64,000 nucleotides of DNA from NCBI GenBank assembly GCA_001774495.1, contig MFAE01000006.1, positions 5,356 through 69,355 of the forward strand, in the 5' to 3' direction. Position numbers and translations under genes: made by a program. How positions within the stretch are numbered: the first letter of the stretch is position 1; each line of letters opens with the position of its first letter. The DNA comes from Candidatus Campbellbacteria bacterium RIFOXYC2_FULL_35_25. Lineage in GTDB: Bacteria; Patescibacteriota; Minisyncoccia; Phycocordibacterales; UBA12079. This document shows, in pieces, positions 1 through 64,000 of the stretch. The notes below the pieces were generated by a model. It worked only from the letters and a program-made list of their open reading frames with translations. It ran no database searches and had not been told where the DNA came from.

Positions 1-421
1 CCAAAATATCAACTGGAATAATAACATGTAAAAAAACTACCCACCAAAACTCTATATCTTCTGGAACAAATTTTTTATACTTATCTATCTTTTTTTGAGA
101 AACAAATTTAACAAGAACCGGCTTCCCAAAACGACGGGCAATCCAAAAAGCAACGATGGAACCTAAAACCCAACCAACAATAAGATAAACAGTTGTTAGA
201 AATGGCCCAAAGAAAACAGCTACGAAAGGAACTATGGGTAAAACGGTCAGAGGGGCAAAAACAGTAGCTAGGAAAATTAAAAGAATAAAAGCTGAGATAC
301 TAAGCAAAGAATTATCTACGATATAATTCCCTAAGAATTCAATAGGGGCTTGCCAAAACAAAGAAATGGCTATTAGAATAAGAAAAATAAAAAAAATTAT
401 GTAATTATAATAATTTTTCAT
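1..421 (-). CDS. TVP38/TMEM64 (DedA-like) family membrane protein, N-terminal part; gene continues beyond the window start
   Basis: Own minus-strand translation from ATG at 421-419: MKNYYNYIIFFIFLILIAISLF...VYLIVGWVLGSIVAFWIARRFGKPVLVKFV. Hydrophobic helices plus a G..LGs...f..aR..Gr pattern typical of the family. Not in the ORF track because the 3' part lies outside the window. Confidence 0.5.
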   Translation of the reverse strand, partial: MKNYYNYIIFFIFLILIAISLFWQAPIEFLGNYIVDNSLLSISAFILLIFLATVFAPLTVLPIVPFVAVFFGPFLTTVYLIVGWVLGSIVAFWIARRFGKPVLVKFVSQKKIDKYKKFVPEDIEFWWVVFLHVIIPVDIL

Positions 422-428
422 TTTTTAA

Positions 429-1436
429 TTAAGAGACTGGATTTATTATGGTTCCTTTTTTAAAAGCCTCTATATTCTTTATGGTAGTCTTGAAGATTCT
501 TTCAATCGCTTCTTGGGTATTAAAGGCATTGTGAGGTGTAATGATTACTTGGGGGTGGTCAATAAGATACTGATTGGCTAGAACTATTTTCAATTCTTCT
601 GGGTTAGCATGTTCTTCAAACAGCAATGCCGTTTCATCACCCATAGACCCCTCTTCCTCTAGGACGTCTAGTCCAGCTCCAGCAATAGATTCTTTTTTAA
701 GAGCTTCAACCAAGGCCATTGTTTCAATAACTTCACCCCTTGAAGTGTTTATTATGTAAGCACCTTTTTTAATTTTTGAAATATTTTCTAAATTAATCAA
801 GTGATGAGTATGGGGGTTATAAGGAACATGTAAAGAAATGACGTCTGACTTTTCTAACAATTCATCAAAGTCAGCATATTCGAAACCAGCTTTCTTGGCA
901 AAATCTTCATCTCGATGGATATCAAAAACAAGAACATTCATATCAAAACCTTTTGCCATTCTAATCATATGACGACCAATATTTCCTCCTCCAACAACAC
1001 CCATAGTTTTACCCATAAGATCAAAACCTCTCAACCCATCCTGAGAAAATTTACCTTCTTTCAAAACTCTATCATAAGCGGGATAAATCTTCCTAGAGAT
1101 AGCCAACAACAAAGCCATAGCAAATTCTGCTACCGTATTTTCGCCGTAAGTCGGAACGTTCGAAACTTTTATACCCCTTTTTTGTGCTTCTTCTAAATTG
1201 ATATGGTCAAAGCCAGTTGATCGAGCAGCAATAAATTTTAAGTTAGGAAATCTTTCCATTTCTTCTGCTCCTACATGAGAATTAACGAAGATAGATAAAA
1301 TTTCTGCTTCTGCATCCCGATAATCAGAATTTTCTTGGATAGAACCTTTCAAAAAAGTTATATTATTTTCTCCCTCTAAACTTTTTGAAAAAAACTCTCT
1401 TTCCCACTCGTCTTGATAAAAATATAAGATTTTCAT
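429..1436 (-). CDS. D-isomer-specific 2-hydroxyacid dehydrogenase (glycerate dehydrogenase / hydroxypyruvate reductase or D-lactate dehydrogenase type)
   Basis: 335 aa. NAD-binding GVVGGGNIGRHM motif (GxGxxG) and a catalytic-domain layout typical of the D-2-hydroxyacid dehydrogenase family. 7-nt gap to the downstream gene. Confidence 0.8.
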   Translation of the reverse strand: MKILYFYQDEWEREFFSKSLEGENNITFLKGSIQENSDYRDAEAEILSIFVNSHVGAEEMERFPNLKFIAARSTGFDHINLEEAQKRGIKVSNVPTYGENTVAEFAMALLLAISRKIYPAYDRVLKEGKFSQDGLRGFDLMGKTMGVVGGGNIGRHMIRMAKGFDMNVLVFDIHRDEDFAKKAGFEYADFDELLEKSDVISLHVPYNPHTHHLINLENISKIKKGAYIINTSRGEVIETMALVEALKKESIAGAGLDVLEEEGSMGDETALLFEEHANPEELKIVLANQYLIDHPQVIITPHNAFNTQEAIERIFKTTIKNIEAFKKGTIINPVS

Positions 1437-1564
1437 AATTCAAACTTAAATAATTTTATTTTAATAATTTATTCTCCATATTATAGCATTAAAAAAACAA
1501 AAACCGCCCTCTCATTCACTAAGTTGGGGGCAGTTTTTGTACATATTTAAAGGAAAAGTTGTAG

Positions 1565-2803
1565 TTATTTTTCCATTTCCTTCTCTATTTCAAGGAGTCT
1601 CTCATACTTCACCCTTCTGACTTCCTGTGAAGGTGAGCCTGCTTTTAGCCCGTAAGCCCCTACTCCTACAGCAAGATCTGCAATAAAAGTATCCATTGTC
1701 TCGCCAGAACGATGGGAACAAATTATTTTCCAACCAGCTCCTCGAGCCAATTTAACAGCTTTATACACTTCGCTCAATGTTCCAATTTGATTTGGTTTAA
1801 TTATGACGGCATTGGCTCTTTTGTTCCTAGTAGAATCAAGGATTGACTCAGTATTAGTGGTGGTTAAATCATCCCCCACAATTAAAACATCTTCCATGAT
1901 TCCTTTCCTTAAGGCTTTTGCATCCCAATTTTTTACTTCCCTTGTTATATTCTCGAAAGAGGGTAAATCTGATTCATCAAACGGATCCTCAATACTCCCG
2001 ATGGGAAAGTTTTCAACTAAATTTTTATAGATATTTAAGAACTGTCCTGATGAATATTCCTCCCCTAAAACACTGTAGACTCCGTCTTTGTATAATTCGG
2101 AAGCGGCAACATCATTTGCAATAACCATATCACTATCCATTAAATTAGATAACAATTCGAACGGTTCTTCGATGGTTTTCATTTCTGGAGAAAATCCCCC
2201 CTCGTCCCCCATTTCTACTTTGCCATATTTCTCTTTTATCGCTTCTCCTAATTTTTTAAGGAAGACTAGTGATTTTCCGTACGACTCTTTAACAGTTTCT
2301 CCCCCAGAGATAACAATATATTCTTGAAAAGGTAATCTAAACTTAGCGTGTACCCCTCCGTTTAAGACATTCATAAACAAGTTAGGTTGTGAAGGCTCCA
2401 CCCTAACCCCTGAAATTTCATTTATATATTGCCAAAGAGGTTTGTTCTCTAGTTTTGCTTTTAATTTTGTTGTGGCGATGCTTACCCCCAAAATTGCATT
2501 AGCTCCGAGATTAGATTTATTTTCTGTTCCGTCTAATTCCAAAAGTAATTCATCAATATTTAATGGCTCGACATCCAAACCCATAATTGCTGGACCGATT
2601 ATTTCATTTACATTTTTAATTGCGGTTTGGACACCTTTTCCATCCTCATCCCTCTTCTCTAGGGCCTCCCGAGAACCAGCACTGGCTCCAGAAGGAACAG
2701 AGGCACTCATAAACACATCCTCGGAACCAATTTCAACTTCAATAGTTGGGTTGCCTCGTGAGTCTTTTATTTCTTTTGCTTTACAAGATGTTATTTTGTT
2801 CAT
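1565..2803 (-). CDS. eno: enolase (phosphopyruvate hydratase)
   Basis: 412 aa. Enolase signature SHRSGETMDTFIADLAVG, overall length, and conserved Mg-binding region. Confidence 0.93.
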   Translation of the reverse strand: MNKITSCKAKEIKDSRGNPTIEVEIGSEDVFMSASVPSGASAGSREALEKRDEDGKGVQTAIKNVNEIIGPAIMGLDVEPLNIDELLLELDGTENKSNLGANAILGVSIATTKLKAKLENKPLWQYINEISGVRVEPSQPNLFMNVLNGGVHAKFRLPFQEYIVISGGETVKESYGKSLVFLKKLGEAIKEKYGKVEMGDEGGFSPEMKTIEEPFELLSNLMDSDMVIANDVAASELYKDGVYSVLGEEYSSGQFLNIYKNLVENFPIGSIEDPFDESDLPSFENITREVKNWDAKALRKGIMEDVLIVGDDLTTTNTESILDSTRNKRANAVIIKPNQIGTLSEVYKAVKLARGAGWKIICSHRSGETMDTFIADLAVGVGAYGLKAGSPSQEVRRVKYERLLEIEKEMEK

Positions 2804-2849
2804 AATTTCTTCAAATTATTCTATTGTTTCTGTATAAAATAATTTAAAA

Positions 2850-5231
2850 TTATTTCCTCTTTCTCTTTGCTTCTTCATTATTAACAGTCATCGTAGTCTT
2901 AATAACTGTGTCAGGAATAAGTGAGATTGAATCAATACCACAATCTACCAAGAACTTTACGAATTCAGGGTAATCGCTTGGAGCCTGCCCACAAATTCCA
3001 ACTTTTGTTTTTGTTTTTTTAGCTTTTTTCACCAATTCTTCCACTAAGATTTTTACAGCTTCATTATTTTCATTAGATAACCCGACTACTTCTAATGTTC
3101 CTGTTGAGTCTCTGTCTATTCCTAGTGTTAATTGAGTTAAATCATTTGAACCGATTGAGAAACCGTCGAAAATCTTAGCAAATTGTTCTGCCAAAATAAT
3201 GTTCGCCGGTATTTCGGCCATAACGTAAACTTCCAAACCATCTTTTCCTCTCACCAAACCATTTTTAGCCATAATTTCTAGAACCTTCTTTCCTTCATCA
3301 ACAGTTCGACAGAAAGGTACCATTACTTTTGTATTAGTTAATCCCATTTCTTTTCTAACCTTCACCAAAGCCTTACATTCCAATTCAAAAGCTGGCAAAA
3401 ACTCTGGAGAATAATAACGAGAAGCCCCTCTGTAACCAATCATCGGGTTTGATTCAACTGGCTCGTATCCGCGACCTCCGATCAAGTTTGCGTATTCATT
3501 GCTCTTAAAATCAGACAATCTCACAATAACCGGCTTAGGGTAGAAAGCAGCAGATATTCTGGCCACACCCTCCGCTAATTTATCAACAAAGAATTCAGCT
3601 TTATTTTTATAACCAATAGTTAATGCCTCTATCTTCTTTTTTGTTTTAGCATCTTGTTTGTTAAAATTGATTAAAGCTAGCGGGTGAGCTTTGATTGTAT
3701 TGTTTATAATAAACTCCAACCGAGCTAAACCAACACCATCATTTGGAATAAATGAATTTGAAAAAGCCATCTCAGGGTCTCCTACATTCATCATTATCTT
3801 AGTCTTTGGTTTTTTTAATGTTCCAATATTTGTTCTGGTTGTTTCATAAGCCAAAAGACCTTCATAAACTTTTCCTGTCTCTCCTTCTGCGCAGTTAACA
3901 GTTACCTTTTGCCCTGATTTTATCTTTTTTGAACCAGTTTCTGTACCAACGATACAAGGAATTCCTAATTCTCTTGAAACAATTGCGGCATGACAAGTTC
4001 TTCCTCCTTTATCTGTAACAATAGCTGAAGCGATTTTCATGATTGGTTCCCAGTCAGGATCAGTCATAGAAGTAACAAGAACTTCTCCTTTCTTAAATTT
4101 CAAAATATCCTTCACGTCCATAATTTTGTTAACCACGCCTGAGCCAATCTTTTGCCCCACACTTTGTCCAGTAATAATTATCTCTCCAGTTTCTTTTAGT
4201 TTAAAATCTTCTATGAAGTTTTTGTCTCTTTGAGATTGTACTGTCTCTGGTCGAGCTTGAACAATGTAAAGCTTCTTATCTTGCCCGTCTAAAGCCCATT
4301 CCATATCCATAGGCCTATTATAGTGTTTTTCAATGATAACAGCCCATTCTGCTAACTTTTTTGCCTGTTCATCGGTAATAGATTGCTTAACTTGGTCGGC
4401 CAAACTAACTTTTATATTTTTAACTGGCTTGCTAGGGTTAGCCGTATAAATCATTTTAATGTCTTTCTTGTTTATAGTACGAGAAATTATAGATTTGGTT
4501 GGTTTAAAATAATAAAACTCATCAGGAGTAACGCTTCCCTGAACCATGTTTTCACCTAATCCATAGATTGAGTTTATTAAAACTGTATTTTCAAAACCTG
4601 ACTCGGTGTCAATTGAAAACATAACACCAGAAGAAGCCAGATCGGCGCGTACCATTTTTTGAACACCAACAGAAAGAGCAATATCAAAGTGATTAAAACC
4701 TTTATCTGTTCTATAAGAAATAGCTCTGTTCGTAAATAATGATGCTACACATTTTTTAACAGCAATCAATAATTCTTTTTCACCTTTAATGTTTAAATAG
4801 GTTTCCTGTTGTCCTGCAAAAGAAGCATCTGGTAAATCTTCGGCTGTTGCGGAAGAACGAACTGCCACATCCACATTTTTTACTTTGTACTGAGAAGACA
4901 ATTTCTCGTAAGCCCCTATTATTTCTTTTTTTAAATGCTCAGGGAATTCAGCTTCTACAATAACCTTTCTTACTTTAGCCCCTCGAGTCATCAAATCCTG
5001 AATATTGTGAGTATTTAAACCTTCGAGAATTTTTTTTATTTCATCCATGGCTCCACTTTCTTTCATAAAATCTCTATATGCGTAAGCGCTAGTGGCAAAA
5101 CCATTAGGAACATTAACACCGCTCTTTGTAAGCTTTTGATACATTTCTCCCAAGGACGCGTTCTTTCCTCCAACAAGCGGAACATCTTTGATTGTTAATT
5201 GTTCAAACCAATATATATTTTTTTGATTCAT
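2850..5231 (-). CDS. ppsA: phosphoenolpyruvate synthase (pyruvate, water dikinase)
   Basis: 793 aa. PEP-utilising phospho-histidine motif GGRTCHAAIVSRELGIPCIVG, N-terminal ATP-grasp-like domain, C-terminal PEP-binding TIM barrel. Confidence 0.9.
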   Translation of the reverse strand: MNQKNIYWFEQLTIKDVPLVGGKNASLGEMYQKLTKSGVNVPNGFATSAYAYRDFMKESGAMDEIKKILEGLNTHNIQDLMTRGAKVRKVIVEAEFPEHLKKEIIGAYEKLSSQYKVKNVDVAVRSSATAEDLPDASFAGQQETYLNIKGEKELLIAVKKCVASLFTNRAISYRTDKGFNHFDIALSVGVQKMVRADLASSGVMFSIDTESGFENTVLINSIYGLGENMVQGSVTPDEFYYFKPTKSIISRTINKKDIKMIYTANPSKPVKNIKVSLADQVKQSITDEQAKKLAEWAVIIEKHYNRPMDMEWALDGQDKKLYIVQARPETVQSQRDKNFIEDFKLKETGEIIITGQSVGQKIGSGVVNKIMDVKDILKFKKGEVLVTSMTDPDWEPIMKIASAIVTDKGGRTCHAAIVSRELGIPCIVGTETGSKKIKSGQKVTVNCAEGETGKVYEGLLAYETTRTNIGTLKKPKTKIMMNVGDPEMAFSNSFIPNDGVGLARLEFIINNTIKAHPLALINFNKQDAKTKKKIEALTIGYKNKAEFFVDKLAEGVARISAAFYPKPVIVRLSDFKSNEYANLIGGRGYEPVESNPMIGYRGASRYYSPEFLPAFELECKALVKVRKEMGLTNTKVMVPFCRTVDEGKKVLEIMAKNGLVRGKDGLEVYVMAEIPANIILAEQFAKIFDGFSIGSNDLTQLTLGIDRDSTGTLEVVGLSNENNEAVKILVEELVKKAKKTKTKVGICGQAPSDYPEFVKFLVDCGIDSISLIPDTVIKTTMTVNNEEAKRKRK

Positions 5232-5317
5232 ATACTCTTTAAAAATTATTCTTATAAGTCTATCTATTATACACTAAAATTAATTTTAGATTTACACCAA
5301 AAAGGGGAAAATCTGTC

Positions 5318-6655
5318 TTATTCTTCTTCCAAAATTGCTTCTTCAACCCCTTTAATTACTAAATAAAAATCTGCCACGTTTGACCCGGTTCTTTCTGTTT
5401 TTATATGTCCGCCAGACTGTTTAAAAAAATTATAGGCGTCATTGTTATCTAAAAAAAGCAAAGTGTCTAAGCCAATGTCTAGTGACTTATCGTATAAGCC
5501 CATATCCGCAATAGCCCCTGCCACATCACTATTATCCCAACCATCAGAAGCACAAGCAGCAACGACTGTATTATAAGGAATATGAGGCAGTGCTCCCAAA
5601 ACAAACTCTTGGTTCCTCCCCCCTTCTCCCTTTCCCAAAACTTTAACGGTTGTTTCTCCCCCCCAAAGATGACAACTTTTAGGAGAATACCCTACGGAAA
5701 CAAATTTTTGACCTAAGATTCTCGCTTCTCCCTCAAGTTTCGTGTCCTCAATGTATGTGTCATACCCCAATTCTTCAGCTCGCTTCTTCATTTCTTCAAG
5801 AGCTACTTGATTTGACCCTAAAAGAATATTAGTAATATTCTCAAAATATTTACCTTTTTTGGGAGTTTCAATCAAGTCTATTTTTAAATTATCCATTCCA
5901 TATTTTTTCAAAATATTAAGAGCATCCTTTTCTGTTGTTTTATCCATAACAGTTGGACCAGAAGCAATAACACTTAAATCATCCCCAGGAACATCAGACA
6001 AAAGAAAAGAAACAACAGTTGCTGGATAAACTAATTTTGCAAACTGACCTCCTTTTATCATAGAGGTGTGCTTTCTTACTGTATTTAATTCTGTAATGGT
6101 TGCCCCTTTGTTCATCAGCTGGTCTGAGATTTCTTTTTGCTCTTCCCAAGTCATTTTATAAGGCAAGCACATTAAAGAAGATCCTCCTCCCGAGATTAGT
6201 GTTATAACCAAATCATTTTTATCTGCTTGTTTTAATATATCAACAATTGATTTTGTCACAGCAACATTTATTCCTGACGGAAATGGGTGGGTTCCTTCTT
6301 CTGAAATCATATTTTTAAAATCACCTTTTTTCACATCAAGAACAACGCCACTGGTTATTTTATCCCCTAACAAATCTTCAAAAACAATAGCAGAATCCAC
6401 GGCACATTTTCCAATAGCGATAAAATAAATATTCTTATAATTATCAAGACAAATTTTGTGCTCAGCAAAACAAATACTATTATCTTTAATAGAGATCTTT
6501 GAACGGATAAGTCTATCGGTTAAAATTGACTCATAGCCAACTTCTAAAATACTAAGTGCGTCTTCTCTTAATTGTGAAGTTGCTAAATCATCAACGTTTT
6601 TTATTACCGGGATTTTATTTTCCATATACACTAAGTATAAATTATAAAGTAACAA
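5318..6655 (-). CDS. glycerate 2-kinase, MOFRL family
   Basis: 445 aa. MOFRL-family layout (DUF4147 N-domain, GGGSSLM glycine-rich segment) like Thermotoga-type glycerate 2-kinase. True start is probably the internal MENKIP. Confidence 0.7.
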   Translation of the reverse strand: MLLYNLYLVYMENKIPVIKNVDDLATSQLREDALSILEVGYESILTDRLIRSKISIKDNSICFAEHKICLDNYKNIYFIAIGKCAVDSAIVFEDLLGDKITSGVVLDVKKGDFKNMISEEGTHPFPSGINVAVTKSIVDILKQADKNDLVITLISGGGSSLMCLPYKMTWEEQKEISDQLMNKGATITELNTVRKHTSMIKGGQFAKLVYPATVVSFLLSDVPGDDLSVIASGPTVMDKTTEKDALNILKKYGMDNLKIDLIETPKKGKYFENITNILLGSNQVALEEMKKRAEELGYDTYIEDTKLEGEARILGQKFVSVGYSPKSCHLWGGETTVKVLGKGEGGRNQEFVLGALPHIPYNTVVAACASDGWDNSDVAGAIADMGLYDKSLDIGLDTLLFLDNNDAYNFFKQSGGHIKTERTGSNVADFYLVIKGVEEAILEEE

Positions 6656-6694
6656 GTAGAAAGTAGGTAGCGGATAATTTAAATTATAAAAAAT

Positions 6695-7660
6695 CTATAC
6701 ACTAAAGAAAAATAGATACGCTAAAAAAACCAAATAAAAAGTTGTCATGATGACCGCGTTTTTCTTTGACAAAGTATAATCACTAACAATAAAAATATTG
6801 ACTAATATAGTAGCCAAAAATAAACTAAGCATTATTTCTACTCCTCCAATAGCAACCGTTATCGTTTCACCAAAAAAAACAGTAGCTAGAAATAATGGTA
6901 AACCAAGACCAACAAAAATATTAAATATATTTGAACCAAAAATATGAGACATCGCATCATCATTATCTCCACTCTTTGCATTCAAAGCTACCATAACAGT
7001 ATCAGGGATTGATGTAGCAACGGCAATAACAGAAAAGCCAACTAAAATTGCAGGTATTCCTAATAAAGTAGAAACTATGATTGCATGTTCAGTTAAAAAA
7101 TAGGCAGCGATACCAATTAAAACCATACTTAGGATAGCTATCGTGATTTCTTTAGCAACAGAGAATACATCCATTACCATCCTAGGGTGATGCGTTTGAT
7201 ATTCTTTTGTTTGTTCAACTATTATATTTGTATACCAAATATAAGCAGCAATAAAAATAACGGCGATAGCGATACCCCAATCAGTTGAATATAAAACGGC
7301 CCCCAACAATGCTAATATCGCAATATTATAAAAAATAGCATCTCTCGCCACAACTTCACGACTAACCCGAAAAACAATAGGTGAGAAAAAAACAGCAACA
7401 CTTGGGATAATTAAAATATTAAACAAAACAGAACCCGCAATAATCCCCACACCAAAATCAAACAAATGAAAATAAGTTACAGAAAAAATAGCAATCATTA
7501 ATTCTGGGAAAGAGCCAGCAATAGCATCTAGTGTAGCCCCTTTAACTGCAGGAGAAAGATTAAAATAATAGCCTATCTCTGAAGAAGCTTTAGTAAAACG
7601 ACTTCCAGAAAGATAGATAACGATGCCACTTATTATTATGATTAAAATACTCGTAAACAT
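6695..7660 (-). CDS. CaCA-family Na+/Ca2+ exchanger-like membrane protein
   Basis: About 10 TM helices with two alpha-repeat motifs (GSNIFNIFVGLGLP and GS.LFNILII). The ORF track starts at GTG 7684; ATG at 7660 (MFTSILIII...) sits 8 nt after a TATACT box and is the more likely start. Confidence 0.7.
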   Translation of the reverse strand: MFTSILIIIISGIVIYLSGSRFTKASSEIGYYFNLSPAVKGATLDAIAGSFPELMIAIFSVTYFHLFDFGVGIIAGSVLFNILIIPSVAVFFSPIVFRVSREVVARDAIFYNIAILALLGAVLYSTDWGIAIAVIFIAAYIWYTNIIVEQTKEYQTHHPRMVMDVFSVAKEITIAILSMVLIGIAAYFLTEHAIIVSTLLGIPAILVGFSVIAVATSIPDTVMVALNAKSGDNDDAMSHIFGSNIFNIFVGLGLPLFLATVFFGETITVAIGGVEIMLSLFLATILVNIFIVSDYTLSKKNAVIMTTFYLVFLAYLFFFSV

Positions 7661-7675
7661 AAGGATAAGTATAAA

Positions 7676-7706
7676 CCCCCACACCTTTTTTTAAAAGGTG
7701 TGGGGG
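7676..7706. mobile_element. MITE-like element copy 1 (minimal): 13-14-bp terminal inverted repeats CCCCCACACCTTT/AAAGGTGTGGGGG, 3-5-nt centre, flanked by 4-bp direct repeat TAAA
   Basis: Read directly: taaa-CCCCCACACCTTTT-ttt-AAAAGGTGTGGGGG-taaa. The same inverted repeats and 4-bp duplications occur at 55585-55709 and 62294-62383. Confidence 0.6.
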
Positions 7707-7730
7707 TAAAGTAGCTAGTATCGAGAAACA

Positions 7731-7761
7731 AAAAACTGCCCCGCATGACAATGCGGGGCAG
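7731..7761 (-). terminator. intrinsic terminator hairpin (ctgccccgcat-gaca-atgcggggcag) followed by a T-run on the minus strand
   Basis: Perfect 11-bp GC-rich stem directly 3' of minus-strand gene 7780..8349, with an A/T-run on both sides. Confidence 0.7.
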
Positions 7762-7779
7762 TACATACAAGGGTGCTTG

Positions 7780-8349
7780 CTAAACCTCAGTAGCAATGAT
7801 ATTAGCCGCTTCTTCATCTGGTTTACCAAAAATCTCATCCATGGATTCGATTTCGGTATCTAATTGTTGCAGGATTCTTTCCATACAAGAACAAATTCCT
7901 GGCAAATCATCAATACCTTTCTTCTGGGCTCTGGAAAGACCCCCAATCAAGTTTTTTAAGAAACCCTCTATCTCCACTAAAAGACGAAACCTGAGGGAAC
8001 CATTCCCTGCGACCACGCCAGGTTTTTCATCCCGTAGTAAAGAGATAACCTTGATCACTTTGCCGAGAACCGCTGTTTCTTCGACATGATTAATGGGAAG
8101 ATAAGCACCTACTGTGGCCTTCCCCACCTCTCGGTTAAGAGGGCCTCCTCCCTCTGCATCAAGAATCTTAATAATTTTATTCCACAAACGAGCAACGGAG
8201 ATGTTGAGATTAATCAGGGTGTTCTTGAGATTCGCTTTCCTCGCTCGCAAGACATACTTCCTGAAAATACAGCAGACCGCGAAAAGAACAAGCGGCAAAA
8301 CAACAACGAAAAACCAAAAAACCCCTGGTAACGCCTTGACTGTAACCAT
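7780..8349 (-). CDS. hypothetical protein with N-terminal TM anchor (GC-enriched gene)
   Basis: 189 aa. AAAGGAGG ribosome-binding site 9 nt before the ATG, own terminator, N-terminal hydrophobic helix. No family recognised. Confidence 0.55.
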   Translation of the reverse strand: MVTVKALPGVFWFFVVVLPLVLFAVCCIFRKYVLRARKANLKNTLINLNISVARLWNKIIKILDAEGGGPLNREVGKATVGAYLPINHVEETAVLGKVIKVISLLRDEKPGVVAGNGSLRFRLLVEIEGFLKNLIGGLSRAQKKGIDDLPGICSCMERILQQLDTEIESMDEIFGKPDEEAANIIATEV

Positions 8350-8439
8350 TCTTGAGAACCTCCTTTAGGTAAAAGTAGTGGTTAGAAGACCAAAATTCTA
8401 TGTCGAGGGTATCAAAAAAGACCCAAAAACACAAGCAAA

Positions 8440-8474
8440 CCAAAAAGTTGGGTGTCCGACACCCAACTTTTTGG
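8440..8474 (-). terminator. intrinsic (bidirectional) terminator: ccaaaaagttgggtgtc-g-gacacccaactttttgg
   Basis: Perfect 17-bp palindrome flanked by A- and T-runs, 3' of the helicase gene on the minus strand. Confidence 0.7.
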
Positions 8475-8508
8475 TTTTTTAAATTTTCTACCAAATATCC
8501 ACTGCTCA

Positions 8509-10149
8509 CTACCAACTAACAAAAAGTCGAGCTAATCTTATCTCTTCATAACTAAAACCATCCCCCAAAATACTTTTAACTGGAGTGAGTTTCGTGTCGC
8601 CAGATTTTTTAAATGCTTTTTTAATTTTTTTTAATTTATCACTTGGAAAATCTTTCTCCAAATAGTTTAAATCTAACTTTTCATTCCCCTCAAGTAATTT
8701 TTCCAAATGGTTGATAATTGTGTTTTCAGTTAAATCTCTTTCTTTCGCAATATCCTCAATTGAAAGTTTTTTCTCAACTAGTAGTTGCGTTTCATCATAA
8801 GTTGAAAGGGTTATTTCTTTCCCTTTTTTTGCACTTCCTCCCACTGATTCCAAAAATTCTTTTTGCTTTTGTTTTTTTGTTTTCTCCACCATCTTTTGTA
8901 ATTTATCAACCGATTTTTTTGATAACTCCATCAATTCAGTATCCAAATTTAAAACATCTTTGTTTACCTGCAGAGCTATTGTATTCAAGCCCATCAAACG
9001 TAACCCATCAATTGATTTAACTCTTGAAAGAGCCACATACCCCATCCCCTCAACAAAAGACTTTGAAAGATCAATCTCTGCTGCATCCAAACTCATTCCC
9101 TGACTTTTATGCACAGTAATAGCCCACGCCAAACGCAACGGAATTTGTTTTAGCTCTGCTTTTATCTTCCCTTCGTCATCAATAATCCAACTTTCTCGGT
9201 CAACTTCAATTTTTCTTCCATCGTATGTTTTAACAATTGGTAACCCTCTTTCACTAAAATCAGCAACCGTACCCAAAGTTCCATTTACATATTTCTTAAT
9301 CGGGTTATTTTTTATAAACATAACCGCAGCCCCTTTTTTTAGTCTCAATTCCTCCTGAGCAAAACAGCTTTTTTTTAAAGTTTCTACTAATGCTTTTTTG
9401 CCCTTGGTTTCCATTTCAAAAATTCTTGCAGGACCATCTATTCCCTCCAATTCACCTTCATTTATTTTATCAATATCTATATTATGAGTATAAAGCTTGG
9501 TTGGAGTAATGTGACTTTTCAGTTCTTTTCTGTACCTAGTTCTTAGCGGAACCAAAACATTCTCTCCTGCATTATTTTGTCTGATACTATTTAAAATATC
9601 AACCAAAGTGTCACATTTATGCCTAAACTGTTCTTCCAGATAACAAACCTCTAGATTCATGTTTTGCCACACTCCTGATTTATTTATAAAACTAGACTCG
9701 CCTCCGCCTCTAGTAATAGGAGGTAACTGGAAGAAATCGCCCGACAGAATTACCTGCATTCCCCCAAAGGGTAACTCATTTTGTTTGAATCCTCGGCAAA
9801 CTCTATCAATCAAATCAAGACGATAGTGGTGAAGCATTGAAACTTCATCAATAATTAATACTTTGGTATTCTCAAATCTTTTTGCTAAATACTGTTTTTG
9901 CAAAAGTGAATCCATTTCCCATTCATCCAAATCGTCTTTTATTCCGATTCCTGCCCAAGAGTGAATGGTCACGCCGTTCATATGAGTAGCGGCAATCCCA
10001 GTTGAGGCAGTTACCCCGATTCCAACCCCATTTTCTTTTAAAAAATCGATATAAGTATTTAAGAGATGGGTTTTTCCACTTCCGGCTGGCCCTGTTAAAT
10101 AAACATTGCGCCCCATTTTTAAAATTTCCAAAGCCTCAGATTGTTTCAT
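8509..10149 (-). CDS. PIF1/RecD-like ATP-dependent DNA helicase (AAA_30 / UvrD_C_2 type)
   Basis: 546 aa. Walker A GPAGSGKTHLL, Walker B LIIDEVSM, C-terminal RecD/Pif1-like SH3 and 2B domains. Confidence 0.75.
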   Translation of the reverse strand: MKQSEALEILKMGRNVYLTGPAGSGKTHLLNTYIDFLKENGVGIGVTASTGIAATHMNGVTIHSWAGIGIKDDLDEWEMDSLLQKQYLAKRFENTKVLIIDEVSMLHHYRLDLIDRVCRGFKQNELPFGGMQVILSGDFFQLPPITRGGGESSFINKSGVWQNMNLEVCYLEEQFRHKCDTLVDILNSIRQNNAGENVLVPLRTRYRKELKSHITPTKLYTHNIDIDKINEGELEGIDGPARIFEMETKGKKALVETLKKSCFAQEELRLKKGAAVMFIKNNPIKKYVNGTLGTVADFSERGLPIVKTYDGRKIEVDRESWIIDDEGKIKAELKQIPLRLAWAITVHKSQGMSLDAAEIDLSKSFVEGMGYVALSRVKSIDGLRLMGLNTIALQVNKDVLNLDTELMELSKKSVDKLQKMVEKTKKQKQKEFLESVGGSAKKGKEITLSTYDETQLLVEKKLSIEDIAKERDLTENTIINHLEKLLEGNEKLDLNYLEKDFPSDKLKKIKKAFKKSGDTKLTPVKSILGDGFSYEEIRLARLFVSW

Positions 10150-10280
10150 TACATAAGAATAACGAATTATGAATCACGAATCAAGGAAACAAAAAGATTC
10201 TGTACCTTTATAATTTCTATGTTTTGACAAGTAACAAGAAACCCCAGGCAACCAAATGCCTGGGGGTGTCAAAATAGAAG

Positions 10281-10538
10281 CTAACGTGCTTTCAATACCT
10301 CAGAAAAGCCAGCTATTTTGGACTTGTCGTGGATGAGGGAAAGAAAATACTGAGTTTTGTGCTTCCGACTTTTCATGTGACACAGAACGTAGTCATCTTG
10401 AACTCTTGTAGTAATAGAAAAGTGGAGATGTAGTTTTTCCAAGGCGGTATTTTTTGAGGCTACTCCAGTGACAACCCCTATAACTTTAGGAGTGACCGAC
10501 CCTTCCTTTTTAAACCTCCTCCTAACAAAAAAATCCAT
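10281..10538 (-). CDS. small hypothetical protein (GC-enriched); start corrected to internal MDFF...
   Basis: ATG at 10538 is preceded by AAGGAGAAAAGC. The gene follows the R1 element and its terminator, and has its own terminator at 10238-10268 (ccccaggca...tgcctgggg). The ORF track gives 10281..10592. Confidence 0.5.
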   Translation of the reverse strand: MDFFVRRRFKKEGSVTPKVIGVVTGVASKNTALEKLHLHFSITTRVQDDYVLCHMKSRKHKTQYFLSLIHDKSKIAGFSEVLKAR

Positions 10539-10653
10539 GCTTTTCTCCTTATAGCTAAAGTTACATTTACTCTTCAAACATCCTAGCAACAAGATATCAA
10601 AAGCAAGGGCTTAGGTCAAACGCTAACCAAAAAAACATAACTTTTTGGCAAAA

Positions 10654-10685
10654 ACAAAAAAATCCGCTTTGCGGATTTTTTTTGT
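10654..10685 (-). terminator. intrinsic bidirectional terminator (aaaaaaatccgc-ttt-gcggattttttt)
   Basis: Stem atccgc/gcggat extended by A-run/T-run pairing, about 25 nt 3' of the R1 element on the minus strand. Confidence 0.65.
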
Positions 10686-10708
10686 TTTCTTGATTAGTTG
10701 AATAAGTT

Positions 10709-10815
10709 AAAATTTTGATACAGTTCGAGGAAGTGAAAAAAAATTATTTGAGGCGTATTTATAATACGGTGAAAATAATTTTTTTAAAACTGACGAAGAA
10801 CTGTGCAAAATTTGG
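10709..10815 (-). ncRNA. R1: candidate structured RNA (novel family, paralog of R2 and R3) starting 2 nt after the cupin stop codon
   Basis: Three nested helices: outer aaattttg/caaaattt, second acagttc/gaactgt, central hairpin cgtat-tataa-atacg. Conserved cores CGTATT.TAATACGCCTC and GCTTCCTCGAACTGTATC are shared with R2 and R3, with compensatory substitutions. Confidence 0.6.
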
Positions 10816-10817
10816 AC

Positions 10818-11216
10818 TTATTCTGTAGTTGTTCCATCAAAATGTTCATCATCAGCCTCAGCCTCTTCTTTTGTTGTATGGATAACTCCGTTTCTGTGAT
10901 GAGCTGGGGAATAGATAGTGTAAAGTTTCATATCTTCAGTTTCAGAAGTATTGATAACATTATGGTCTGTCCCGGCTGGAATTAGGATAGCAAAACCATC
11001 TTCAACAGCAGTTTCAACTCCATCTAAAATTACTTTTCCTTCCCCTGAATCTACTCTGAAAAATTGGTCAGTATCTTCATGAACCTCCATCCCAATTTCT
11101 TCCATTGGTTTCAGACTCATAAGAACTAGTTGGCTGTACTTCCCGGTGTAAAGAACTTCTCTAAAATTTGAGTTCTCTTTAGTTAACTTCTCTATGTTTT
11201 TTATAAATCCATGCAT
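10818..11216 (-). CDS. cupin-domain protein
   Basis: 132 aa, single cupin_2-like beta-barrel (G.DHNVINTSE...LYTIYSPAHH). Confidence 0.6.
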   Translation of the reverse strand: MHGFIKNIEKLTKENSNFREVLYTGKYSQLVLMSLKPMEEIGMEVHEDTDQFFRVDSGEGKVILDGVETAVEDGFAILIPAGTDHNVINTSETEDMKLYTIYSPAHHRNGVIHTTKEEAEADDEHFDGTTTE

Positions 11217-11232
11217 AATATTTTTAAATTAA

Positions 11233-11523
11233 TTAGTAATTTTCTATAATTATATCATAATGTTCTTTGTTATTTTTTCCAAATAACTCCAAACTTTTTT
11301 TATCACTTTTTTCCTTCATTTCAAATGACATTTCATTCCAATTATCCCAAATTCTTATCAATTCATTTTTGGTTGGTTCTTCATGAATAAGCTCAATCCC
11401 AGTCTCGGCTCTCCATAAATGAATTGGATCATTTAACAAACTATTAGCTACATCTTTAGGATACTTTTCTAAAATTTCTTTTTTTGAATAAGGAAGTTTA
11501 TACATTAACCTTAATAATAACAA
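11233..11523 (-). CDS. hypothetical protein
   Basis: 96 aa ORF between the R2 terminator and the cupin gene. No recognisable domain. Confidence 0.4.
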   Translation of the reverse strand: MLLLRLMYKLPYSKKEILEKYPKDVANSLLNDPIHLWRAETGIELIHEEPTKNELIRIWDNWNEMSFEMKEKSDKKSLELFGKNNKEHYDIIIENY

Positions 11524-11535
11524 AGAAATTTTAGT

Positions 11536-11570
11536 AAAAAAAGGATTTTGCTTCGCAAAATCCTTTTTTT
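11536..11570 (-). terminator. intrinsic bidirectional terminator (aaaaaaaggattttgc-ttc-gcaaaatcctttttttt)
   Basis: Perfect 9-bp stem with A- and T-runs, 3' of R2 on the minus strand. Confidence 0.7.
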
Positions 11571-11598
11571 ACTACATATGTTATTGTTTCTAAATAAT

Positions 11599-11707
11599 TT
11601 CAAATTTAGATACAGTTCGAGGAAGCAAGGGAAAATTTTTCGAGCCTTATTTCCTATAAGGTGAGAATAATTTTTCTGAAGATGACAAAGAAACTCGCCA
11701 ATTTTGA
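11599..11707 (-). ncRNA. R2: candidate structured RNA (paralog of R1/R3) starting 10 nt after the secA stop codon
   Basis: Same architecture as R1. The central hairpin ccttat-aggaa-ataagg has a G-C to U-A compensatory change relative to R1, and the 3' core CTTCCTCGAACTGTATC is shared. Confidence 0.6.
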
Positions 11708-11716
11708 AGTTATTTA

Positions 11717-14248
11717 TTATTTTCCACAGCACTTTTTGTATTTTTTGCCACTACCACAAGAACACAAATCATTCCTCCCCAGTTTCTCTCCCTGATTTAC
11801 AATTGGTTTTTGAACCTGCCCTTCTCCTTCTGACCCTGCTTTTTCGGTAATACTCTTTGCTTGTTCATGGATGGCTTGTAGTTGTTGCTGTTCTCTAACA
11901 AAAGCTCCAGCTCCCATACTTGGAATAAAGTGTAAAATCTTTTCATTGATTACCCACTGCATTTCCTTAAACATATTCAATCCTTCTCTTTTATATTCAA
12001 CAAGAGGGTCTCTTTGCCCATAGGCACGTAAATTAACTGATGAACGCAAATAATCCATTACTTCTAAGTGTTCTACCCAAAGCATATCAATAGTTTGCAA
12101 CATCAGTCTTCTCATAACATCAAAAAATTCGATGTCACCCAACAAACCCCTTTTTTCTTTAATAATTAACCCCAGACTTTCCCGAGTACCAAAAAGTTCC
12201 ACAGCTTCTTCGGATGAAGTGCTGTAAACTTCTTCAATAATTCCTTCCAAAATATCTTCTATTTCTTTATCTGTGCCAAACAAAATTTTTCTTCTTCTTT
12301 CGTAAACAATTTTTCTTTGGTAATTTAAAATATCATCATATTGCAAAACATGTTTTCTGGAATCAAAATTAAACCCTTCAATTTTTTCTTGGGCTGATTC
12401 AAGGGAGCGGGTTATCATTTTATTCTGGATAGCCTCATCTTCAGGGATTCCCAATTTGCCCATAAGATTTTTAACCATATCAGAAGCAAACACTCTCATA
12501 AGAGTATCTTCTAGGGAAACAAAAAATTGTGTTTCTCCTGGGTCTCCCTGCCTTCCAGAACGACCTCTCAACTGATTATCTATTCTTCGAGATTCATGTC
12601 TTTCTGTCCCCATAACAAACAATCCGCCCAAACTCTTAACTTCTTTATATTTTTCTGGGGTCATTGGAATACCGCCAAGTTTAATATCAACTCCTCGTCC
12701 GGCCATGTTTGTAGCAACGGTTACTCTACCTTTTTCCCCCGCTTGAGCAATAATTTCACCTTCATTTTCGTGATTTTTTGCATTTAATAATTCGTGTTTT
12801 ATTCCCTCCGCTTTTAAATACTGTGAGAGTAATTCATTTTTATCAATAGAAACTGTTCCAATCAAAACTGGCTGACCTGTTTTATTTAATTCTTTTACTT
12901 TTTTTGCTAGGGCTTTAAATTTTCCTGTCTCTGTTTGAAAAATTAAATCGTCCTGATCTTTTCTTTGAATATCTTGGTGGGTAGGAATAACCACTGTCTC
13001 CAAACCATAAACTTTGTAAAACTCTTCTGAAGAAGAGTGCGCTGTTCCTGTCATTCCTGACAATTTTTTGTAAAGACGAAAATAATTTTGGAAAGTAATA
13101 GAAGCATAAGTTCGTGATTCTTTCTGAACTTTTAATCCCTCTTTAGCTTCTATCGCTTGGTGTAAACCTTCTGACCACCTTCTCCCTGGTTGTAAACGAC
13201 CAGTAAATTCATCAACAATAATTATTTCTCCTTCTTTAACAACATACTCCTTGTTTGCATTAAAAAGCGCCTTGGCTCTAACCGCTGTTTCAAGATGGTG
13301 AACAAATTTGATTCCCTTTTCAGTATAAATATTTTCTATGCCTAATATTTTTTCTGCCTTTTCTACCCCAGCGTCTGTCAGTGTCACTGCTTTAAATTTT
13401 TCTTCTACCTCAAAATCTGTATCCCTAATCATTTTAGTCGCAATTTTCGCAAACTGTGCATACAAATCTTCTGAATCTGTAGTGGGTGTTGAAATGATCA
13501 AAGGGGTTCTCGCTTCATCAATAAGAATAGAGTCTATCTCATCTACAATAGCAAAGTTGTATTCTCTCTGACGAATTTGTTCTTTTCTGTATTCAATATT
13601 ATCTCTCAAATAATCGAAACCAAACTCGTTGTTTGTTCCATAAGTTATATCAGCTCCATAAGCCTCCTTTCTTGTGCAAGGGCGAAGAAACTCATCAACA
13701 ATTTTATAAGAACCTTCTTCATCTCTTTCTTTATCTAGTTCTGTGTGAGTTGAGTCATAAAGATATGATTGTTCACTGTTTATAATTCCGATACTCAAAC
13801 CAAGAGCTGAATAAACTTGTCCCATCCAAACAGCATCTCTTCGTGAAAGATAATCGTTAACAGTAACGACGTGCACTCCTTTTCCTTCTAAAGCATTCAA
13901 ATAAACGGGCAATGTCGCAACCAAAGTTTTTCCTTCTCCTGTTCTCATTTCGGCAATTTTTCCTTGATGTAAAATAATTCCCCCAAAAAGTTGAACATCG
14001 TAGTGTCTTTCTCCTAAATTTCGTTTAGATGTTTCTCTTACAAGAGCAAAAGCTTCTGGCAACAACTCATCTAGGGTCTCCCCCTCTTTCAACCTGTCTC
14101 TATATTCTTTTGTTTTATTTTTTAAAGCTTCTTCAGATAAATTCAAAAAACTATCCTCCCAAGAATTAATTTTTTCCACTAAAGGCTGAAGATCTTTCTG
14201 AGCCTTTTTATTTTCATCCCCACTTAATATTTTCTTTAAAAAATTCAT
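11717..14248 (-). CDS. secA: preprotein translocase ATPase SecA
   Basis: 843 aa. DEAD-like motor motifs (GEGKTLVATLPVYLNAL), preprotein cross-linking domain, C-terminal zinc-binding CSCGSGKKYKKCCGK. Confidence 0.93.
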   Translation of the reverse strand: MNFLKKILSGDENKKAQKDLQPLVEKINSWEDSFLNLSEEALKNKTKEYRDRLKEGETLDELLPEAFALVRETSKRNLGERHYDVQLFGGIILHQGKIAEMRTGEGKTLVATLPVYLNALEGKGVHVVTVNDYLSRRDAVWMGQVYSALGLSIGIINSEQSYLYDSTHTELDKERDEEGSYKIVDEFLRPCTRKEAYGADITYGTNNEFGFDYLRDNIEYRKEQIRQREYNFAIVDEIDSILIDEARTPLIISTPTTDSEDLYAQFAKIATKMIRDTDFEVEEKFKAVTLTDAGVEKAEKILGIENIYTEKGIKFVHHLETAVRAKALFNANKEYVVKEGEIIIVDEFTGRLQPGRRWSEGLHQAIEAKEGLKVQKESRTYASITFQNYFRLYKKLSGMTGTAHSSSEEFYKVYGLETVVIPTHQDIQRKDQDDLIFQTETGKFKALAKKVKELNKTGQPVLIGTVSIDKNELLSQYLKAEGIKHELLNAKNHENEGEIIAQAGEKGRVTVATNMAGRGVDIKLGGIPMTPEKYKEVKSLGGLFVMGTERHESRRIDNQLRGRSGRQGDPGETQFFVSLEDTLMRVFASDMVKNLMGKLGIPEDEAIQNKMITRSLESAQEKIEGFNFDSRKHVLQYDDILNYQRKIVYERRRKILFGTDKEIEDILEGIIEEVYSTSSEEAVELFGTRESLGLIIKEKRGLLGDIEFFDVMRRLMLQTIDMLWVEHLEVMDYLRSSVNLRAYGQRDPLVEYKREGLNMFKEMQWVINEKILHFIPSMGAGAFVREQQQLQAIHEQAKSITEKAGSEGEGQVQKPIVNQGEKLGRNDLCSCGSGKKYKKCCGK

Positions 14249-14374
14249 GATTTGCTTATATTAACACAAACGAGGTTCCAAATAAACAGAAGCTTGATTT
14301 TATTATCAAAATTGATTATAAATAACAACAGAAATCGGTAGTTAAATCTAAACCATTACAAAAAGGGGCGAAAA

Positions 14375-14542
14375 ATGGAAGGGACGGATTGTTTGTGTAA
14401 CATGGGGAAGATTTATGCCGGGGACTTCAAACCCAAAGTTCCTCTTGCGGAACAGTTTCAAATCTTCAAATGTGCTCAGCACTGTGGAAAAATGTTTTTC
14501 CTCCGGAACGGGCAATTCGTTGAAATGGCCCAACCACACTGA
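14375..14542 (+). CDS. small Cys-rich protein (55 aa; CxC...CxxxC), GC-enriched, not in the ORF track
   Basis: Own translation: MEGTDCLCNMGKIYAGDFKPKVPLAEQFQIFKCAQHCGKMFFLRNGQFVEMAQPH. Purine-rich ribosome-binding site aaaaggggcgaaaa before the ATG, and a perfect terminator 35 nt downstream. Confidence 0.45.
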   Translation: MEGTDCLCNMGKIYAGDFKPKVPLAEQFQIFKCAQHCGKMFFLRNGQFVEMAQPH

Positions 14543-14576
14543 AGTCTAAGCAGCAACAGACCACACAAAAGAGCAA

Positions 14577-14610
14577 AGGGTTCCGGAGCGCTAGCTCCGA
14601 AACCTTTTTT
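14577..14610 (+). terminator. intrinsic terminator (ggttccggagc-gcta-gctccgaaacc + tttttt)
   Basis: Palindromic GC-rich stem followed by a T-run, directly after the small Cys-rich ORF. Confidence 0.7.
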
Positions 14611-14627
14611 ACTTCCCATACTTTGTG

Positions 14628-15402
14628 TGCTATGTGCTAAGCTAAGCTTAGCACATTTTATTTTATTCAAAATCAATTACCAAATCTCTTTCTTCTTCAT
14701 CTTCTCCAAAGTCTTTAGTTCCACTTTTGTTATTAAATTCCTTATATTCTTGGTTATTATCAAACTGACCTTTAATAATTTCATAACTTAATAAATTCCC
14801 CCAACGACTCTCGCCAACATAATCCTGAAAACTTGACCATGGGTATTTTTCTTCTTTATTCTTCCATTCTTTTATACCTCTAGGATTTCTATGAATATAA
14901 GCAGATAGATAAAGTAATTGTTCGTTAGATTCAATATGAACTACCTTAAAGGTTCCTTGAAATAAATGCCCTGTTTTTGCATATTTTTTATTATGATATT
15001 TGGTAAAGGATGTACCGATTCGGTGCATATACTGAGAGATTCCACCCTCTTTTGTCTCCCTAAGAGTTAAATGAAAATGATTAGGCATTAAGCAAAAATT
15101 GATCAATTCAACATATCTGTTTTTTATAACTAAATCTAGCTGATCTTTTTTAAAATAAAAAAAATTTCTTTTTACAAAAAAACTAACTGAACGAGAAATA
15201 TTTAAAAAACTAAAGGTAGACTGAAAATAAATAATTAAAAATAAAAAACGAACATAATCACGAATGTCTAAAAAAATATTTTGTTTATTATTCCCCCTAT
15301 TATAAACGTGGTAATATTCACCCACAGAAATTTCTACTTTTCTCATAAGTATTATAATACACAAAAACCTTAAAATGTGCAAAGCTAAGCTTAGCACATT
15401 TT
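14628..15402 (-). mobile_element. IS200/IS605-family (RAYT-like) element: Y1 HUH transposase gene flanked by identical subterminal hairpins
   Basis: Left hairpin atgtgctaagc-taa-gcttagcacat at 14636-14660 and right hairpin aatgtgcaaagc-taa-gcttagcacatt at 15374-15400, in the same orientation either side of the tnpA ORF. No TnpB gene. Confidence 0.65.
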
Positions 15403-15418
15403 GCACTTTTAGTTCCAA
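14663..15418 (-). CDS. tnpA: IS200/IS605-type Y1 (HUH) transposase TnpA / REP-associated tyrosine transposase-like
   Basis: YHVYNRGNNKQNIF, HUH motif MPNHFHLTL, catalytic Tyr region QLLYLSAYIHRNP. The likely real start is internal MRKVEIS (about 15346); the upstream extension overlaps the right hairpin and the murB stop. Confidence 0.7.
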   Translation of the reverse strand: MELKVQNVLSLALHILRFLCIIILMRKVEISVGEYYHVYNRGNNKQNIFLDIRDYVRFLFLIIYFQSTFSFLNISRSVSFFVKRNFFYFKKDQLDLVIKNRYVELINFCLMPNHFHLTLRETKEGGISQYMHRIGTSFTKYHNKKYAKTGHLFQGTFKVVHIESNEQLLYLSAYIHRNPRGIKEWKNKEEKYPWSSFQDYVGESRWGNLLSYEIIKGQFDNNQEYKEFNNKSGTKDFGEDEEERDLVIDFE

Positions 15419-16479
15419 AACACAACCTCTGGTTCAATATCCAATCCTGTTTTTTCTTTTACCTCTTCGGTAATTTTTTGAGCAAGATTTTTAATTTCTG
15501 TGGAAGTTGCTTCTCCGTAATTTACTAAAACCAAAGACTGTTTTTCGTGTGACCCAACACACCCTTCTCGAACCCCCTTTAAACCCAAACCTTTATCTAG
15601 AATATAAGCTAATGCAATTCTAAAATTTTCAGCATTTTCCGAAGTCTCTTTACCATTATCTATTCTCAAAAAATTCTGATCGCATGAATAATATTGTAAA
15701 TCAGGAAAAAGGTTTTTTAAATCTTCTAATTGTTTTTTATTAACTACAGGATTTTTAAAAAATGAACCTGCTGTCCCAGTTTTTTTCAAATCAGGAAATT
15801 TATTTTTTCTAATCTCTACTATAATATTTCTCAAACCTTGAAGGGACACTTCTTTAATACCTCTTTCCAAAATAAGCCTTTCCACATCTTTGTAGCCAAA
15901 CTGTAAGACTCCTTCTTTTTTTAAGCTAAAACCAACCCTAACAACTACTAAATTTTCTCCTGATTCTTTTTTAAAAATACTGTCTTTATATCCAAATTCA
16001 CAATTCTCTTTTGGTATTTTTTTTATTTCATTTGTCTTTATATCAAAAACTTCAACCCAATCAACAACATCTTGAACTCTACCGCCATAAGCTTCAATAT
16101 TTTGAACAACGCTTGCCCCCACTGTTCCAGGAACAAGCGAAAGATTTTCTAAGCCATAGAGGCCCTTCTCGACACATTTTTCAACCAGCTCATCCCAAAT
16201 TTCCCCTGCCCCAGCGGAAACCTGAACAGTATTCGTATTTAACTCTTCAAATTCAATTCCCTTCATTTCGATCTTTATTATCAGACCATAAACTCCTTCA
16301 TCGGAAATTAACAGATTGGAACCACAGCCGAGTACAAAAACAGGCAGTGAGTTTTGTGTAGCAAAATTCACTGCCTGTTTTAAACCTTCAATATTTTTAA
16401 CCACAACAAAATACTTAGCCAAACCACCTGTTTTAAAAGTACAAAAATCAGCCAATGAAATGTTTTGTTGCATTTGCAT
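15409..16479 (-). CDS. murB: UDP-N-acetylenolpyruvoylglucosamine reductase (MurB)
   Basis: 356 aa. FAD-binding PCMH-type N-domain (FKTGGLAKYF...LGCGSNLLISDEG) and MurB C-domain. Confidence 0.7.
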   Translation of the reverse strand: MQMQQNISLADFCTFKTGGLAKYFVVVKNIEGLKQAVNFATQNSLPVFVLGCGSNLLISDEGVYGLIIKIEMKGIEFEELNTNTVQVSAGAGEIWDELVEKCVEKGLYGLENLSLVPGTVGASVVQNIEAYGGRVQDVVDWVEVFDIKTNEIKKIPKENCEFGYKDSIFKKESGENLVVVRVGFSLKKEGVLQFGYKDVERLILERGIKEVSLQGLRNIIVEIRKNKFPDLKKTGTAGSFFKNPVVNKKQLEDLKNLFPDLQYYSCDQNFLRIDNGKETSENAENFRIALAYILDKGLGLKGVREGCVGSHEKQSLVLVNYGEATSTEIKNLAQKITEEVKEKTGLDIEPEVVFWN

Positions 16480-16480
16480 T

Positions 16481-17677
16481 TTATATTTGATTATACGAAT
16501 AATCTTTTCTCAACAAAGTCATAATAACTGAAGCAAGAGCTCCCAACAAGAAGACCCATTGCAGAGGCAAAAAGGACGCCATTATAATAATAATCACTCC
16601 CGAAAGAGCTTTCCCTAAATGAACTGCCATTTCATGCAAAACAGTAAACTCATCAACATAATGCCTCTTGCTGGCAACAATATCATAAAACATAGTGTCG
16701 AAAGAAGTCCTCGCAAAAATTTTCATAACATTATGGTAAACTCCCACAACAAATATATGAAAAGCTGTTAAGACAAATATTTTGATAACCCAACCAAGTG
16801 AATAAAGAAGTGTCCCCATCTTTAGAGCTCTTTTTTTCTCTCGGTTACCACCTCGGTCAAGTTTCCCCCCCAAAATAAATTGCAAAACCATAGTTCCAAG
16901 AATAATCAAAGCAGATACATAACCTACTTCAAAATAATTTCCACCAAGAAGCTGAAACATAAATATAGGCCATACGACTAGACCCACCATTGCCTCAGCT
17001 CCGTCTGCCATAAAAGCAAAAAAGCCAGACCTATTTTTTACCGACAAAAGTTCCTGCCAAGACTCACGATACCCCCAATCAAACCTTTCTTTTGTTTTAG
17101 GTATCTTCAGAAAAAACAGCCCGGCAAGTAGGTAAAGAACAACTCCAATGGCAAACACCACATCAAAACCATACTTAAGAATAATAAAACCAGAAAGAAT
17201 CGGGAGTAACCCTGCTAACAAATTTCTCGTTATATCAAAAAAACTCAATTGCTTTGCCCGATCGCCATCATTAGAAAATTTAGCAAAATCAGTGTGATAA
17301 GGAACCCAATGGAAAATTCTAAACAAAACCAAAACAATCACAAGGACAGGAGTTAGATAAAAATAATTTCCTTTATCTACAAAATAAATAATGACATACC
17401 ACAAAGCTCCAAGAAGAAGACTCACTCTCAGAGCATTTCTGAAACCAAATTTATTCAAAAACATCGCACCAAAAGAGACAGTAAGAGCATACAAAAAAGA
17501 GGTTATACCAAAGAAAAAAACAACCCACCTGACATCACCATCAAATAAATCAAACAAAAACAGAGGGACGAAGATTCCCAAAAAACCTGAGGCTATCATC
17601 AAAACAGCCTGAGCCCCATACAAAGAAAGAAACCCTTCTTTAAATTTTTCGTCAAAATAACCTTTTAAAAAATTCAT
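16481..17677 (-). CDS. MFS-type transporter (putative)
   Basis: 398 aa, about 12 predicted TM helices with 6+6 topology and a central cytoplasmic loop. Confidence 0.5.
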   Translation of the reverse strand: MNFLKGYFDEKFKEGFLSLYGAQAVLMIASGFLGIFVPLFLFDLFDGDVRWVVFFFGITSFLYALTVSFGAMFLNKFGFRNALRVSLLLGALWYVIIYFVDKGNYFYLTPVLVIVLVLFRIFHWVPYHTDFAKFSNDGDRAKQLSFFDITRNLLAGLLPILSGFIILKYGFDVVFAIGVVLYLLAGLFFLKIPKTKERFDWGYRESWQELLSVKNRSGFFAFMADGAEAMVGLVVWPIFMFQLLGGNYFEVGYVSALIILGTMVLQFILGGKLDRGGNREKKRALKMGTLLYSLGWVIKIFVLTAFHIFVVGVYHNVMKIFARTSFDTMFYDIVASKRHYVDEFTVLHEMAVHLGKALSGVIIIIMASFLPLQWVFLLGALASVIMTLLRKDYSYNQI

Positions 17678-17686
17678 ATATTATTT

Positions 17687-19864
17687 CTAAGGATTTCGAC
17701 CAGCCTTAATTTCACTTATGTAATACTCCCCTTGTTCCTTAAACTCGGGATTAGTTTCTATAATACCCTGGAGGACTTCAATGGACTTTGTTCTTTGTCC
17801 TGCCTCAAGATACGCAGCAGAAAGAGACATTTTTGTCTGAGTATCCTCTGGATTTTTTTCTACATATAATTCCAATATATCGATAACCTTTTTGCTTTGC
17901 CCAGTCTCATAATAAGCCTTTAACAATCTATCGTCAGCAACCAAAGTAGAACCATATTCAGGAACCAACAAATCTTCAACCAATTGGTCTTCTCCGGCGT
18001 AAACAGCGGTAGATGCATAAGCCAATCTTATTTCACTAAAACTTGTGTCTAACTCAAAAGCGGTTTTTAAAACTGAGAGGGCTTTTTCGTAATCTTTTTG
18101 AACAAGATGAATAGTTCCGATTGCAAGCAAGATGGATTGTTTATTTGGAGAAGACTCAAGAGCTTTCTCTAAATGAACAAGGGCTTCTTCATAAGAGCCA
18201 CTACTGGCAAGAAAATCTCCCATAATAACTTCTAAACGAGTATTTTCTGGATCGGCTTCTATTTGTTTTGTCATTTCACCGTAAACAAAATCAAAAACTT
18301 TTTGTTTAGTGGCATCATCTGACTGATCAGAAGTCATAACTGATTTCAACGATTGAGTTAATTGTTCTCTGATTTCTTGGTTAGCAAATGTGTCATAAGA
18401 AAGAGCCTTTTGGAAAAGTTCTATGTTTTTTGATAATCCCTCTGGATGATTAATGATAGATTGAAGTAAATTAGTGTTAGCCAAAATAGGTTTTGCATTA
18501 AAAAAGTAAATTGAAAACAAAGCCACTATTATTACAGCCGGCACTAAAACAAAATTTGTTGTGTCTTTAATTTTAAGACTTTCCGTCTTTTCCTTTCCAT
18601 TTAAACTATGTATGAAGCCCAGGATAGCAAAGAAGAAGATAAAGCTGATTAAGTTATCAAAGACGAAGAAATTATGGATAAAATACCCTACTAGTAAACC
18701 GATTATTACTGCTTTGTCAGCAACAGAAAAGTCAGAATTTTTATCCTTGATTAGGTAGTAAATGATCACCCAAAATAAAGCCAAGTAACTTAACAAACCA
18801 AGAATCCCTCCAGCAATTAACCAATCAAAGAACACATTGTGGGTTCTATCAAACCACTGCTCTTGATTGAACATTCTTGGATTGTAATTTTTATTGAAAA
18901 CATAATTAAAATTTTCTTGTCCCCAACCTAGCAAAGGTTTTTCTTTAAAGCCTTCCCACGCCATATTCCAAACCATAAAACGAGACTTTGTGGTTGTTTC
19001 TTGCAAAGAAATATCCGCAAATCTTTTTAAAACTGGGCTATTCTGAACAAAATTGCTCTCTTTAAAACCCAAAAATAAACCGATTAACAAAATGGTTCCG
19101 GCCAGGCCACCAAGGCATATTCTTTTAAGAATAATCTTTTCTTTTTCAAAAATAGCAACAAATAAAGCTGTTACAAACAGTCCTCCAACAAGACCGAGCA
19201 AGGCCCCTCTGGTCGCAGTATTGTAAAGAGTAATTACTTGCAAAATAATCACCAAACCATAAATCCATTTTACGAAACTTTGTTTTTTTACTTTCAATAA
19301 CAAAAACAGGGTTAGGAAAATATGAATAAGCATATAAATCGCCAAATAGGAGGAATTGCCAAAGGTTGCATCCAATCTTGTGCTTCCTTGATGAATTTCA
19401 AATTTACCCGCTAACTGCATAAAACCATAAAAACTCATCAAAATGCTGGCTCCAATAGATACATTAAAAAATCTGTACCAAATTTCTTTTTTCATTAAAG
19501 AACTAGTAACAACAAAAAAACCAAACAAGTGCAAGAGAGTAACCCACCCTTCCATCCTCTCAAAGTTACTCCAAATACTTTTTAATGGGTTAACGCCAAC
19601 GATATCAGCTAAACCGATAACTGCCACAAAAACAGCTGACAATACAAGGACTAAAGAATTTTTGGGTCTATATTTAGCATTCAACAAAGCCAGAATTGCC
19701 CACAAACCAACCATTATCTCGACAAGAATTCTAAATGTAAAAGCTTTTCCTGTGATAAAAGGAAAAAATGTATTATTAAAAACAATAAAAGGAATAAAAG
19801 GTACTAAAAAGATAGCCCCGTAAATTATATACCTAAGTATATTCTCGATTTCTTTTGAATTCAT
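17687..19864 (-). CDS. O-antigen ligase/polymerase-like (Wzy_C) membrane protein fused to C-terminal TPR repeats
   Basis: 725 aa. N-terminal polytopic membrane domain with a Wzy_C-like loop, C-terminal 250 aa of TPR-like repeats (...ALSYDTFANQ..., ...KALSVLKTAFELD...). Confidence 0.65.
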   Translation of the reverse strand: MNSKEIENILRYIIYGAIFLVPFIPFIVFNNTFFPFITGKAFTFRILVEIMVGLWAILALLNAKYRPKNSLVLVLSAVFVAVIGLADIVGVNPLKSIWSNFERMEGWVTLLHLFGFFVVTSSLMKKEIWYRFFNVSIGASILMSFYGFMQLAGKFEIHQGSTRLDATFGNSSYLAIYMLIHIFLTLFLLLKVKKQSFVKWIYGLVIILQVITLYNTATRGALLGLVGGLFVTALFVAIFEKEKIILKRICLGGLAGTILLIGLFLGFKESNFVQNSPVLKRFADISLQETTTKSRFMVWNMAWEGFKEKPLLGWGQENFNYVFNKNYNPRMFNQEQWFDRTHNVFFDWLIAGGILGLLSYLALFWVIIYYLIKDKNSDFSVADKAVIIGLLVGYFIHNFFVFDNLISFIFFFAILGFIHSLNGKEKTESLKIKDTTNFVLVPAVIIVALFSIYFFNAKPILANTNLLQSIINHPEGLSKNIELFQKALSYDTFANQEIREQLTQSLKSVMTSDQSDDATKQKVFDFVYGEMTKQIEADPENTRLEVIMGDFLASSGSYEEALVHLEKALESSPNKQSILLAIGTIHLVQKDYEKALSVLKTAFELDTSFSEIRLAYASTAVYAGEDQLVEDLLVPEYGSTLVADDRLLKAYYETGQSKKVIDILELYVEKNPEDTQTKMSLSAAYLEAGQRTKSIEVLQGIIETNPEFKEQGEYYISEIKAGRNP

Positions 19865-20004
19865 CGCATTAGAAATAATTAGTTTTTAACAGTCACAAAA
19901 CCCGTCAAATTAAAAAATTTCTAACGGGGTTCATATAAAGATAATCATATCATATAATAATTAGCAGAACAAAAAAACAAATGATATTATAAAATATAAC
20001 TTAA

Positions 20005-21273
20005 ATGAAACAGCTAATAGAAAAATCAAAAGATAAAACATACAAATTTCTCCGCTGGACCGAAAAATGGACTAAAACTGATATGGTTTACCTCGCTAAA
20101 GGAGGCTTTTGGCTTACTTCGAGTCAGATGATAACCTCTATTCTTGGGCTTATTCTGACAATAATTCTTGCAAATAAATTACCAAAAGAAGTATACGGGA
20201 CATATAAATATGTTCTATCGTTTTTAGGCATCATTGCTCTCCCTTCAATATCAGGGATGGGTTCAGCCATCGCTCAGTCAGTAGCGAAAGGAAAGGAGGG
20301 TTCTTTCATACCGGCAATAAAAACAAAAATAAAATGGGGAACATTAAGCACAGTACTAAGTTTCATCTTCGCAATATACTATTACACCAACGATAATTAC
20401 ATACTTGCCTCTTCCTTTGCTTTATTAGGAATCTTTACCCCCTTCATGGAATCATTTGGATTATATTCAAATTTCCTACACGGGAAAAAAATGTTTGGAA
20501 ATATGAGTAGATATGATGTTTATTCATATTTAATTTCTGTCAGTATAGTTGGAATCACAACTTTTTTTTCCAATAGCGTATTAATTCTGCTCATGTCCTA
20601 TTTTGGATCGTGGACATTAGTCAGATTTATCTTTCTGCAAATAACAATAAAAAAATTCCAACCAAACAAAGAAAAAGATGAAAAAATGGTAAATTATGGG
20701 TGGCATCTAAGCGGAATGCGTGTCGTAGATACAATCTCTTCAAGCTTAGATAAAATTCTCTTATGGCATTTTCTAGGCCCAATACAGGTAGCCACTTATA
20801 GTTTAGCCATCTCGATTCCAACCCATCTCATCGACTTCACAAAGATATTTAACCGCCTAGCATTCCCAAAATTGGCTGAGCAGGAAGAAAGTTCTTTAAA
20901 AAAAATCCTGTTCCCTAAAATACTTAAATTATTTCTGATCACATTAGTATCTTTTATCTTATATATATTAATTGCTCCACTACTATATAAAATTTTCTTC
21001 CCACAATACAAGGAAGCTATTTTCTATTCCCAAATATTTGGAATAGCCATATTAACCCAACCACTAACCCTCATTGCCACTTCATTTACCGCTCAAGCAA
21101 AAACAAAAAAATTATACTGGGTCAATACATTATCTCCTATCTTCTATATAATATTATGTTTGTTGTTAATCCCAACACTAGGTATAATAGGAGCAATTAT
21201 GGCATTTTTAGGCTTAAAAATATTTAAATCGGTTTTATTAATTTATTTTTTTGTAAAAACTAGTGAAAAATAA
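20005..21273 (+). CDS. Wzx-like oligosaccharide flippase (polysaccharide biosynthesis protein, MOP superfamily)
   Basis: 422 aa, 12 TM helices, Wzx-type N-terminus (DMVYLAKGGFWLTSSQ). Confidence 0.6.
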   Translation: MKQLIEKSKDKTYKFLRWTEKWTKTDMVYLAKGGFWLTSSQMITSILGLILTIILANKLPKEVYGTYKYVLSFLGIIALPSISGMGSAIAQSVAKGKEGSFIPAIKTKIKWGTLSTVLSFIFAIYYYTNDNYILASSFALLGIFTPFMESFGLYSNFLHGKKMFGNMSRYDVYSYLISVSIVGITTFFSNSVLILLMSYFGSWTLVRFIFLQITIKKFQPNKEKDEKMVNYGWHLSGMRVVDTISSSLDKILLWHFLGPIQVATYSLAISIPTHLIDFTKIFNRLAFPKLAEQEESSLKKILFPKILKLFLITLVSFILYILIAPLLYKIFFPQYKEAIFYSQIFGIAILTQPLTLIATSFTAQAKTKKLYWVNTLSPIFYIILCLLLIPTLGIIGAIMAFLGLKIFKSVLLIYFFVKTSEK

Positions 21274-22141
21274 AAATTTTAAAATAGACTTTCTGGGAGT
21301 AGGAACAATAAGGGGGGGAACAACATGGGTACATGAATGCTTAAAAGAGCACCCACAAGTCTGTGTTCCCACACCAAAAGAAACACATTTTTTTAACGAT
21401 TCATATAAATACCAAAAGGGGTTAACTTATTATTCTTCATTTTTTAAGTCCAAAAAATGTAAAGTGAGGGGAGAAATAAATCCCGGCTACTTAAACAACC
21501 CAATGATAGCTGAAAAAATAAAGAAAAATTTTCCAAATATAAAAATATTAATATTTCTTAGAAATCCAATCGAAAGAGCTTGGTCTCATTTTTTAAAACA
21601 CAAAAACAAGGGGTGCAATCAAATAGAAAAATTCGAAGAAATATTAAAAAAAGAAAATATTTACATAAATACTGGTTTTTATTACAAAAATATAAAAAAA
21701 TATATCGAATTATTTGGGAAAGAAAAAGTATTAATACTAATTTACGAAGACCTAGAAAAAAATCCTGAGAAATTTATTGAAAGTATTTATTCTTTTATAG
21801 GAGTTGATAAAACTTTTAAACCGAAGGTACTGAGTAGAAAAGTAAATTATTTAGGTTATAGTAATGCTTATCTCCCAAAATTAAATAAAATACTAATCAG
21901 GCCATCTAAATTGCTGCCTAAAAAATTATTAAAACTTCTTAAAAAAAGTCGTCTTATTGAAAAAATTTTCTTAAACATAAGAAAAATTATGTTTAGATTA
22001 AACACCTCAAAAAACCATCCTTACAACAAAAAAACGGAAGAAATTCCTTCAAAACTAAGAAAAGAAATGAAAGAAATATACAAGGAAGATATCCAAAATA
22101 TAGAAAAATTAATGAAAAGAAATCTAAATTTTTGGAAATAA
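21263..22141 (+). CDS. sulfotransferase-family protein (PAPS-dependent carbohydrate sulfotransferase-like)
   Basis: 292 aa. 5'-PSB-like motif LGVGTIRGGTTW near the N-terminus and a 3'-PB-like region (RNPIERAWSHF). Overlaps the flippase gene by 11 nt, suggesting an operon. Confidence 0.6.
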   Translation: MKNKNFKIDFLGVGTIRGGTTWVHECLKEHPQVCVPTPKETHFFNDSYKYQKGLTYYSSFFKSKKCKVRGEINPGYLNNPMIAEKIKKNFPNIKILIFLRNPIERAWSHFLKHKNKGCNQIEKFEEILKKENIYINTGFYYKNIKKYIELFGKEKVLILIYEDLEKNPEKFIESIYSFIGVDKTFKPKVLSRKVNYLGYSNAYLPKLNKILIRPSKLLPKKLLKLLKKSRLIEKIFLNIRKIMFRLNTSKNHPYNKKTEEIPSKLRKEMKEIYKEDIQNIEKLMKRNLNFWK

Positions 22142-22144
22142 AAC

Positions 22145-23062
22145 TTACTCCTTTTCAGCAATAAACCAGATATAATTTACTCGACCAGTTAAAACAACTA
22201 GCCTACTTAAGCTAACGCCTACTATTTTTTTAATAAAACTATTTTTTGCGTATCTTCTTTTTGATTGATTATTCTCATCAAAAACTACTTTGGATGAAAT
22301 ACTTTCTTGTTTCTTTTTATCTAAAAGGCCTAACCTAAAAAGGGACTCTCTAATAGGTAAATTATTTTGATTAAAATCCCTTTTTCCTGTGGCAACTATT
22401 TTAAAACCTCCCTTTTTTAAGAGTTCCCTCAATGTATTTTTATTAAAATAATAAAGGTGTTCTTTATAAATTAACTTATTTTTATAATTAGATTTTTTTA
22501 TAGAATATGAATTAATATCAGGAGTTTCTATAATTAAACGACCTTCTTTTGGCAAAGAATCAAACACTTCTTTGATTGCTGCCAGAGGATCATTGAGATG
22601 TTCGATTAAATGGAACATTGTTACTACTTTTATATTATTTCTGGAAACAATTTCTTTTAAACCATCTTCAATAGTTTTTTGGTAAACAATTAAGTTATTT
22701 TTTGTATAAAATTCAGACGCTTCACTATTTGGCTCTATCCCTATAATATTTTCATACTCAGCATCAGACAGTGTTTTTAAAAATAATCCCCGGCCAGTAC
22801 CGATATCGCATAAATTTTTCAAATCAACATATTTTGAAAAAAGATTAACCCTATCCTTCATATCCAAGATTTTGGCATGAATTTTTTCATCATTCAGGTC
22901 AATTTTTTTTATACCTTGATTTTCATAATGTTTTATATCAACATCAAAATTTGCTCTCCAAACCAAACCGCATTCCAAGCACTCCCTCATCAAGAGATTG
23001 CTCATCAATTTTTCTGTCGAATCTTTATGGCACAAAATACACTTTTGAGGGGAAGTTTTCAT
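22145..23062 (-). CDS. class I SAM-dependent methyltransferase with N-terminal zinc ribbon
   Basis: CxxC...CxxC (CILCHK...CLECGLVW) followed by a Methyltransf_11/23 fold (DIGTGRGLF). Confidence 0.6.
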   Translation of the reverse strand: MKTSPQKCILCHKDSTEKLMSNLLMRECLECGLVWRANFDVDIKHYENQGIKKIDLNDEKIHAKILDMKDRVNLFSKYVDLKNLCDIGTGRGLFLKTLSDAEYENIIGIEPNSEASEFYTKNNLIVYQKTIEDGLKEIVSRNNIKVVTMFHLIEHLNDPLAAIKEVFDSLPKEGRLIIETPDINSYSIKKSNYKNKLIYKEHLYYFNKNTLRELLKKGGFKIVATGKRDFNQNNLPIRESLFRLGLLDKKKQESISSKVVFDENNQSKRRYAKNSFIKKIVGVSLSRLVVLTGRVNYIWFIAEKE

Positions 23063-23065
23063 TTT

Positions 23066-24040
23066 TTATTTTTCTAAAGAAAAAAGTACATCACCTTTTG
23101 ACATTTTTTGATGAATATCAAGTTTCGACTTAACTCCATTAACATCCAAACGATAAATAGTATAGCCTAGAGAGTTCATAAACTTAAAAACATCAAGTCT
23201 CGTTTCGTTGTTATTGACTTCACAAACAATATTTAATATTTTTTTTCTTTTCAATAAATTTTCCATACCTTTCAGCGCGTCAAGTTCATATCCCTCGATA
23301 TCTATTTTCATAAAATCAACTCTGTCTATATTGTTTTCAACGGCAAAATCATCTATCTTTAGTACATCAATCTTTTGTAATAGTTTTTTGTCATTAAATT
23401 TATCTTTATCAAATTTGAGATCTCCAAATTTATAAAACTTAAATTCAATAAAACTATGCCCCCCATTATTCAAGGGGTGCAGATATAGAGTTAACTTCTC
23501 GTTTTTGTTTCCTACTCCTTTATTTATGGCGAAAATATTTAAAAAAATATTTTCGTTTACATTTTTAACTAAAAAATTGAAATTGTTTTTTTCTGGTTCA
23601 AAAGCGAAAATTTTTCCCTCCTTCCCGACCAATGGCGACAATAGTATCGAAAAATATCCAACATTAGACCCAATGTCAAAAAAAGTATCTCCTTTTTTAA
23701 TGTTGTTTAAAAAAAAATTAGAAATATTAATTTCATAAAGTTTGTGAGAATAAATGTTCCTCTGATTCACTCTTGATAAATCAACATCAATCACCCCTCC
23801 TGTTTTTAATCTCTTTTTAACCCAATTTTCTTCGTAATCATCTCGAAACATTACGCACATCATTTGCTTCAAAAATTCATAAAACCAAAAATAATATCTT
23901 CCTCCTAATTTAAAAGATATATTGCAGAAAAAAACTACTACTTTTCTTTTTTTGTTTTTATCCAAAAAAGAGAAGAGGAACCCTAAGCAACCTCCCGCTA
24001 TTTGAATTATTCTTTTTAAAAAATTTTTCACTCTTTTCAT
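23066..24040 (-). CDS. FkbM-family methyltransferase
   Basis: FFDIGSNVGYFSILL...IFAFEPEKNNF motif typical of Methyltransf_21 (FkbM). Confidence 0.7.
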   Translation of the reverse strand: MKRVKNFLKRIIQIAGGCLGFLFSFLDKNKKRKVVVFFCNISFKLGGRYYFWFYEFLKQMMCVMFRDDYEENWVKKRLKTGGVIDVDLSRVNQRNIYSHKLYEINISNFFLNNIKKGDTFFDIGSNVGYFSILLSPLVGKEGKIFAFEPEKNNFNFLVKNVNENIFLNIFAINKGVGNKNEKLTLYLHPLNNGGHSFIEFKFYKFGDLKFDKDKFNDKKLLQKIDVLKIDDFAVENNIDRVDFMKIDIEGYELDALKGMENLLKRKKILNIVCEVNNNETRLDVFKFMNSLGYTIYRLDVNGVKSKLDIHQKMSKGDVLFSLEK

Positions 24041-25179
24041 TTTTTACTTACTAAGAATCTAAACAAATTATCAAATTCTTTAATAACCATACTAACACTA
24101 ATTTCGTTCGTTTGCCTCAAAGCCTCTTTCTTATCATAAGCCCTAGCATTCATCACATATAATTCTGGTTTCTCTCGATTGTCGATACAAACAACCCTGT
24201 GGATATCACTAATAGGAGGCTGTTCTCTTTCATCAATTGGACCAGTGATATCTATTGTAGCTACCCCGAAAGCTTCAGCAATATAAATTGGGCCAGTATC
24301 CACGCTAATAAAAATATTCATTTTTGAAATTAAAACTTTTAATTCATCTATATTAAACGCATCTAGTGTATTAAAAATTTGAGTATCTTTACTTAAGAAA
24401 CTAATCATTTCTTTTACCTCAACTTCATCCCTCTTCCCTCCAATAACAATGATTTTAGCATCATATTTTTTATAAATATAATCAGCCAATTCGGCGAACT
24501 TATCTGCCCCCCATTTTTTTATTTTATTTCCAGCAGAAGGAGATATTCCGATAACCAAATCATTTTTATTTATATTATTATTTCCAAAATAATTATTTAC
24601 TTTTTTATTTGCTTCATCAGAAAAATATAAATATTTTTTAGTATCAGTAACGAAAATATCAATAGGCTCTAATAGTTTTAAATACTCTCTGGGGGCATAA
24701 CTTCCCATTTTATGAGACATTGTAATAACCAGTTTTCTTAAAATTTTATATTCCCATACTTCATAAGGGGAATATCCGTTTTCTATAAAAGGAACAACTA
24801 TTGTTTTAACATTAGCTAAATATAAAATAGCCAAACTAACAAAATCAGGAGCTGTCACACAAGCAAAATCTACATTTTCTTTTTTTACTTCTTTAACAAC
24901 TCTTAAAAAATTATTGAATACAATATACTTGTTTACATCGCTGTTCCCTTCTAGAATATCCTTATTAATTTTATTCCCTACTACGATTACTTCACAATCT
25001 GGGTATTTCCCCTTCACCGCCCTAAACATTGGGGTGGTGCAAACCATATCCCCCAATTTAGCCATCTGAACAACTAAAACTTTTCTAGATTTATCTACTT
25101 TTTTATTCGCCTTACCTTTGTAGATAGAAAAAAATAAACAGAACAAAAGTAATATTATTTTTTTTATTTTAAAAATCAT
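24037..25179 (-). CDS. glycosyltransferase family 9 (heptosyltransferase-like)
   Basis: KVLVVQMAKLGDMVCTTPMFRAVK N-terminal GT9 motif, two-domain GT-B. Confidence 0.7.
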   Translation of the reverse strand: MIFKIKKIILLLFCLFFSIYKGKANKKVDKSRKVLVVQMAKLGDMVCTTPMFRAVKGKYPDCEVIVVGNKINKDILEGNSDVNKYIVFNNFLRVVKEVKKENVDFACVTAPDFVSLAILYLANVKTIVVPFIENGYSPYEVWEYKILRKLVITMSHKMGSYAPREYLKLLEPIDIFVTDTKKYLYFSDEANKKVNNYFGNNNINKNDLVIGISPSAGNKIKKWGADKFAELADYIYKKYDAKIIVIGGKRDEVEVKEMISFLSKDTQIFNTLDAFNIDELKVLISKMNIFISVDTGPIYIAEAFGVATIDITGPIDEREQPPISDIHRVVCIDNREKPELYVMNARAYDKKEALRQTNEISVSMVIKEFDNLFRFLVSKK

Positions 25180-25181
25180 TT

Positions 25182-26258
25182 TTATTTTATAAAATCAATC
25201 ACCTGCTCAGATCTTTCCCTCCATGTATAATTTTGAACATCAAAAAAAGATTGCTCTGATATTTTAACACCTAACTCATTATTATTTAAAATTCGACTAA
25301 TACCCTCAGCCAATTTTTTTGAATTATCAGGCTCAACCAAGACTGCATTACCTTCATTAAGAATCTCTCTGATAGACGGCAAATCTGATGCTACAATAGG
25401 AGTTTTTCCTGCCATATATTCAAACATCTTTAAAGGAGACGTGTAGTACTTAGAAATATCCTCTTTGGCTGTGTTGGGCAACACAACAACATCGGCTGAT
25501 TTTATCCAAAATGGCATTTCTTCATGTGGGCGGGAACCTACTAATAAAATATTCTTATATCTTATATTTTTATTTTTAAAATCCTCGACATGATGTTCTT
25601 TTCCTCCCACAAAAACTATCATGGAATTATCGCTCAGGTATTGGGACGATTCAGCCAAAGTTTGAACACCCTTCCATTCGTACAAGAGGCCAATATAAAC
25701 AATGATTTTTTTACCCAACGGTAAATTGAGTTTTTTTCTAGCCTCCTCTTTAGAAATTTCAATATCAAATTTTTTAATATTTACTCCGTCAGGGGAAACA
25801 AAAACATTATTTGTGTTCTGTATGACTTCAGCGAATTTACTTTTTATATATTTTGTTAAAACAATGACTTTATCACTCTTTTCTAAAATATATTTATACC
25901 AAAATGATTTTTTAGAATTGAAATCATGCGCCTCGTAGATAAACTTTAATGGCAACCTAAAAAATAATTTATTATAAAAAATAAGAAAAAATAAAAGCTT
26001 TTCTTCTCGACAATAGATATGAGTAAATTTGTTTTTTTTAATAAAAAATAGATATTTCAAGGACAACAAAAAACTTCGCGAAGATCCTTCTATATTTTTA
26101 ATATTCAAACGAGAGTCTTCTTTTATTTTTATATCTTTTCCGCCTAAAACAAAATTTTCTTTTAAAATACTTTGAAATTCCTGAGACATCTGAATAATTT
26201 GCAGTCTATTCGTCTGGTATGAGGGGAAACTTATTGATGTAGCATATAATAATTTCAT
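25182..26258 (-). CDS. glycosyltransferase family 4 (GT-B)
   Basis: C-terminal Glycos_transf_1-like region (E..G..PIVASD...I). Confidence 0.65.
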   Translation of the reverse strand: MKLLYATSISFPSYQTNRLQIIQMSQEFQSILKENFVLGGKDIKIKEDSRLNIKNIEGSSRSFLLSLKYLFFIKKNKFTHIYCREEKLLFFLIFYNKLFFRLPLKFIYEAHDFNSKKSFWYKYILEKSDKVIVLTKYIKSKFAEVIQNTNNVFVSPDGVNIKKFDIEISKEEARKKLNLPLGKKIIVYIGLLYEWKGVQTLAESSQYLSDNSMIVFVGGKEHHVEDFKNKNIRYKNILLVGSRPHEEMPFWIKSADVVVLPNTAKEDISKYYTSPLKMFEYMAGKTPIVASDLPSIREILNEGNAVLVEPDNSKKLAEGISRILNNNELGVKISEQSFFDVQNYTWRERSEQVIDFIK

Positions 26259-26261
26259 TGT

Positions 26262-27431
26262 TTATTCTAAATCTAATGCTTTTAAATATTGATTTAATAT
26301 TTTTTTTGAATCAAAATCTTCTCCCCTCATTAAACTAAGTCCTGAATATTTTTCTCTCAAACCCTTATCACTTAATAATTTTTGTACCGCTTCTGAAGTT
26401 TCTTTTACCCCGCCCATAGGAACTAGTATTCCATATTTTCCGTATTCGATACCTTCATCCATACGATACAATAGGTCTGTATCCGGAGCAATCATTTCTC
26501 TAGGCCCCGAACTGCAATCTGTGGCTACAACAGGAACCCCACAAACCATTGCTTCCTGAAGTGAATTAGAAAAACCCTCCCAAATTGAGGTAGTAACAAA
26601 GACATCAGCCTTTGTCATAAAAGAATACGAATTTTCAGAAAAACCAAAAAAATCAACATCTTCTCTTACCCCTAATTCTTTGGCAAGCTCTTCCATTTTC
26701 TTTTGTTCACGACCGATACCAACAAATAAAATACGGGATGGTACATTTTTTCGAACTTCTTTAAAAGCCTTCATTAAAGTGGGAATGTCTTTTTGCACCC
26801 TCAACCTACCGACAAATAAAATTACTGGTAAATCTTTATTATCCAACCAAATATGCCCCGTTTTTTCCTTTCCCATTCTCTTTATCTCCTCAACTGATTT
26901 TGGGTTATGAATTACTTTTATTTTATCTTTTGGGATTTTAAAAACTTTTGAAATATCATCGGCCACCCCAAAAGAATTTGCTATAAAAATATCAGAATAC
27001 TTATATATCCTTTTTGTTATAAAAGGAATTAAAAAACCTTGTTTGAAACCTTTGTATTGAGAAAATAATATTGAGAACATATTTCCCATTCGAAAAACTA
27101 CTTTTGTTTCGACTCTTGCTATCTTTTTTGAAACTAGTGAAATAATATGGGTAAACTCATCAGTAGCGATTAAAATATCTGGTTTATTTTTTTTAAGATA
27201 AGAAATCATCTTAGGAATGCTAAAAATTATTCTCCCAACATTTAAATCAATAATGTTTATCCCCTCCTTAACTTGTTCTTTATATTGCCCAACTGGTTTT
27301 ATAACTGGCATATCAACCTTAAACCCTAAATCGGCGAAACCATTGGCCAAATTAACCAGATTTCTCTCGCCCCCTCCGGCTCGAAATGACGACAGAAATA
27401 TTGCTATTTTTTTATTTTTTTTATCTTCCAT
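26262..27431 (-). CDS. glycosyltransferase family 4 (GT-B)
   Basis: GT4 N-domain (KIAIFLSSFRAGGGERN) and C-domain EGFSNSLQEAMVCGVPVVATD. Confidence 0.75.
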   Translation of the reverse strand: MEDKKNKKIAIFLSSFRAGGGERNLVNLANGFADLGFKVDMPVIKPVGQYKEQVKEGINIIDLNVGRIIFSIPKMISYLKKNKPDILIATDEFTHIISLVSKKIARVETKVVFRMGNMFSILFSQYKGFKQGFLIPFITKRIYKYSDIFIANSFGVADDISKVFKIPKDKIKVIHNPKSVEEIKRMGKEKTGHIWLDNKDLPVILFVGRLRVQKDIPTLMKAFKEVRKNVPSRILFVGIGREQKKMEELAKELGVREDVDFFGFSENSYSFMTKADVFVTTSIWEGFSNSLQEAMVCGVPVVATDCSSGPREMIAPDTDLLYRMDEGIEYGKYGILVPMGGVKETSEAVQKLLSDKGLREKYSGLSLMRGEDFDSKKILNQYLKALDLE

Positions 27432-27435
27432 CTTT

Positions 27436-28497
27436 TTATAATTCTTTTTTTATATAATCAAAGATTATCTCTTTGGGGACAATCTCAAAGCACTTATTTT
27501 CTCCTCTATTATTTTTAACAATATGATCTAATCCTGAATAAATGCCATCTTCGGATTCTCTTAATTTATATAGTATCGTTGCATTTTTATTATAGTAAGG
27601 CAACCAGTTTAAAGTTCCATTATTAGCGATAACCAAAGATTTTTTGTTTATGAAAGAAGCAAGGTGGGTTACCCCTGTATCAACACCAATAAAACAGATT
27701 GAGTTATTGATGAGATTAAGAAGGCAATTAGGATTTAACCCGCTGACAATTTTAACTCTTGAATCTTTTAAAAAATAATTTTCGATCTCCCTCGTGTAAT
27801 CTTTGTCTGAATTTCCTGCAGTTAACAGTATCTCAGTATTTTCATCTAAATCTAAAATATTTTCCAAAACCCAAATGATGTCTTTATTATTTATACTTCT
27901 TTTTCTAACAGAGCCAAATGGATGAAACACTAAATATTTCTTATCTTTGACACCAAATTTTTCTAGACAATCCAAATTGGGTAAATACCGAAGACTAGGA
28001 ACATTTTTTTTTAAACTAAATCCAATCTCCTGCAATAAATTCTTCATTACATCCAAATAAAAAATCGTTGTGTCGAATTTAAAAAATTTATCATAAAAAA
28101 AATTAAATTTACTTAAATCTTTAAACCCAACCAAAAAACTTCTTGGCATCAAAGAAATAATTCTGGCTAAAATTTTCACCCTAAGCGGAATTGAACCAGC
28201 GGTAGGAGGAACGACAACGTAGTTAGAGTCAAATAAAAACTTTACTAAAGGGACACCTAAATTACTTTTATTTGCCTCAACAACATTAAGATAATTATAA
28301 GAAATAATCATTTCTTTAAAAAAAGACTTATTTCTAGGAACAACTATATATAAATTAAGTTTGGGATTAGAAAGATGGACATTTTCCATAAAAAAAATAG
28401 TCATAAGAAAATCACCAATTGATCCGTTTTGAAAAAAAAATAAATTTTTTATAGACTGAAAATTATTCATGGTGGATCTTCTTGTTTTTGGCCTCAA
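27436..28497 (-). CDS. glycosyltransferase family 9 (heptosyltransferase-like)
   Basis: FQNGSIGDFLMT N-terminal GT9 motif, GT-B fold. Confidence 0.6.
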   Translation of the reverse strand: MRPKTRRSTMNNFQSIKNLFFFQNGSIGDFLMTIFFMENVHLSNPKLNLYIVVPRNKSFFKEMIISYNYLNVVEANKSNLGVPLVKFLFDSNYVVVPPTAGSIPLRVKILARIISLMPRSFLVGFKDLSKFNFFYDKFFKFDTTIFYLDVMKNLLQEIGFSLKKNVPSLRYLPNLDCLEKFGVKDKKYLVFHPFGSVRKRSINNKDIIWVLENILDLDENTEILLTAGNSDKDYTREIENYFLKDSRVKIVSGLNPNCLLNLINNSICFIGVDTGVTHLASFINKKSLVIANNGTLNWLPYYNKNATILYKLRESEDGIYSGLDHIVKNNRGENKCFEIVPKEIIFDYIKKEL

Positions 28498-29119
28498 ATA
28501 AAATCATAAAAGAAAACATTCCCGGCCAAATTTTATCCAAAGAAATAAAACGCCCCAAAGGAAATAGACCCACATCATTAAAATATTTTTTAAACAAATT
28601 GTTTAACTCCCTTCTAGAAAAGTGATTAATATGAGTTGGGTCGTGCAAAGGGGTAGCTTTTTTCTTCCCAAAAAATAACCTGATTCTGTTCTTTAAACTA
28701 AAAGCATTCGGAACAGAACCCAATAAAGCACCTTCGGGTTTTAATATAAACGAAATTTTTTGAATTATTTTTTCAGGATAATATAAATGTTCCAAAATCT
28801 CACCAGCAACAACTATGTCAAAACTATTTTCTAAAAAACCCCAGTCTTCATATAGATTTAAATGTTTTGTTTCTATATTTAATTGAGATTTTGCCTTCTC
28901 TAAAGACTCCTCATCAACATCAACCCCTAAAACGCTATTACCCGCGCAATAAGTTTTGGTTAATTCACCATCACGACACCCAATATCTAAAATTCTTTTC
29001 CCTTTTCCGATCCTTTCTCTTAAAAAAGAGCCTCTTTCATCACCAAAAAGTGTTTTCCCTCTCCTCCCCCCATCTCTATGGTGCTCTGTATAAATTTTTT
29101 TTAAAGAATCATTATTCAT
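28463..29119 (-). CDS. class I SAM-dependent methyltransferase
   Basis: ILDIGCRDGELT (motif I) and DIVVAGEILEHL (motif II/III). Confidence 0.7.
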   Translation of the reverse strand: MNNDSLKKIYTEHHRDGGRRGKTLFGDERGSFLRERIGKGKRILDIGCRDGELTKTYCAGNSVLGVDVDEESLEKAKSQLNIETKHLNLYEDWGFLENSFDIVVAGEILEHLYYPEKIIQKISFILKPEGALLGSVPNAFSLKNRIRLFFGKKKATPLHDPTHINHFSRRELNNLFKKYFNDVGLFPLGRFISLDKIWPGMFSFMILFEAKNKKIHHE

Positions 29120-30176
29120 ATATACTTTTTATTTTTTTAATTAAGTTTCCAATACTATGATTACCAGCAACGGTGTTCCTTAATTCAATACCTAAAGATT
29201 TTCTGCCTTTATCTCCAAGATCAAACATTTCTTTTATTTTATCACATAAAATAACAAAATCATTTTTAGGAAACATTAAACGTTCCTTGAAACCACCCAA
29301 AACCTCCAGAAAAGCTTCGTTGCAATTTAAGATAGGAATTCCGCAGGCCATTGATTCCAAAACTGTCTTGTCTAAACTTCCTGTGTGACTTGTATTAACA
29401 AACAAATCGGACTCCTTTAGATACTTTGGTATCTCGCTATTTGAAACGGGCCCAACAAAAATAATATTATTTTCTAAATTCTTTTGACGCACCATTAATT
29501 TTAATGAATCAAAATACTTTTCCTGTTCAGACAAAACAACACCCCCGATAATCCTAAGCTTTATATTTATTCCACCGCTAACAAGCTTTTCGATTGCCTT
29601 TATCAAAGTTTCATAATCTTTCACAGGAGAAATCCTGCCAACAGTTACGACACTAAAAATAGTAGGTTTTATTATATTCAAACCTGGTTTGAAAATTTCT
29701 AGATTAATTCCTTGTCCAACGACTTTCTTTTTTTTACTATCTATACGAAAGCCGCTTTCTGTGGAAGTAAAAACATGATTGGTGATTTTTTCTGCTATTC
29801 TCAAGCTAAAAGGAACAGACCCGTGAGCATACCATAAACCAACTTTTTTACCCCACAATCGCCAAAATAGACCTCCTAGGAGCACATAAACTTGGTTCAT
29901 ATGTACAAAAACTTGCTCATAACCGGCTCTTTCTTGCCAAATGTATTTATAAAAATTTAAAATGTATTTTAGTTTAGAAACACCCCTCTCTTTCCCAAGA
30001 GAAAGGACCTTCACATTTTCAGGCAAATCATGTTTTCCTTCATAAAGACAGATAACTGTTACCTTTTCATAGTTTTTAGCGAACTCCAAAATCCACCCAT
30101 GGAAGAAACCAAGGACGTCATCATTTTTGTCTACTTTTTGTGTGAGTATTAGTAATTTCATTATTACTTTTTCCAA
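29112..30176 (-). CDS. glycosyltransferase family 4
   Basis: GT4 C-domain (LDKTVLESMACGIPIL). The ORF track starts at TTG 30176 and an ATG lies at 30161. By my reading the frame stays open upstream into the AbrB-like mini-ORF (see finding). Confidence 0.7.
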   Translation of the reverse strand: MEKVIMKLLILTQKVDKNDDVLGFFHGWILEFAKNYEKVTVICLYEGKHDLPENVKVLSLGKERGVSKLKYILNFYKYIWQERAGYEQVFVHMNQVYVLLGGLFWRLWGKKVGLWYAHGSVPFSLRIAEKITNHVFTSTESGFRIDSKKKKVVGQGINLEIFKPGLNIIKPTIFSVVTVGRISPVKDYETLIKAIEKLVSGGINIKLRIIGGVVLSEQEKYFDSLKLMVRQKNLENNIIFVGPVSNSEIPKYLKESDLFVNTSHTGSLDKTVLESMACGIPILNCNEAFLEVLGGFKERLMFPKNDFVILCDKIKEMFDLGDKGRKSLGIELRNTVAGNHSIGNLIKKIKSIYE

Positions 30177-30344
30177 TCTTTAATTACTATTTTTTTATTT
30201 TTTTTATCTACATTAACAACAAGTTTCTGTGATTTTATCCAACCCAAATCTCTGATCCCTTCAATAGGCAAGGTAACAAAGTATGTAGGACCATTTTTTG
30301 CTAATTTTCGAATATTTCTATCTTCTAGTTTTCTTCTTGCCATA
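30177..30344 (-). CDS. AbrB/MazE/SpoVT-like swapped-hairpin DNA-binding domain mini-ORF (56 aa), apparently lacking its own stop codon
   Basis: Own translation from ATG 30344: MARRKLEDRNIRKLAKNGPTYFVTLPIEGIRDLGWIKSQKLVVNVDKKNKKIVIK. Matches the V.LP.E.R.LG.K.GD.V.V..D...IVI. pattern of the SpoVT_AbrB domain. In frame with the GT4 ORF downstream. Confidence 0.45.
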
Positions 30345-30358
30345 ATAAGTAAATTTTA

Positions 30359-30394
30359 ACTGTATAATTAACTGTACAGTTAATTATACAGTTA
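30359..30394. promoter_or_regulatory. perfect 36-bp palindrome AACTGTATAATTAACTGTACAGTTAATTATACAGTT (candidate operator overlapping divergent TATAAT boxes)
   Basis: Sequence equals its own reverse complement. Lies 14 nt upstream of the AbrB-like ORF and 140 nt upstream of the plus-strand HAD gene. Carries a TATAAT hexamer on both strands. Confidence 0.6.
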
Positions 30395-30533
30395 ATTCTA
30401 GTTAAAACAATTTTTTCATGCTACTATTTTGAGTATTGGTATTGTATATAAGATATTCACATAATATACAATATTTCGTTATTAATAGTTCGAAATTTCG
30501 TATAAAAACGAGTTATGTGTAATTTATTTTTTC

Positions 30534-31139
30534 ATGATTAAAATTATTATTTTTGACTTTGACGGAGTTATTCTTGACAATTACGAGCTTCACTACTCGT
30601 TTATTCAAAAACAGATAACTAACATAACAAGGGAAGAACATAGGAGGTTGTTTGATGGAAACATTAATGTTGAGCGAGAAAAACTATCTCATAGAAATAC
30701 TGGGTACGATATAAAAAAACATTTTAGTGACGCTAAGCTTGAAACTGTTATTGATTCTGAGGTAAAAGTAATTCTGAAATCTCTATCGGAAAAATACATG
30801 CTAGGGATTATTACCTCCGCAAGAGAATACGGGGTAAAAGGTTGTCTTGAATATAATCGATTAAGTAAATATTTTTCATTTATTTATGGGTATGAAACCG
30901 GCACATTAAAGAAAGATAAATTTAAAAAAGTTTTTGCGGAGCATGCTGTCTCTCCAAATAAATGTATCTTTGTTGCAGATACAGTTGGAGACATATTGGA
31001 AGCTCGTGAAGTGGGAGTTGAAACAATTGCAGTTGATTTTGGATATCACAACAAGGAGCGTCTTAGCAAAGTTAATCCCTTGGCAATAGCTTCTAATTTT
31101 AGCGAAGTATCTCAAATCGTCAGCAAAATAAGGGTATAA
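30534..31139 (+). CDS. HAD-superfamily hydrolase (subfamily IA-like phosphatase)
   Basis: Motif I IIIFDFDGVILDN, motif II ITSA, motif IV VADTVGDI...EVG. Confidence 0.8.
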   Translation: MIKIIIFDFDGVILDNYELHYSFIQKQITNITREEHRRLFDGNINVEREKLSHRNTGYDIKKHFSDAKLETVIDSEVKVILKSLSEKYMLGIITSAREYGVKGCLEYNRLSKYFSFIYGYETGTLKKDKFKKVFAEHAVSPNKCIFVADTVGDILEAREVGVETIAVDFGYHNKERLSKVNPLAIASNFSEVSQIVSKIRV

Positions 31140-31260
31140 AAAAATAAACTACACATAACAGCGTGTATGAGGCTACGGTTTTTTACAAAAGCCTTCGCCC
31201 AAATTACTTCGTAACTTCTCATACATACAAACGTTAGGCGGAATAAATTAATTTACTATT

Positions 31261-31710
31261 ATGGAAATAACAAAACATTTTACAGCTACTACCTACATCG
31301 TATATGAAAAGATGGTGCTTTTACATTTCCACAAAAAACTTAACCTGTGGTTAGCTATTGGCGGGCACATCGATGACAACGAATTACCAGAGGAAACCGC
31401 ACTACGCGAAATAGTTGAAGAAGCTGGTTTAGTTGCGACTCTATATAATCCAGATAAACAACTCGGGGTTAGTGATATTAAACAATTATTTCGCCCAATG
31501 CACATCTTGCTTGAAGATATTACGGAAACACATAAACATATTGATTTTATTTACTATGCAACATCTCAATCTAATGTTTTGAACCCACAAGAGGGCGAAA
31601 CCGACGACCTTAAGTGGTTTACAGCAGATGAAATTGAAAAACTTGATGCCCCAGAAAATGTAAAAGCAATTTCTTTAACAGCCATTAATCTGCTAGGCAC
31701 CTCAAGTTAA
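31261..31710 (+). CDS. NUDIX hydrolase
   Basis: Nudix box GGHIDDNELPEETALREIVEEAGL (Gx5Ex7REUxEExGU). Confidence 0.8.
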   Translation: MEITKHFTATTYIVYEKMVLLHFHKKLNLWLAIGGHIDDNELPEETALREIVEEAGLVATLYNPDKQLGVSDIKQLFRPMHILLEDITETHKHIDFIYYATSQSNVLNPQEGETDDLKWFTADEIEKLDAPENVKAISLTAINLLGTSS

Positions 31711-31775
31711 TTTGCATCTCTCAACACCGGGTATCAGAATATTTTTTTCAAAATATATAGGGTCACTACAAAATA

Positions 31776-32912
31776 TTAAACAAAACACCTCTCCCAATCC
31801 TCTTTGATTAATTGCAAATAATCTTGTTTGTTTTTTATAATTCTACTATCAATATCTTCCATAGCTTTTAGAGTCATTGTTTTCAGCTTTGCTTTGTTAT
31901 TTAAAATTTCTTCTAACTTTTTAATAAAACATTTTTTGTTTCCTACTTTACAAATTTCGACACTCCCTTCTTTTAAGACATCCCCCACCAAACCAACATC
32001 GGTGGTTAAAACAGGACAACCAGAAGCGGCCGCCTCAATAAGCGTCATTCCGTATCCTTCAAAATTTGAAGTATTTAAAAACAAATCAGCAGTTTTATAA
32101 TAAGAAACTAAATTGTCTTGCCACCCAGCAAAGACAATCGAAGCTGATAGCTTATAGCTTAGAGCTGATAGCTCAAGACTTTTTCTTAACGAACCGTCGC
32201 CGACAATCACTAGCCCGACTTTTGGATATTCTTTGATAATTTCTTTCATTACATCCATAGCCAAAGGAATATTTTTCTCCTTTTCCAGGCGTGAAGCCAT
32301 CAGAATAATAAATTCAAATTTAGAATATTTTTTATGTAAGTCTATTTTGGGCTGTGTATTTTTTATCTTTTCTAAATCAACAAAAATAGGTAATATTGAA
32401 ATTTTTTCTGCTTTTTTAATCTGCCACTTACTAATAGAATTTTTAATCCTTTCACTAACAACACGAACTCCATCAGCCTGCATTATTAAAAGAGTCGCCA
32501 ACTGACCCCTGCTTTTATTTAAAACGGACGCCATTTGGAACTTCATACTCAAAAAATCTGCGTGAACCTGCAAGTGTAATTTTGCTTTTTTTGTTTTAGC
32601 GATAAACCAACCAACCAAGCCTGTTTCAAACGGATCTTGAGTTGTCACCAGCCACTTATCTCTATTTAAATTACTTCCGATTATCTTTCTCCCGATTCTG
32701 ATTGCGTCAAAAATATACATAAATTTATTTATAGAATTCGTCGAATAAACTTGAGTCCGATTCCCAATAATCCTTCTTTCGAAACCAGTTTTTTTAGAAA
32801 AGACAATAATATGCAAGTCATCAACTAAATTTCCATATTCAACCATCCTCTGCCTCACCGCAGAATTTTCCTCAAAAATCTTTCTATCTGTTGAAATCAT
32901 TAAAACTTTCAT
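31776..32912 (-). CDS. glycosyltransferase family 4
   Basis: GT4 C-domain FEGYGMTLIEAAASGCPVLTTDVG. Confidence 0.75.
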   Translation of the reverse strand: MKVLMISTDRKIFEENSAVRQRMVEYGNLVDDLHIIVFSKKTGFERRIIGNRTQVYSTNSINKFMYIFDAIRIGRKIIGSNLNRDKWLVTTQDPFETGLVGWFIAKTKKAKLHLQVHADFLSMKFQMASVLNKSRGQLATLLIMQADGVRVVSERIKNSISKWQIKKAEKISILPIFVDLEKIKNTQPKIDLHKKYSKFEFIILMASRLEKEKNIPLAMDVMKEIIKEYPKVGLVIVGDGSLRKSLELSALSYKLSASIVFAGWQDNLVSYYKTADLFLNTSNFEGYGMTLIEAAASGCPVLTTDVGLVGDVLKEGSVEICKVGNKKCFIKKLEEILNNKAKLKTMTLKAMEDIDSRIIKNKQDYLQLIKEDWERCFV

Positions 32913-32921
32913 CTTTTTATT

Positions 32922-34019
32922 TTATATATTTTTTAAAAGCCCTGATATCTCGCCGAGCATTTTTTCTCTATTAAAGTTCTTTACTTCCTCTTGAGCGTTC
33001 ATAGCGAAATCTACTTTCATTTGATTATTCCCCAACAATCTTATTACAGCCTCTTTTAACTCGTCTTTGTCATCGTAAGAAACTAGCAAGCCATCTTTGT
33101 TATTTTCAATTATTTCTGGATTACCTCCAACATCTGTAGTTATAATAGGAGTACCAACCGACATCACTTCTAGCAACTGATGGGACAGCCCTTCATAACC
33201 AGTATTTAAAACAAACAAATCTGATGCTTTTATATACCTCAAGAGTCTATCTTGAGGCAAGCTTCCTAACAAAAAAACTTTTCCTACCAAACCAAAATTA
33301 TTTATTTTTTGTTCCAACTTTTCTTTATCAGGACCATCACCAGCAATAAATAATTTAATATTTGGCAAATCTTTCACGACTTCAATTAAAGTCTCAAAAC
33401 CCTTCCAGGGAACAAACCTTCCTACAGAAAAAATAATGTTTTCAATAAAACCAAATCCCTTTCTCAACGTCTCTTTTGATTCTTCCACCTCTTTAGGAGC
33501 AAAAGCATTGTAAACAACTTTTATTTTTCCTTCTTCTATACCCCACATCATTACAATCTTTTTCAGATAATTACTTGGGACCACAATCGTATCTGCCTTT
33601 TCCCCCACCCACCTTTCAATTTTTCTCCTTAGACTAGAAACCCAATCAACCTTCATATTTTGAAAATCTTCTGGGGTAACAAAACTAACCCCCTGTCCTT
33701 GTTGCTGTTGCTCCCAAGCGTAATCACCCACCATTTTCAAAACAAATTTTTTGCCAAGAATTTTCGCCACTAAAACTGAAGGTAACCCCACTGAAACAGG
33801 ATCCTGAGCATAAATTAAATCTACCTCTTTACCTTTTTTTAAAGTTTTTAAAAAATAAGCAAAATGTCTAATTATTTTAGGTAAATGTCGTACCTCACCA
33901 AAAGACAAAACTTCCACCTCAATTCCTTTTTTAGGCAATTCATCAAAAAGCAACTTGGAATAAGTCGCCGGCCCCCCAAAATCTGGTGGGTAAATCCCTG
34001 TACAGATAAGAATCTTCAT
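32922..34019 (-). CDS. glycosyltransferase family 4
   Basis: N-domain MKILICTGIYPPDFGGPATY and C-domain YEGLSHQLLEVMSVGTPIITTDVGG. Confidence 0.75.
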   Translation of the reverse strand: MKILICTGIYPPDFGGPATYSKLLFDELPKKGIEVEVLSFGEVRHLPKIIRHFAYFLKTLKKGKEVDLIYAQDPVSVGLPSVLVAKILGKKFVLKMVGDYAWEQQQQGQGVSFVTPEDFQNMKVDWVSSLRRKIERWVGEKADTIVVPSNYLKKIVMMWGIEEGKIKVVYNAFAPKEVEESKETLRKGFGFIENIIFSVGRFVPWKGFETLIEVVKDLPNIKLFIAGDGPDKEKLEQKINNFGLVGKVFLLGSLPQDRLLRYIKASDLFVLNTGYEGLSHQLLEVMSVGTPIITTDVGGNPEIIENNKDGLLVSYDDKDELKEAVIRLLGNNQMKVDFAMNAQEEVKNFNREKMLGEISGLLKNI

Positions 34020-34166
34020 TTCTTAAGAATAGCAATTTTAATGGGTAAAATAAAGCATAGGAGCCAATAGGTTTGTTCTCTTCCTATTTATTTTATATAA
34101 TAAAACAAGAAGTTGGAATCTACAAAAATGGTGTTTCCGAGAAAATCAAACTTGGAGGAGGAAACG

Positions 34167-34382
34167 ATGGAAAAATACCCATATAATGGGCATCCCATTG
34201 CTGTAAACACAACTGTCAGGAACCTCCTAAGCAAAAGTGTCGGGAAGGTTCAACCTCATTTCGGGGAATACAACCCTGCGCTTAGGCCTGAAGTCACCCT
34301 TGTCCCAGTTTTATGGGAAGGTGATGGAGCAAGACTCGGAATCTGTTCTGTACAAGTCAACAATCTTGAACAAATGACTTAA
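34167..34382 (+). CDS. small hypothetical protein (71 aa), GC-enriched
   Basis: GGAGGAGG ribosome-binding site 6 nt before ATG 34167 (MEKYPYNGHPIAVNTTV...). A perfect 12-bp terminator hairpin follows. The ORF track gives a longer 34113 start. Confidence 0.45.
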   Translation: MEKYPYNGHPIAVNTTVRNLLSKSVGKVQPHFGEYNPALRPEVTLVPVLWEGDGARLGICSVQVNNLEQMT

Positions 34383-34387
34383 CCTAA

Positions 34388-34425
34388 AAAAAGGCAGGAA
34401 CCCCTAGGGGTTCCTGCCTTTGCTA
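34388..34425 (+). terminator. intrinsic terminator (ggcaggaacccc-ta-ggggttcctgcc + ttt)
   Basis: Perfect 12-bp GC-rich palindrome followed by a T-run. Confidence 0.75.
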
Positions 34426-34485
34426 ATTTATACAGACACTAAAATCTCATTTCGCACTCAAGAACATTGTGATAAACTAAGAATT

Positions 34486-35046
34486 ATGAAAATAGTAATT
34501 GCGACACCATTATATCCCCCTGAAATTGCTGAATCAGCTATATACTCAAAAAAAATTTCTGAATTACTTACTAAGGAAGGAAATGAAACAACAGTTATAA
34601 CTTACACAAAAATCCCAGAAGAAATTGTTGGGGTAAAAATAATCTCTATAAATAAACAAATGCCTTTACCAATAAGACTTTTTGTTTATACAAAAAAATT
34701 ATTGAAATTAGCGCAAGAAAACGATATTATCTACGCACAAAATGGAGCTTCTGTTGAGTTACCAGTGGCTATTGTAGTTCTCTTAACCAGTAAACCATTG
34801 GTCATTAATACAATTGATGAAAAAGCGGATGAACAAACCCGCGAAAATACCTTATTAAGATACATCCAAAAATTCGCCTTTAACAAAGCAGATAAAATAA
34901 TATGGGAAAAACCTTTATCAAAACCAGAAATTCTTCCTTTCCAAGAAAATCCTAAAAATGAAACAAGGGAATATGAAATGTCATGGAAAAAACATACCAA
35001 ATCACTTATGGAAATATTCAAAAATGCAAAAAACAAAACAAAATAA
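34486..35046 (+). CDS. stand-alone GT-B N-terminal-domain-like protein (GT4 N-domain only)
   Basis: MKIVIATPLYPPEIAESAIYSKKISELL parallels the N-termini of the neighbouring GT4s (MKILICTGIYPPDFGGPATYSKLL). It ends after about 185 aa with no C-terminal sugar-donor domain. Confidence 0.4.
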   Translation: MKIVIATPLYPPEIAESAIYSKKISELLTKEGNETTVITYTKIPEEIVGVKIISINKQMPLPIRLFVYTKKLLKLAQENDIIYAQNGASVELPVAIVVLLTSKPLVINTIDEKADEQTRENTLLRYIQKFAFNKADKIIWEKPLSKPEILPFQENPKNETREYEMSWKKHTKSLMEIFKNAKNKTK

Positions 35047-36118
35047 TTTTGAAAATGAACTTGAACAGATAACACCAATCATTAACCAGTTGGGGTTTTC
35101 TCTTGATACCTTTCAGCCACATATAAGCGGAGAAAAGAAACTTATGCGAGCAGTAACAACGGCCAGTGGCCAAAAGCTTATCCTTATTGGGCATCAAGAA
35201 AAAGGCAACAAAAAAGTTATTATAAAAATAACAAAGGATAAAAAAGGTGTGCATGAGATTGAGAAAGAGAGAATTTGCCGTGACGCTTTAAAAAACATTA
35301 TTTTTGCTTACAAAATATTTTTTTCACCAAAAGAAATTCTTTTCACAAAAATAGAAGGCTATACAATATCTATTCAAGAATATATAAATCAAGAGAGTAC
35401 TTTTTTAGAAAGACCTATCGAAAAACAGTTTTCTCTTGCATTAAAAGTTTTCAAGGCACAAGAAGGAGCCCACGCAACTACGTATAGACACAAAAAAATA
35501 ATTTCAAAAACATTTGGGTATGTAGATTCAGATTGGTATATAAAATCTTACCAAGAATTTAAAAACAATATTGGGGAAGCGTCGCCAGAAAATAAAAAGC
35601 TACAAGAAACCCTCCAAGACGGAGAAATGTCTTTGATAAAAAATAAGGAAATAATAGAACAATACTGTGGCTTTCTAACACACACAGATTTCGTTCCCCA
35701 TAATTTTAGAGTAGTTAATAACGATATATACCTACTAGATCACTCATCAATTAGATTCGGGAATAAGTACGAAGGATGGGCTCGTTTTCTTAATTTTATG
35801 ACATTACACAATCGCCCGCTAGAAGAAGCTCTACTTTTTTATATAAAAAATAACCGTACAAAAGAAGAACAAATATCATTAAAATTGATGCGTATCTATC
35901 GTCTTGGAGAAATAATCTGGTATTACACAAATCTTTTACAAAAAACATCGGGTGATTTACAAACCCTCACTAATGAAAGAATAAAATTTTGGGGAGCTGT
36001 TTTAGAATCAATTCTAAAAGACCAAACTATTTCTGAAGAGGCTGTAAATAAATACAAAGAATTGAGAGACTCTCTCCGTAGTGACGAAGAAAAACAAAGA
36101 CAAAAAAATTTACACTAA
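34958..36118 (+). CDS. APH/choline-kinase-like phosphotransferase (protein-kinase-like fold)
   Basis: Brenner-type catalytic motif FLTHTDFVPHNFRV and LLDHSSIRFGNKYEGWARF (DxD/DFG-like). The real start is probably an internal Met (about 35024), which reduces overlap with the previous gene. Confidence 0.55.
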   Translation: MKQGNMKCHGKNIPNHLWKYSKMQKTKQNNFENELEQITPIINQLGFSLDTFQPHISGEKKLMRAVTTASGQKLILIGHQEKGNKKVIIKITKDKKGVHEIEKERICRDALKNIIFAYKIFFSPKEILFTKIEGYTISIQEYINQESTFLERPIEKQFSLALKVFKAQEGAHATTYRHKKIISKTFGYVDSDWYIKSYQEFKNNIGEASPENKKLQETLQDGEMSLIKNKEIIEQYCGFLTHTDFVPHNFRVVNNDIYLLDHSSIRFGNKYEGWARFLNFMTLHNRPLEEALLFYIKNNRTKEEQISLKLMRIYRLGEIIWYYTNLLQKTSGDLQTLTNERIKFWGAVLESILKDQTISEEAVNKYKELRDSLRSDEEKQRQKNLH

Positions 36119-36660
36119 TCTAAATTATTCATTTGCCCAACCAATTTTTCATACTCATCGACGAGTGGATGCTTCCATGTTTCCTTAAAAACTTTAAGCA
36201 TTTCGTTTTGAAACCAAAGGGTCTTATCTCTACCACGGTTAAAATTATCCCAAGTTTTTTTACCCTGCAAAGAATATGCATTTAATAAACTTTTTGCATT
36301 ATGAATCTTGTCTGATATTGAAACAGCTTTTACATTCTCTGAAGAAATTCTTATTGAATGAATATATGCCTCTTTTCTTTCTTCCCACTCGAGTGATTTA
36401 TCTTCCGAAACAACTTTTATAATTTCAATGGTTTCATTACCTAATTCTTTTACTAATTCGTGTTCAGAAAAATCAGAATCTTCCAAAACATCATGGCACA
36501 ATGCGGCCGCTACAACAAAATCAGAAAAATTATATTTTACTAACTCCAAAGCAACTATAAATGGATGAACAATGTAGGGAGAATTATCACTTTTACGAAC
36601 CTGTTCTTTGTGAACATTAACGGCTATTCTTGTTGCTTTTTCAATCAAACTTAATTCCAT
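36115..36660 (-). CDS. HD-domain phosphohydrolase (RelA/SpoT-type HD, possible small alarmone hydrolase)
   Basis: H...HD motif: VHPFIVA...ALCHDVLEDSDF. Confidence 0.5.
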   Translation of the reverse strand: MELSLIEKATRIAVNVHKEQVRKSDNSPYIVHPFIVALELVKYNFSDFVVAAALCHDVLEDSDFSEHELVKELGNETIEIIKVVSEDKSLEWEERKEAYIHSIRISSENVKAVSISDKIHNAKSLLNAYSLQGKKTWDNFNRGRDKTLWFQNEMLKVFKETWKHPLVDEYEKLVGQMNNLD

Positions 36661-36669
36661 AATATTATT

Positions 36670-37884
36670 TTAAATAAATCTACCAAAAACTTTTTCTCGC
36701 ATTTCTTTGGCAATTACATCCCAATTAAACTTCACAAAAACCATATCCCTCGCCCTCTCTACTATCTCTTTTGTTTTTCCCGGATTTGCGAGCACATCTT
36801 TGACCGCCTCAGCAATTTGCTCAGAATTATCTTTATCTACCACCCAGCCAGTTGGTTCTTTATCAGGGTTATGTTTTTTATCAAACAAAAATTCTGCGAT
36901 TCCACCTTCTCGAGTTGAAATGACAGGAAGCCTTGCCGCCATTGCTGATAAAAATGAATTACCTAGCCCTTCTGAACGAGAGGGTCCTACAAAAATATCT
37001 GCAATGGTTGTGTTTCTATATTTAGGGACATCTTCTCTATCAAGTTTTCCTATAAATTTAACTCTGTTACCCAATTTCTTTTCTTCCACTAAATCTTTAA
37101 GCATCTTTTCGTCAGGACCTCCCCCAATCAATACAAAATGAACATTGTCGGGTAAAAGAAGCAAGGCACGAATTACATCGTCATGACCTTTTTGATATAC
37201 CAGACGAGCTGCATTCATTAAATATATATCACCAGGGTTTTTACCCAACTGTTTTTTAATTTCTTCAACTTCTTCTTGCAAATAGTCAGGGTTCATGTTT
37301 TTAGGGTTAGCCCCATTAAAAATCTTTACTATATCGCCCTTATACCCACGACGAGCGGGCCATTCACCTAAATAACTTGAAATTACTTGAATAACAGAAG
37401 CCTTTCGAAAACCATAATCTAGAAGAGGTGTAAAAGGTCTAATAAACCATCTTTCAAAAACCTTTTCATAAGGGTCCCCGTCTTGAAGAGTTAGAATATG
37501 AGGAATAGAAACACCCCAAAAATGTAACAAAACAACAGGCCATAACATATAGGTCATCATTGCCCAGATAGCATCAAATTTATATTGTTTGTGTAACTTT
37601 TTTGCCTTCAAAGCTGCTAAAGCAGGGAATAGAATTTTTGAAAGATAGACGGAGCCAAAACCAACTCTGTGTATATTAACGTTACCAATCTTTTCATTTT
37701 TTGGAAGAGATTTATCTGATAAGAGAGTCACCATATGAAACTCAATATCGCTTGAATCAATACGATCGGTTATCTCTTTTATTGCTCCTTCGGCACCGCT
37801 AACATTATTAGGATAATACGCAAGGGAAAATATGAGTATTTTTTTCATAACTCTAATTATCACAAAAAACGAGTTATAATACAA
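36670..37884 (-). CDS. glycosyltransferase family 4
   Basis: GT4 C-domain SRSEGLGNSFLSAMAARLPVISTREGG. Confidence 0.75.
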   Translation of the reverse strand: MYYNSFFVIIRVMKKILIFSLAYYPNNVSGAEGAIKEITDRIDSSDIEFHMVTLLSDKSLPKNEKIGNVNIHRVGFGSVYLSKILFPALAALKAKKLHKQYKFDAIWAMMTYMLWPVVLLHFWGVSIPHILTLQDGDPYEKVFERWFIRPFTPLLDYGFRKASVIQVISSYLGEWPARRGYKGDIVKIFNGANPKNMNPDYLQEEVEEIKKQLGKNPGDIYLMNAARLVYQKGHDDVIRALLLLPDNVHFVLIGGGPDEKMLKDLVEEKKLGNRVKFIGKLDREDVPKYRNTTIADIFVGPSRSEGLGNSFLSAMAARLPVISTREGGIAEFLFDKKHNPDKEPTGWVVDKDNSEQIAEAVKDVLANPGKTKEIVERARDMVFVKFNWDVIAKEMREKVFGRFI

Positions 37885-37948
37885 TAATAAAATTAAAAAA
37901 GGGTAGCTCTCAACGAGCTACCCTTTTGCGAAATCAACAAGAGAATGC

Positions 37949-38521
37949 TTATTTCACAGGCTCCCAATCAAAAATTGTAGCGAAACCCGTCTCTTCCTCA
38001 TATACCAACGTTTGGCAAAGAGGAATATCAACCTTCAACTGAACGGAAAAGACATGGAAGCTATACTCCGTCACCAAATCTGGATAAGTTGGGCTTTTTT
38101 TTACCCGACAAAAACCTTTTCCTTGGCTCAAAGTATCTGCTCCCCCACACATAAGTGCGACAGGAAATTCTTCTTTGAGGGCTCTCAGTGCTGCAACCTT
38201 AGGGTCCTCATCAGTCTTGACCATCTCGCCAATGGAAGCATCGAGTTTCCTCTCGCGGATTCTTCCATCCTTAAGAATCTGCATTTTTTCAACAAGAACC
38301 ATAGACTGATCCTTACTAAAAACAAACATTGCCACAACAGTGACGCAACGTTTAAGGAATCCTTTTTCCTCAATAAGATAGAAATCACCGCGGTTGATAC
38401 ACCGGCACATTTCCTCCAATGTGTTTGCCTCTCCCTGCCCATAAAGAGGAACCGGGAGGAGGCATGTGTTAAGTAATTCCTTTAGCCCCTTTTCTGTAAT
38501 CTGGGTGATCTGCTCTTTCAA
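37949..38521 (-). CDS. hypothetical protein (GC-enriched), weak Nudix-like segment
   Basis: 190 aa. GEMVKTDEDPKVAALRALKEEF resembles a degenerate Nudix box, otherwise unrecognised. Confidence 0.35.
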   Translation of the reverse strand: MKEQITQITEKGLKELLNTCLLPVPLYGQGEANTLEEMCRCINRGDFYLIEEKGFLKRCVTVVAMFVFSKDQSMVLVEKMQILKDGRIRERKLDASIGEMVKTDEDPKVAALRALKEEFPVALMCGGADTLSQGKGFCRVKKSPTYPDLVTEYSFHVFSVQLKVDIPLCQTLVYEEETGFATIFDWEPVK

Positions 38522-38655
38522 AATATCCCCTCCATTTTATTTGATATCGATCTTCTTTTTTATCTAAAAACAATCTTAATTCTGCTAAGAATTATACAAT
38601 ACATAAATAAAAAAGCAAGACCTACAGTTTTGCCGGTCTTGCTCTTTTATTGTAA

Positions 38656-39537
38656 TTATTTGTTTTCTTTCTTAACTTCTTCTATATAATCTTTTAGGTT
38701 TCTTTTTTGTTCCCAACCAAGATCTTCTATTTTTGTAGTATCGACGACAGAATGCGGGCGGGTGGTTTTTGTTGCTTCTAACATTTCTATTTCTCCACCA
38801 AACATATTAGCCACATCTGTAAGAGAAAATTCTTCTTTGGCACTGATTCCAAAACCGTCCCCTTCTCCTTTTTCTCCAACTAAAATAATCCCATCTACAG
38901 TATCGTCTACATTGGTAAATGTTCTTGTTTGAGTTCCGGGAGCACGAACCTTGTAAGAAACCTTGTCTAAATAATTTTTTTTAAAAATTTCAATTACTGT
39001 CCCATACTCATCACTTCTTTCCCTGGGACCATAAACATTATAAAAATAAGTGATTGCGCAAGAAAGACCAAACCACCTTCCGTAATTCATTACCAATTCA
39101 CTATTAATGGCTTTCATCCAAGTATAGGGGGCAAGGTCACGCCCAACGACACCATCGCCTCTATCACCAACCGATTTGGTTGAAGACCCGGCATAAACAA
39201 GTTTGCATTTCTTTTTTCTCCAAAATTCTAAAACTCCAAAAGTTCCAGCAATATTCAAATCCCAAACAATTTCAGGTTCATTTAAGCTAGCTGCGACACG
39301 GGAATATTCTCCTAAATGATAAATTATATCAGGGGTTTCTGTAATATGTTTTTCTATATCTTTGGTGTGCCCTTCTCGATATTCTACTCCTTCAACATGA
39401 TTATCTTTTGACCCAGTAAAATAATTATCAAGGGAAATGACTTTATGGCCTTCTCTCACAAGTCTTTCACAAAGATGAGAACCAATGAAACCAGCTCCTC
39501 CTGTAACTAATATTAATTTTTGTTTATCATTTTCCAT
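38656..39537 (-). CDS. NAD-dependent epimerase/dehydratase (SDR family, UDP-sugar epimerase/decarboxylase-like)
   Basis: GGAGFIGSHLCERL Rossmann motif, YxxxK (YAGSSTKSV...) region. 293 aa. Confidence 0.8.
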   Translation of the reverse strand: MENDKQKLILVTGGAGFIGSHLCERLVREGHKVISLDNYFTGSKDNHVEGVEYREGHTKDIEKHITETPDIIYHLGEYSRVAASLNEPEIVWDLNIAGTFGVLEFWRKKKCKLVYAGSSTKSVGDRGDGVVGRDLAPYTWMKAINSELVMNYGRWFGLSCAITYFYNVYGPRERSDEYGTVIEIFKKNYLDKVSYKVRAPGTQTRTFTNVDDTVDGIILVGEKGEGDGFGISAKEEFSLTDVANMFGGEIEMLEATKTTRPHSVVDTTKIEDLGWEQKRNLKDYIEEVKKENK

Positions 39538-39617
39538 ATAAATTAAGTAAAAAGTTTGTAATGTTATAAAGTTCGCAAAGTCTTTTTAATGAACCTTAGA
39601 AACTTTCTAACTACTTT

Positions 39618-41120
39618 TTAGTCTATTATTTTAAAGTCATCAGCACTTAACGTTTCTTCTTCAAGACTAATTTCTTCAGTCATTTTTCTTGAAAAGAGAA
39701 TTCCAACGACTGAAATCAGTATAAGTCCCATAAGTAAAAAAGTCCACTTATTAAATAAATTCAAACCATCTACAGCACCGCCAACAAAAGCTATCTGACT
39801 CTTATTAAAATCTTCAATTTGTGAGTACTCGGTACCCACAATTTCTTTCTTTACTGGTTCACTTTCTGCAGAAACTTCAGGTATCCCCAAAATACCGTTT
39901 CCCTCGGCCCTACTTGTGGGGTTAGCCTCCAAGTTGGCTTTACTTGGGGGTTTAACTCCCAAGTTATTTTTTATTAAAGGATTGGCGACAATTTTCCCAT
40001 ACTGGAAAACGGTTTCTCCGTTTGGATATAATAGGAAAGTTTGATTTATATCAGGGAAATTTAATCCTGTTATTTTTGAAGGTAATATCATTTTTTTATT
40101 AGCCAAAATAATTGTGTCTTTTGGCAAAGTAAAATAATTATTTTCAGACTTAATCATCCACCAAGATAAATTTAACTCGTAGTTAGAATTATTTTGTAAC
40201 TCTAAAAATCCCTTTTCATTGTCTATATTAGAAATAATAATATCAGCGGGCAATGCTTTCACCACGATTCTATCACTAGCAGAATATTTTCCAGAAGAAA
40301 TATTCAAAACCACAACGTATTCGCCAGGATATTGATAATTATGCAAAACATTTTCCCCTTCCTTTGTGTCTCCATCACCAAAACTCCAAACGTAGCGAGC
40401 ATTTTGTAATGGTTCTTTTTCTAAACCAACAGCCAATGCTTCAAAAACAGAGCTGGCCCCCACGATTACATTTTTATCATTTCCAATATCAACAAGAATT
40501 CTTTTTTTCATTAAATCTTCTGTCTCTACCACAAGAGACATTTCACCAGAAACGGTTGCTGCTTCTACCAAAGAGGCTTCTTCATTAAGACTATTTGGCT
40601 GACCGAGAGTCGGACTAACACTTAACCAACTACTACCAACTAACTGAAGAGAATTTCCATCACCATTGGCCCCCATTTCTTTATTGTAAGTAGCAGAGTC
40701 AACCTCAGCTTCATTGATAAGACTTAACGTATCTGTGGTATTACCCAAACTCATAACTGTATCAATAACTGTCCCATTAAAACTTGGGTGTTCACTTCGA
40801 AATAACTCTGCATCACCAGAAAGAATTGCAAAACTACCTGCCCCGATAATTAAAGAGCCCTGCCCACCATTCTTTGGTGGCTCATTTAAATTATGACTAC
40901 TCCCGTCATTAAATTTCCAACCAGTTAGATCAACATCTTCATTTCCATTATTCCAAATTTCAATCCATTCTCTGCCGTCATCTGACCCCTCTATGTCATA
41001 CATTATTTCATTGATAACAATCTGAGCATTCGCAATATTCCCCCAAAATAAAACAAAAACAAAGATAAAACTAAATTTAATCTTTGCTTTCATTTTATTT
41101 CTTTCCAAAATTCTCGTCAT
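39618..41120 (-). CDS. lamin-tail-domain (LTD) surface protein with signal peptide and C-terminal TM anchor
   Basis: Signal peptide MKAKIKFSFIFVFVLFWGNIANA. LTD signature VINEIMYDIEGSDDGREWIEIWNNGNEDVDLTGWKF and a second LTD-like copy. C-terminal hydrophobic anchor. Confidence 0.7.
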   Translation of the reverse strand: MTRILERNKMKAKIKFSFIFVFVLFWGNIANAQIVINEIMYDIEGSDDGREWIEIWNNGNEDVDLTGWKFNDGSSHNLNEPPKNGGQGSLIIGAGSFAILSGDAELFRSEHPSFNGTVIDTVMSLGNTTDTLSLINEAEVDSATYNKEMGANGDGNSLQLVGSSWLSVSPTLGQPNSLNEEASLVEAATVSGEMSLVVETEDLMKKRILVDIGNDKNVIVGASSVFEALAVGLEKEPLQNARYVWSFGDGDTKEGENVLHNYQYPGEYVVVLNISSGKYSASDRIVVKALPADIIISNIDNEKGFLELQNNSNYELNLSWWMIKSENNYFTLPKDTIILANKKMILPSKITGLNFPDINQTFLLYPNGETVFQYGKIVANPLIKNNLGVKPPSKANLEANPTSRAEGNGILGIPEVSAESEPVKKEIVGTEYSQIEDFNKSQIAFVGGAVDGLNLFNKWTFLLMGLILISVVGILFSRKMTEEISLEEETLSADDFKIID

Positions 41121-41156
41121 AACTCAAAAATTCAAAGTCTCTTCTACAAGAAGAAT

Positions 41157-42953
41157 TTAACTTCCCAAAATCTCTCTCAAAATTTTTTCAGGAACTTCTC
41201 TTAATTCCTCTTCCTTTTTGGGAATAGAGGCTTTTTTGTCTTCCTCAGCCTCTTTTAAAGCTTTTTTTAAAGTTTCTTTTAATTTCTCTTTATTCGACTT
41301 TTCGATGTCTTTATTTAAAGTGTCTTGCTTCTCCAATATCTTTTTCTTCTCTCCTACGTCTTCTCCCTTAGTCCTTGAAATACTATCCATTGCACCACTC
41401 AAGGCCTCTTTAAGTGAATTTTTTCCCTCTAATACCGGCCTTTTGGCAGAAGATGGGGTTGTAGGTGTCATTGGTGTTGGTGTTACCTTTGCGGTTGTCG
41501 GCATCGCTTTTGTCGCTGTGGTAGTAGTAGTGGTAGTAGTTGTTGTTGGCGCTTTATTTGCCGAATACTTCTGGCTGTTTCCTTCAAACCTTTTTTGAGG
41601 GGCACCTTCACTAGGCTTCGCTCCCTCTTTCTCGTTAGAAACAACCTTCTTAACCTTGAATGATTTTTCGTGCCAATCTTTTATTTCTTTCTCTACTTCA
41701 GTCTTAGGCCGAGTAAAACGATTTCTAGAAGCAGCAACAATCTCATCCCGAAAAGAGATGCCTTGTTTCTTTATTGGAGGAAGTGTTCTTGCTGAAAAAG
41801 GAGTAGAGCCAACTCCGTCAATCATTAACTTTAAATAGATTTGAGCGAAACCAAGATTAACAATATCATCCATAAGAAAAACTGGCGAAAATTCTTTTTC
41901 AAATATTTCAGCATCAAATGACCCTACTCGGAAAACAATCATAGTCCCGACGTTTCCAAAAACAGCAAAACGAACCACCTCAGGCATTTGCTCAATATAT
42001 TGGTGAGCCATTGTTAAATTTAGTTTATATTTTCTAGCCTGAGATAAAATATCAGCGAAGGAATCATTGGCGAGGTTCTGAAACTCATCTATGTGTAAAT
42101 AAAAATTGGGGTGTTGGGCTAACTCACCCGGAGATAAATCGGCTCTACTCATTGCCGCTAAAAATATTTTTGTTGTCATCATAGAGCCGAGTAAATTTGC
42201 ATTTGACTCCCCAATTTGACCAATGGATAGATTTATCAAAAGGATTTTTCTAGTATCCATAACATTCCTAAAATCAAAAGAAGATTTAACTTGTCCTACA
42301 ATATTTCTGATAATTGAATTTGATGTAAACTGCCCTACTTTATTCAAAACAGCCGAATATGCATCTTTTCTGTATCTATCATCCCAAGCTGCATATTCTT
42401 TTTCCCAAAAGGCTTTAACCGAGGGGTCAGTAACATAGCTGACGACCTCTTTTTGGAAGTCATTATCAGTAAACATCCTTGGCATAGATAACATTGTAGA
42501 ATTTGGGTACTCCAAAAGAGCCAAAATTGTATTGCTGGTGATGTGTTCCATCCTGTCAGAAAAAGTTTCTTCTCCCCAAATCTTTTTAAAGGAAGATAAA
42601 AGACCTTGGGCAACTAGGTGCCTTTTTTCAGGGTCAACATTTTCCATAACGTTGAAAGCAATAGGATGTTCTGTATCAAAAGGAGCAAAATAAATAACAT
42701 CATCTATTCTATTTTCTGGAACGTAATCTAAAAACTTATCTATGGAACCTCCGTGTGGGTCAATAAAGGCAATCCCATTACCATCCAAAATATCCTGCGC
42801 TGCCATATTTTCTAGGAGAGTAGATTTTCCCATTCCTGTCTTTCCTATAACATAAACGTGGCGGGCTCTGTCTAATGCTTTTATTCCAAAAGGAGTTTTT
42901 TTGTTACGAAAATCAGTTTCCGCAAAATATGTAATTTTGTTAAGATCTTCCAT
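41157..42953 (-). CDS. type IV secretion coupling-protein-like ATPase (TraG/TraD/VirD4-like, T4SS-DNA_transf type) with Thr/Pro-rich C-terminal tail
   Basis: Walker A GKTGMGKST, IDPHGG, Walker B HIDEFQNL. C-terminal low-complexity APTTTTTTTTTTATK...TPTPMTPTTPS and a KE-rich tail. Confidence 0.6.
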   Translation of the reverse strand: MEDLNKITYFAETDFRNKKTPFGIKALDRARHVYVIGKTGMGKSTLLENMAAQDILDGNGIAFIDPHGGSIDKFLDYVPENRIDDVIYFAPFDTEHPIAFNVMENVDPEKRHLVAQGLLSSFKKIWGEETFSDRMEHITSNTILALLEYPNSTMLSMPRMFTDNDFQKEVVSYVTDPSVKAFWEKEYAAWDDRYRKDAYSAVLNKVGQFTSNSIIRNIVGQVKSSFDFRNVMDTRKILLINLSIGQIGESNANLLGSMMTTKIFLAAMSRADLSPGELAQHPNFYLHIDEFQNLANDSFADILSQARKYKLNLTMAHQYIEQMPEVVRFAVFGNVGTMIVFRVGSFDAEIFEKEFSPVFLMDDIVNLGFAQIYLKLMIDGVGSTPFSARTLPPIKKQGISFRDEIVAASRNRFTRPKTEVEKEIKDWHEKSFKVKKVVSNEKEGAKPSEGAPQKRFEGNSQKYSANKAPTTTTTTTTTTATKAMPTTAKVTPTPMTPTTPSSAKRPVLEGKNSLKEALSGAMDSISRTKGEDVGEKKKILEKQDTLNKDIEKSNKEKLKETLKKALKEAEEDKKASIPKKEEELREVPEKILREILGS

Positions 42954-43067
42954 ACCTATTAGTATAAAGTTAAAAGGAGAAAGTTAAAAGGGGGAAAATT
43001 GAATTAAAAAATAAACAAAAAACAAACACTCCTGTGTTTGTTTTTTGTTTTCTCTCTTCTTAATTTT

Positions 43068-46000
43068 CTACTGGTTGTAAACATCACAAAAGACTTTCCT
43101 GGTCATAGGGCCAAAGACTCCGTAACCGGTAGTTGCTTCTGTTCCTGAACAAACAACATCATATTTACACTGGTATCTTTGAACAGCTTTGATAGTTAAA
43201 TTTCCGTAATAGCCCGAGTTTATCCCTTTGGGATAAATCTTCTTGTCTAGGGATAAAATTTCTTGTAACTTTTTGACTTGTTCATTTTCCATACCGTAGG
43301 AGAGGGTGGCATTAAAGTATTGTGAGCAAGTCAAACCATCAATTAGTTTTGTTCCTACTGGGTTAACGATTGGGGTTTGGTCTGTTGTGGAAGTAGCAAT
43401 ACTAAAACTAATATTAGCGTCTGTAGTATTAGTATTCCCGACTGTATCTCTGCACTTAATGTAATAATTATGATTACCGTTACTTAATCTACTAATTATA
43501 GCACTGTGAGTATCCCCACTGGCTGTCATTGTTCCTGTCATTGAATCGTAGGCAGTGTTAGCTACTGTGCTGTATTTACAAATGGCTGTTTCATTCGTTG
43601 TGACAGAAAGAATGGTTGAGGTTGTGCCTGCTGGTAATATGCCCGTTGGAATTAAAGAAGAAATAACAGGGGGAACGGTGTCAGTGATCCCTCCACCAAC
43701 AGTAGCTGTGTTTGAATAGGCGCCTAGATTACCCGCCATATCAAAAGCTTTCACAGAATAGGTGTAGTTTGTGTTGGGTATCAGAGCCGTGTCTGAATAA
43801 AAATTAGTTATGGTTGTTGTAAGGGAATTTGTTGGTGTACAAGAAGTCCCGGCACACCTGTATATGTGGTAACCAGCTACCCCTAGATCGTCAGTTGCTG
43901 AAACCCAAGTTAAATTGATTTGGGAAGAAGAAATTGAAGTTGCTTGTAATCTAGCAGGAGCCGATGGAGCGATGGTATCAACCCAAGCGGAATCGTACTC
44001 ATCATTATCTTCTGCAGAAGCACATCCAGGATCAATAGGATAATCTATTTTTCCATCAGAATCATTATCTATTCCATCGTTACATTGATAAATCCCACTT
44101 AGGGCGCAAGTCTGAGTTCCTGTTGTTATTGGTTTAGTTGCTGTGGTACCACAACTGTTAGCATCTGTGCAAGTTCTTGTCTGAGTTTGTGAGTTGTTGG
44201 AACAAACCCCCCAAGCACTCCAAGAGGAGCATGTCCAAGCTTCGATACAAACAGGGGGAGTATAAATACAAGATTGAGTCAAGACTGGTGAGCCTCCAAC
44301 ACACCCTGTTGGAGTTGAAGATATAATTGTTCTTGATTGTGTTCCATTAGATTGGCAAGTTCCGAAAGTAGAATAGGTGAAGTTAGTGCAGGTGACAGGT
44401 GAAGTAATTGTATATTTTTCCAACCAATTTTCTGCTGACCAACCGTCAGGAGCACTGTCGTAATTCACTTGCCACCACCAGTAACCATCACTAGATACAG
44501 GACCTCCAATAATTGTCCCTAACAAACCAACGGCTTGGGTACCTAAATAAGTTCCCGAAGGTGTAGCGCGGACGTTGAGAGTAGTGGTTGTTTTGGCACG
44601 ATCGTTAATAGCTAGTTTTGTGGAAGCTACCAAAGTAGCTGTGCAAGCTTGTGTTTGAGTAACGGACGGTTTGTTCGTAGTAGTGCCACAACTATTGACA
44701 TCGGTGCAAGCCCTGGTTTGGGTTCGGGAACTATTGTTGCAAGCGGACCAAGCACTCCAAACAGAACACGACCATGATTCGGTGCAAGTAGCAGATGAAG
44801 TGGTTAGGTATTTTTCTAAATATTGTTCCACTGACCAACCGTCAGGAGCATTGTCGTAATTCACTTGCCACCACCAGTAACCATCACTAGATACAGGACC
44901 TCCAATAATTGTCCCAAAAGCCCCTAGAACTTGAGAACCCAAGAGTGTTCCTGTTATTGAAGGAGTGGCACGGACATTAAGAGTGGTTGTTGTTTTAACG
45001 TTGTCATTGATAGCTAGTTTGGTGGAAACTGTTGGGGTAATTGTACAAGACTGAGTGGTCACTGGTGAGCCACCGGTACAACCTGTCGGGGAGGAAGTAA
45101 TAACGGTTCTTGTTTGAGTATTGTTGGATTGACAGGTATTCCAGCTTGAATAGGTGAAAGAGGTGCAGGTGGTAGGAGTTGGGGTTGGATTGATAGCAGA
45201 ACTAGATGGCATCCCGTCCCGTACTTCCCAATCATCAACTTGTCTAGAAAATGTACCTGTCTCTTCTGCATCAATAGATGGGGCAGCCACATAATAAACA
45301 TTATTAGGTGTCCAAACTCCGTCTGCATAATCGGCATCCAACTTTAAAGTACCATCGTACCAGAATTTACTAATCCCTGTAGAAAATTTAATATAGAATT
45401 CGTAATGATGCCATTTTCCGTCAGTCATATTAGGAGTGCCAATGTATTTACTCAACTCTATCATTGTCCCATTGCCTTTGGCAGAGTAATATATTGTACC
45501 ATCATTCATCATTGTGTAGTGAACATAACTTTGAACACCATTCCAATGAGGATAAAATAATTTGAAATTTTCAAAAGTATCGGTGCTTGTGAAATTTGGA
45601 TACCGCATCCAAAAAGACACGTGCATCTCATCTGATGGCCAAGGAGATGGGATATTATTCTTCCAAACAAGATGGGCCGAATTCACATTTCCAGAACTAA
45701 ATGAATATCCAGTTCCATTCCGGCCTACAGCATTAAGATTATAGTCTGGAGGAGAAAGCACAGACCAGTTTGGTCCATACACAATTAATCTACTGTCAAC
45801 CTCTTGGTCATCAAAATTTTCCTGAAAAAGAAGAGAGGAGCCAGAAACAGTAGCAGAAGTACAAGCTTGCGATCCAGTTGTGGTTGGTTTACTTGTGGTT
45901 GTACCACAACTATTGACATCGGTGCAAGCCCTGGTTTGGGTTTGGGAACTATTGTTGCAAGCGGACCAAGCACTCCAAACAGAACACGACCATGATTCGG

Positions 46001-47225
46001 TGCAAGTAGCAGATGAAGTGGTTAGGTATTTTTCTAAATATTGTTCCACTGACCAACCGTCAGGAGCATTGTCGTAATTCACTTGCCACCACCAGTAACC
46101 ATCACTAGATACAGGACCTCCAATAATTGTCCCAAAAGCCCCTAGAACTTGAGAACCCAAGAGTGTTCCTGTTATTGAAGGAGTGGCACGGACATTAAGA
46201 GTGGTGGTTGTTTTGACACGATCGTTAATAGCTAGTTTTGTGGAAACTGTCTGGGAAGTGGTGCAAGATTGGGTTTGGGTGGTGATTGGTTTACTGGTGG
46301 TGGTGCCACAAGAGTTGGCATCGGTGCAGGTTTTGGTTTGAGATTGGGAGTTATTGGTGCAAGTGGACCAAGCGCTCCAAGAGGTGCACGACCATGATTC
46401 GGTGCAGATGGTAGATGGAGGGGTAGTTGATATGGATGATGACATAAACGCAAATGGAGGAAGTCCATCCCAAACCTCATAATCATCAATCGCCCATCCT
46501 CCATGACCATCCGCAGAGTCACATGTCGCTTTCAAAGCAGGAGACCTGTCAAGTCCCGCGCCATTATAATGCCCGGTTATTATATTGTTCCTATCAGAAA
46601 CTATTTCATTATTAATAGCCATCACGAAATGACCATCGGGATTGCTATGGCTTGTTCCGGATGAAAGTTTCATATAAATCTCGACCTTCATCCAATCGCC
46701 ACGAGTATAACTGGCTCCAAACCAATCACTGCCTATTGGTGTCCCAGATCCTCCCTGCCACACCAACCCCACTCCCGTATCTGAAAAAGAGGTGAATGCT
46801 ATCTCCGTGTGTCCTAAACTTCCACCATCAAACCAAAGTTGTTTGGTGTTATAGTATGTATTTCCTACACAATTGGAATAATTTGCATCAAACTTCACCC
46901 AATATTTTATATATAACTCATCCGTTGCAGGAAAGGGCGATGAAGGAAATGCAATATTAAGATCACCACCACTATCATCTAAATTATGCGTGCTCCATGC
47001 TGCAAGGCCCGTATGCCCCGGCACATAAGTTACTATATGGTCAGGATTGCTCGGATGATTATACCAATATTCATACGCGTGGATATAGCCCAACGAATCA
47101 GTAAGGTTGTTTTCAAAATCCACTTTGCTGATTTGATTGGCGGCCTGGCTAACTTCTGTCTTGAATAGAAAAATTCCAACAATGAAAATAATAACTAAAG
47201 AATACCTGGTTATTTTTTTTGTCAT
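43068..47225 (-). CDS. giant secreted multidomain surface protein: ConA-like jelly-roll x2, thrombospondin-type-1-like Cys repeats x4-6, SH3b x3, FN3, C-terminal peptidoglycan-binding domain
   Basis: Signal peptide. Repeats CTESWSC.VWSAWSACNNSSQTQTRACTD.NSCG (WSxWS...RxRxC, TSP1-like), SH3b units (LNVRATPSITGTLLG...WWWQVNYD), FN3 (PSAPARLQATSISSSQINLTW), and a PG_binding_1-like segment (LSYGMENEQVKKLQEIL). Confidence 0.6.
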   Translation of the reverse strand: MTKKITRYSLVIIFIVGIFLFKTEVSQAANQISKVDFENNLTDSLGYIHAYEYWYNHPSNPDHIVTYVPGHTGLAAWSTHNLDDSGGDLNIAFPSSPFPATDELYIKYWVKFDANYSNCVGNTYYNTKQLWFDGGSLGHTEIAFTSFSDTGVGLVWQGGSGTPIGSDWFGASYTRGDWMKVEIYMKLSSGTSHSNPDGHFVMAINNEIVSDRNNIITGHYNGAGLDRSPALKATCDSADGHGGWAIDDYEVWDGLPPFAFMSSSISTTPPSTICTESWSCTSWSAWSTCTNNSQSQTKTCTDANSCGTTTSKPITTQTQSCTTSQTVSTKLAINDRVKTTTTLNVRATPSITGTLLGSQVLGAFGTIIGGPVSSDGYWWWQVNYDNAPDGWSVEQYLEKYLTTSSATCTESWSCSVWSAWSACNNSSQTQTRACTDVNSCGTTTSKPTTTGSQACTSATVSGSSLLFQENFDDQEVDSRLIVYGPNWSVLSPPDYNLNAVGRNGTGYSFSSGNVNSAHLVWKNNIPSPWPSDEMHVSFWMRYPNFTSTDTFENFKLFYPHWNGVQSYVHYTMMNDGTIYYSAKGNGTMIELSKYIGTPNMTDGKWHHYEFYIKFSTGISKFWYDGTLKLDADYADGVWTPNNVYYVAAPSIDAEETGTFSRQVDDWEVRDGMPSSSAINPTPTPTTCTSFTYSSWNTCQSNNTQTRTVITSSPTGCTGGSPVTTQSCTITPTVSTKLAINDNVKTTTTLNVRATPSITGTLLGSQVLGAFGTIIGGPVSSDGYWWWQVNYDNAPDGWSVEQYLEKYLTTSSATCTESWSCSVWSAWSACNNSSRTQTRACTDVNSCGTTTNKPSVTQTQACTATLVASTKLAINDRAKTTTTLNVRATPSGTYLGTQAVGLLGTIIGGPVSSDGYWWWQVNYDSAPDGWSAENWLEKYTITSPVTCTNFTYSTFGTCQSNGTQSRTIISSTPTGCVGGSPVLTQSCIYTPPVCIEAWTCSSWSAWGVCSNNSQTQTRTCTDANSCGTTATKPITTGTQTCALSGIYQCNDGIDNDSDGKIDYPIDPGCASAEDNDEYDSAWVDTIAPSAPARLQATSISSSQINLTWVSATDDLGVAGYHIYRCAGTSCTPTNSLTTTITNFYSDTALIPNTNYTYSVKAFDMAGNLGAYSNTATVGGGITDTVPPVISSLIPTGILPAGTTSTILSVTTNETAICKYSTVANTAYDSMTGTMTASGDTHSAIISRLSNGNHNYYIKCRDTVGNTNTTDANISFSIATSTTDQTPIVNPVGTKLIDGLTCSQYFNATLSYGMENEQVKKLQEILSLDKKIYPKGINSGYYGNLTIKAVQRYQCKYDVVCSGTEATTGYGVFGPMTRKVFCDVYNQ
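44440..46270. repeat. intragenic tandem duplication: about 1.2-kb period, about 315 bp near-identical (44687-45000 vs 45893-46206), plus a diverged third copy
   Basis: ORF-track frames 44671..44859 and 45880..46077 translate to identical 62-aa peptides 1209 nt apart. Direct reading shows only a few mismatches across about 315 bp. Confidence 0.8.
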
Positions 47226-47472
47226 ATTTTATTTCCCTTTTTTAAATAGCTCTATGCTAAACAAGAGTGTATTCAAAAAATTTATAGTTTTTAAATGTTC
47301 ACACTATTAATAGTATTAATGATATCACTTCCTTCCAAATTAGTGGGGGGGTTATCCACAATACAAAATTGGGTCGGCCTAACAAGCAAAAAACTCTTTT
47401 GTTTCAAAAACGTTTATATCCTCTCTTTTAAATTATAAAAGGGAATGACTTACAAAAATAAATAAGTTTAAT

Positions 47473-48675
47473 TTATTCTCTTTTTAGCGCTCCACTAGTA
47501 TATTTATTAGAAGCTGACCACAACATCCAACTAGTTAAACCGGCATCATAAGTCGCTTGGATCTGAGCCTTAACTTCTGGAACATCATAATTTCCTCCGT
47601 AATCAAAATCTTGTAACCACGGCCTTAGTTTTGAAGGGGTTGTGCTAGCATTTACCAATTTTTTCACACCCTCATCCATAACAAACTTTATTAATTCGTA
47701 AGGATGTTTGTTAGGGTCACTCCATCCGTTAAAATTAGGAGGGTAATGAGACGGGTAAACCATTGGCGCGACATAATCAAAATAACGAGCGGCATCTTCT
47801 AATATCTGACCAATATTTAAGTCGTCTGAATTTGTTGTTGTCATACCGAAGAGATCTGCCGATAAGATAACATCGGTATCTCTAAAATTTCTCCTCAGAT
47901 AAACAAAAAATTCTTTGAGAACATTTGATTTTCCTAAGTACGAATCAGCATTAATTTTTTCCTCACTAAAAGGATAATAAATATCTTTCATATTTCCATC
48001 AGAGGGGAACCTTATATAATCAAAATTGAGTTCATCAAAACCATACTCGTAAGACTGTTTTCCAATAGCAATAATATAATCCCAAACTTCTTTGGAACCA
48101 GCATCCAACCAACTAATACCCTTGCGGTCTCTCCAAATTCCACCATCGCTAGCCCTTTTTACAGCTAAATCAGGCCTAATCTTGGTCATGTGCAAGTCCT
48201 GAAAAACAGGAATTCTTCCAATAACATAAATATGTTTATCATGTAGATCTTTTATTAAACCTTTTATATCTTGAATTTTACACTCTCCTTCGCTTAAATT
48301 AGCGACGGAATCCTTTAAAAAAGGGTCATCAACATCAAAGGCAATTTTTCCAGTTTCATCTTTTATATTTAGAACAATCGCGTTTAATTCTGTGGTGTCA
48401 ATTAAATTTATTAAATTATCTCTTAGGCTCGGGGTACTCGCCACACAAGCTGTCATATAAATTGCTTTTAAAGACTTTGGGATTTCAACATGAGTAGCAA
48501 CAAAAACCTCTTCTACGGGGAGCTCTACTCCAACTTCTTCTGGAGCTGCATTGTATTTTACAGAAAAGAATTCAGGGAAACTTGAGTAAGAGAAAAATGA
48601 GAGGGCAACAAAAAAAACCCCTGCGAAGAGAGGCTTAGTAGAAAATCGATTCTTTTGTTCTTTTTCTTTTACCAT
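47473..48675 (-). CDS. glycoside-hydrolase-like TIM-barrel protein (GH114/GHL10/DUF4015-like), secreted or membrane-anchored
   Basis: N-terminal hydrophobic anchor, (beta/alpha)8-like core with NAIVLNIKDETGKIAFD and FDELNFDYIRFPSDGN. Family call is tentative. Confidence 0.45.
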   Translation of the reverse strand: MVKEKEQKNRFSTKPLFAGVFFVALSFFSYSSFPEFFSVKYNAAPEEVGVELPVEEVFVATHVEIPKSLKAIYMTACVASTPSLRDNLINLIDTTELNAIVLNIKDETGKIAFDVDDPFLKDSVANLSEGECKIQDIKGLIKDLHDKHIYVIGRIPVFQDLHMTKIRPDLAVKRASDGGIWRDRKGISWLDAGSKEVWDYIIAIGKQSYEYGFDELNFDYIRFPSDGNMKDIYYPFSEEKINADSYLGKSNVLKEFFVYLRRNFRDTDVILSADLFGMTTTNSDDLNIGQILEDAARYFDYVAPMVYPSHYPPNFNGWSDPNKHPYELIKFVMDEGVKKLVNASTTPSKLRPWLQDFDYGGNYDVPEVKAQIQATYDAGLTSWMLWSASNKYTSGALKRE

Positions 48676-48689
48676 TTTTATTCTTTGTT

Positions 48690-48760
48690 TTCAAAATCCT
48701 CAACAGTTTCTTGGTTTCTTTGTTCTTTCGTTTCTATGTTTCTATGTTCTTTTGTTTCTT
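48690..48760 (-). repeat. seven tandem 8-mers (AAC-N-A-W-R-A: aacaaaag aacataga aacataga aacgaaag aacaaaga aaccaaga) about 20 nt upstream of the GH-like gene start
   Basis: Read directly on the minus strand upstream of ATG 48675. Confidence 0.5.
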
Positions 48761-48770
48761 TGTCTCCCAG

Positions 48771-48977
48771 TTATTCATTTTGTTTAAAACTAGAGCTCTC
48801 GCTATTCCCTTTAGTTTTTTTTATATCCTTAAATATTTTTTTCAAATATAAAGCCCTAACAACAATCAGAAAACCAAGAAAAACCAAGATGCCTGTCTCC
48901 CACATACTAGGTAACCCTAAATAAGGGGTCAGCATAACCAGAAAACCGGTTGTTAAAACTATATTCATGATACTCAC
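48771..48977 (-). CDS. small 2-TM membrane protein (hypothetical)
   Basis: 68 aa, two hydrophobic helices, charged C-terminus. Confidence 0.4.
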   Translation of the reverse strand: MSIMNIVLTTGFLVMLTPYLGLPSMWETGILVFLGFLIVVRALYLKKIFKDIKKTKGNSESSSFKQNE

Positions 48978-49019
48978 TATTATAGTAAAAAATTACTAAA
49001 AACAAAAGCCCTGAAAACT

Positions 49020-50450
49020 TTACTTTCTCATAAACAAAGCTTCTGGTATTTTATTTTCTCTTATCGCCTCCTGAATTTTTTCTGCGGTTTGAGGCATAAA
49101 AGGAATCAGTAAAGCTGATATCTCCCATAAACCTTTCAGTAAATACTCGACATCTTTTTTTGCCTTTTCTTCGTCTATTTTAATTGTTTTAAAAGGCTGA
49201 GTATCTTGAACAAATGAATCTAACGCACCAATTTTCTTCCAAATAAAATCCGTTGCGTTGTCTAACCTATACCCATCGATGCTATCCCTGTATTCTTTAT
49301 TGTTCTCGTTATTTAAGACGGTGTCATTATCTAGCAAACTGGTAGTCACGCCATAAGAAACACTCATTTTTAGAACACGGCTAACTAAATTACCTAAACC
49401 ATTGGCTAAATTTGCGTTGTAACTTTCTAAAAATCTTTCTTGCGTATAATCCCCATCTTCAACTGATGAAACTTCTCTCGTAAGATAATATCGAAGGGCG
49501 TCTGTTCCATATTCATTAACGATATCAAGAGGGTTAGATACATTGCCGATACTTTTACTCATTTTTTGTCCATTAGAAGTAATATGACCATGAATAACTA
49601 TTTGTTTCGAAGGAGGTAAATTTGCAGACATTAACATTGCCTGCCACATCGCGGACTGGGCTCTTAGATTATCTTTTCCAGCAAATTGCAATGCCGGCCA
49701 CCAACTTCTAAAAGTATCCATATCATTAGGCCAACCAACAACTGAGACATAATTTGTCAAAGCATCAAACCAAACATACATTACATGGTTCTCATCTCCT
49801 GGGACAGGAACGCCCCACGGCATTTTTTCTTTTAATCTAGAAATGGAGAAGTCATTCAGGCCCCTCTCAACAAAAGCTTTTATCTCATTAAATCTTGATT
49901 CCGGGACAACAAAACTTGAGTTTGATTTATACAATTCCAAAAGTTTATCTTTATAATTAGACCATCGAAAAAAATAATTTTCTTCCTCTATCACTTCTAT
50001 CTCCTGTCCAAGGTGGTCAGGACATTCACCTTTTATTAATTCTGAATCGGTTTTTTCCAACTCACAACCAACACAATATTTTGACTTATAATTCTTTTTA
50101 TAAATATCACCATTCGCCTCACAAACTTTCCAAAACTCTTGTGCAGCTTTCATGTGGTCCTCGTCTGTAGTTCTAACAAAATTAGTATAACTTATATTCA
50201 ATTCTTTTATTTGTTCTTTAAATGACTCTACATGACCGTTGGTATATTCTTTGGTATCTTTCCCTTCCTCTAAAGATTTTTTATATACCTTCATCCCATG
50301 TTCATCTGAACCGGTGTTAAAAAATACCTCGTGACCTTGAAGCCTTTTATACCGAGCGAGGGAATCAGCCCTAACATATTCAAGGGCATGCCCAATGTGA
50401 AGAGGAGCATTGGTATATGGCAAGGTTGTCGTGATATAAAACTTTTTCAT
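49020..50450 (-). CDS. metG: methionyl-tRNA synthetase (short form)
   Basis: HIGH motif PLHIGHALEY, KMSKS motif QKMSKSIGN, CxxC zinc knuckle (CVGC...). 476 aa. Confidence 0.85.
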   Translation of the reverse strand: MKKFYITTTLPYTNAPLHIGHALEYVRADSLARYKRLQGHEVFFNTGSDEHGMKVYKKSLEEGKDTKEYTNGHVESFKEQIKELNISYTNFVRTTDEDHMKAAQEFWKVCEANGDIYKKNYKSKYCVGCELEKTDSELIKGECPDHLGQEIEVIEEENYFFRWSNYKDKLLELYKSNSSFVVPESRFNEIKAFVERGLNDFSISRLKEKMPWGVPVPGDENHVMYVWFDALTNYVSVVGWPNDMDTFRSWWPALQFAGKDNLRAQSAMWQAMLMSANLPPSKQIVIHGHITSNGQKMSKSIGNVSNPLDIVNEYGTDALRYYLTREVSSVEDGDYTQERFLESYNANLANGLGNLVSRVLKMSVSYGVTTSLLDNDTVLNNENNKEYRDSIDGYRLDNATDFIWKKIGALDSFVQDTQPFKTIKIDEEKAKKDVEYLLKGLWEISALLIPFMPQTAEKIQEAIRENKIPEALFMRK

Positions 50451-51505
50451 TAGACTTTTTCTTCTAGAAATTTTTTCTTATCTTTTTCGACGTCACTAAT
50501 AAATTCCATAAGAGCCGCCGCTAAAGGAACTGACAAAATTATTCCTAAAAATCCAGCCAGCTTAGCTCCAATAATAAGAGCTAAAATGACCAAAAGAGGA
50601 GGGACGCCAACAACCTTCTTTACAACAAGTGGATAAATCAAATGATTTTCAAACTGTTGAATAATTATGTAAAAACCAGCAATAATCAAACCTTGAGTAG
50701 TTCCTCCGTCTGTGACTGCAATTAAAATAGCTGGGATAGCCGCAATAATAGGACCAAATAAAGGGATTAATTCCAAAACCGCAGCCAATACCGCTAACAA
50801 AAAAGCATATTTAACCCCAAAAATAGTTAGCCCCAAAAAAACAAGGACCCCGATAATAACCGCGAGAAGGAGTTGCCCCTGCATCCAAAGACCTATCTTA
50901 TTTTGAGACCTTTTCCAGAGATCAGCTATATATTTTTCGTGTTTTACTGGTGTGATTATTTCTAAAAACATAGCAATACCATCTTTCTGAACAGCCAAAT
51001 AAAAAGAGAGGACGATGATTAATATAAAGTTAAACACACCTCCAAAAATCCTACTTACTACTTGGAATAAACCACCAGTAGCATTACTTATATTATTTCT
51101 GAGTTCCAAAATAATATCACTAACAGAAAATCCCTTTGACAGTTCATTGACGCCAGATACCCCGTCAACAGGATTCCATAAATTTAAAGAGTTAAGGTAT
51201 TGAGGAAATGTCGAAGAAAGGTTTGAAGCTTCGTCTAAAAGTGGTGGCAAGAGAAGTAAAAGAGAACCAACAACTACAATAATAAGAGCGGCATATATAA
51301 AGATAACAGAAATTAACCTCGGTATTTTACGGTTAGTAAACCACTTGGTTAATGGCTCAATCGCAGAAGCAATAACAACCGCTGTCAGAATAACGAGAAT
51401 CAAATCTCGCAAAATATACAAAGAAACAAAAAGTAACAAAAAAAGTATTATCTTTATAATTGTCCCTGATGTTATGTTTATAGATATATTTTTATCATTT
51501 AACAT
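50450..51505 (-). CDS. AI-2E family transporter (PerM/YhhT-like)
   Basis: 8 TM helices, LELIPLFGPIIAAIPAILIAV signature region. Confidence 0.75.
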   Translation of the reverse strand: MLNDKNISINITSGTIIKIILFLLLFVSLYILRDLILVILTAVVIASAIEPLTKWFTNRKIPRLISVIFIYAALIIVVVGSLLLLLPPLLDEASNLSSTFPQYLNSLNLWNPVDGVSGVNELSKGFSVSDIILELRNNISNATGGLFQVVSRIFGGVFNFILIIVLSFYLAVQKDGIAMFLEIITPVKHEKYIADLWKRSQNKIGLWMQGQLLLAVIIGVLVFLGLTIFGVKYAFLLAVLAAVLELIPLFGPIIAAIPAILIAVTDGGTTQGLIIAGFYIIIQQFENHLIYPLVVKKVVGVPPLLVILALIIGAKLAGFLGIILSVPLAAALMEFISDVEKDKKKFLEEKV

Positions 51506-51541
51506 AATAACAGTATAAATGAGCGAGTATTAAGTAGCAAG
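51506..51541 (-). promoter_or_regulatory. paralogous promoter, empty site: CTTGCTA-17 nt-TATACT-6 nt-ATG, no MITE insertion
   Basis: Minus strand reads ccTTGCTActtaatactcgctcatt-TATACT-gttatt-ATG. The same promoter, with a MITE inserted at TTTA|TACT, occurs before the 6695..7660 and recO genes. Confidence 0.5.
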
Positions 51542-51549
51542 GCACAAAA

Positions 51550-52950
51550 TTAATTTAATTTTTCCTTCAGATAATCTACTAAATTATCAATGTTTATTCT
51601 CTCTTGTTGCATTGTATCTCTGTCACGAACAGTTACTGCCTTATCCTCAAGAGAGTCAAAGTCAAAGGTGACACAATAAGGTGTCCCTATTTCGTCCTGG
51701 CGACGGTACCTCTTCCCTATTGATTGAGTGTCGTCATACTGAGAAACAAAATGTTCATTTAACTTTCCAAAAAGTTCTAATGTTGGTTTTGAAAGTTCTT
51801 CTTTTTTAGAAAGAGGTAACACGGCAACTTTTACTGGAGCAATTTTTTTAGGAAATCTAAGAACAACCCTTTCATCATCCTCACCAATTTTCTCTTCTTC
51901 ATAAGCCGCTACCAAAGCTAAAAGCAAACTCCTTTCTACCCCAAAAGTTGGCTCTAAAATATGAGGTGTAAATCTCTCATTTTTATCTTGATCAAAATAC
52001 TCCAACTTTTCGTTTGAAAATTCACTGTGTTTAGTTAAATCGAAATCTCCCCTGTGAGCTAAGCCATATAATTCCTTAAAACCAAAAGGAAATTTATACT
52101 CAATATCGACTGTCTTTTTTGAGTAATGGGAAAGCTTTTCTTTCGGATGTTCCAGTCTTCTTAAATCTTCTTTTTTTGCTCCTAATTCCATTGCAAATTC
52201 TTCTTGTTTTACAATCCAATCATCAAACAGGATTCCCCAATCAGCCTCTGGATGAATTAAATATTCAATTTCCATCTGTTCAAATTCTCTTAATCTAAAT
52301 ATAAAATTACCGGCAACAATTTCGTTTCGAAAAGCTTTGCCAATTTGAGCAATCCCAAAAGGAATTTTTATTCTTGTAGAGTCGACAATATTCTTAAACT
52401 CAACAAAAATAGCCCCAGCTGTTTCTGGTCTTAAATAAATATCGCCTTCTATCCCATTCATCTGAGTCTTAAACATCATATTGAAGTCCTTTACTTCAGT
52501 CCAATTACTTTTTTTACAATTAGGACATTTAATTTTTTCATCCTGAATAACCTTTGTCATTTCTTCGTTTTTCCCTTCTAAGTCCTTTCCTGTGGCATCT
52601 TCAACTAAATGGTCTGCCCTAAATCTTTTTTTACATTCTTTGCAATCCACCATAGCATCCCCAAAACCTTCCGTATGACCAGAGGCTTCCCACAACTTAG
52701 GGTGAAGTAATATAGGACCATCCACTCCGACAACATCAGGTCTGGTCGAAACAAATTTTTTCCACCAAAGTTGTTTAATATTATTTTTCAACTCCACGCC
52801 CAAAGGACCGTAAGAGTATGTCCCCGACAAGCCGCCGTAAATTTCAGACCCAGGGTAAACAAACCCCCTTCTTTTAGCCAAAGAAACTATTTTTTCCATC
52901 TTATCTAAAACGGGCTCCTCTTTTTTAGGTTTTTCTTCGTTAGTTTTCAT
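51550..52950 (-). CDS. glyQS: glycyl-tRNA synthetase (alpha2 dimeric type)
   Basis: Class II motifs, N-terminal YPGSEIYGGLSGTYSYGPLG, anticodon-binding C-domain. 466 aa. Confidence 0.85.
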   Translation of the reverse strand: MKTNEEKPKKEEPVLDKMEKIVSLAKRRGFVYPGSEIYGGLSGTYSYGPLGVELKNNIKQLWWKKFVSTRPDVVGVDGPILLHPKLWEASGHTEGFGDAMVDCKECKKRFRADHLVEDATGKDLEGKNEEMTKVIQDEKIKCPNCKKSNWTEVKDFNMMFKTQMNGIEGDIYLRPETAGAIFVEFKNIVDSTRIKIPFGIAQIGKAFRNEIVAGNFIFRLREFEQMEIEYLIHPEADWGILFDDWIVKQEEFAMELGAKKEDLRRLEHPKEKLSHYSKKTVDIEYKFPFGFKELYGLAHRGDFDLTKHSEFSNEKLEYFDQDKNERFTPHILEPTFGVERSLLLALVAAYEEEKIGEDDERVVLRFPKKIAPVKVAVLPLSKKEELSKPTLELFGKLNEHFVSQYDDTQSIGKRYRRQDEIGTPYCVTFDFDSLEDKAVTVRDRDTMQQERINIDNLVDYLKEKLN

Positions 52951-52977
52951 TTTTAAAAAATTTATAAAGTAGATAAA

Positions 52978-54918
52978 TTACCTAACAAATTCATGCCCAT
53001 AACCTGCTCCGGGGTCTGTACTTAATCGAGTAGAAGCACCGGCTTTTGTATTACTCAAAGAATCACCAGTAAATTTGTCAGTACCAGTAATAGTAACATC
53101 CCCAGTTAGGAGGGGTACTAGAGTAAGGTGCGTCAAACTTGGCAAAAAAGCAATCTGGAAAGATATTTCTTTCCTATTATTAACAATACCAACGCCTGGT
53201 TTTATGTCTCCAACATCCCAAATAACTTCACCGCCAACAGGATTGTATGTTATTTTTTCTGAATTAGGAGAAACAACTCCCATCCAACGAACATAAGTGG
53301 GAAGTGAAGAAACAACTCTAACACCACCAGCCTCATTCGTTGTATTGGTGACAGCCCAAGTCACTGTATAGGTTGTTTCTGTCTCAACTTCCGGAGGAAT
53401 TGGACCACTGTTAACAAAGGGGCCAGAATAATATGTGGCATTGGGGGTTACCCTTAGGTCAGTAGAAAATCTAAGGATCTTAGAAACGGAAGAATTTATC
53501 TCTTCCTGCGTCCCCACTTCCGAAATACGGTTTCCTTTTGCGCTAATGGTTAAACGAGCTTCTGGATTCACTAAGTTACCTCTCTCGGAAACATCTAGGG
53601 GTTTAAAAGAAAAACTAAAACGACCGTTCGCTCCGGGGAGGATTTCTGACAATTCACCGTTGGTACTTTTGTTCCAAATAATAGTATTATCGACGGAACG
53701 ATAATATCCCTTGCCGGGAGAAACAGTATTTTTGTCTAAAATCCCCCCTTCCAATTTTATGTTAATTTCACCACCAATAATACTAGTGGAGGAATTATTA
53801 GCCCAGATTACGTCTACTCTTACCGTACCGTTACCGCTCAATGAATATTCTTGGGAGAGAGCCCCATTTACAGCAATATCAACACCAATAAATGGTTTTT
53901 CTATAGAAATAGTTTTAATCAAAGAAGCAAACAAAGCACCGATTTCTTTCTCATCTTTTCGGTCTTGGTTCCCTGCACTAAACCGAAAAACCCTTTCTTC
54001 TTCATTCTGCCCCGAAACAATACCTTTTATTTTAACAACACTCTTATCAGCAGAACCCCCTTCCATTTTCCATATATTATCCCCGTAAGTCGGTTTTGGC
54101 TCCGAAGAGATAAACTTGAAACCAAAAGGATATTCTACCACTAATAAAAGACTTTCTACTGATCTCTCAGAATCGGAAACCACACTAACAGAAAAATCCA
54201 TTTCCTGCCCAGAAATAACCCTCTCCATGGGACTAATGATTAAGTCAATTGGTGAAGAACTTATGTTTATACTATACTTCCTTTCTTTAAAGAAAATAGC
54301 GTTGGAATCTGCAATACGATATTCTAGACTTATAAGGATGTCTTTGTCGCTATTTCTCTCCCCATACAAAACAGACCTAACTTCCTTTCTGATACTTCTC
54401 CCAGAAGGAACCACCCCTAAGGAAACCCTCTCACTTCTCAAGGCTTTCCCAGGCTCGCTAGCGGAATAGGTTCCTTCTGGGTATTTAATCACCAAATCTG
54501 CGACTTCTAAATTTATTGGGTTGTTGTTGGTAACCGTAATTTTCAGAGAAAATTCACCCCCACTTTCCATAGAAGATGGACCAATAACAGATATATCAAC
54601 ATTCTCCGTAGAAACCTTATTATTTCCCAGCCAAACCATCAAAAAAACAAACCCGACAGACAGCATCAAAAAAATAACAGCTATGAATAATATCTTTTCT
54701 GAAAAATTTTTAGTTTTAGGTTTTCTTCTTTCAAAAAAACCGTCTTCCTCTTCCTCTTGTCGAGAATCATTCCAGCCAGATTTTATGTCATATTTTCTGC
54801 GAGAAAAAGATGCTCTGTCTTTAGAAAAACGGGTATTCCGGGAATAGAGCCCCGCTTTAACCCCCTCAATCCTATCACTTTTTTTACTATCATCAGTCAT
54901 ACAGTAAAAGTATAACAA
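52978..54918 (-). CDS. hypothetical membrane-anchored protein with large beta-rich extracytoplasmic domain
   Basis: 646 aa, single N-proximal TM (ILFIAVIFLMLSVGFVFLMVWLG). No recognised domain. Confidence 0.4.
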   Translation of the reverse strand: MLYFYCMTDDSKKSDRIEGVKAGLYSRNTRFSKDRASFSRRKYDIKSGWNDSRQEEEEDGFFERRKPKTKNFSEKILFIAVIFLMLSVGFVFLMVWLGNNKVSTENVDISVIGPSSMESGGEFSLKITVTNNNPINLEVADLVIKYPEGTYSASEPGKALRSERVSLGVVPSGRSIRKEVRSVLYGERNSDKDILISLEYRIADSNAIFFKERKYSINISSSPIDLIISPMERVISGQEMDFSVSVVSDSERSVESLLLVVEYPFGFKFISSEPKPTYGDNIWKMEGGSADKSVVKIKGIVSGQNEEERVFRFSAGNQDRKDEKEIGALFASLIKTISIEKPFIGVDIAVNGALSQEYSLSGNGTVRVDVIWANNSSTSIIGGEINIKLEGGILDKNTVSPGKGYYRSVDNTIIWNKSTNGELSEILPGANGRFSFSFKPLDVSERGNLVNPEARLTISAKGNRISEVGTQEEINSSVSKILRFSTDLRVTPNATYYSGPFVNSGPIPPEVETETTYTVTWAVTNTTNEAGGVRVVSSLPTYVRWMGVVSPNSEKITYNPVGGEVIWDVGDIKPGVGIVNNRKEISFQIAFLPSLTHLTLVPLLTGDVTITGTDKFTGDSLSNTKAGASTRLSTDPGAGYGHEFVR

Positions 54919-54956
54919 TAAAAAAATAATTTTCCAATCAACCCTATGCCCATAAA

Positions 54957-55577
54957 CTACAAATGCATTTCTTCAAAAATCTCTCCTATCATCTTTTGGG
55001 CTTCTTTTTTTACAGTCTCCATTTTTAAAATTAATTTATTACTTAATTCCCTTGAACTCAAAAAATCAGAAAAAAGTTCTTTACTCACATTTTTGTCAAA
55101 GTATCCTAAATTATTTAATATTTTAATATTCGTTATTAACCCTAGGTTCTCTAATTCTTTTTTACTCAAATCTCGTTCTTTCAAAAAATTTACGGTATCT
55201 GAAACAATATCAAAAAGTTCCTCATTTTTTTCTTCACCGTGGATAAGCTTTCTGAGCAAAGAAAATATACTCAAAATAAAATCAAATCTTTTATTTTCCC
55301 TTATCCCTTGCCCAGAGAATATAAAAAACAAATTTTCTATTGGGGAGACATTTGTTATTCTCCAAATGTCTTTTCCTCTGACCAAAGAAATATCAGAAAT
55401 AGAAAAATCCTGTAAACCATAGCGATTTTTCGAACTTATTTTTCGAACACCCTGGGCCGTTGCGTTAATAAGACCGAGCTCTCTTGTGAAAAGATAGAAA
55501 AACTTATTCGATTCGCCAGTGTCAAAACTATTTAAAACAATACCTTGGGTGGTGTAGATGTTATGCATAATATCCAA
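54957..55577 (-). CDS. recO: DNA repair protein RecO (short)
   Basis: N-terminal OB-fold region TQGIVLNSFDTGESNKFFYLFTRELGLINATAQGVRK matches the RecO N-domain. ATG 55568 is the likely start; the ORF track uses TTG 55577. Confidence 0.6.
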   Translation of the reverse strand: MDIMHNIYTTQGIVLNSFDTGESNKFFYLFTRELGLINATAQGVRKISSKNRYGLQDFSISDISLVRGKDIWRITNVSPIENLFFIFSGQGIRENKRFDFILSIFSLLRKLIHGEEKNEELFDIVSDTVNFLKERDLSKKELENLGLITNIKILNNLGYFDKNVSKELFSDFLSSRELSNKLILKMETVKKEAQKMIGEIFEEMHL

Positions 55578-55584
55578 GTATAAA

Positions 55585-55709
55585 CCCCCACACCTTTCAT
55601 TGCAAAAACATGCATATGTTTTATTTTAGACATTTTTATAATGAAAGATATGGGCTGATAAACCCCCGCTCACTTTGTGAGCTCACACCTTTGAATAAAG
55701 GTGTGGGGG
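55585..55709. mobile_element. MITE-like element copy 2 (125 bp): TIRs CCCCCACACCTTT / AAAGGTGTGGGGG, flanking 4-bp direct repeat TAAA, inserted between the -35 spacer and -10 box of the recO promoter
   Basis: Read directly. The interior carries degenerate extra copies of the arm (aaacccccgctcac, gagctcacaccttt) and small hairpins. Confidence 0.6.
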
Positions 55710-55743
55710 TAAAGTAGCGAGTATCAAGTAACAAGATAAAATT

Positions 55744-56079
55744 TTATTTAACAAATAATGATTTTATTTTTAAAATAATACAAGACAACAAATACCAAAA
55801 AAGTATAAAAATAAATAAAGATATTATTATCATTAAAATAATAAAAATTGGTTCTGGTAAAAAATCGATTTCTTCAAAGAATTCTGATGCAACCATTACA
55901 ATGGTAAACGGCTCTATACTAGGAGATAAAATTTTTTGTATAGAATTGGACGGAATACATCCTTCCGTACATAATACTGCATTTGCAGAATAAAAAGCTG
56001 CTCCTATATTTATTACTGCGATAATAACGGCTAATATTATTTTTGCTTTAGTTGGTTTAAAAAAATTTTTCCAATTCAT
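55744..56079 (-). CDS. small membrane protein (hypothetical)
   Basis: 111 aa, 3 hydrophobic helices. Confidence 0.4.
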   Translation of the reverse strand: MNWKNFFKPTKAKIILAVIIAVINIGAAFYSANAVLCTEGCIPSNSIQKILSPSIEPFTIVMVASEFFEEIDFLPEPIFIILMIIISLFIFILFWYLLSCIILKIKSLFVK

Positions 56080-56185
56080 AATTTAATCATATCATCAAAA
56101 ATAAGTCTTGCAAAAAAAATACCCTACTGCTATTCTAATCTTAGAAAGGTAACTTTTTCAATTCTCCACAAAAAGGAGGCTCAAA

Positions 56186-56371
56186 ATGGGCAAAAAATTT
56201 TGGATACTAACGTCTTTGGGCGGATTGTTGGGATTGGGACTTCTTTGCTTGGGCTTTGAAGTAACATCGAAGATTTTACTTTACATTGGAGGTCTCATTT
56301 TTTGCGGGTCATTCTTGCTCTTGGTACTGAGCCCCATTATTATAGAGTGCAGAAAAGGTAATGGGACCTAA
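56186..56371 (+). CDS. small 2-TM membrane protein (hypothetical), with ribosome-binding site and terminator
   Basis: AAAAAGGAGG 8 nt before the ATG. The terminator ccagggaggttctcctccctgg + ttttc follows at 56380-56416. Confidence 0.5.
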   Translation: MGKKFWILTSLGGLLGLGLLCLGFEVTSKILLYIGGLIFCGSFLLLVLSPIIIECRKGNGT

Positions 56372-56436
56372 GCCATAAAAATGCCCAGGGAGGTTCTCCT
56401 CCCTGGGCATTTTCTCTTATTGTCGACGAAGATTCT

Positions 56437-59400
56437 TTATTTATTAAGTTTCAATTTAAAAACTAAATCATCGATTTTTATTATTTCTGCGTCAGTTCTG
56501 CACAACTCCGCGTTTGTTCCGCATTTGATTTCTTCTATTCCAGCTACTTTTTTCAAATCTACTTCAAATTTTTTAATAAGATCTTCCCCCTCTTTGTTTG
56601 TCTCAACTTCTAATTCAACCAAATCACTTGGAACAAGATTTTCTTGCTTCCTTAATTTCTGAATATTTCTTAGCAACTCTCGATAACGTCCTTCTCCTTT
56701 TAATTCCGGGGTGATTGTTGCATCTAATTCTACTTTTTCTTCATCGTGTTCCCCAAAAACGACCATTTTCACATTTACCTCATCTTTAATTACTTCAACC
56801 ATCTGTTCATCCATAACTGTCGCTTGTGGACTGTAGGCAGTAAGACTTTGTAGTGGTTGTCTCACCTTAATTCCAAGTTCTGCCCTTGCCTCCAAAGCCA
56901 AAGAAACGATCTCTTTAACTTTTTTCATGCTTTCCAAAATAGCTTCATCGATGTTTACTTCTTTGGTCCAACTCTCGAGGTGCACACTTTCCAAGCCATC
57001 ATTACCTTTAACTTTCTGATAAATTTCTTCCGCCAAGAACGGCATAAAAGGAGCAATAACTTTTGAAAACTCTCTCAAAACAAATTGTGTTGTTGCCAAA
57101 GCATAATCTCGGTCCTTGTCATTACCCCCCTTAAATCTATCTCGAGACCTTCTAATATACCAGGTCGACAATTCCTCAACAAAATCCATAATTGGTCGAG
57201 AAGCCCTGTCTAATTCATAATTATTTAACCCTATGGAAACTTCTTTAATCAATTGATTTAATTTAGTTAATATCCATTTATCCAAAATGTTTTCACTGTC
57301 TTGCGGGTTAACTTTTGTTTTGGAATCTTCCTTGTACAACTCATAAAAAGAATAAACATTCTTAACTTTCAAAATAATTTTCTTCAAAATCTCATCTACT
57401 CCCTTTTCTGAAAAGTTTAAATCTTCTCCCCGAACAATCGGAGAACTAATCATATAATAACGCATCGCATCAGCTCCATATTTATCAAGGATGTATGAGA
57501 TATCAGGATAATTTTTTAAACTTTTTGACATCTTCTTTCCATCTTCCGCCAACACCATGCCGTTCACAATTACATTCTTATAAGAAGTTTTCCCAAACAT
57601 AGCTGTCGCCAATACTATAGACGTATAAAACCAGCCACGAGTTTGATCGGTTCCTTCGGCGATAAAATCTGCAGGAAAACCAATTCCTTTTTCAGGGTTA
57701 AACTTGTCTAAGTTTTCAAAAGGATAATGATTAGAAGCATAAGGCATCGCCCCCGACTCAAACCAACAATCAAAAACCTCTGCGATTCTTTTCATTTTTC
57801 CACCACACTCGCAATCAAATTCAACCTTATCAATATAAGGCATATGTAAATCTGTTTCATAATTTTTATTATGAGGTAATGGGGCAAAATCCAATTCACG
57901 AATTTCAGCATTTCCAAAAAGATTTTCTTCCTCTTTAAAAGCAACTGTTTTCTCGGCATTTAACCCTTTTGCTACGGAAAGCAAAAACCAAGCAGGATAT
58001 TCGTGAGTAACAATTAAGATATTCTTATCTGAATACTTTTTATCTATGTCGTAAATAAAATCTCCCACTCTATTTTTTGTCTCATTAAGACTTTCTCCGT
58101 TAGAAGTAGCCTGTGTAAATTTCCCCAGTAAAGAGCCGGCAAAACTTCTATACTCATCTACATTTTTACCCTCGAGATCACCTACTTGGGCTTCGATAAT
58201 TCTTTCATCAAAAATAATATCGGTTTTTTTAATTCCGATTCCTTCGGAGATTATTTCAGCGGTTTCTTTTGTTCTAACAAAAGGTGAAGAAATGATTACA
58301 TCTATTTTTTTCTTCTTTAGTTCCTCTAGAGCTTCTTTTACTTGCTCTTTTCCTACTTCTGTTAAATGATGAGGATTCGTTGCTTTTGAACTACAAACAT
58401 TCAAGGTATTATTTTCTGCCTCACCGTGGCGAATCACAAAGTAATTATTTGTTCCTTTTGTCTCTTTTCTTAATTCATCAATCGAACCAATTATTTTTAT
58501 CTTTCCACAACCATTATCTTGAGAATTTGTGTTTTGTGTTTCGTGTTTCGTTTGGTTTTTGTGTTCTACACTTTGTATTTTCCTAGTTTGGCAACGCCAA
58601 ACTGGTAACGGAGCTCCCCAAAAACGAGTTCTGGAAATTGCCCAGTCACGAGCTCCTTCAAGCCACTTACCAAACCTTCCGTCTCGAATATTTTCTGGCA
58701 CCCAATTAACTTCTTGATTAGCTTTAATCATTTCATCCTTAATTCCTGTTACTTTTAGAAACCAAGAAGAGGTCGCGTAGTTAAGAAGTGGGGTGTGACA
58801 TCTCCAGCAATGAGGATAAGAGTGTTCAATTTTTTCTTTTGAAAACAACACGCTACCCCCCTCTCTATTAGCCAAAAGTTTTATCATCTCAATATCAGTT
58901 GCCATGTGGTCATCCTTAGGCTTTACGTACAAACCAGCTAACCCATCCCCCACTTCTGATTTAAATTTTCCATCAATTGAAACATGCTGAACAAAAGGTA
59001 AGCTTTCTTTTTTACCCAACTCCATATCATCAGAACCAAAAGCAGGAGCAATATGAACAATCCCTGTTCCATCTTCGGTAGTTACAAAATCAGCTCCGTA
59101 AATTTTCCAACCATTTTTGTGATTTTCCAAACTTTTGTCTTTTGAATAATAATCAAAAAGTGGTTTGTAAGATTTTCCAATTAATTCTGAACCCTTAGTT
59201 ATCTCATTAACATTTTTTACAAGATGACCTAAAAAATCAAACATGTCTTCGTCTTCTCTTGGAGTTATCGGTGTTTTTTTATTTTCAAAAATTTCTTTAG
59301 CAACCCAATAATATTCTTTTTTAAAATTACTTTCGTAAGTTTCTCCTGGCTCAATTTTTTTTACTTCGTTTGTATTTTCAATTTTTAAATAATCAATATT

Positions 59401-60120
59401 TGGGTGAACTGCCAAAGCGACGTTTCCAGGCAAAGTCCACGGAGTAGTTGTCCAAGCCAAAACAAAAGTTCCGGGCTCGTCTGCTAATTCAAACTTAACT
59501 GTCGCTGACAAATCTTTGATATCTTTATACCCCTGATTAACTTCAAAGTTTGAAAGGGTTGTTTCACACCGAGGGCACAAATGCATTGCTTTGTGTCCTT
59601 CGTAAATTAAATTTTTGTCATAGATAGTTTTAAAAATATGCCAGATAGACTCAGAGTAAGAAGTGTCCATTGTCTGGTAACTAGCATTCATATCCACCCA
59701 TCTACCTGTTCGTGGAATAATCTTTTTCCAATCAACATCATAACGAAGCACACTATTCTTGGCCGCTTCATTAAATTTTTCTACTCCATAATCATAGATG
59801 TCCTGTTTGTTTTTGAAACCTAGTTCATCTTCAATTAAATTTTCAATCGGCAAACCATGACAATCCCAGCCCCAACGACGAGAAACTTTTTTACCAAGCA
59901 TTGTTTGATAACGAGGAATGATATCTTTCATGGTTCCTGCCAAAATATGACCATAATGAGGTAAACCAGTAGCAAAAGGAGGTCCATCATAAAAAACAAA
60001 AGAGCCGTTGGGAGATTCCTTCTCGGTAGATTTTTCAAAAATTTTATTATCCTGCCAAAATTTCAGAACTTCTTCTTCACTTTTAGCAGTCTCGGATTTA
60101 TTATTATTTTTATCTTCCAT
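56437..60120 (-). CDS. ileS: isoleucyl-tRNA synthetase carrying an inserted histidine-phosphatase (PGAM-like) domain
   Basis: HIGH (PHYGHIL) and KMSKS (KMSKSLKNYPD) motifs, editing domain (WTTTPWTLPGN). About 250 extra residues (aa ~513-768) containing RHGEAENN...SSPFVRTKETAEII...IVTHEYPAWF lie between WRCQ and CECGG. Confidence 0.85.
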   Translation of the reverse strand: MEDKNNNKSETAKSEEEVLKFWQDNKIFEKSTEKESPNGSFVFYDGPPFATGLPHYGHILAGTMKDIIPRYQTMLGKKVSRRWGWDCHGLPIENLIEDELGFKNKQDIYDYGVEKFNEAAKNSVLRYDVDWKKIIPRTGRWVDMNASYQTMDTSYSESIWHIFKTIYDKNLIYEGHKAMHLCPRCETTLSNFEVNQGYKDIKDLSATVKFELADEPGTFVLAWTTTPWTLPGNVALAVHPNIDYLKIENTNEVKKIEPGETYESNFKKEYYWVAKEIFENKKTPITPREDEDMFDFLGHLVKNVNEITKGSELIGKSYKPLFDYYSKDKSLENHKNGWKIYGADFVTTEDGTGIVHIAPAFGSDDMELGKKESLPFVQHVSIDGKFKSEVGDGLAGLYVKPKDDHMATDIEMIKLLANREGGSVLFSKEKIEHSYPHCWRCHTPLLNYATSSWFLKVTGIKDEMIKANQEVNWVPENIRDGRFGKWLEGARDWAISRTRFWGAPLPVWRCQTRKIQSVEHKNQTKHETQNTNSQDNGCGKIKIIGSIDELRKETKGTNNYFVIRHGEAENNTLNVCSSKATNPHHLTEVGKEQVKEALEELKKKKIDVIISSPFVRTKETAEIISEGIGIKKTDIIFDERIIEAQVGDLEGKNVDEYRSFAGSLLGKFTQATSNGESLNETKNRVGDFIYDIDKKYSDKNILIVTHEYPAWFLLSVAKGLNAEKTVAFKEEENLFGNAEIRELDFAPLPHNKNYETDLHMPYIDKVEFDCECGGKMKRIAEVFDCWFESGAMPYASNHYPFENLDKFNPEKGIGFPADFIAEGTDQTRGWFYTSIVLATAMFGKTSYKNVIVNGMVLAEDGKKMSKSLKNYPDISYILDKYGADAMRYYMISSPIVRGEDLNFSEKGVDEILKKIILKVKNVYSFYELYKEDSKTKVNPQDSENILDKWILTKLNQLIKEVSIGLNNYELDRASRPIMDFVEELSTWYIRRSRDRFKGGNDKDRDYALATTQFVLREFSKVIAPFMPFLAEEIYQKVKGNDGLESVHLESWTKEVNIDEAILESMKKVKEIVSLALEARAELGIKVRQPLQSLTAYSPQATVMDEQMVEVIKDEVNVKMVVFGEHDEEKVELDATITPELKGEGRYRELLRNIQKLRKQENLVPSDLVELEVETNKEGEDLIKKFEVDLKKVAGIEEIKCGTNAELCRTDAEIIKIDDLVFKLKLNK

Positions 60121-60259
60121 ATTTTAAACTCTTTATATTGATAATTTTTCTAAAAACTTTAGCCAAAGGCTAATCAGCCTCCGGCTGAAAAAACTACCAA
60201 CTAAAAACTTAGTTTTAATATTACATCAAACACCCAGCTTGAGCAATTTAAAAAGATAT

Positions 60260-61624
60260 TTAAACAACAAAACCAAACAAAGGGCTTTTTCTATCAATGA
60301 CCTGATACTTAAAGCCTAATTTATCTAATCTTTTTAGTAACAGATTAAAATTTTCTTTTCTCGCCAATTCAACTCCAACCAAAGCTGGGCCGGACTCTTT
60401 ATTATTTTTCTTAAAATATTCAAACAAAACAATATCATCCCCAGGGCCCAAGGTTCTCTCGATAAATGTTTTCAAAACCCCAGCTCTTTGAGGGAACTCA
60501 ACTATAAAGTAATGCTTTAGTCCTTGATATTCCAAACTTCTCTCGATAATCTCAGGGTATCTACTAATATCATTGTTACCACCGCTTACAATACACACGA
60601 CAGTCTTCCCTTGTATCTTTTCGGCTAATTGCTCAATTGCAGATAAAGCTAAAGCCCCAGCAGGTTCCGTAACAATTCCATTATTTTGATAAAGCAAAAT
60701 CATTTCCTGACAAACCCTTCCTTCGGGAACTAGCAAAACTTTGTCTACGATTTTTTTACAAATTTCAAATCCTAATTTCCCAACAGTTTTAACGGCAGTC
60801 CCGTCTATAAACTTATCAATCTTATCTAAGGTAACTACCTCTCCTTTTTTTAATGATTGAAACATAGAAGGAACTCCCTCTGATTCTACCCCGATTAATT
60901 TAATCTTTGGGTATTTTGATTTCACATAGGTACCCAAACCAGAAATTAACCCTCCTCCCCCAATGGGAACAAAAATATAATCAGGGCTTTCTTCTAGTTG
61001 TTCTAAAATTTCTACGCCCACAGTCCCTTGCCCGGCGATAACCAACTCATCATTAAAAGGATGAATAAAAACCTTGTTTTTATTATCACTAAAATTCTTT
61101 GCTTTATGGCAAGCCTCATCAAATGTATCTCCAACAAGCACTATAGAAACCCATTTACCGCCGAACCTCCTCGCTCTTTCAATTTTTTGTTTAGGCGTAT
61201 TCTGTGGCATAAAAATATACCCTTTTATTTTTAACTTACTACAAGCGAAAGCAAAACCTTGAGCATGGTTCCCCGCGCTGCCACAAACAACCCCTCTTCT
61301 TTTTTCTTCAGGAGTTAACAGGGATATTTTATTGTAGGCACCCCTAAGTTTGTAAGATCTAACTGATTGCAAATCTTCTCTTTTTAAATAAACTTTTGCT
61401 TTATATTGCTTTGATAGCCTCTCGTTAAGCTGAAGGGGTGTTTTGATAACTATATCTTTTAGCCGGCCATAGGCTTCTTCTATTAATTTGGGAGTAATTT
61501 GTGATTTCATATATTTATTATTTATGAGCAATACAAGAGATTTCAACCAAAACATCCTTTGGAAGTCTCGCAACTTCAATAGTTGCTCGAGCGGGATATG
61601 GCTGTTGGGCAAATTTTTCTGCAT
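60260..61624 (-). CDS. ilvA: threonine ammonia-lyase (threonine dehydratase) with C-terminal regulatory domain
   Basis: PLP-lysine motif SYKLRGAYNK, glycine-rich PLP-phosphate loop GGGGLISG, C-terminal ACT-like domain. The real start is probably internal MKSQITP (about 61510), which avoids overlap with ridA. Confidence 0.8.
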   Translation of the reverse strand: MQKNLPNSHIPLEQLLKLRDFQRMFWLKSLVLLINNKYMKSQITPKLIEEAYGRLKDIVIKTPLQLNERLSKQYKAKVYLKREDLQSVRSYKLRGAYNKISLLTPEEKRRGVVCGSAGNHAQGFAFACSKLKIKGYIFMPQNTPKQKIERARRFGGKWVSIVLVGDTFDEACHKAKNFSDNKNKVFIHPFNDELVIAGQGTVGVEILEQLEESPDYIFVPIGGGGLISGLGTYVKSKYPKIKLIGVESEGVPSMFQSLKKGEVVTLDKIDKFIDGTAVKTVGKLGFEICKKIVDKVLLVPEGRVCQEMILLYQNNGIVTEPAGALALSAIEQLAEKIQGKTVVCIVSGGNNDISRYPEIIERSLEYQGLKHYFIVEFPQRAGVLKTFIERTLGPGDDIVLFEYFKKNNKESGPALVGVELARKENFNLLLKRLDKLGFKYQVIDRKSPLFGFVV

Positions 61625-61898
61625 AAATTTTATTCATCTCAACAAAATTATTCATATCAGAGAGATAAACTTCTGTTTTAACAACCTGAGACAAACTGGA
61701 ACCAGCCTCAGACAAAACAATCTTCAAATTTTCAATAACTCTTTCCGTTTGTTCTTTTATATTTTCACCCGCAATTTCACCAGTAGCAGGATCTACGGAA
61801 ATTTGCCCAGAACAAAAAATAAAATTATCAACTTCAATTGCTTGAGAATAAGGGCCAACGACTTGAGGGGCTTTGTTTGTTTTTATTTCTTTAATCAT
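61518..61898 (-). CDS. ridA: RidA/YjgF-family reactive-intermediate (enamine/imine) deaminase
   Basis: 126 aa, KTNKAPQVVGPYSQAIEV...CSGQISVDPATGE...ARATIEVARLP. Canonical RidA, including the Arg in ARATIEV. Confidence 0.85.
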   Translation of the reverse strand: MIKEIKTNKAPQVVGPYSQAIEVDNFIFCSGQISVDPATGEIAGENIKEQTERVIENLKIVLSEAGSSLSQVVKTEVYLSDMNNFVEMNKIYAEKFAQQPYPARATIEVARLPKDVLVEISCIAHK

Positions 61899-61937
61899 AA
61901 TGTTCTAATAGTATCAAATTTCTAAATCTAACAAAAG

Positions 61938-61970
61938 TATTAAAAAAGCCGGCAGGGGGTACCTGCCGGC
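61938..61970 (-). terminator. intrinsic bidirectional terminator (aaagccggcaggg-ggtacc-cctgccggcttt)
   Basis: Perfect GC-rich palindrome with flanking A/T runs, 3' of tRNA-Gln on the minus strand. Confidence 0.7.
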
Positions 61971-62025
61971 TTTCAAGAGTCTAGGACTAAAACCTAGAAA
62001 ATTATGCAAACTCTTGAAATAAGGT

Positions 62026-62099
62026 TGGCTGGGGGGCAGGGATTCGAACCCCGACAAGCAGACCCAGAATCTGCGGTCCTACCATTAGACAAACCCCCA
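62026..62099 (-). tRNA. tRNA-Gln (anticodon CUG), CCA encoded
   Basis: Hand fold of the reverse complement: acceptor TGGGGGT/CCCCCCA (7:66 U-C mismatch), D-arm GTCT-AATGGTA-GGAC, anticodon arm GCAGA-TTCTGGG-TCTGC, T-arm CGGGG-TTCGAAT-CCCTG, discriminator G, CCA. Confidence 0.75.
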
Positions 62100-62112
62100 G
62101 CAAAATTAAAAA

Positions 62113-62240
62113 TGTGAAGAGAGATGAGGAAGAAAATCGGCGGCAGTGTCCTCACACACGCATTCGCCAACATCTCGCAAGTTTTAGCTTCCCAAAGAAG
62201 CCTGCTCTGGGCAATACTTGTAAAATGTATCTCTCTTCAC
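62113..62240 (-). ncRNA. structured leader / candidate small RNA co-transcribed upstream of tRNA-Gln
   Basis: 12-bp long-range stem GTGAAGAGAGAT...ATCTCTCTTCAC encloses a GC-rich core, between a sigma70-like promoter and the tRNA. Confidence 0.35.
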
Positions 62241-62261
62241 AAAAAAGAGCAAATTTACATC

Positions 62262-62292
62262 ATTATACTACCTAAATAAACTTTTACGTCAA
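62262..62292 (-). promoter_or_regulatory. sigma70-like promoter TTGACG-19 nt-TATAAT driving the leader + tRNA-Gln transcript
   Basis: Minus strand reads cTTGACGtaaaagtttatttaggtagTATAATgatg. The -35 box abuts the CAAG duplication of MITE copy 3. Confidence 0.5.
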
Positions 62293-62293
62293 G

Positions 62294-62383
62294 CTCCCAC
62301 ACCTTTCATAATATTATTAAATAATTTTACAAAAGAGATTTACCTATTTTTTCCAAAGAACGATATTATGAAAGGTGTGGGGG
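62294..62383. mobile_element. MITE-like element copy 3 (90 bp): TIRs CTCCCACACCTTT / AAAGGTGTGGGGG, AT-rich 51-nt core, 4-bp direct repeat CAAG
   Basis: Read directly: caag-CTCCCACACCTTT-...-AAAGGTGTGGGGG-caag. Confidence 0.6.
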
Positions 62384-62397
62384 CAAGCAAAAATAAA

Positions 62398-62427
62398 ATA
62401 CCCCGGCCTGAGGGCACGGGGTATTTT
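62398..62427 (-). terminator. intrinsic bidirectional terminator (taccccg-gcctgagggca-cggggta)
   Basis: 7-bp GC stem with T-runs on both strands, immediately 3' of the R3 element on the minus strand. Confidence 0.6.
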
Positions 62428-62553
62428 GGAATAAACCTAAAATTAGATGCGATTCGGTGAAGCGAGAGCAAAATGGAAGGAGGCGTATTACAATACGACG
62501 ACTGACATTTTGTGAATCGCGACGCCGAAGGGCGCTAATTTTGGGTTTATTCC
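62428..62553 (-). ncRNA. R3: GC-richer paralog of R1/R2, overlapping the stop codon of gene 62547..62981 and abutting a terminator
   Basis: Outer stem cccaaaattag/ctaattttagg (19 bp), second stem gcgattc/gaatcgc, central hairpin cgtatt-gta-atacg followed by CCTCC, and the conserved GCTTCACCGAATCGCATC 3' core. Confidence 0.6.
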
Positions 62554-62981
62554 TCAATTCGAGAAAAACTTAAAGTATTTCCATTAGGCAAATAACTCAA
62601 TTCAAGTCTCTCAATACCAACAAATATTATCGTGTAAGTAAATTCCTCTTCATTAGTTATATTGATTAACTTATAGCCATCAACAAACCAGTTTCCAGAA
62701 TCAATCGACTTTCCGTCGTAAATACTCTCGAATCCCCCATTCTCATTAAAAACAATTACACTTTTAGAATCTTCTTTACTTTCCCAGCGACCAACAAAAT
62801 CTTTTTTCAAATCATAATTATCTTGATAATTATTTTCTTCGATAGCGATTGATTCATCGATAGCTTTTAATTCTTCATTAACAACTTCTTCGTTGGGAAG
62901 GTTTGGGAGAGTGTTTTTATAAAACCAACTTCCAACAGCGACCACAACTAAGATCAAAATAACATAAAATAAATTTTTCAT
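62547..62981 (-). CDS. hypothetical secreted/lipoprotein-like protein
   Basis: 144 aa, N-terminal signal/anchor MKNLFYVILILVVVAVGSWFY. Confidence 0.4.
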   Translation of the reverse strand: MKNLFYVILILVVVAVGSWFYKNTLPNLPNEEVVNEELKAIDESIAIEENNYQDNYDLKKDFVGRWESKEDSKSVIVFNENGGFESIYDGKSIDSGNWFVDGYKLINITNEEEFTYTIIFVGIERLELSYLPNGNTLSFSRIEE

Positions 62982-63007
62982 ATAATAAATTAATTAAAAA
63001 ATAAAAA

Positions 63008-63092
63008 GAAGGAGGGAGGGGGTCGAACCCACCATAGATGTTTTACGGCAAGGCCGGTCATCTATTTAAGCAACCATTAATGCTTCTCCTTC
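63008..63092 (-). tRNA. tRNA-like element, non-canonical (85 nt): perfect acceptor stem, D-arm and T-arm, but the anticodon/variable region is replaced by a 7-bp hairpin with an 18-nt loop
   Basis: Reverse complement folds with acceptor GAAGGAG/CTCCTTC (or shifted by one with a 7:66 mismatch), D-arm GCA-TTAATGGT-TGC, T-arm GTGGG-TTCGACC-CCCTC (G53, C61 present). No 5/7/5 anticodon arm could be built. Confidence 0.3.
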
Positions 63093-63156
63093 TTTACTAA
63101 CAATTTTATATTACATCAAAAAATTGACTTGGGCAATTCAATAAAACATGGATTAT

Positions 63157-63930
63157 TTAAAAACTTTCCTCAACCAAGCTCTTGGTTTCTGGGTCAATAT
63201 ATTTGATTTTATTTTCGTGTTTCTTTAAATCTATATGAGCCTCACAATAAAAAGAATCTTTTCCCCATTTCATAATAAACAAATGGTTTTTTTCGCCTAC
63301 TTCAAATGAAAATTTTCCATCAAAGGCGGGGTAGTTGTTTCTAAAACGACTCAACTTTAGTAACCTCTGAACAATCTTTCTTTTTAAATTTTTTTCAATT
63401 TCTTTTTTTGTATAATTATGTCTCATAATTTCACGACCCGTCTTTGTCTTATAAAGTCTTTTTAAATCATTACCCCCAGCCAATAGGCCGACATAAAAAA
63501 TCTGAGGGATCCCAGGCATAAAATATTGAATTATTCTTGCGTTTATATAGTCATCATGCTTTTTGTTAACAGCACAATAAAAACTACTATTAATTTGATT
63601 TATGTTCGTATTTCCAAATCCAAAACCTGACGCAATTTTGGCAGAAGAATTATCGAAAGAAAAAACTTTTTCTTTAATATCCTCTATTTCTTTTTCTGAC
63701 AAAAATCCTTCCACGTCTGAGATATCAATACCATCATGAGTATCCAAGACGGTCATGGCGTTTGTAGGTCTAACCTTTACCCATTCCTCTAAACGACGAC
63801 TACTTTGCGAAAAAATTGTGTGTAAGACAACTAGAGGCAGAGCAAAATCATAAACATAATCAACGCCTTTTATCTGAGACAATTTTATTTGGGAAATATA
63901 TTTAGAGTGAACTTCTGGTAAAACTTGCAT
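63157..63930 (-). CDS. GH13-family sugar-phosphorylase-like protein (sucrose/glucosylglycerate phosphorylase type), C-terminal part; probably truncated by the window edge
   Basis: VLDTHDGIDI and FMPGIPQIFYVGLLAGGND resemble conserved regions IV and following of GH13_18 phosphorylases. Confidence 0.45.
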   Translation of the reverse strand: MQVLPEVHSKYISQIKLSQIKGVDYVYDFALPLVVLHTIFSQSSRRLEEWVKVRPTNAMTVLDTHDGIDISDVEGFLSEKEIEDIKEKVFSFDNSSAKIASGFGFGNTNINQINSSFYCAVNKKHDDYINARIIQYFMPGIPQIFYVGLLAGGNDLKRLYKTKTGREIMRHNYTKKEIEKNLKRKIVQRLLKLSRFRNNYPAFDGKFSFEVGEKNHLFIMKWGKDSFYCEAHIDLKKHENKIKYIDPETKSLVEESF

Positions 63931-64000
63931 TCCGTTACTGTGAGACGTCTTTGCTAGCCATTTTATAAAATTGTAGGTCTCTTCTATAAAAAAACCATTT

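Follow-up and report, generated by a model that had tools for sequence, protein, structure and literature searches.

A probable wall-associated surface protein of Candidatus Campbellbacteria with thrombospondin type-1-like cysteine modules and putatively recombining cassettes

Thrombospondin type-1 repeats (TSRs; the TSP_1 PF00090 clan, with group-2 members in F-spondin, TRAP and MIC2) are, like the cysteine-rich (Cys) modules described here, domains of about 45–55 residues with six cysteines, and they are the nearest solved structures to the predicted three-stranded, elongated fold of these modules. Three further groups of known proteins are close to the gene under study: monoderm wall-targeted proteins such as lysostaphin-type SH3b proteins and PGB1 wall hydrolases, which are secreted with SH3b and PG_binding_1 domains; ConA-like jelly-rolls (clostridial neurotoxin HCN, domain 4 of the GH43 protein AbnA, PL7, GH16); and Gram-positive surface proteins such as alpha C/Rib and the B-repeats of Aap/SasG, which change in length when near-identical repeats inside their genes recombine.

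Within the window, a stretch of 64,000 nucleotides, the 1385-aa open reading frame proposed by a first-pass annotation at 43068-47225 is real; it lies on the minus strand, and its product is identical to a hypothetical protein from a Candidatus Campbellbacteria MAG. The signal peptide, recognised by eye, has a KK..R n-region, a 14-residue hydrophobic core and a VSQA|A site. The gene has as neighbours a cluster for the biosynthesis of surface glycans, a gene for an LTD+PKD protein and, upstream, one for a DUF4015 glycosidase-like protein. The SH3b/module/jelly-roll/FN3 arrangement matches that of a Parcubacteria homologue. All of the following features lie on the minus strand:

43068..47225: complete coding sequence, 1385 aa (OGD67272.1; UniRef100_A0A1F5EIP3)
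47142..47225: Sec-type signal peptide, aa 1-28 (inspection of the sequence only)
46440..47141: jelly-roll domain N1, aa 29-262, homologous to N2
46263..46406: six-Cys TSR-like module A1, aa 274-321 (module profile, 49.0 bits)
46020..46244: SH3b-like domain 1, aa 328-402 (SH3_3, 22.7 bits, E 1.2e-4; cut-off 27)
45861..46004: six-Cys module A2, aa 408-455, the copy modelled with AF2 (module profile, AF2, Foldseek)
45201..45842: jelly-roll domain N2, aa 462-675, predicted ConA-like lectin/glucanase fold (AF2 and PDB matches)
45045..45167: four-Cys variant module B1, aa 687-727 (module profile, 10.1 bits, in register)
44802..45026: SH3b-like domain 2, aa 734-808 (repeat alignment)
44643..44786: six-Cys module A3, aa 814-861 (module profile, 50.0 bits)
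44406..44624: SH3b-like domain 3, aa 868-940 (repeat alignment)
44268..44390: four-Cys variant module B2, aa 946-986 (module profile, 6.4 bits)
44106..44249: six-Cys module A4, aa 993-1040 (module profile, 48.7 bits)
44001..44090: acidic segment resembling a double-disulfide repeat (CNDGIDNDSDGKIDYPIDPGC), aa 1046-1075 (NF033662, 22.7 bits; cut-off 41)
43698..43973: FN3 domain, aa 1085-1176 (PF00041, 29.5 bits, exceeding the cut-off of 25)
43386..43679: Ig-like domain (Big_13-like), aa 1183-1280 (PF19077, 17.8-19.8 bits, sub-threshold)
43071..43328: C-terminal PG_binding_1-like domain, aa 1300-1385 (PF01471, 19.4 bits, E 0.0012; cut-off 23)
43013..43050: terminator-like element (17-bp hairpin, then a T-run), 18 nt past the stop codon

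The expected set of four Cys-rich modules and two degenerate variants was borne out: four copies carry six cysteines spaced C-x5-C-x8-C-x10-C-x5-C-x14-C and two carry four. Every copy sits between larger domains, the modules alternating with three SH3b-like, two jelly-roll, FN3, Ig-like and PG_binding_1-like domains. Modules of this kind had been called unusual in bacteria, but among prokaryotes they are no rarity: the module profile retrieves 7,912 cluster representatives (E<=1e-3). The family reaches 17 copies per protein and often forms tandem arrays, which distinguishes it from TSRs. No Pfam or NCBIfam model covers it. An alignment of 67 module sequences contains ten invariant positions (C, W, C, W, C, C, D, C, G, C); beyond these, the Q-x-R of strand B is among the positions conserved at 82-95%.

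A sequence relation of this family to animal thrombospondin type-1 repeats is not detectable. At E<=10, no TSP1-clan Pfam model matched either the full-length protein or a module taken on its own, whereas genuine TSRs, run as a control against the same HMM library, gave E-values of 1e-10 to 1e-21; the call of TSP1 repeats thus failed the TSP_1 HMM scan named beforehand as its refutation test. The module profile scored negative bits on genuine TSRs and matched no TSR chain among PDB sequences, and hhalign of the module and TSR alignments returned a probability of 12.7% over only 16 columns, placing the module's W..C and Q.R.C onto the W..C and Q.R.R.C of TSRs. With the TSR profile, canonical modules score at most 3.4 bits, those of the 1385-aa protein 4.6-10.5 and the layer-extended variant P0042 (WGSWSDWSSC...RTRTKTC) 14.3, so that the score climbs with added layers. 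The WSxWS pattern that had suggested TSRs is present, but it is an atypical insertion variant within the family (7 of 646 modules), and the strand read as RxRxC-like in fact runs Q-T-Q-T-R-x-C and holds just one Arg or Lys. Compared with TSRs, the canonical module lacks CSxTCG and has a single Arg and only two Trp, split by a Cys (W-x-C-x-x-W, that is, W-x4-W rather than WxxW).

The structural intuition behind the earlier call fared better. In the AF2 model of module A2 (pLDDT 83.2; strands 8-10, 23-27, 30-32 and 46-50), the fold is most likely three-stranded and layered like that of a thrombospondin type-1 repeat: TSR-containing chains make up 44 of the 50 top Foldseek matches in the PDB, among them the isolated TSRs 8ckk, 8j64_B, 1szl, 1vex and 1lsl (TMq 0.5-0.65, probability up to 0.91). 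None of these matches reaches E<=1e-3, the best being 0.36, and AF2 may be biased toward the TSRs in its training set. Two arguments from sequence alone fit a TSR-type layered fold. Among 736 modules, which like those used for the indel counts were top-scoring matches rather than a random family sample, C2 and C4 are lost exactly together in 81 and C3 and C6 in 2, with at most 3 single losses each; this points to C1-C5, C2-C4 and C3-C6 as the probable disulfides and is consistent with the model, in which the two short strands 8-10 and 30-32 pair. Moreover, module loop lengths progress from the canonical (5,8,12) to (8,10,14) and (11,13,16), in coordinated indels of +3/+2/+2 residues across three strands. 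Wherever strand A carries a Trp-adding insertion (W..W..C), the B and C segments are also longer (7/7; Fisher p 3e-9 and 1e-11, in four proteins only and with 4/7 modules being paralogues). This 3:2:2 ratio is specific to a rippled-strand layered fold; in a plain three-stranded sheet, every strand would be expected to grow by the same length.

On this model, an irregular strand A would bear the Trp and pair with regular strands B (Q-x-R) and C, its Trp facing Gln/Arg at alternate strand-B positions, and each layer would take up 3 strand-A residues and 2 each from B and C, as in TSRs. The modules of the 1385-aa protein would be longer by one Trp layer (+3, +2, +2 on the three strands), and this one-layer extension would account for their WSxWS appearance.

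We consider it unlikely that the modules genuinely belong to the TSR superfamily as very diverged members, sharing ancestry with eukaryotic TSRs through a prokaryotic ancestor or an ancient transfer and binding ligands with a Trp/Arg face. The structural neighbours of the predicted fold, the hhalign register and the TSR-profile score of P0042-like layer-extended variants argue for it, and in our own mapping two of the three inferred disulfides would be topologically equivalent to group-2 TSR bonds (N-terminal Cys to B-C loop; Cys after the last Trp, where strand A ends, to the strand-C end). However, the negative profile searches in both directions, the short hhalign match, the absent CSxTCG and the Cys inside W-x4-W stand against it, as does the third bond: the cross-strand C2-C4 disulfide has no TSR counterpart and would take the place of a layer of Trp/Arg; the modules lack the C2-C6 bond of TSRs. 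Moreover, it is only the derived insertion variants that come to resemble TSRs more closely, a pattern pointing to convergence. Still less probable to us is that the modules are generic disulfide-rich linkers and their TSR-like model an AlphaFold/Foldseek artefact of small Trp/Cys-rich sequences. Foldseek E-values of 0.36 or more, the negative sequence methods and the position of the modules, always between larger domains, would fit such linkers, but the strength of module conservation is not linker-like, and both the Cys co-loss and the 3:2:2 indels agree with the layered model.

The jelly-roll call of the first pass stands, for N2 by its predicted fold and for N1 as its homologue (BLASTP 27% identity, E 8e-7). 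The AF2 model of N2 (pLDDT 94.5, pTM 0.91) has 454 PDB matches at E<=1e-3, the best at E about 1e-6 with probability 1.0, TMq 0.55-0.69 and 10-15% identity. N2 resembles known ConA-like jelly-rolls in predicted fold but forms its own family, for which there is no Pfam model: stand-alone proteins of about 250 aa, mainly from Desulfobacterota MAGs, as well as fusions with dockerin, Big_5 and PKD domains. The FN3 assignment is likewise upheld, with a match to the FN3 domain 1k85 of chitinase A1 (E 6.8e-11). SH3b and PG_binding_1 domains both fall below Pfam gathering scores but are plausible through homologues, which carry precomputed PF08239 matches in the former case; in the latter, aa 1300-1385 aligns with the C-terminal regions of P0006 and P0013, both with PF01471. 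Repeats resembling the acidic segment also occur in P0027. Unlike the monoderm wall-targeted proteins, the 1385-aa protein has no hydrolase or peptidase domain that we could find, and its sub-threshold SH3b and PG-binding domains are set among lectin-fold and TSR-like modules.

The gene contains the following DNA repeats:

45904..46205: first copy of the near-identical block, encoding aa 341-441
44686..44987: second copy of that block, encoding aa 747-847 and spaced 1218 nt from the other
44852..44915: first copy of a 64-nt perfect direct repeat, in the core of SH3b-2, holding the P0001 deletion junction
44456..44519: second copy of the 64-nt repeat, in the core of SH3b-3, 396 nt away

A near-identical pair had been reported at 45893-46206 and 44687-45000; it exists, but with the corrected coordinates above, a length of 302 nt instead of about 315 and a spacing of 1218 rather than 1209. 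The coordinates first given imply a spacing of 1206. The two copies share a longest exact run of 262 nt, far beyond chance, and their sole mismatch (44725 CGA, Arg834; 45943 CAA, Gln428) is nonsynonymous. The block spans the C-terminal two-thirds of an SH3b domain and the first two-thirds of a Cys module, with sharp edges (ungapped 150-nt flanks 49% and 39% identical), and the roughly 0.9 kb between the copies, which encodes jelly-roll 2 and module B1, shows no duplication in its DNA. The supposed 1.2-kb internal duplication therefore shrinks to about 0.3 kb of near-identity, which looks like a gene-conversion patch. P0001, from another assembly, is 99.8% identical but lacks 132 aa: it is exactly one 396-nt unit shorter, with 2 other amino-acid differences, and its deletion junction falls between SH3b copies 2 and 3 inside the 64-nt perfect repeat, making the SH3b there a hybrid. 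The predicted recombination or assembly-collapse hotspot is thus right in spirit, though not at the near-identical pair. All repeat spacings (1218, 402 and 396 nt) are multiples of three, so that size variation is possible but on/off switching is not, and the suggested phase variation finds no support. As in alpha C/Rib and Aap/SasG, the gene has long, identical direct repeats that keep the frame, and a variant, be it natural or a product of assembly, differs by exactly one unit; in contrast to those proteins, the repeats are interspersed cassettes rather than long tandem arrays, and a single putative length variant, P0001, was seen.

Two further readings concern the gene as a whole. There is an appreciable chance, though we lean against it, that short-read assembly created the repeat arrangement artificially, either in the contig or in the shorter P0001: the 262-nt exact repeat and three exact 64-nt copies lie within 1.8 kb, and the two assemblies differ by one unit at a junction within a perfect repeat. 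Yet reading frame and domain boundaries are intact in both versions, the hybrid SH3b is also expected from homologous recombination, and the nonsynonymous difference in the block means that its two copies were resolved as distinct. It is improbable, in our judgement, that the protein acts chiefly as a carbohydrate-active enzyme or wall-remodelling factor, secreted and equipped with catalytic, GH16- or PL7-like jelly-rolls, whose SH3b and PG-binding domains direct it to a substrate wall, perhaps a host cell's, instead of anchoring it to its own. PL7 alginate lyases, GH16 laminarinase and Cip1 are among the structural neighbours of N2, the upstream gene encodes a putative glycosidase, and CPR bacteria are thought to be episymbionts; the N2 family, with its fusions, is 50-70% identical across phyla and conserves many charged residues, so it could be an enzyme rather than a lectin. 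Against this, the top structural matches are non-catalytic and lectin-like (neurotoxin HCN domains, AbnA domain 4), identity to any enzyme is 10-15%, no GH or PL family was matched by the jelly-rolls among Pfam models or PDB sequences, and no catalytic motif was identified.

In summary, we favour, with some reserve, a Sec-exported, wall-associated, glycan-binding adhesin with TSR-like modules and recombining, gene-converting cassettes. In this uncultivated member of the CPR/Parcubacteria, the product would be an extracellular, disulfide-rich chain of about 1,357 residues with a beads-on-a-string layout, in which the jelly-roll pair probably forms carbohydrate-recognising heads, the three SH3b-like domains and the C-terminal PG_binding_1-like domain probably bind cell wall, and the FN3 and Ig-like domains serve as spacers. 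The six Cys modules of about 41-48 residues, which connect the other domains, are most likely rigid disulfide-locked connectors and may also present a polar Trp/Gln/Arg binding face. Tethering to the producer's own wall is plausible from the domain content, although a host wall could equally be the target of the SH3b and PG-binding domains; attachment would most likely be non-covalent. Gene conversion among the SH3b+module cassettes would homogenise them, giving rise to the 302-nt near-identical tract, and their in-frame recombination would also generate length variants of this predicted adhesin.

The element of this locus that stands out is a cysteine-rich module that represents a large, uncatalogued family with a predicted fold like that of the thrombospondin type-1 repeat (TSR; Pfam TSP_1, PF00090), and for which a putative disulfide map and layer-growth rule can be proposed. 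The protein carrying it is encoded, as the first-pass annotation had it, by a 1385-aa minus-strand ORF at 43068-47225. The same sequence is already deposited as OGD67272.1 (UniRef100_A0A1F5EIP3), a hypothetical protein from a 139.7-kb contig of a Candidatus Campbellbacteria MAG, annotated only as such or as 'Fibronectin type-III domain-containing'. Two short ORFs on the same strand (45059-45337 and 46232-46522) were discarded as alternative-frame artefacts within this coding sequence. The protein contains 44 cysteines, and the count of four modules plus two degenerate ones was correct: the two 4-Cys variants align in register, if weakly (10.1 and 6.4 bits), with the profile of the 6-Cys modules.

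Features of the window protein and its gene (minus strand)
aa 29-262: jelly-roll domain N1
aa 274-321, 408-455, 814-861 and 993-1040: 6-Cys modules A1-A4, spacing C-x5-C-x8-C-x10-C-x5-C-x14-C
aa 687-727 and 946-986: 4-Cys variants
aa 462-675 (45201-45842): jelly-roll domain N2
aa 1046-1075 (44001-44090): one unit resembling an acidic double-disulfide repeat
aa 341-441 and 747-847 (45904-46205 and 44686-44987): the two copies of a near-identical DNA block, 1218 nt apart
44852-44915 and 44456-44519: perfect 64-nt repeat, 396 nt apart, present in all three SH3b copies

The remaining domains were recognised with varying clarity. The FN3 domain is secure (PF00041, 29.5 bits, cut-off 25) and also matches the FN3 domain of chitinase A1 in the PDB (E 6.8e-11). 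SH3_3 (PF08239; 22.7 bits and E 1.2e-4 on the isolated domain, cut-off 27), PG_binding_1 (PF01471; 19.4 bits, E 0.0012, cut-off 23) and Big_13 are sub-threshold. Homologues lend support to these calls through their precomputed matches: PF08239 is found in P0001, a 99.8%-identical protein, and in many other homologues, and the PG_binding_1-like region aligns with the C-terminal parts of two homologues, P0006 and P0013, both carrying PF01471. The single acidic double-disulfide repeat-like unit (CNDGIDNDSDGKIDYPIDPGC) likewise remains below the threshold of NF033662 (acid_disulf_rpt, 22.7 bits vs a cut-off of 41); another protein, P0027, has four repeats of similar units.

By sequence, the module lies outside TSP_1. 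None of the TSP1-clan Pfam models matched the window protein at E<=1 or the isolated modules at E<=10, and proteins with 7-10 module copies gave no TSP1-clan match in the same scan in which four genuine TSRs, validated by their Pfam matches, hit PF00090 with E values of 1e-10 to 1e-21 and sister families as well. The module profile matched no TSR chain among the PDB sequences. In reciprocal HMM comparisons the window modules reached at most 10.5 bits with the TSR profile, and the opposite direction was negative. An hhalign comparison with an eight-TSR alignment, in which four sequences had no Pfam validation, returned a probability of 12.7% over 16 columns, the aligned stretch (W..C and Q.R.C) being the sensible one. 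The profile check thus spoke against the TSP1-like repeats of the first-pass annotation. The motif CSxTCG that follows the Trp ladder of TSRs is absent from the module, which has a single Cys followed by x-N-G/N-x-Q instead. On strand A, all four 6-Cys modules of the window protein carry WxxW (W-S-A-W-S), the canonical form across the family being W-x-C-x-x-W; on strand B they read Q-T-Q-T-R(K), the family consensus being Q-T-R with one basic residue, and RTRT occurs in the homologues P0035 and P0042.

Structure prediction gave a different picture. An AlphaFold2 model of the module, built from a 67-sequence alignment, has a pLDDT of 83.2, and 44 of its top 50 Foldseek matches in the PDB are TSR-containing chains. 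They include isolated TSRs from Sema5A (TSR3-4, 8ckk), MIC2 (8j64_B), F-spondin (1szl, 1vex) and TSP-1 (1lsl, 7yyk), as well as Unc5D, properdin, complement C6-C9 and a POFUT2-TSR complex. The scores (TMq 0.5-0.65, probability up to 0.91) come with weak E-values, the best being 0.36 and none reaching 1e-3.

The pattern of cysteine loss in 736 full-length modules from 270 proteins suggests how the module may be cross-linked. All six cysteines are kept in 646 modules; C2 and C4 are lost together in 81 and C3 and C6 in two, and loss of any single cysteine is seen in at most 3 modules each. The paired losses imply disulfides C2-C4 and C3-C6, leaving C1-C5 by elimination. TSR disulfides follow either the group-1 scheme (1-5, 2-6, 3-4) or the group-2 scheme (1-4, 2-5, 3-6), and the co-loss pattern corresponds to neither; by our own mapping, two of the putative bonds would be positionally equivalent to group-2 bonds and one would be unique. 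C2 and C4 fall in the two short strands of the model (8-10 and 30-32), a location consistent with the predicted pairing of these strands.

Loop lengths also bear on the fold. In TSRs, each layer takes up three residues of strand A, which is rippled (WxxW), and two in each of the regular strands B (RxR) and C, whereas an insertion into an ordinary sheet would extend all strands equally. Among 639 non-redundant modules, 485 have the canonical loop lengths (5,8,12) for C2-C3, C3-C4 and C5-C6. The window-type modules (8,10,14) differ from these by +3, +2 and +2, and P0042, which reads WGSWSDWSSC...RTRTKTC, has (11,13,16). Wherever an insertion in strand A adds a Trp (W..W..C), the B and C segments are longer too (7/7 modules); the only remaining module whose A segment is long, in P0136 (16,8,12), has a non-Trp insert and no lengthening of B or C. 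For A>=8 the coordination gives Fisher p values of 3e-9 and 1e-11, the seven modules being non-independent since they come from only four proteins. C2 lies three residues before the conserved Trp and C4 two residues after the conserved Arg, the register predicted by antiparallel layers, which fits a layered fold. The 3:2:2 indels support an elongated, antiparallel three-stranded fold with a rippled strand A, in which WSxWS would be a one-layer extension; it is rare (7/646 modules, four of them in the window protein).

The structural claims made here all rest on prediction and sequence statistics, and on that footing a TSR-like layered fold is the best-supported reading of the module. Of the TSP1-like interpretation, the predicted fold therefore survives and membership of TSP_1, given that no TSP1-clan model matched, does not. 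Because the score with the TSR profile climbs as layers are added, because CSxTCG is missing and because the proposed C2-C4 bond is not of TSR type, we lean, tentatively, toward convergence with TSRs or very deep divergence from them. The proposed disulfide map and layer-insertion rule are directly testable.

The module core, CTExWxCxxWSxCxNGxQTRxCTDxNxCG...KP...QxC, recurs in numerous multidomain proteins that are unrelated to one another, and tandem copies, about 44 aa apart, are frequent. When 1.84 billion cluster representatives were searched exhaustively with the profile, they yielded 7,912 carriers at E<=1e-3, 3,076 at <=1e-10 and 312 at <=1e-30, with up to 17 copies per protein; no Pfam or NCBIfam model covering the module was found. 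Carriers among the MAGs of the CPR (Patescibacteria) belong to Campbellbacteria, Magasanikbacteria and Parcubacteria, and some others are named PGF-pre-PGF by JGI, which hints at archaea. The module also occurs on a 1.84-Mb contig (ERZ25039495:contig_49020), where it is clustered with proteins of the CBM9, Laminin_G_3 and beta-helix kinds. There P0035, with an extended WSAWS-type module like those of the window protein, is found in a row of five large secreted proteins that carry such domains (the beta-helix being Pel9A-like), a setting that links the module with polysaccharide-active proteins in a larger genome. In a Parcubacteria relative (GW2011_GWA2_38_13; locus L004, 92-4903, plus strand, >1603 aa) the SH3b/module/jelly-roll cassettes recur, their modules being canonical. 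Further features of this protein are an extended array of FN3 domains, an acidic segment resembling TSP type 3 and, at the C-terminus, two GHGEAWYVNPADGKRYY repeats. In the literature covered by our search, nothing relevant turned up on prokaryotic TSR-like domains or on the module in CPR.

The two ConA-like jelly-roll domains had been proposed from sequence, and for N2 this two-sheet lectin/glucanase fold is confirmed at the level of the predicted structure. N1 and N2 are homologous (27% identity, E 8e-7), and in sequence comparison Laminin_G_2 reaches an E value of 0.032 at best. The AlphaFold2 model of N2 (62-sequence alignment, pLDDT 94.5, pTM 0.91) has 454 PDB matches at E<=1e-3, the best being neurotoxin HCN lectin-like domains, AbnA domain 4, PL7 lyases, GH16 laminarinase and Cip1. 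No Pfam model exists for the N2 family, whose members (loci L001-L003 and L008-L011 among them) are mostly stand-alone hypotheticals of about 250 aa in Desulfobacterota, Desulfuromonadales and Elusimicrobia MAGs at 50-70% identity. Fusions to dockerin, Big_5 or PKD domains occur in some of them. Conservation between phyla points to lateral transfer of the family and perhaps to a role as an enzyme or as a very specific binder.

At the DNA level, the near-identical repeat noted in the first pass is real, yet it had been mis-described. The block measures 302 nt, with one mismatch and a longest exact run of 262 nt, and covers part of an SH3b domain and two-thirds of the next module. Its edges are sharp and the approximately 0.9 kb between the copies is unduplicated. 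It is not a recent 1.2-kb internal duplication but has the look of a tract left by gene conversion between two cassettes that are older paralogues. The sole difference (44725 vs 45943) is nonsynonymous, giving Gln428 (CAA) and Arg834 (CGA). It changes Q-x-Q-x-R to R-x-Q-x-R on the face of strand B against which the additional Trp layer would stack.

P0001, from an independent assembly (SRC, SRR3989339), is 1253 aa long. It is set apart from the window protein by two substitutions and by a gap of 132 aa that removes the C-terminal part of the second SH3b domain, module A3 and the N-terminal part of the third SH3b domain. The gap may sit at any position in aa 771-792, the stretch of the perfect 64-nt repeat, and it fits either in vivo homologous recombination or slippage, or a short-read assembly collapse. 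An ancestral P0001 from which the window form arose by tandem duplication was rejected, since P0001 has no module A3 and no simple duplication of one of its segments yields the window arrangement; a deletion with its ends in two copies of the 64-nt repeat explains the two forms more simply. The repeat spacings of 1218, 402 and 396 nt are each divisible by three, and the P0001 variant is an in-frame deletion, so that length variation is possible and on/off switching is not, contrary to the suggestion of phase variation. For the comparison of copy number, no close relative beyond P0001 was found: scans of genome and metagenome contigs yielded no close full-length relative, the best sharing 39% identity over aa 260-1295 or 60% over parts, and exact-protein look-ups of both proteins for genomic context had nothing on record. 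In practical terms, two assemblies of near-identical populations that differ by one domain cassette are a warning.

The surroundings of the gene are as follows.

Neighbours of the window gene
about 17687-39537, mostly minus strand: surface-glycan cluster with a Wzy_C/TPR protein, an NAD-dependent epimerase and at least four GT4 glycosyltransferases within a run of similar-sized ORFs
39618-41120: LTD+PKD protein with a hydrophobic C-terminal segment, following the glycan cluster
41157-42953, minus strand: ATPase resembling a T4SS coupling protein (TrwB_AAD_bind, TraG-D_C), with a long low-complexity Thr/Lys/Glu-rich C-terminal tail
56437-60120, minus strand: 1227-aa class-I (IleRS-like) tRNA synthetase with a His_Phos_1 domain (aa 561-729, E 2.6e-31) inside its catalytic domain

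Past the stop codon of the window gene there is a terminator-like 17-bp hairpin, and beyond it, downstream, lie the ATPase and then the LTD+PKD gene; upstream come a glycosidase-like gene (DUF4015) and several genes for aminoacyl-tRNA synthetases. The histidine-phosphatase domain of the IleRS-like synthetase is an unusual insertion or fusion. The adjacent ATPase raises the idea of an adhesin belonging to a type IV secretion locus. We rejected it on account of the intervening hairpin and because the other scanned neighbours, none of which was recognised as a T4SS core gene, are housekeeping, glycan-synthesis or surface-protein genes. The GC content of the gene (0.423 vs 0.344 for the window) is probably due at least in part to its Thr/Ser/Gly/Cys/Trp-rich composition; some parts of the gene could still be of foreign origin.

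CPR bacteria are assumed to lead a life attached to other cells, and their surface proteins are, to our knowledge, almost entirely uncharacterised. The locus displays a complete, modular candidate adhesin, for which we propose the following hypothetical scenario: the protein would be exported by Sec, freed of its signal peptide and oxidised to about 20 disulfides; its C-terminal peptidoglycan-binding-like domain, perhaps with the SH3b domains, would probably attach it non-covalently to peptidoglycan; and two lectin-fold heads would be projected on a semi-rigid stalk of TSR-like modules, FN3 and Ig-like domains, which in an episymbiotic cell could mediate binding to glycans of a host or a matrix. 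A live alternative to this arrangement is that the protein faces the other way, its SH3b and peptidoglycan-binding domains engaging the host wall; another is that the jelly-roll domains act as enzymes.

The broadest proposal, which we consider rather unlikely as it stands, is that the approximately 41-residue module CxxxWxCxxWxxC...QxRxCxDxNxCG defines, within the TSR fold, a prokaryotic branch that is very large and uncatalogued, spread over CPR, probably archaea and larger-genome bacteria, with layers built from mixed disulfides and Trp/Gln/Arg stacks and growing TSR-style by W-x-x / R-x / x-x layers. The TSR is currently viewed as an animal-type adhesion domain that was passed to apicomplexans (PMC3417536). 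Common descent of the module and eukaryotic TSRs would place the origin of the TSR in prokaryotes and make the module family a minimal model for the evolution of the Trp-Arg ladder. Quite apart from this proposal, a TSR-like fold of the module, if confirmed, would bear on the origin of that fold, by convergence or shared ancestry, and for a module present in thousands of proteins of uncultivated prokaryotes without a Pfam or NCBIfam model it would merit a new family entry, leading to better annotation of many "hypothetical" giant surface proteins.

What the first reader, a model, noticed from the sequence alone, without database searches (positions are those of the whole stretch)
55585..55709. 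MITE-like family with perfect 13-bp terminal inverted repeats and 4-bp target-site duplications (three copies in 64 kb)
Three copies were found:
- 7676-7706: 31 bp, flanked by TAAA.
- 55585-55709: 125 bp, flanked by TAAA.
- 62294-62383: 90 bp, flanked by CAAG.

All are bounded by CCCCCACACCTTT ... AAAGGTGTGGGGG (one mismatch in copy 3) and immediately flanked by identical 4-bp direct repeats. The internal lengths vary (5, 99 and 51 nt) and no ORF is inside. This is the signature of non-autonomous insertion elements. The 4-bp duplications resemble some IS5/IS427-group or IS1182-type elements, but I cannot assign a family.

The minimal copy 1 is a solo inverted-repeat pair that would form a 14-bp perfect RNA hairpin.
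Basis: seen in the sequence. Interest (0 to 1): 0.7.

Follow-up and report, generated by a model that had tools for sequence, protein, structure and literature searches.

The report
Hairpin mini-transposons tied to GIY-YIG nuclease
The repeats are real mobile hairpin elements that insert with 4-bp duplications. Their gene-carrying relatives in other ultra-small (CPR) bacteria are only about 300 bp long and encode nothing but an 84-residue GIY-YIG nuclease, so they may be an undescribed and unusually small kind of transposon.

Summary
CCCCCACACCTTT and its complement occur six times in the window against 0.1 expected, always as facing pairs flanked by identical 4-bp repeats. The 125-bp "copy" is really two tandem elements.

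The window comes from Candidatus Campbellbacteria. A relative whose RecO is 88% identical has the empty site for copy 2: a single TTTA inside an intact TTGTTA-17-TATACT-7-ATG promoter. So these are insertions with target-site duplications.

Across public genomes, 35 of 70 full-armed copies have identical 4-bp flanks (shifted controls 0-2 of 70). Most hits are in CPR/Patescibacteria.

No DDE transposase was found. Instead, 277-330-bp elements with the same terminal repeats and duplications carry one 84-aa single-domain GIY-YIG gene (UPF0213/Slx1-like). Terminal-repeat subtypes track protein clades. A ~70-nt form shows strong compensatory base-pair changes, which points to a folded single-strand form.

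The closest published system is Ssn/SRM (Chenal et al. 2025), but that paper reports no duplications, its search motif has no match in the window, and it does not mention CPR.

The window holds only non-autonomous copies; no GIY-YIG gene lies within about 77 kb. That the nuclease mobilises them is inferred, not shown.

The parts
7672..7675 (.). Target-site duplication TAAA, left of copy 1 (TTTA on the gene strand)
7676..7706 (.). Copy 1: minimal 31-nt hairpin element, with two perfect 13-nt arms and a 5-nt loop
   Evidence: As DNA it folds at -17.4 kcal/mol, z = -5.4.
7707..7710 (.). Target-site duplication TAAA, right of copy 1
7726..7731 (-). -35-like TTGTTT of the Na/Ca-exchanger gene promoter, now separated from its -10 by copy 1
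   Evidence: Sequence. Removing the element and one TTTA gives TTGTTT-17 nt-TATACT-7 nt-ATG. Promoter function is inferred.
7668..7673 (-). -10-like TATACT, 7 nt upstream of the ATG (7660) of the Na/Ca-exchanger gene 6695-7660. It overlaps the duplication by two bases.
   Evidence: The gene call of 321 aa is.
55581..55584 (.). TAAA duplication, left of element 2B
55585..55656 (.). Element 2B: 72 nt. One arm is perfect (55585-55597). The other has decayed to AAAGATATGGGCT (55644-55656). The stem is extended by CATT/AATG and there is an inner hairpin.
55659..55662 (.). Middle TAAA, between the two tandem elements
55663..55709 (.). Element 2A: a 47-nt short hairpin element whose left arm (CCCCC|CACACCTTT) is split by an inserted palindrome
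55668..55683 (.). 16-nt palindrome GCTCACTTTGTGAGCT nested inside the arm of element 2A (origin unexplained)
55710..55713 (.). TAAA duplication, right of element 2A
   Evidence: The relative L202 has a single TTTA here.
55729..55734 (-). -35-like TTGTTA of the recO promoter, cut off from its -10 by 129 inserted bases
   Evidence: The relative L202 has TTGTTA-17 nt-TATACT-7 nt-ATG uninterrupted.
55577..55582 (-). -10-like TATACT, 8 nt upstream of the recO ATG (recO is 54957-55568)
62290..62293 (.). CAAG duplication, left of copy 3 (CTTG on the gene strand, forming the start of the TTGACG -35-like box at 62287-62292)
62294..62383 (.). Copy 3: a 90-nt element. The inverted repeat extends to 21 nt (C[T/C]CCCACACCTTTCATAATAT). 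The 48-nt interior is unstructured and AT-rich.
   Evidence: z = -7 to -8
62384..62387 (.). CAAG duplication, right of copy 3

Best explanation
The window carries four non-autonomous copies (31, 47, 72 and 90 nt) of a hairpin-forming mobile element family that is widespread in CPR/Patescibacteria.

Family members end in CCCCCACACCTTT...AAAGGTGTGGGGG. They insert with a 4-bp duplication, occasionally 5 bp, at sites with the symmetric consensus G|TTTA|C.

The gene-bearing members are only about 280-330 bp. Between the same terminal repeats they hold a single 84-aa, single-domain GIY-YIG nuclease of the UPF0213/Slx1-like (structure-specific) type.

Proposed mechanism (inferred). One strand of the element folds back on itself, or the duplex extrudes a cruciform. 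The nuclease, supplied in trans, recognises the conserved terminal stem and cuts at its base. The element is then placed into a break with a 4-nt stagger, and gap filling makes the duplication.

In this genome, two insertions sit between the -35 and -10 boxes of leaderless promoters (recO and a Na/Ca exchanger). A third abuts the -35 of the promoter-like sequence upstream of tRNA-Gln.

Shown: the insertion, the duplication, the hairpin, the association with the GIY-YIG gene, and co-diversification of repeats and protein. Inferred: that the GIY-YIG protein is the mobilising enzyme, and how it acts.
For: Enrichment and pairing of arms.

Empty site. L202 (RecO 88% identical) reads TTGTTACTTAATACCTACTACTTTATACT...ATG with one TTTA. 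The window has TTTA-[129 nt]-TTTA at that point.

Genome scan. More than 111 hits, and 55 of the 80 listed rows carry CPR names. Of 70 non-redundant full-armed copies, 35 have identical 4-bp flanks, against 0-2 in shifted controls.

Further empty sites in orthologous gyrA and TatD-like genes.

Gene-bearing elements. L036:921-1233 is flanked by TTGA on both sides; L097 and L098 are similar. The ORF matches Pfam GIY-YIG at E = 3e-19.

The protein family. More than 380 homologues were found, and most of the 120 listed are exactly 84 aa with conserved catalytic-type residues.

Repeats around the gene. Among metagenome loci carrying homologues at 53-84% identity, 60 gene copies have inverted repeats 14-60 nt upstream and 12-30 nt downstream of the ORF, most starting CCCCCACACC. 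Of 56 non-redundant elements, 18 have exact 4-bp flanks against 2 in the control.

Repeat subtype follows protein clade.

The Nomurabacteria genome MFVF01 has the gene-bearing element plus hairpin copies on at least 9 contigs.

The ~70-nt form has a three-way-junction fold. Eleven of 31 pairs show compensatory changes, and 0 of 500 shuffles reach the observed covariation score.

The predicted fold (pLDDT 92) is nearest UPF0213 and Slx1, a nuclease that cuts branched DNA.

The target consensus is symmetric: G at -1 in 27 of 49 sites and C at +4 in 31 of 49.

Precedent. Single-domain GIY-YIG Ssn nucleases cut ssDNA next to hairpin repeats that flank their own gene (PMC11893778).
Against: No GIY-YIG gene lies in the window or in about 13 kb of extra flank. 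The copies here may be orphans.

No GIY-YIG protein has been shown to transpose DNA. Known GIY-YIG enzymes leave 1-2-nt 3' overhangs (from established knowledge), not the 4-nt stagger a 4-bp duplication implies.

The gene-bearing copy P0001 was seen in only one genomic context across 24 contigs. The gene itself is therefore not visibly hopping in that population.

Only about a third to a half of copies have perfect duplications.

Some hits in non-CPR MAGs lack the family's flanks and may be chance or mis-binning.
Confidence: 0.6

Rival explanations
1. These are ordinary MITEs moved by a conventional transposase that has not yet been seen (DDE type: IS5/IS427/IS1182-like, or IS1380/IS701-like with 4-bp duplications). 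On this view the GIY-YIG gene is a passenger that happens to sit inside some copies.
For: Terminal inverted repeats plus fixed-length duplications with a symmetric target are the classic DDE signature. No GIY-YIG transposase is known. The gene-bearing copy P0001 is single-context.
Against: No transposase ORF was found between such repeats in 111 genome loci, 80 metagenome loci or the window. The GIY-YIG ORF fills the element in 60 independent gene copies, and repeat subtypes co-vary with GIY-YIG clades. That is not expected of a passenger. Compensatory changes in the stems argue for pairing rather than protein-read duplex sequence.
Confidence: 0.17
2. This is a domesticated Ssn-like host system. 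The hairpins are recognition sites for a chromosomal ssDNA nuclease that polices incoming or replicating single-stranded DNA (for example during DNA uptake). They are no longer, or not primarily, selfish mobile DNA.
For: In Neisseria, the Ssn/NTS pair modulates transformation, and the gene is single-copy and flanked by its repeats. Here the gene is single-context while the hairpins are many. One insertion sits at the same flanks in three different genomes with its structure preserved (L017, L064, L102).
Against: This reading does not explain the duplications and the empty site. These show that the copies arrived by insertion, one of them after divergence from a relative whose RecO is 88% identical. 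Insertions also split promoters and sit in frame in gyrA, which looks parasitic rather than designed. The reading is not exclusive of the best explanation.
Confidence: 0.15
3. These are REP-like elements moved by the IS200-type Y1 transposase (RAYT-like) encoded about 2.6 kb beyond the window start.
For: A 230-aa PF01797 gene is present in the same contig neighbourhood. RAYTs are known to spread hairpin repeats.
Against: That gene is flanked on both sides by a different palindrome (GTTGGGTGTC-CG-GACACCCAAC), which also occurs at window 8447-8467. From established knowledge, Y1 transposition makes no target duplication.
Confidence: 0.03
4. This is a conserved cis-regulatory hairpin (operator, attenuator or terminator), or a chance palindrome.
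For: All copies are intergenic and lie next to promoters or terminators.
Against: The element is absent at the orthologous recO promoter of a close relative. Arm spacing varies from 5 to 64 nt. The same arms occur in unrelated contexts across many genomes, with duplications. Chance expectation is 0.10 against 6 observed. There is no Rfam match.
Confidence: 0.02

Closest known systems
Ssn nucleases and their Ssn-related motifs (NTS/SRM hairpin repeats): Chenal et al., Nat Commun 2025 (PMC11893778)
   Same: Both have a small single-domain GIY-YIG protein (84 aa here, 94 aa there). In both, the gene is bracketed by the same hairpin-forming repeat that is scattered through the genome in many copies. 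Repeat and protein co-vary between lineages. The authors themselves note that the layout resembles an insertion sequence.
   Different: Here the gene sits between the two halves of one inverted repeat, not between two complete hairpins. Copies carry 4-bp target-site duplications and have empty sites, which that paper does not mention. The published SRM search motif (HGTCWY...) has no match in the window. The host clade is CPR, which the paper does not mention. The nearest solved relatives are UPF0213 and Slx1, and placement in the cd10448 clade could not be tested.
MITEs of bacteria (for example Correia/NEMIS elements of Neisseria)
   Same: Short, non-coding, with terminal inverted repeats and fixed-length target duplications. 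They are multi-copy and intergenic, form hairpins, and can disturb or supply promoters.
   Different: Known MITEs derive from IS elements with DDE transposases. Here the only gene-bearing relatives encode a GIY-YIG nuclease and are themselves MITE-sized (about 300 bp).
REP/BIME repeats with RAYT (Y1, IS200-like) transposases
   Same: A single-copy nuclease gene is flanked by the hairpin repeats it presumably spreads. A single-strand hairpin is the likely substrate. A separate REP/RAYT-like pair is present in this very genome.
   Different: REPs have no target duplication. The enzyme class is HUH/Y1, not GIY-YIG. The sequences are unrelated.
Rickettsia palindromic elements (RPEs)
   Same: Relatives of the window's element are inserted in frame into essential protein genes and read through as extra peptide (gyrA and a TatD-like gene). 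Others lie in structural RNA genes.
   Different: No sequence similarity. No duplication-based family definition is known to me for RPEs. None of the window's copies lies in a coding region.

Membership tests
MITE (miniature inverted-repeat transposable element) | Terminal inverted repeats | tested here: met
   13-nt arms, perfect in 5 of 6, extended to 21 nt in copy 3
MITE (miniature inverted-repeat transposable element) | Target-site duplication of fixed length | tested here: met
   4 bp at all window copies. 35/70 genome-wide against 0-2/70 in shifted controls.
MITE (miniature inverted-repeat transposable element) | Presence/absence polymorphism with a precise empty site | tested here: met
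   L202 has a single TTTA at the recO promoter. L115/L050/L057 and L024 are empty for two other insertions.
MITE (miniature inverted-repeat transposable element) | Small, non-coding, multi-copy | tested here: met
   31-90 nt with no ORF; four copies in 64 kb. At least 9 contigs of the genome MFVF01 carry copies.
MITE (miniature inverted-repeat transposable element) | Shares its ends with an autonomous element that encodes the transposase | tested here: inconclusive
   The window copies share 16-17 terminal bases with 277-330-bp gene-bearing elements. Their only product is a GIY-YIG nuclease, whose transposase activity is unproven.
   None found between such arms in 111 genome loci, 80 metagenome loci or the window. 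The search was limited to loci of at most 8 kb, not whole genomes.
Ssn/SRM system (Chenal et al. 2025) | Single-domain GIY-YIG protein of about 90 aa | tested here: met
   Pfam PF01541 covers residues 1-71 of 84, E = 3e-19. The model has pLDDT 92 and no extra domain. This applies to relatives' elements, not to the window.
Ssn/SRM system (Chenal et al. 2025) | Protein belongs to the cd10448 clade | not testable with these tools
   No CDD models and no SsnA sequence were available. The nearest solved or annotated relatives are UPF0213 (1ywl, 1zg2, YazA) and Slx1, which hints at a neighbouring clade.
Ssn/SRM system (Chenal et al. 2025) | Repeats match the SRM motif HGTCWYN(0-2)YYVSBRHN(0-5)WNVSBRGN(0-2)RNCYNB | tested here: not met
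   0 matches in the whole window, both strands
Ssn/SRM system (Chenal et al. 2025) | Gene flanked on both sides by the repeat, and the repeat dispersed in the genome | tested here: met
   60 gene copies are flanked by matching arms. MFVF01 has the gene plus many hairpins. The flanks are half-sites of one inverted repeat, not two complete hairpins.
Ssn/SRM system (Chenal et al. 2025) | Site-specific cleavage of ssDNA next to the hairpin | not testable with these tools
   Needs biochemistry
REP/RAYT | Y1 transposase flanked by the same repeat; no target duplication | tested here: not met
   The nearby Y1_Tnp gene is flanked by a different palindrome. Our elements do have duplications.

The most novel reading that the evidence does not exclude
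The 84-aa GIY-YIG protein is itself the transposase. The ~300-bp unit (terminal repeat, gene, terminal repeat) would then be an autonomous DNA transposon of a new mechanistic class: neither DDE, HUH/Y1, serine, tyrosine nor Cas1. It would be the smallest known. It would act through a folded single-strand or cruciform intermediate and leave 4-bp duplications. Its hairpin derivatives have colonised promoters, protein-coding genes (in frame), 16S rRNA and RNase P RNA across the CPR.
Probability: 0.4. Interest if true: 0.9.

Novelty: new variant of a known kind. Interest (0 to 1): 0.78.

Why it matters
If the GIY-YIG protein moves these elements, it adds a new enzyme class to DNA transposition and lowers the known size floor for an autonomous element to about 300 bp.

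It would also give a mechanistic origin for the hairpin repeats linked to Ssn-type nucleases. The published work left that question open.

For CPR biology, the elements show a family of insertions that split promoters, add peptides to essential proteins such as gyrase, and sit inside rRNA and RNase P RNA helices. This matters for annotation, for assembly breaks, and for understanding the odd insertions long noted in CPR genes.

Pairs of a tiny nuclease and a 13-nt hairpin that it specifically recognises could also serve as ssDNA tools.

Tried and rejected
- Rfam and tRNA scans of the window found only tRNA-Gln; there is no RNA family at the elements.
- A scan of viral contigs for the two-arm pattern gave 0 hits.
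- Literature searches (sequence string; MITE + Patescibacteria; GIY-YIG + TIR/TSD; GIY-YIG + CPR; RPE + GIY-YIG) found no description of this family. Only the Ssn paper is close, and its supplements are not held.
- I looked for arm pairs 0.5-4 kb apart that could bound a classical transposase. None were found, only the ~300-bp GIY-YIG units.
- I tested whether window element 2B keeps a remnant of the GIY-YIG ORF. It shares ATATGTTTTATTT with the ORF start of L128 (13/13, E = 0.004 in a tiny database). This is too weak to claim.
- A de novo repeat finder mis-anchored element ends where duplications are partly palindromic (T...A). It first gave 4/60 duplications. After allowing for the overlap it gave 18/56 against 2/56 in the control.
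- I looked for multiple genomic contexts of the identical protein P0001. There was only one, upstream of rplJ, so there is no direct evidence of recent movement of the gene-bearing copy.
- I tested the nearby Y1 transposase as the mobiliser. It was rejected because it has its own different palindrome.
- A plasmid-database search for annotated relatives returned only Firmicute UPF0213/YazA-type genes at 37-44% identity, so it gave no Ssn reference sequence.

Full report
**Observation**

The 13-mer CCCCCACACCTTT occurs six times in the window when at most one mismatch is allowed. The hits form three facing pairs at the stated coordinates. Shuffled sequence gives 0.10 hits on average, and none of 100 shuffles reaches six. 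Each pair is flanked by identical 4-mers: TAAA, TAAA and CAAG.

Three details need correcting.
- The interior of copy 3 is 64 nt, not 51.
- Folding and inspection show that the 125-bp "copy 2" is two tandem elements. Element B (55585-55656) has a decayed distal arm, AAAGATATGGGCT. Element A (55663-55709) has one arm interrupted by a 16-nt palindrome. TAAA lies before, between and after them. This is the pattern expected from two successive insertions into the same preferred tetranucleotide.
- The 25 extra bases shared by the flanks of copies 1 and 2 belong to the host promoters, not to the element (see Context).

**Context**

All neighbouring genes are on the minus strand. RecO homologues identify the source as Candidatus Campbellbacteria bacterium RIFOXYC2_FULL_35_25, a CPR/Patescibacteria organism. 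Ten contigs carrying the identical RidA protein were all the same strain, and all carried the elements.

A contig from a relative whose RecO is 88% identical (L202) gives the empty site. It reads TTGTTA-CTTAATACCTACTACTT-TATACT-AGATGTT-ATG with one TTTA. The window reads ...CTACTTTA-[125 nt]-TTTATACT.... This shows three things:
- the DNA was inserted;
- TTTA was duplicated;
- the insertion split a sigma-70-like promoter (17-nt spacer) lying 7-8 nt upstream of the start codon, which suggests a leaderless transcript.

Copy 1 splits a very similar promoter of a Na/Ca-exchanger gene in the same way. Copy 3 lies between a terminator and the TTGACG box upstream of tRNA-Gln, and its CTTG duplication regenerates the start of that box. 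Promoter function is inferred from sequence only.

**Distribution**

Of the 80 listed, 55 carry CPR names: Nomura-, Sacchari-, Uhr-, Kaiser-, Kerfeld-, Falkow-, Yonath-, Doudna-bacteria and Paceibacterota.

Of 70 non-redundant copies with full 13-nt arms:
- 35 have identical 4-bp flanks;
- 11 more match at 3 of 4 positions;
- shifting the comparison by 1-4 nt gives 0-2 matches.

The commonest duplications are TTTA, TAAA and TATA. Forty-nine reconstructed empty sites give a symmetric consensus G|TTTA|C(C). This fits a two-fold symmetric staggered cut.

Two more insertions have empty sites in orthologous genes of other genomes. Both are in frame. One adds 36 nt to gyrA and the other adds 78 nt to a TatD-like gene.

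**The gene-bearing partner**

I looked for longer elements with the same ends and found 313-nt units. Examples are L036:921-1233, flanked by TTGA on both sides, and L097 and L098. Their interior is filled by one 84-aa ORF.

- **Family.** It is a GIY-YIG catalytic domain (Pfam E = 3e-19).
- **Relatives by sequence.** The nearest solved relatives are UPF0213 proteins.
- **Relatives by fold.** The predicted fold (pLDDT 92) is nearest UPF0213 and the branched-DNA nuclease Slx1.
- **Family size.** There are more than 380 homologues. Most of the 120 listed are exactly 84 aa, with conserved GIY/YIG tyrosines and conserved Arg, His and Glu positions.

I fetched 80 metagenome loci carrying homologues of 53-84% identity. 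In them, 60 gene copies are bracketed by inverted repeats, most of which begin CCCCCACACC. The repeats lie 14-60 nt upstream and 12-30 nt downstream of the ORF, and most units are 277-330 nt long. Of 56 non-redundant units, 18 have exact 4-bp flanking repeats, against 2 in a displaced control. One subfamily shows 5-bp repeats.

Repeat subtypes follow protein clades. Examples are ...CCTTT...CCAAT...CCATAAC, CCCCCCACCACTTT and GCCCCTCAC.... So repeats and gene diversify as one unit.

In L098 a short hairpin copy is nested inside a gene-bearing unit. The Nomurabacteria genome that encodes protein P0001 also has hairpin copies on at least nine contigs.

The window copies share 16-17 terminal bases with the ...CCTTT class.

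**Structure**

Every window copy folds far better than shuffled controls as single-stranded DNA (z = -5 to -8).

A ~70-nt subfamily from other genomes has a long stem capped by two small hairpins. Eleven of its 31 pairs show changes on both sides that keep the pairing. No shuffle of 500 reaches the observed covariation score, and slid registers collapse to 41-60% pairing against 96.8%.

If a protein read the duplex sequence, the sequence would be conserved. Covariation instead indicates that pairing itself matters, which means a folded single strand or a cruciform.

**Most likely mechanism**

Shown:
- insertion with a 4-bp duplication at a symmetric target;
- hairpin potential under selection;
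- systematic, co-evolving linkage of the ends to a tiny GIY-YIG gene.

Inferred: the nuclease recognises the folded terminal stem and cuts at its base, the element is inserted at a 4-nt staggered break, and repair makes the duplication.

The published precedent is the Ssn family. These are single-domain GIY-YIG enzymes that cut ssDNA next to hairpin repeats which flank their own gene and litter the genome (PMC11893778). That paper notes the resemblance to an insertion sequence. It reports no duplications, does not demonstrate transposition, and does not mention CPR. Its SRM search motif has no match in this window.

Weak points:
- No GIY-YIG gene lies in the window or in about 13 kb of extra flank.
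- P0001 occupies a single genomic context in 24 contigs.
- Known GIY-YIG enzymes do not make 4-nt staggers (from established knowledge).

**Rivals**

- **An unseen DDE transposase with the GIY-YIG gene as passenger.** This fits the duplication signature. It does not fit the co-variation of ends with protein, or the absence of any such gene in about 190 loci.
- **A domesticated Ssn-like host function.** This is compatible with single-copy genes and with one insertion kept at the same flanks in three genomes. It does not explain the empty site seen in a close relative, or the promoter-splitting insertions. It can coexist with mobility.
- **The Y1 (IS200/RAYT-like) gene just outside the window.** It has its own, different palindrome.
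- **A regulatory hairpin, or chance.** Both are excluded by the empty site, the variable arm spacing and the statistics.

**Verdict**

What is new is the partner: a ~300-bp unit that encodes only a GIY-YIG nuclease and carries transposon-type ends and duplications. It is widespread in CPR bacteria, and I found no description of it in the searchable literature.

I rate it a new variant of a known kind (Ssn/SRM-like hairpin systems and MITEs). There is a substantial chance that it represents a new transposon class.

Noticed in passing
window 8447-8467; L208:13600-14400: A second, unrelated hairpin repeat, GTTGGGTGTC-CG-GACACCCAAC, lies downstream of the PIF1-helicase gene. The same palindrome flanks both sides of a 230-aa Y1_Tnp (PF01797, IS200/RAYT-like) gene about 2.6 kb beyond the window start. 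This is a REP/RAYT-like pair in a CPR genome.
   Followed up: partly
window 7707-7731 and 55710-55734 (minus strand): The recO and Na/Ca-exchanger promoters share 25 nt (TTGTTWCTYGATACTMGCTACTTTA), including the normally unconstrained spacer. The relative L202 has a similar spacer without the element. This could be a shared regulatory site or an extended target preference; it is unexplained.
   Followed up: partly
window 55668-55683: A 16-nt palindrome, GCTCACTTTGTGAGCT, is inserted between CCCCC and CACACC of one arm of element 2A. Its origin is unknown.
   Followed up: no
L039:3185-3215; L044:7413-7486: Family members are inserted in frame and read through in protein genes. One adds 12 residues (PPHLFSKGVGAM) to gyrA and another adds 26 residues to a TatD-like hydrolase. 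Orthologues in other genomes lack them. This resembles Rickettsia palindromic elements.
   Followed up: yes
L045:6809-6858; L115:620-646: The same hairpin core lies inside a 16S rRNA gene (helix 6/V1 position) and inside an RNase P RNA gene, just 5' of GAGGAAAGTCCG (P3-like position). So structural RNA helices also host or mimic the element.
   Followed up: partly
L017:6214-6284, L064:7623-7693, L102:1317-1387: One ~71-nt copy sits at the same flanks in three different genomes, without a duplication, and with compensatory changes in its inner hairpin. It is an old insertion whose structure has been kept.
   Followed up: partly
window 55566-55582 and 7658-7673; L203:2470-2510: recO and the exchanger gene have a TATACT box 7-8 nt before the ATG and no Shine-Dalgarno sequence. 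The same holds for recO in two relatives and for several GIY-YIG genes inside their elements (TAGAAT or TATAAT 6-8 nt before the ATG). This suggests leaderless transcripts are common here.
   Followed up: no
window 55598-55605 (minus-strand TTGCAATG): The inner end of element 2B supplies TTGCAA exactly 17 nt upstream of the displaced TATACT of recO. This may be an outward-facing replacement -35 box. Copy 1 offers only TTTTAA at that distance. The point rests on sequence inspection.
   Followed up: no
window 62100-62262: About 160 nt separate the TATAAT box from the mature tRNA-Gln (62026-62099, minus strand). That is an unusually long leader, and its content is unknown.
   Followed up: no
L202:1-20: The contig that supplies the empty site begins with the Illumina adapter sequence GACGTGTGCTCTTCCGATCT. 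The junction of interest lies well inside genuine sequence.
   Followed up: yes
L133, L187, L178, L126: Some short contigs carry two GIY-YIG units of different repeat subtypes side by side. This suggests that several nuclease/repeat pairs coexist in one genome.
   Followed up: no

Follow-up and report, generated by a model that had tools for sequence, protein, structure and literature searches.

A histidine-phosphatase domain nested in the zinc-binding CP3 subdomain of isoleucyl-tRNA synthetase in CPR bacteria

Introduction

Aminoacyl-tRNA synthetases are among the best-studied enzymes, and catalytic domains nested in their cores are rare besides the editing domains. The window analyzed here (the whole stretch of DNA, 64 kb in length) encodes an isoleucyl-tRNA synthetase (IleRS) in which an earlier note had recognized a histidine phosphatase. 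Why would an enzyme that charges tRNA-Ile carry a phosphatase in its core, where did this domain come from, and on what might it act? In the literature on CPR bacteria, we found no account of a synthetase, IleRS or another, that carries a GNAT or histidine-phosphatase domain, and the word phosphatase is absent from a 2026 survey of 96,219 IleRS architectures. New here are the gene order with a stand-alone phosphatase upstream of ileS, the further internal insertion sites, and the extra domains in CPR IleRS.

Results

A normal type-2 IleRS carries the insert

The ileS gene is a complete minus-strand ORF, insert and stop codon included (Table 1). The whole protein scored 846.9 bits against the curated equivalog TIGR00392 (cut-off 621.4), while the ValRS, LeuRS, and MetRS models remained under their own cut-offs on the 1227-aa protein. 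We observed the class I signatures HYGH (aa 55-58) and KMSKS, as well as the editing-domain motifs TTTPWT (aa 224-229) and GTGIVHIAPAFG (~351-362). Pfam recognized tRNA-synt_1, Anticodon_1, and DUF5915 on the same protein, the last of these at 49.7 bits versus 27, indicating a type-2 C-terminal domain. A Foldseek comparison of the AlphaFold2 (AF2) model with the PDB retrieved IleRS2 structures (8C8V, E=9e-77; 1ILE, TMt 0.92). Apart from the insert, the protein is a normal type-2 IleRS (IleRS2), for which isoleucine activation and tRNA-Ile charging are predicted; no second ileS was detectable within the 64-kb window.

The ORF has the 1227 aa given in the earlier note and is longer than usual, and we traced the excess to ~193 aa of phosphatase, a 27-aa low-complexity loop, and ~45 aa extra in the editing domain. 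The editing-region segment is missing in 8C8U and in the IleRS of loci where the phosphatase is a separate gene, and its pLDDT falls below 50 at aa 254-263 and 283-294 of the AF2 model. A relative (P0016) has a GNAT domain at the site of this segment. The N-terminal part closes with the strand PVWRC, whose C510 is the first zinc ligand of CP3, and the C-terminal part also holds the anticodon-binding domain and the type-2 C-terminal domain.

Table 1. Features of the ileS locus, in coordinates of the window
Feature	Coordinates	Strand	Content or evidence
ileS, complete ORF	56437..60120	-	TIGR00392, Pfam, Foldseek of the AF2 model
IleRS N-terminal part, aa 1-510	58591..60120	-	First Rossmann half with HYGH, CP core, editing domain, CP2
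Extra editing-region segment, about aa 253-300	59221..59364	-	Gap in the 8C8U alignment (q253-308); poorly predicted
Low-complexity loop QTRKIQSVEHKNQTKHETQNTNSQDNG, 27 aa	58510..58590	-	AC-rich simple sequence between zinc ligands C510 and C538
Rest of first CP3 half, aa 538-556	58453..58509	-	C538, hairpin, short helix IGSIDELRKE leading into the insert
His_Phos_1 insert, aa 557-749	57874..58452	-	Catalytic R564, H565, N571, R616, E643, H706
Junction and second CP3 half, aa 750-774	57799..57873	-	PHN end, DLHxPYID, zinc ligands C770 and C772 (CECGG)
IleRS C-terminal part, aa 775-1227	56437..57798	-	DCWFESG 784-790, second Rossmann half, KMSKS 863-867

The insert is a complete histidine phosphatase with a conserved junction

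Pfam His_Phos_1 (PF00300) matched aa 561-729 (E=2.6e-31; 109.2 bits versus a gathering cut-off of 21.7), spanning profile positions 2-170 of 194 and lying between the two halves of the tRNA-synt_1 match. A family-specific HMM covered aa 558-750, and the last strand of the domain, NAEIRELDF, is visible in the AF2 model. The insert has the alpha/beta fold of the solved histidine-phosphatase members. When aligned with the solved IleRS2 structure 8C8U, query residues 516-749 stand in place of ~15 residues, and the insert site is the zinc-binding CP3 subdomain. The claim of a complete branch-1 histidine-phosphatase fold inside IleRS was borne out by the profile match, the structural placement, and the presence of the catalytic residues. 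The span that had been proposed, 57817-58584, corresponds to aa 513-768 and so brackets the insert. The motifs quoted for it also lie where they were said to lie: WRCQ at 508-511, RHGEAENN at 564-571, SSPFVRTKET at 611-620, and VTHEY at 704-708, with CECGG (770-774) and then DCWFESG (784-790) following C-terminal of the insert.

The predicted catalytic residues are strongly conserved. R564, the nucleophile H565 (codon 58426-58428), R616, and E643 occur in 121/121 sequences, H706 and N571 each in 120/121, and the catalytic set is retained in every domain copy at every IleRS site, tandem arrays included. Mean pairwise identity was 0.50 for the insert (anticodon-binding domain, 0.60; core, 0.68), values that place the insert among sequences under constraint. 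Judging from the conserved residues, the insert is predicted to be a complete, apparently active branch-1 histidine phosphatase.

The loop QTRKIQSVEHKNQTKHETQNTNSQDNG (aa 511-537), which had been described as a linker after the WRCQ zinc motif, actually lies inside the first CxxC, between C510 and C538. It is predicted to be disordered (pLDDT 30-47) and was seen in no homolog; homologs have a plain CxxC at that position. A PHN motif (P749-H750-N751) spans the C-terminal junction of the insert, and P749, H750, N751, E755, D757, H759, P761, D764, C770, and C772 are each at least 90% conserved. This pattern, PHN...E.D.H.P..D, has a pLDDT of 93-95 in the AF2 model.

The architecture is not an assembly artifact or an intein

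An identical protein was called on 7 contigs, and PF00300 was present in 120/120 best homologs (Paceibacteria/Parcubacteria), all of which have this architecture. Among related loci, 65/80 contain one unbroken ORF of >1100 aa; most of the other 15 are truncated by contig ends, and some were missed solely through variant motifs. On these grounds we rejected a misassembly or frameshift, and the chimeric join that the earlier note wished to have checked is excluded. The insert is in frame and free of stops, as that note had read it.

An intein was rejected as well. The C-terminal junction of an intein needs HN followed by C, S, or T, whereas the residue after PHN in the homologs is K, R, H, E, Q, D, A, Y, or G, and Pfam reported no intein family at E up to 0.01. 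The idea that the insert is an artifact or is dead (a chimera, a frameshift, an intein, or the spacer left by a decayed pseudo-enzyme) draws on a prior suspicion of MAG assemblies and on a low-complexity loop that looks slippage-prone. Set against the seven contigs, the shared architecture, the intact related ORFs, the junction, and the invariant catalytic residues, it has next to no chance of being right, and we regard it as already refuted.

A long association of the phosphatase with IleRS

Relatives of the insert are encoded at up to 560 loci of species-representative genomes, and 80/80 of those retained cover the IleRS flanks. The closest stand-alone relatives are found in the order argS-phosphatase-ileS-recO at all six loci with enough flanking sequence, and the ileS beside a stand-alone phosphatase gene is insert-less. 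One such stand-alone protein (P0246) and the insert share 39% identity across the whole length. The gaps in these loci range from -7 to +70 bp, and one locus has a single intervening ORF of 330 aa; a deletion of 1-7 bp would suffice to create an N-terminal fusion of the phosphatase to IleRS. The split-form loci lie in a cluster of translation genes (smpB, infC, rpmI, rplT, argS, ileS, and glyS). A functional link to the adjacent ilvA and ridA was rejected as a general feature, these genes being near ileS in 0/80 related loci.

Fused forms are not restricted to CP3. In Gracilibacteria and Peregrinibacteria, two further internal positions of IleRS host the domain, in some cases as 2-4 copies, giving at least three internal insertion sites in CPR lineages; two old paralogous copies (sites B and C) are retained together in some IleRS. 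None of 345 domain occurrences was a terminal fusion. Neighbor-joining trees served as rough distance trees and were used for coarse grouping only.

Some IleRS of sister lineages have additional domains of the GNAT, P-loop kinase, serine-hydrolase, or HAD-phosphatase type. GNAT is combined with His_Phos_1 in two of them (P0016 and P0395), and an HAD phosphatase takes the place of His_Phos_1 in a single sequence. Two others (P0270 and P0472) have AAA_33/AAA_18 P-loop kinase domains, with a weak match to Pnkp1 (4XRP, E=0.056); against the PDB, the kinase-like domain of P0270 gave weak, non-discriminating matches to APS kinase, shikimate kinase, Pnkp1, and PezT.

Overall, CPR bacteria have long kept the phosphatase together with IleRS: some Paceibacteria have it as a separate gene directly before ileS, others, the present one among them, as a CP3 insert, and Gracilibacteria and Peregrinibacteria at the other sites. 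The label "lineage-specific" holds in that the architecture is common to 120/120 Paceibacteria/Parcubacteria homologs, but the partnership itself spans several CPR classes and at least three sites. The insert most likely originated from the gene directly upstream of ileS in relatives rather than from a mobile element, the argS-phosphatase-ileS-recO loci favoring the upstream gene. A domesticated mobile insertion is the least supported of the earlier note's suggestions, the others being the candidate roles of a regulatory or moonlighting module and of a nucleotide phosphatase. The split and fused forms together offer a clean natural example of a neighboring gene turned nested domain.

The insert belongs to a phosphatase subgroup and is not a mutase

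The nearest folds to the insert are the small-molecule phosphatases PspA, GpgP, PhoE, and CobC, and the structure comparison put it closer to the capped enzymes for small substrates than to the SixA type, which has no cap. Motifs specific to cofactor-dependent phosphoglycerate mutase (dPGM) are ERHYG, HGN, and a C-terminal tail; the insert has EAQVG and THEY where dPGM has ERHYG and HGN, and it failed every curated dPGM cut-off (dPGM_arch, 102 versus 225; GpmB, 57 versus 261; pgm_1, 27.9 versus 81.7). We therefore rejected dPGM. The description "phosphoglycerate-mutase-like" is right about the branch-1 superfamily but not about a mutase: the insert is of the phosphatase subgroup (PspA/PhoE/CobC-like). 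It also scored under the cut-offs for PspA (75.8 versus 350), CobC (77.2 versus 162.9), and SixA (35.3 versus 74.5), as did the stand-alone relatives, and it reached no curated equivalog cut-off among those tested.

These affinities bear on the suggestion that the domain is a metabolic phosphatase unrelated to charging, for example a phosphatase for phosphoserine or sugar phosphates, a nucleotidase, or the phosphoglycerate mutase of the cell. The linkage would then reflect co-expression in a streamlined genome, and the insertions would follow from ancestral gene adjacency. The nearest relatives are indeed ordinary metabolic phosphatases, and the curated "bifunctional RNase H/acid phosphatase" (85 bits to the insert) provides a precedent for a fusion of seemingly unrelated parts. 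The N- and C-terminal strands of the domain adjoin each other in the AF2 model and the domain would thus tolerate insertion into loops, while the varied sites and copy numbers argue against one strict geometry. Furthermore, the window has a glycerate-to-pyruvate module (2-hydroxyacid dehydrogenase, enolase, PPDK/PEP synthase, and glycerate 2-kinase) and no PGM gene within its 64 kb. However, the dPGM identity is specifically excluded and the PspA and CobC cut-offs are not reached. The link to ileS has been kept across deep CPR divergence, as operon or insertions, in a translation-gene cluster and with a conserved junction, and terminal fusions are absent though they are the easiest to create. 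We consider a metabolic role of this kind unlikely.

Discussion

A possible clean-up activity on a ligand of IleRS

Our preferred reading, held tentatively and at somewhat less than an even chance, is that the insert works as a clean-up enzyme, a phosphomonoesterase directed at a small IleRS ligand. H565, positioned by R564, R616, and H706, would attack the phosphomonoester with E643 as the acid; a phospho-histidine intermediate would form, and phosphate would then be released. The substrate would be a small ligand, probably resembling a nucleotide or an amino acid, that either hinders IleRS or arises there, such as an inhibitor, an antimetabolite, or a by-product. A rigid, conserved junction would hold the phosphatase at IleRS and so add a hydrolytic clean-up activity whose logic is comparable to that of the CP1 editing domain. 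In favor of this reading, the catalytic set is invariant and the partnership with IleRS has been kept in fused form, in adjacent genes, and at three sites; sister IleRS add other small-molecule-modifying domains (GNAT, P-loop kinase, serine hydrolase, and HAD). By analogy, the MccH phosphoramidases may serve as a precedent: they are dedicated hydrolases that destroy aminoacyl-adenylate mimics, and Parcubacteria homologs have been tested.

Several points count against it. We know of no natural IleRS inhibitor with an essential phosphomonoester. Nearly all members of these clades have the domain, and it is old in them, which fits housekeeping better than an arms race, and tethering brings little kinetic gain for a freely diffusing small molecule. 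Recurrent insertion could partly reflect the mutational proximity of an ancestrally adjacent gene, and the HAD replacement rests on one sequence. In addition, most stand-alone phosphatases are strongly basic, with a median of +8.5 net charges per 100 aa, comparable to SmpB or IF3 from these loci, which points towards RNA binding, although this charge is a hint only, confounded as it is by genome-wide composition.

Healing of tRNA ends and regulation as alternatives

The basic character of the stand-alone forms would suit a second, somewhat unlikely explanation, that the phosphatase heals the end of tRNA-Ile by removing a 3'- or 2'-phosphate or a pyrophosphate remnant from A76 while IleRS holds the tRNA. 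If true, a synthetase would contain a novel repair activity that restores the chargeable CCA end. ToxSAS toxins attach pyrophosphate to the 3'-CCA terminus of tRNA, and FaRel2 selects tRNA-Gly and tRNA-Thr; phosphorylated CCA ends are thus a real lesion that can be tRNA-specific (PMC11559606; 10.1101/2021.04.30.441581). The operonic stand-alone phosphatases, with a median pI of 9.8 and a net charge of up to +26, match the RNA-binding proteins of neighboring genes in basicity, and four of the six are more basic than their own IleRS; against this, two of the six lack a basic character, and in some of these genomes the proteins are basic in general. The embedded domain has the charge of its host, and IleRS would supply the tRNA binding. 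All insertions are internal and fall within or next to the catalytic domain, and the junction is conserved and rigid, which suggests that placement matters. The sites nevertheless differ around the Rossmann fold and thus presumably cannot all be equally near A76, and no contact between CP3 and tRNA is described in the IleRS literature examined.

Also in favor of end healing, the gene lies within the cluster of translation genes, and the AAA_33-type kinase of some relatives would give a kinase-plus-phosphatase pair as in polynucleotide kinase-phosphatases, with the weak Pnkp1 match noted above; the 1227-aa protein itself is not of that type, having no kinase domain in Pfam. Against it, no branch-1 histidine phosphatase is, to our knowledge, known to act on RNA ends, and the nearest structural neighbors act on small metabolites. 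The presence of up to 3-4 copies per protein and the joint retention of the B and C paralogs are hard to explain for a single RNA end, and why IleRS alone would need such healing has no explanation.

The co-occurrence of kinase and GNAT domains in IleRS of related lineages also raises the idea of a regulatory module, which we judge quite improbable. The domain would dephosphorylate IleRS or a partner, or sense a phosphorylated metabolite, tuning isoleucine charging to metabolic state, and in some lineages it would be paired with the embedded kinase or acetyltransferase. The domain appears rigidly docked in the AF2 model. Yet its likeness to capped small-substrate enzymes and its low SixA score speak against this role, most lineages have no kinase, several copies would be superfluous for action on the host protein, and a phosphosite is without evidence.

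Implications

The phosphatase has been kept with IleRS in several CPR classes, as an operon partner, at three insertion sites, and in multiple copies. Such retention implies that dephosphorylation of some kind is coupled to isoleucine charging, a step that this large group of very small, uncultured bacteria seems to require and that is absent from current models of translation. Conceivably, though we have considerable doubt, IleRS is a multi-tool in CPR bacteria, with the phosphatase as a third quality-control or repair activity that heals a phosphorylated tRNA-Ile 3' end or destroys a phosphorylated poison, and with the GNAT, kinase, serine-hydrolase, and HAD domains as further protective modules. 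The identity of the substrate could reveal a novel route of tRNA repair, an unrecognized class of natural poisons of IleRS along with a resistance built into the enzyme, or how ultra-small symbionts couple translation to metabolism.

Comparison with known systems

Among small branch-1 histidine phosphatases, PspA/iPSP1 (4IJ5), PhoE (1H2E/1EBB), CobC (6E4B and 6NRU), GpgP (6S2Q), and the riboflavin-pathway HFP (9MMH) share only 22-27% identity with the insert, which differs in its family-specific HHLT and PHN junction motifs and in being encoded inside or immediately upstream of ileS. The histidine-phosphatase domain of TFIIIC tau55 (2YN0 and 6YJ6) is structurally more distant and lies N-terminally in a eukaryotic transcription factor. 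In the mycobacterial bifunctional RNase H/acid phosphatase (NF005567), a CobC-like phosphatase is likewise fused to a nucleic-acid enzyme, but end to end and with another partner in another lineage, and the insert is well under the family cut-off of 326 bits.

A curated precedent for IleRS with an extra enzyme domain is NCBIfam NF040702 (ileS_w_GNAT); the window protein lacks GNAT and scored 299 bits versus a cut-off of 1999, and our search turned up no curated model of a phosphatase-bearing IleRS. The MccH phosphoramidases and the tRNA hydrolases that reverse toxSAS action follow the same logic, hydrolysis of a phosphorus-containing poison of aminoacylation, but they belong to other families (HIT and HD), are separate proteins, and have no known link to IleRS; the likeness is one of function alone.

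CP3 is known to vary as a subdomain, and it binds zinc in Thermus IleRS (PMC7191050). A parallel in architecture is the CP1 editing domain among the class Ia connective peptides of IleRS, ValRS, and LeuRS, which is likewise hydrolytic and nested in a loop of the Rossmann fold. CP1 is universal and hydrolyzes mis-acylated tRNA or adenylate, whereas the insert is a predicted phosphomonoesterase found in CPR only. Unlike CP1, the phosphatase can be a separate gene and occupies different sites by lineage.

A histidine-phosphatase domain splits the CP3 subdomain of IleRS

An earlier note, made from the sequence alone, had described a phosphatase domain inside isoleucyl-tRNA synthetase (IleRS) at 57817-58584 (aa 513-768). 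Pfam analysis of the 1227-aa protein recovered this domain as His_Phos_1 (aa 561-729, E=2.6e-31), flanked on both sides by the two pieces of tRNA-synt_1 and accompanied by Anticodon_1 and the type-2 C-terminal DUF5915; the motifs quoted in the note were all found where it had placed them. The next-best NCBIfam matches of the ORF, after the one listed in the table, were mupirocin-resistance-type (type 2) IleRS models. We also placed the insert, as the note had proposed, by alignment to a solved structure: query residues 308-515 and 750-1130 aligned with 274-464 and 480-856 of the type-2 IleRS 8C8U, with ~234 query residues replacing ~15. The insertion lies in CP3, the subdomain that bridges CP2 and the second Rossmann half and binds zinc in Thermus IleRS (PMC7191050), with the phosphatase (aa 557-749) between the zinc-knuckle halves. 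All four zinc ligands (C510, C538, C770, and C772) were retained in 118-119 of 121 sequences, and the C-terminal junction (F745, P749-H750-N751, E755, D757, H759, P761, and D764) was at least 90% conserved.

AlphaFold2, run on aa 1-1130 with an alignment of 119 sequences, gave a model of pLDDT 89.5 and pTM 0.84, with 92-97 pLDDT across the insert and both junctions. The synthetase part of this model superposed on solved IleRS2 (8C8V, E=9e-77; 1ILE, TMt 0.92), indicating a predicted host fold that is intact. Loop 514-534 and editing-domain segments 254-263 and 283-294 were disordered in our model. The low-complexity stretch reported in the note is present but had been misplaced, for it splits the CxxC (C510/C538); this loop is exclusive to our sequence and its identical copies, and relatives show CxxC there. 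The position of the extra editing-domain segment looks like a fourth hot spot for insertions, since in the relative P0016 it is occupied by a GNAT (Acetyltransf_3) domain.

Features of the window
Feature	Position	Strand	Remarks
Glycerate-to-pyruvate module	429-6655	-	2-hydroxyacid dehydrogenase, enolase, PPDK/PEP synthase, glycerate kinase (DUF4147+MOFRL)
IS200-like transposase (Y1_Tnp) ORF	14663-15418	-	beside murB
Glycosyltransferase, polysaccharide-synthesis, and O-antigen-ligase-like genes	20005-38000		long stretch; Polysacc_synt, Glycos_transf_1, Wzy_C+TPR; two genes also match 'GT4-conflict' family
Large proteins	39618-47225 and 52978-54918	-	1385 aa with fn3 + SH3b; 500 aa with LTD + PKD; 646-aa DUF11/CLIPPER protein, conserved beside recO in relatives
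TrwB-like type IV coupling-protein homologue	41157-42953	-
ileS ORF, 1227 aa	56437..60120	-	TIGR00392, 846.9 bits vs cut-off 621.4 (NCBIfam)
27-aa disordered low-complexity loop between C510 and C538	58510-58590	-	AC-rich simple sequence, gaaacac-like repeats
Extra, poorly predicted segment, ~45 aa, editing-domain region	59221-59364	-	8C8U alignment, AlphaFold2 model
Threonine dehydratase (PALP + Thr_dehydrat_C; ilvA) + RidA	60260-61898	-	directly upstream of ileS
tRNA-Gln (CUG)	62026-62099	-	sole RNA gene detected within 64 kb

The fusion recurs across related genomes

We reject an artefact as very improbable. The identical 1227-aa protein occurs on seven contigs of public assemblies (longest 88 kb), and 120/120 best database homologues (53-70% identical, labelled by source as Patescibacteria, Pacebacteria, Campbellbacteria, or Parcubacteria) carry PF00133 + PF00300; their lengths, which the note had suggested surveying, are 1150-1325 aa. 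Furthermore, a pattern scan with one genome per species identified at least 560 loci in which a relative of the insert is encoded. The best 80 all span IleRS flanks and are drawn from Paceibacterota as well as Zambryski-, Lloyd-, Taylor-, Yonath-, Campbell-, Wolfe-, and Vogelbacteria, and one ORF >1100 aa covers synthetase and phosphatase in 65 of them; most of the other 15 are interrupted by contig ends. No break in GC content was seen along the insert.

Stand-alone genes and further insertion sites

When 1.84 billion representatives were searched exhaustively with a profile, 345 proteins matched with E of 1e-30 or below, the majority with the phosphatase embedded in IleRS and a subset being stand-alone proteins of 189-208 aa that match the phosphatase part alone; at least 317 stand-alone proteins of this type exist. 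In all six members with enough flanking sequence (P0246, P0265, P0298, P0341, P0349, and P0392), the gene lay between argS and an insert-less ileS (931-983 aa) on the same strand, with gaps from a 7-bp overlap up to 70 bp and a single intervening ORF in one locus. Two more stand-alone genes lie on short contigs: P0239 (5.6 kb, neighbours without family matches) and P0267 (965 bp). Over the insert's full length, P0246 shares 39% identity with it. Outside the insert, the split-form IleRS of locus L082 and the window's enzyme share 56% identity; the zinc knuckle of the L082 enzyme is short and intact. Downstream of split-form ileS are recO and other neighbours known from the window, whose order ileS-recO-large DUF11 protein-glyS is common to 51, 46, and 38 of 80 fused loci. 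At split-form locus L088 (9716-10567), a bAvd gene and a reverse transcriptase (RVT_1) just 3' of ileS look like a diversity-generating retroelement.

The domain also occupies site B, between DCWFESG and KMSKS (P0243; second copy of P0194), and site C, past KMSKS and ahead of the anticodon-binding domain (second copies of P0243, P0224, and P0258). P0194 has all three sites filled, and four copies occur in P0124. Of the 265 full-length proteins, 242 hold one copy, 20 two, 2 three, and 1 four. A search with P0243 as query assigned the site B and C variants to Gracilibacteria, Peregrinibacteria, and Peribacteria, where site C is the usual arrangement (e.g., P0404, 1220 aa, 1.3-Mb contig). Every copy at every site retains the catalytic residues. 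In a rough neighbour-joining tree, the CP3 (A), B, C, and stand-alone domains formed separate groups, and B and C copies from one protein sorted by site, which argues that they are old paralogues. All 345 occurrences in long proteins were internal, with no terminal fusion among them.

IleRS of these three lineages gather extra domains (e.g., P0395, P0446, P0456, P0472, and P0478; locus L084), namely GNAT acetyltransferase, AAA_33/Zeta-like P-loop kinase, serine hydrolase, and DUF559/MTES_1575 endonuclease-like domains, reaching up to 1859 aa. P0456 is the single case of a HAD phosphatase at site B without a histidine phosphatase. An IS200-like Y1_Tnp match lies inside the giant P0478.

Catalytic residues and possible function

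R564, H565, G566, R616, E643, G647, and E676 were invariant in 121 sequences, and N571 and H706 were each present in 120; mean pairwise identity was 0.50 for the insert, 0.60 for the anticodon-binding domain, and 0.68 for the core. The inserted phosphatase thus looks active. A mutase was rejected: the insert scored 102 against the dPGM_arch cut-off of 225 and has no mutase-type motifs. Nor did it reach the other curated equivalog cut-offs (CobC 77/163, PspA 76/350, SixA 35/74.5), so its sequence assigns it to an uncharacterised phosphatase subfamily.

The data show the insert to be a complete and conserved phosphomonoesterase domain, probably active, that is selectively retained together with IleRS. 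We infer that its substrate is connected with isoleucine charging because the gene pair is conserved across deep divergence, there are three independent insertion sites, the mutationally easy N-terminal fusion is absent, the junction is conserved and rigid, and the neighbourhood consists of translation genes. A metabolic phosphatase unrelated to IleRS and riding on ileS is our third-ranked reading, and an unlikely one.

Glucosyl-3-phosphoglycerate phosphatase (21.8), PhoE (21.1), a riboflavin-pathway phosphatase (21.1), and CobC (20.5) were the higher-scoring matches of the insert, above the protein phosphatases of the superfamily (tau55 15.4, SixA 15.3, PGAM5 14.5, Sts-2 14.1); a profile search of PDB sequences left this order unchanged. 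A small substrate is suggested both by these neighbours and by the accessory domains, and our leading, if tentative, reading is a clean-up or guarding activity against a small ligand. Hydrolases that destroy adenylate-mimicking antibiotics are a known precedent. A regulatory role ranks fourth and seems improbable.

The charge of the domain points instead to RNA: most stand-alone forms are strongly basic (median +8.5 per 100 aa, like nearby SmpB or IF3), and this charge is gone once the domain is embedded in IleRS. Healing of tRNA-Ile ends, our second choice, is less probable than ligand clean-up, though somewhat ahead of a riding metabolic enzyme. Toxins are known to damage tRNAs by phosphorylating their 3' ends (PMC11559606; 10.1101/2021.04.30.441581).

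Other genes of the window

The glycerate module supplies 2-phosphoglycerate, and phosphoglycerate mutase is not needed. Threonine dehydratase is the entry enzyme of the isoleucine pathway, and such organisms are usually without amino-acid synthesis; the ilvA-ridA pair occurred in none of the best 80 of at least 560 related loci. The longest ilvA ORF runs ~100 nt into ridA, so its true start is probably further downstream. The 1385-, 500-, and 646-aa proteins are probably surface-exposed.

Relation to known systems

The domain pair is already in public annotation, as Pfam matches on database entries and in a JGI name, for example 'isoleucyl-tRNA synthetase/phosphohistidine phosphatase SixA/...'. 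Our literature search found no paper describing or studying an IleRS-phosphatase association, and a survey from 2026, covering 96,219 IleRS architectures, makes no mention of one; the association would be of real interest for synthetase and CPR specialists. It resembles the NCBI-curated IleRS-with-GNAT family, in which IleRS likewise carries an extra enzyme domain.
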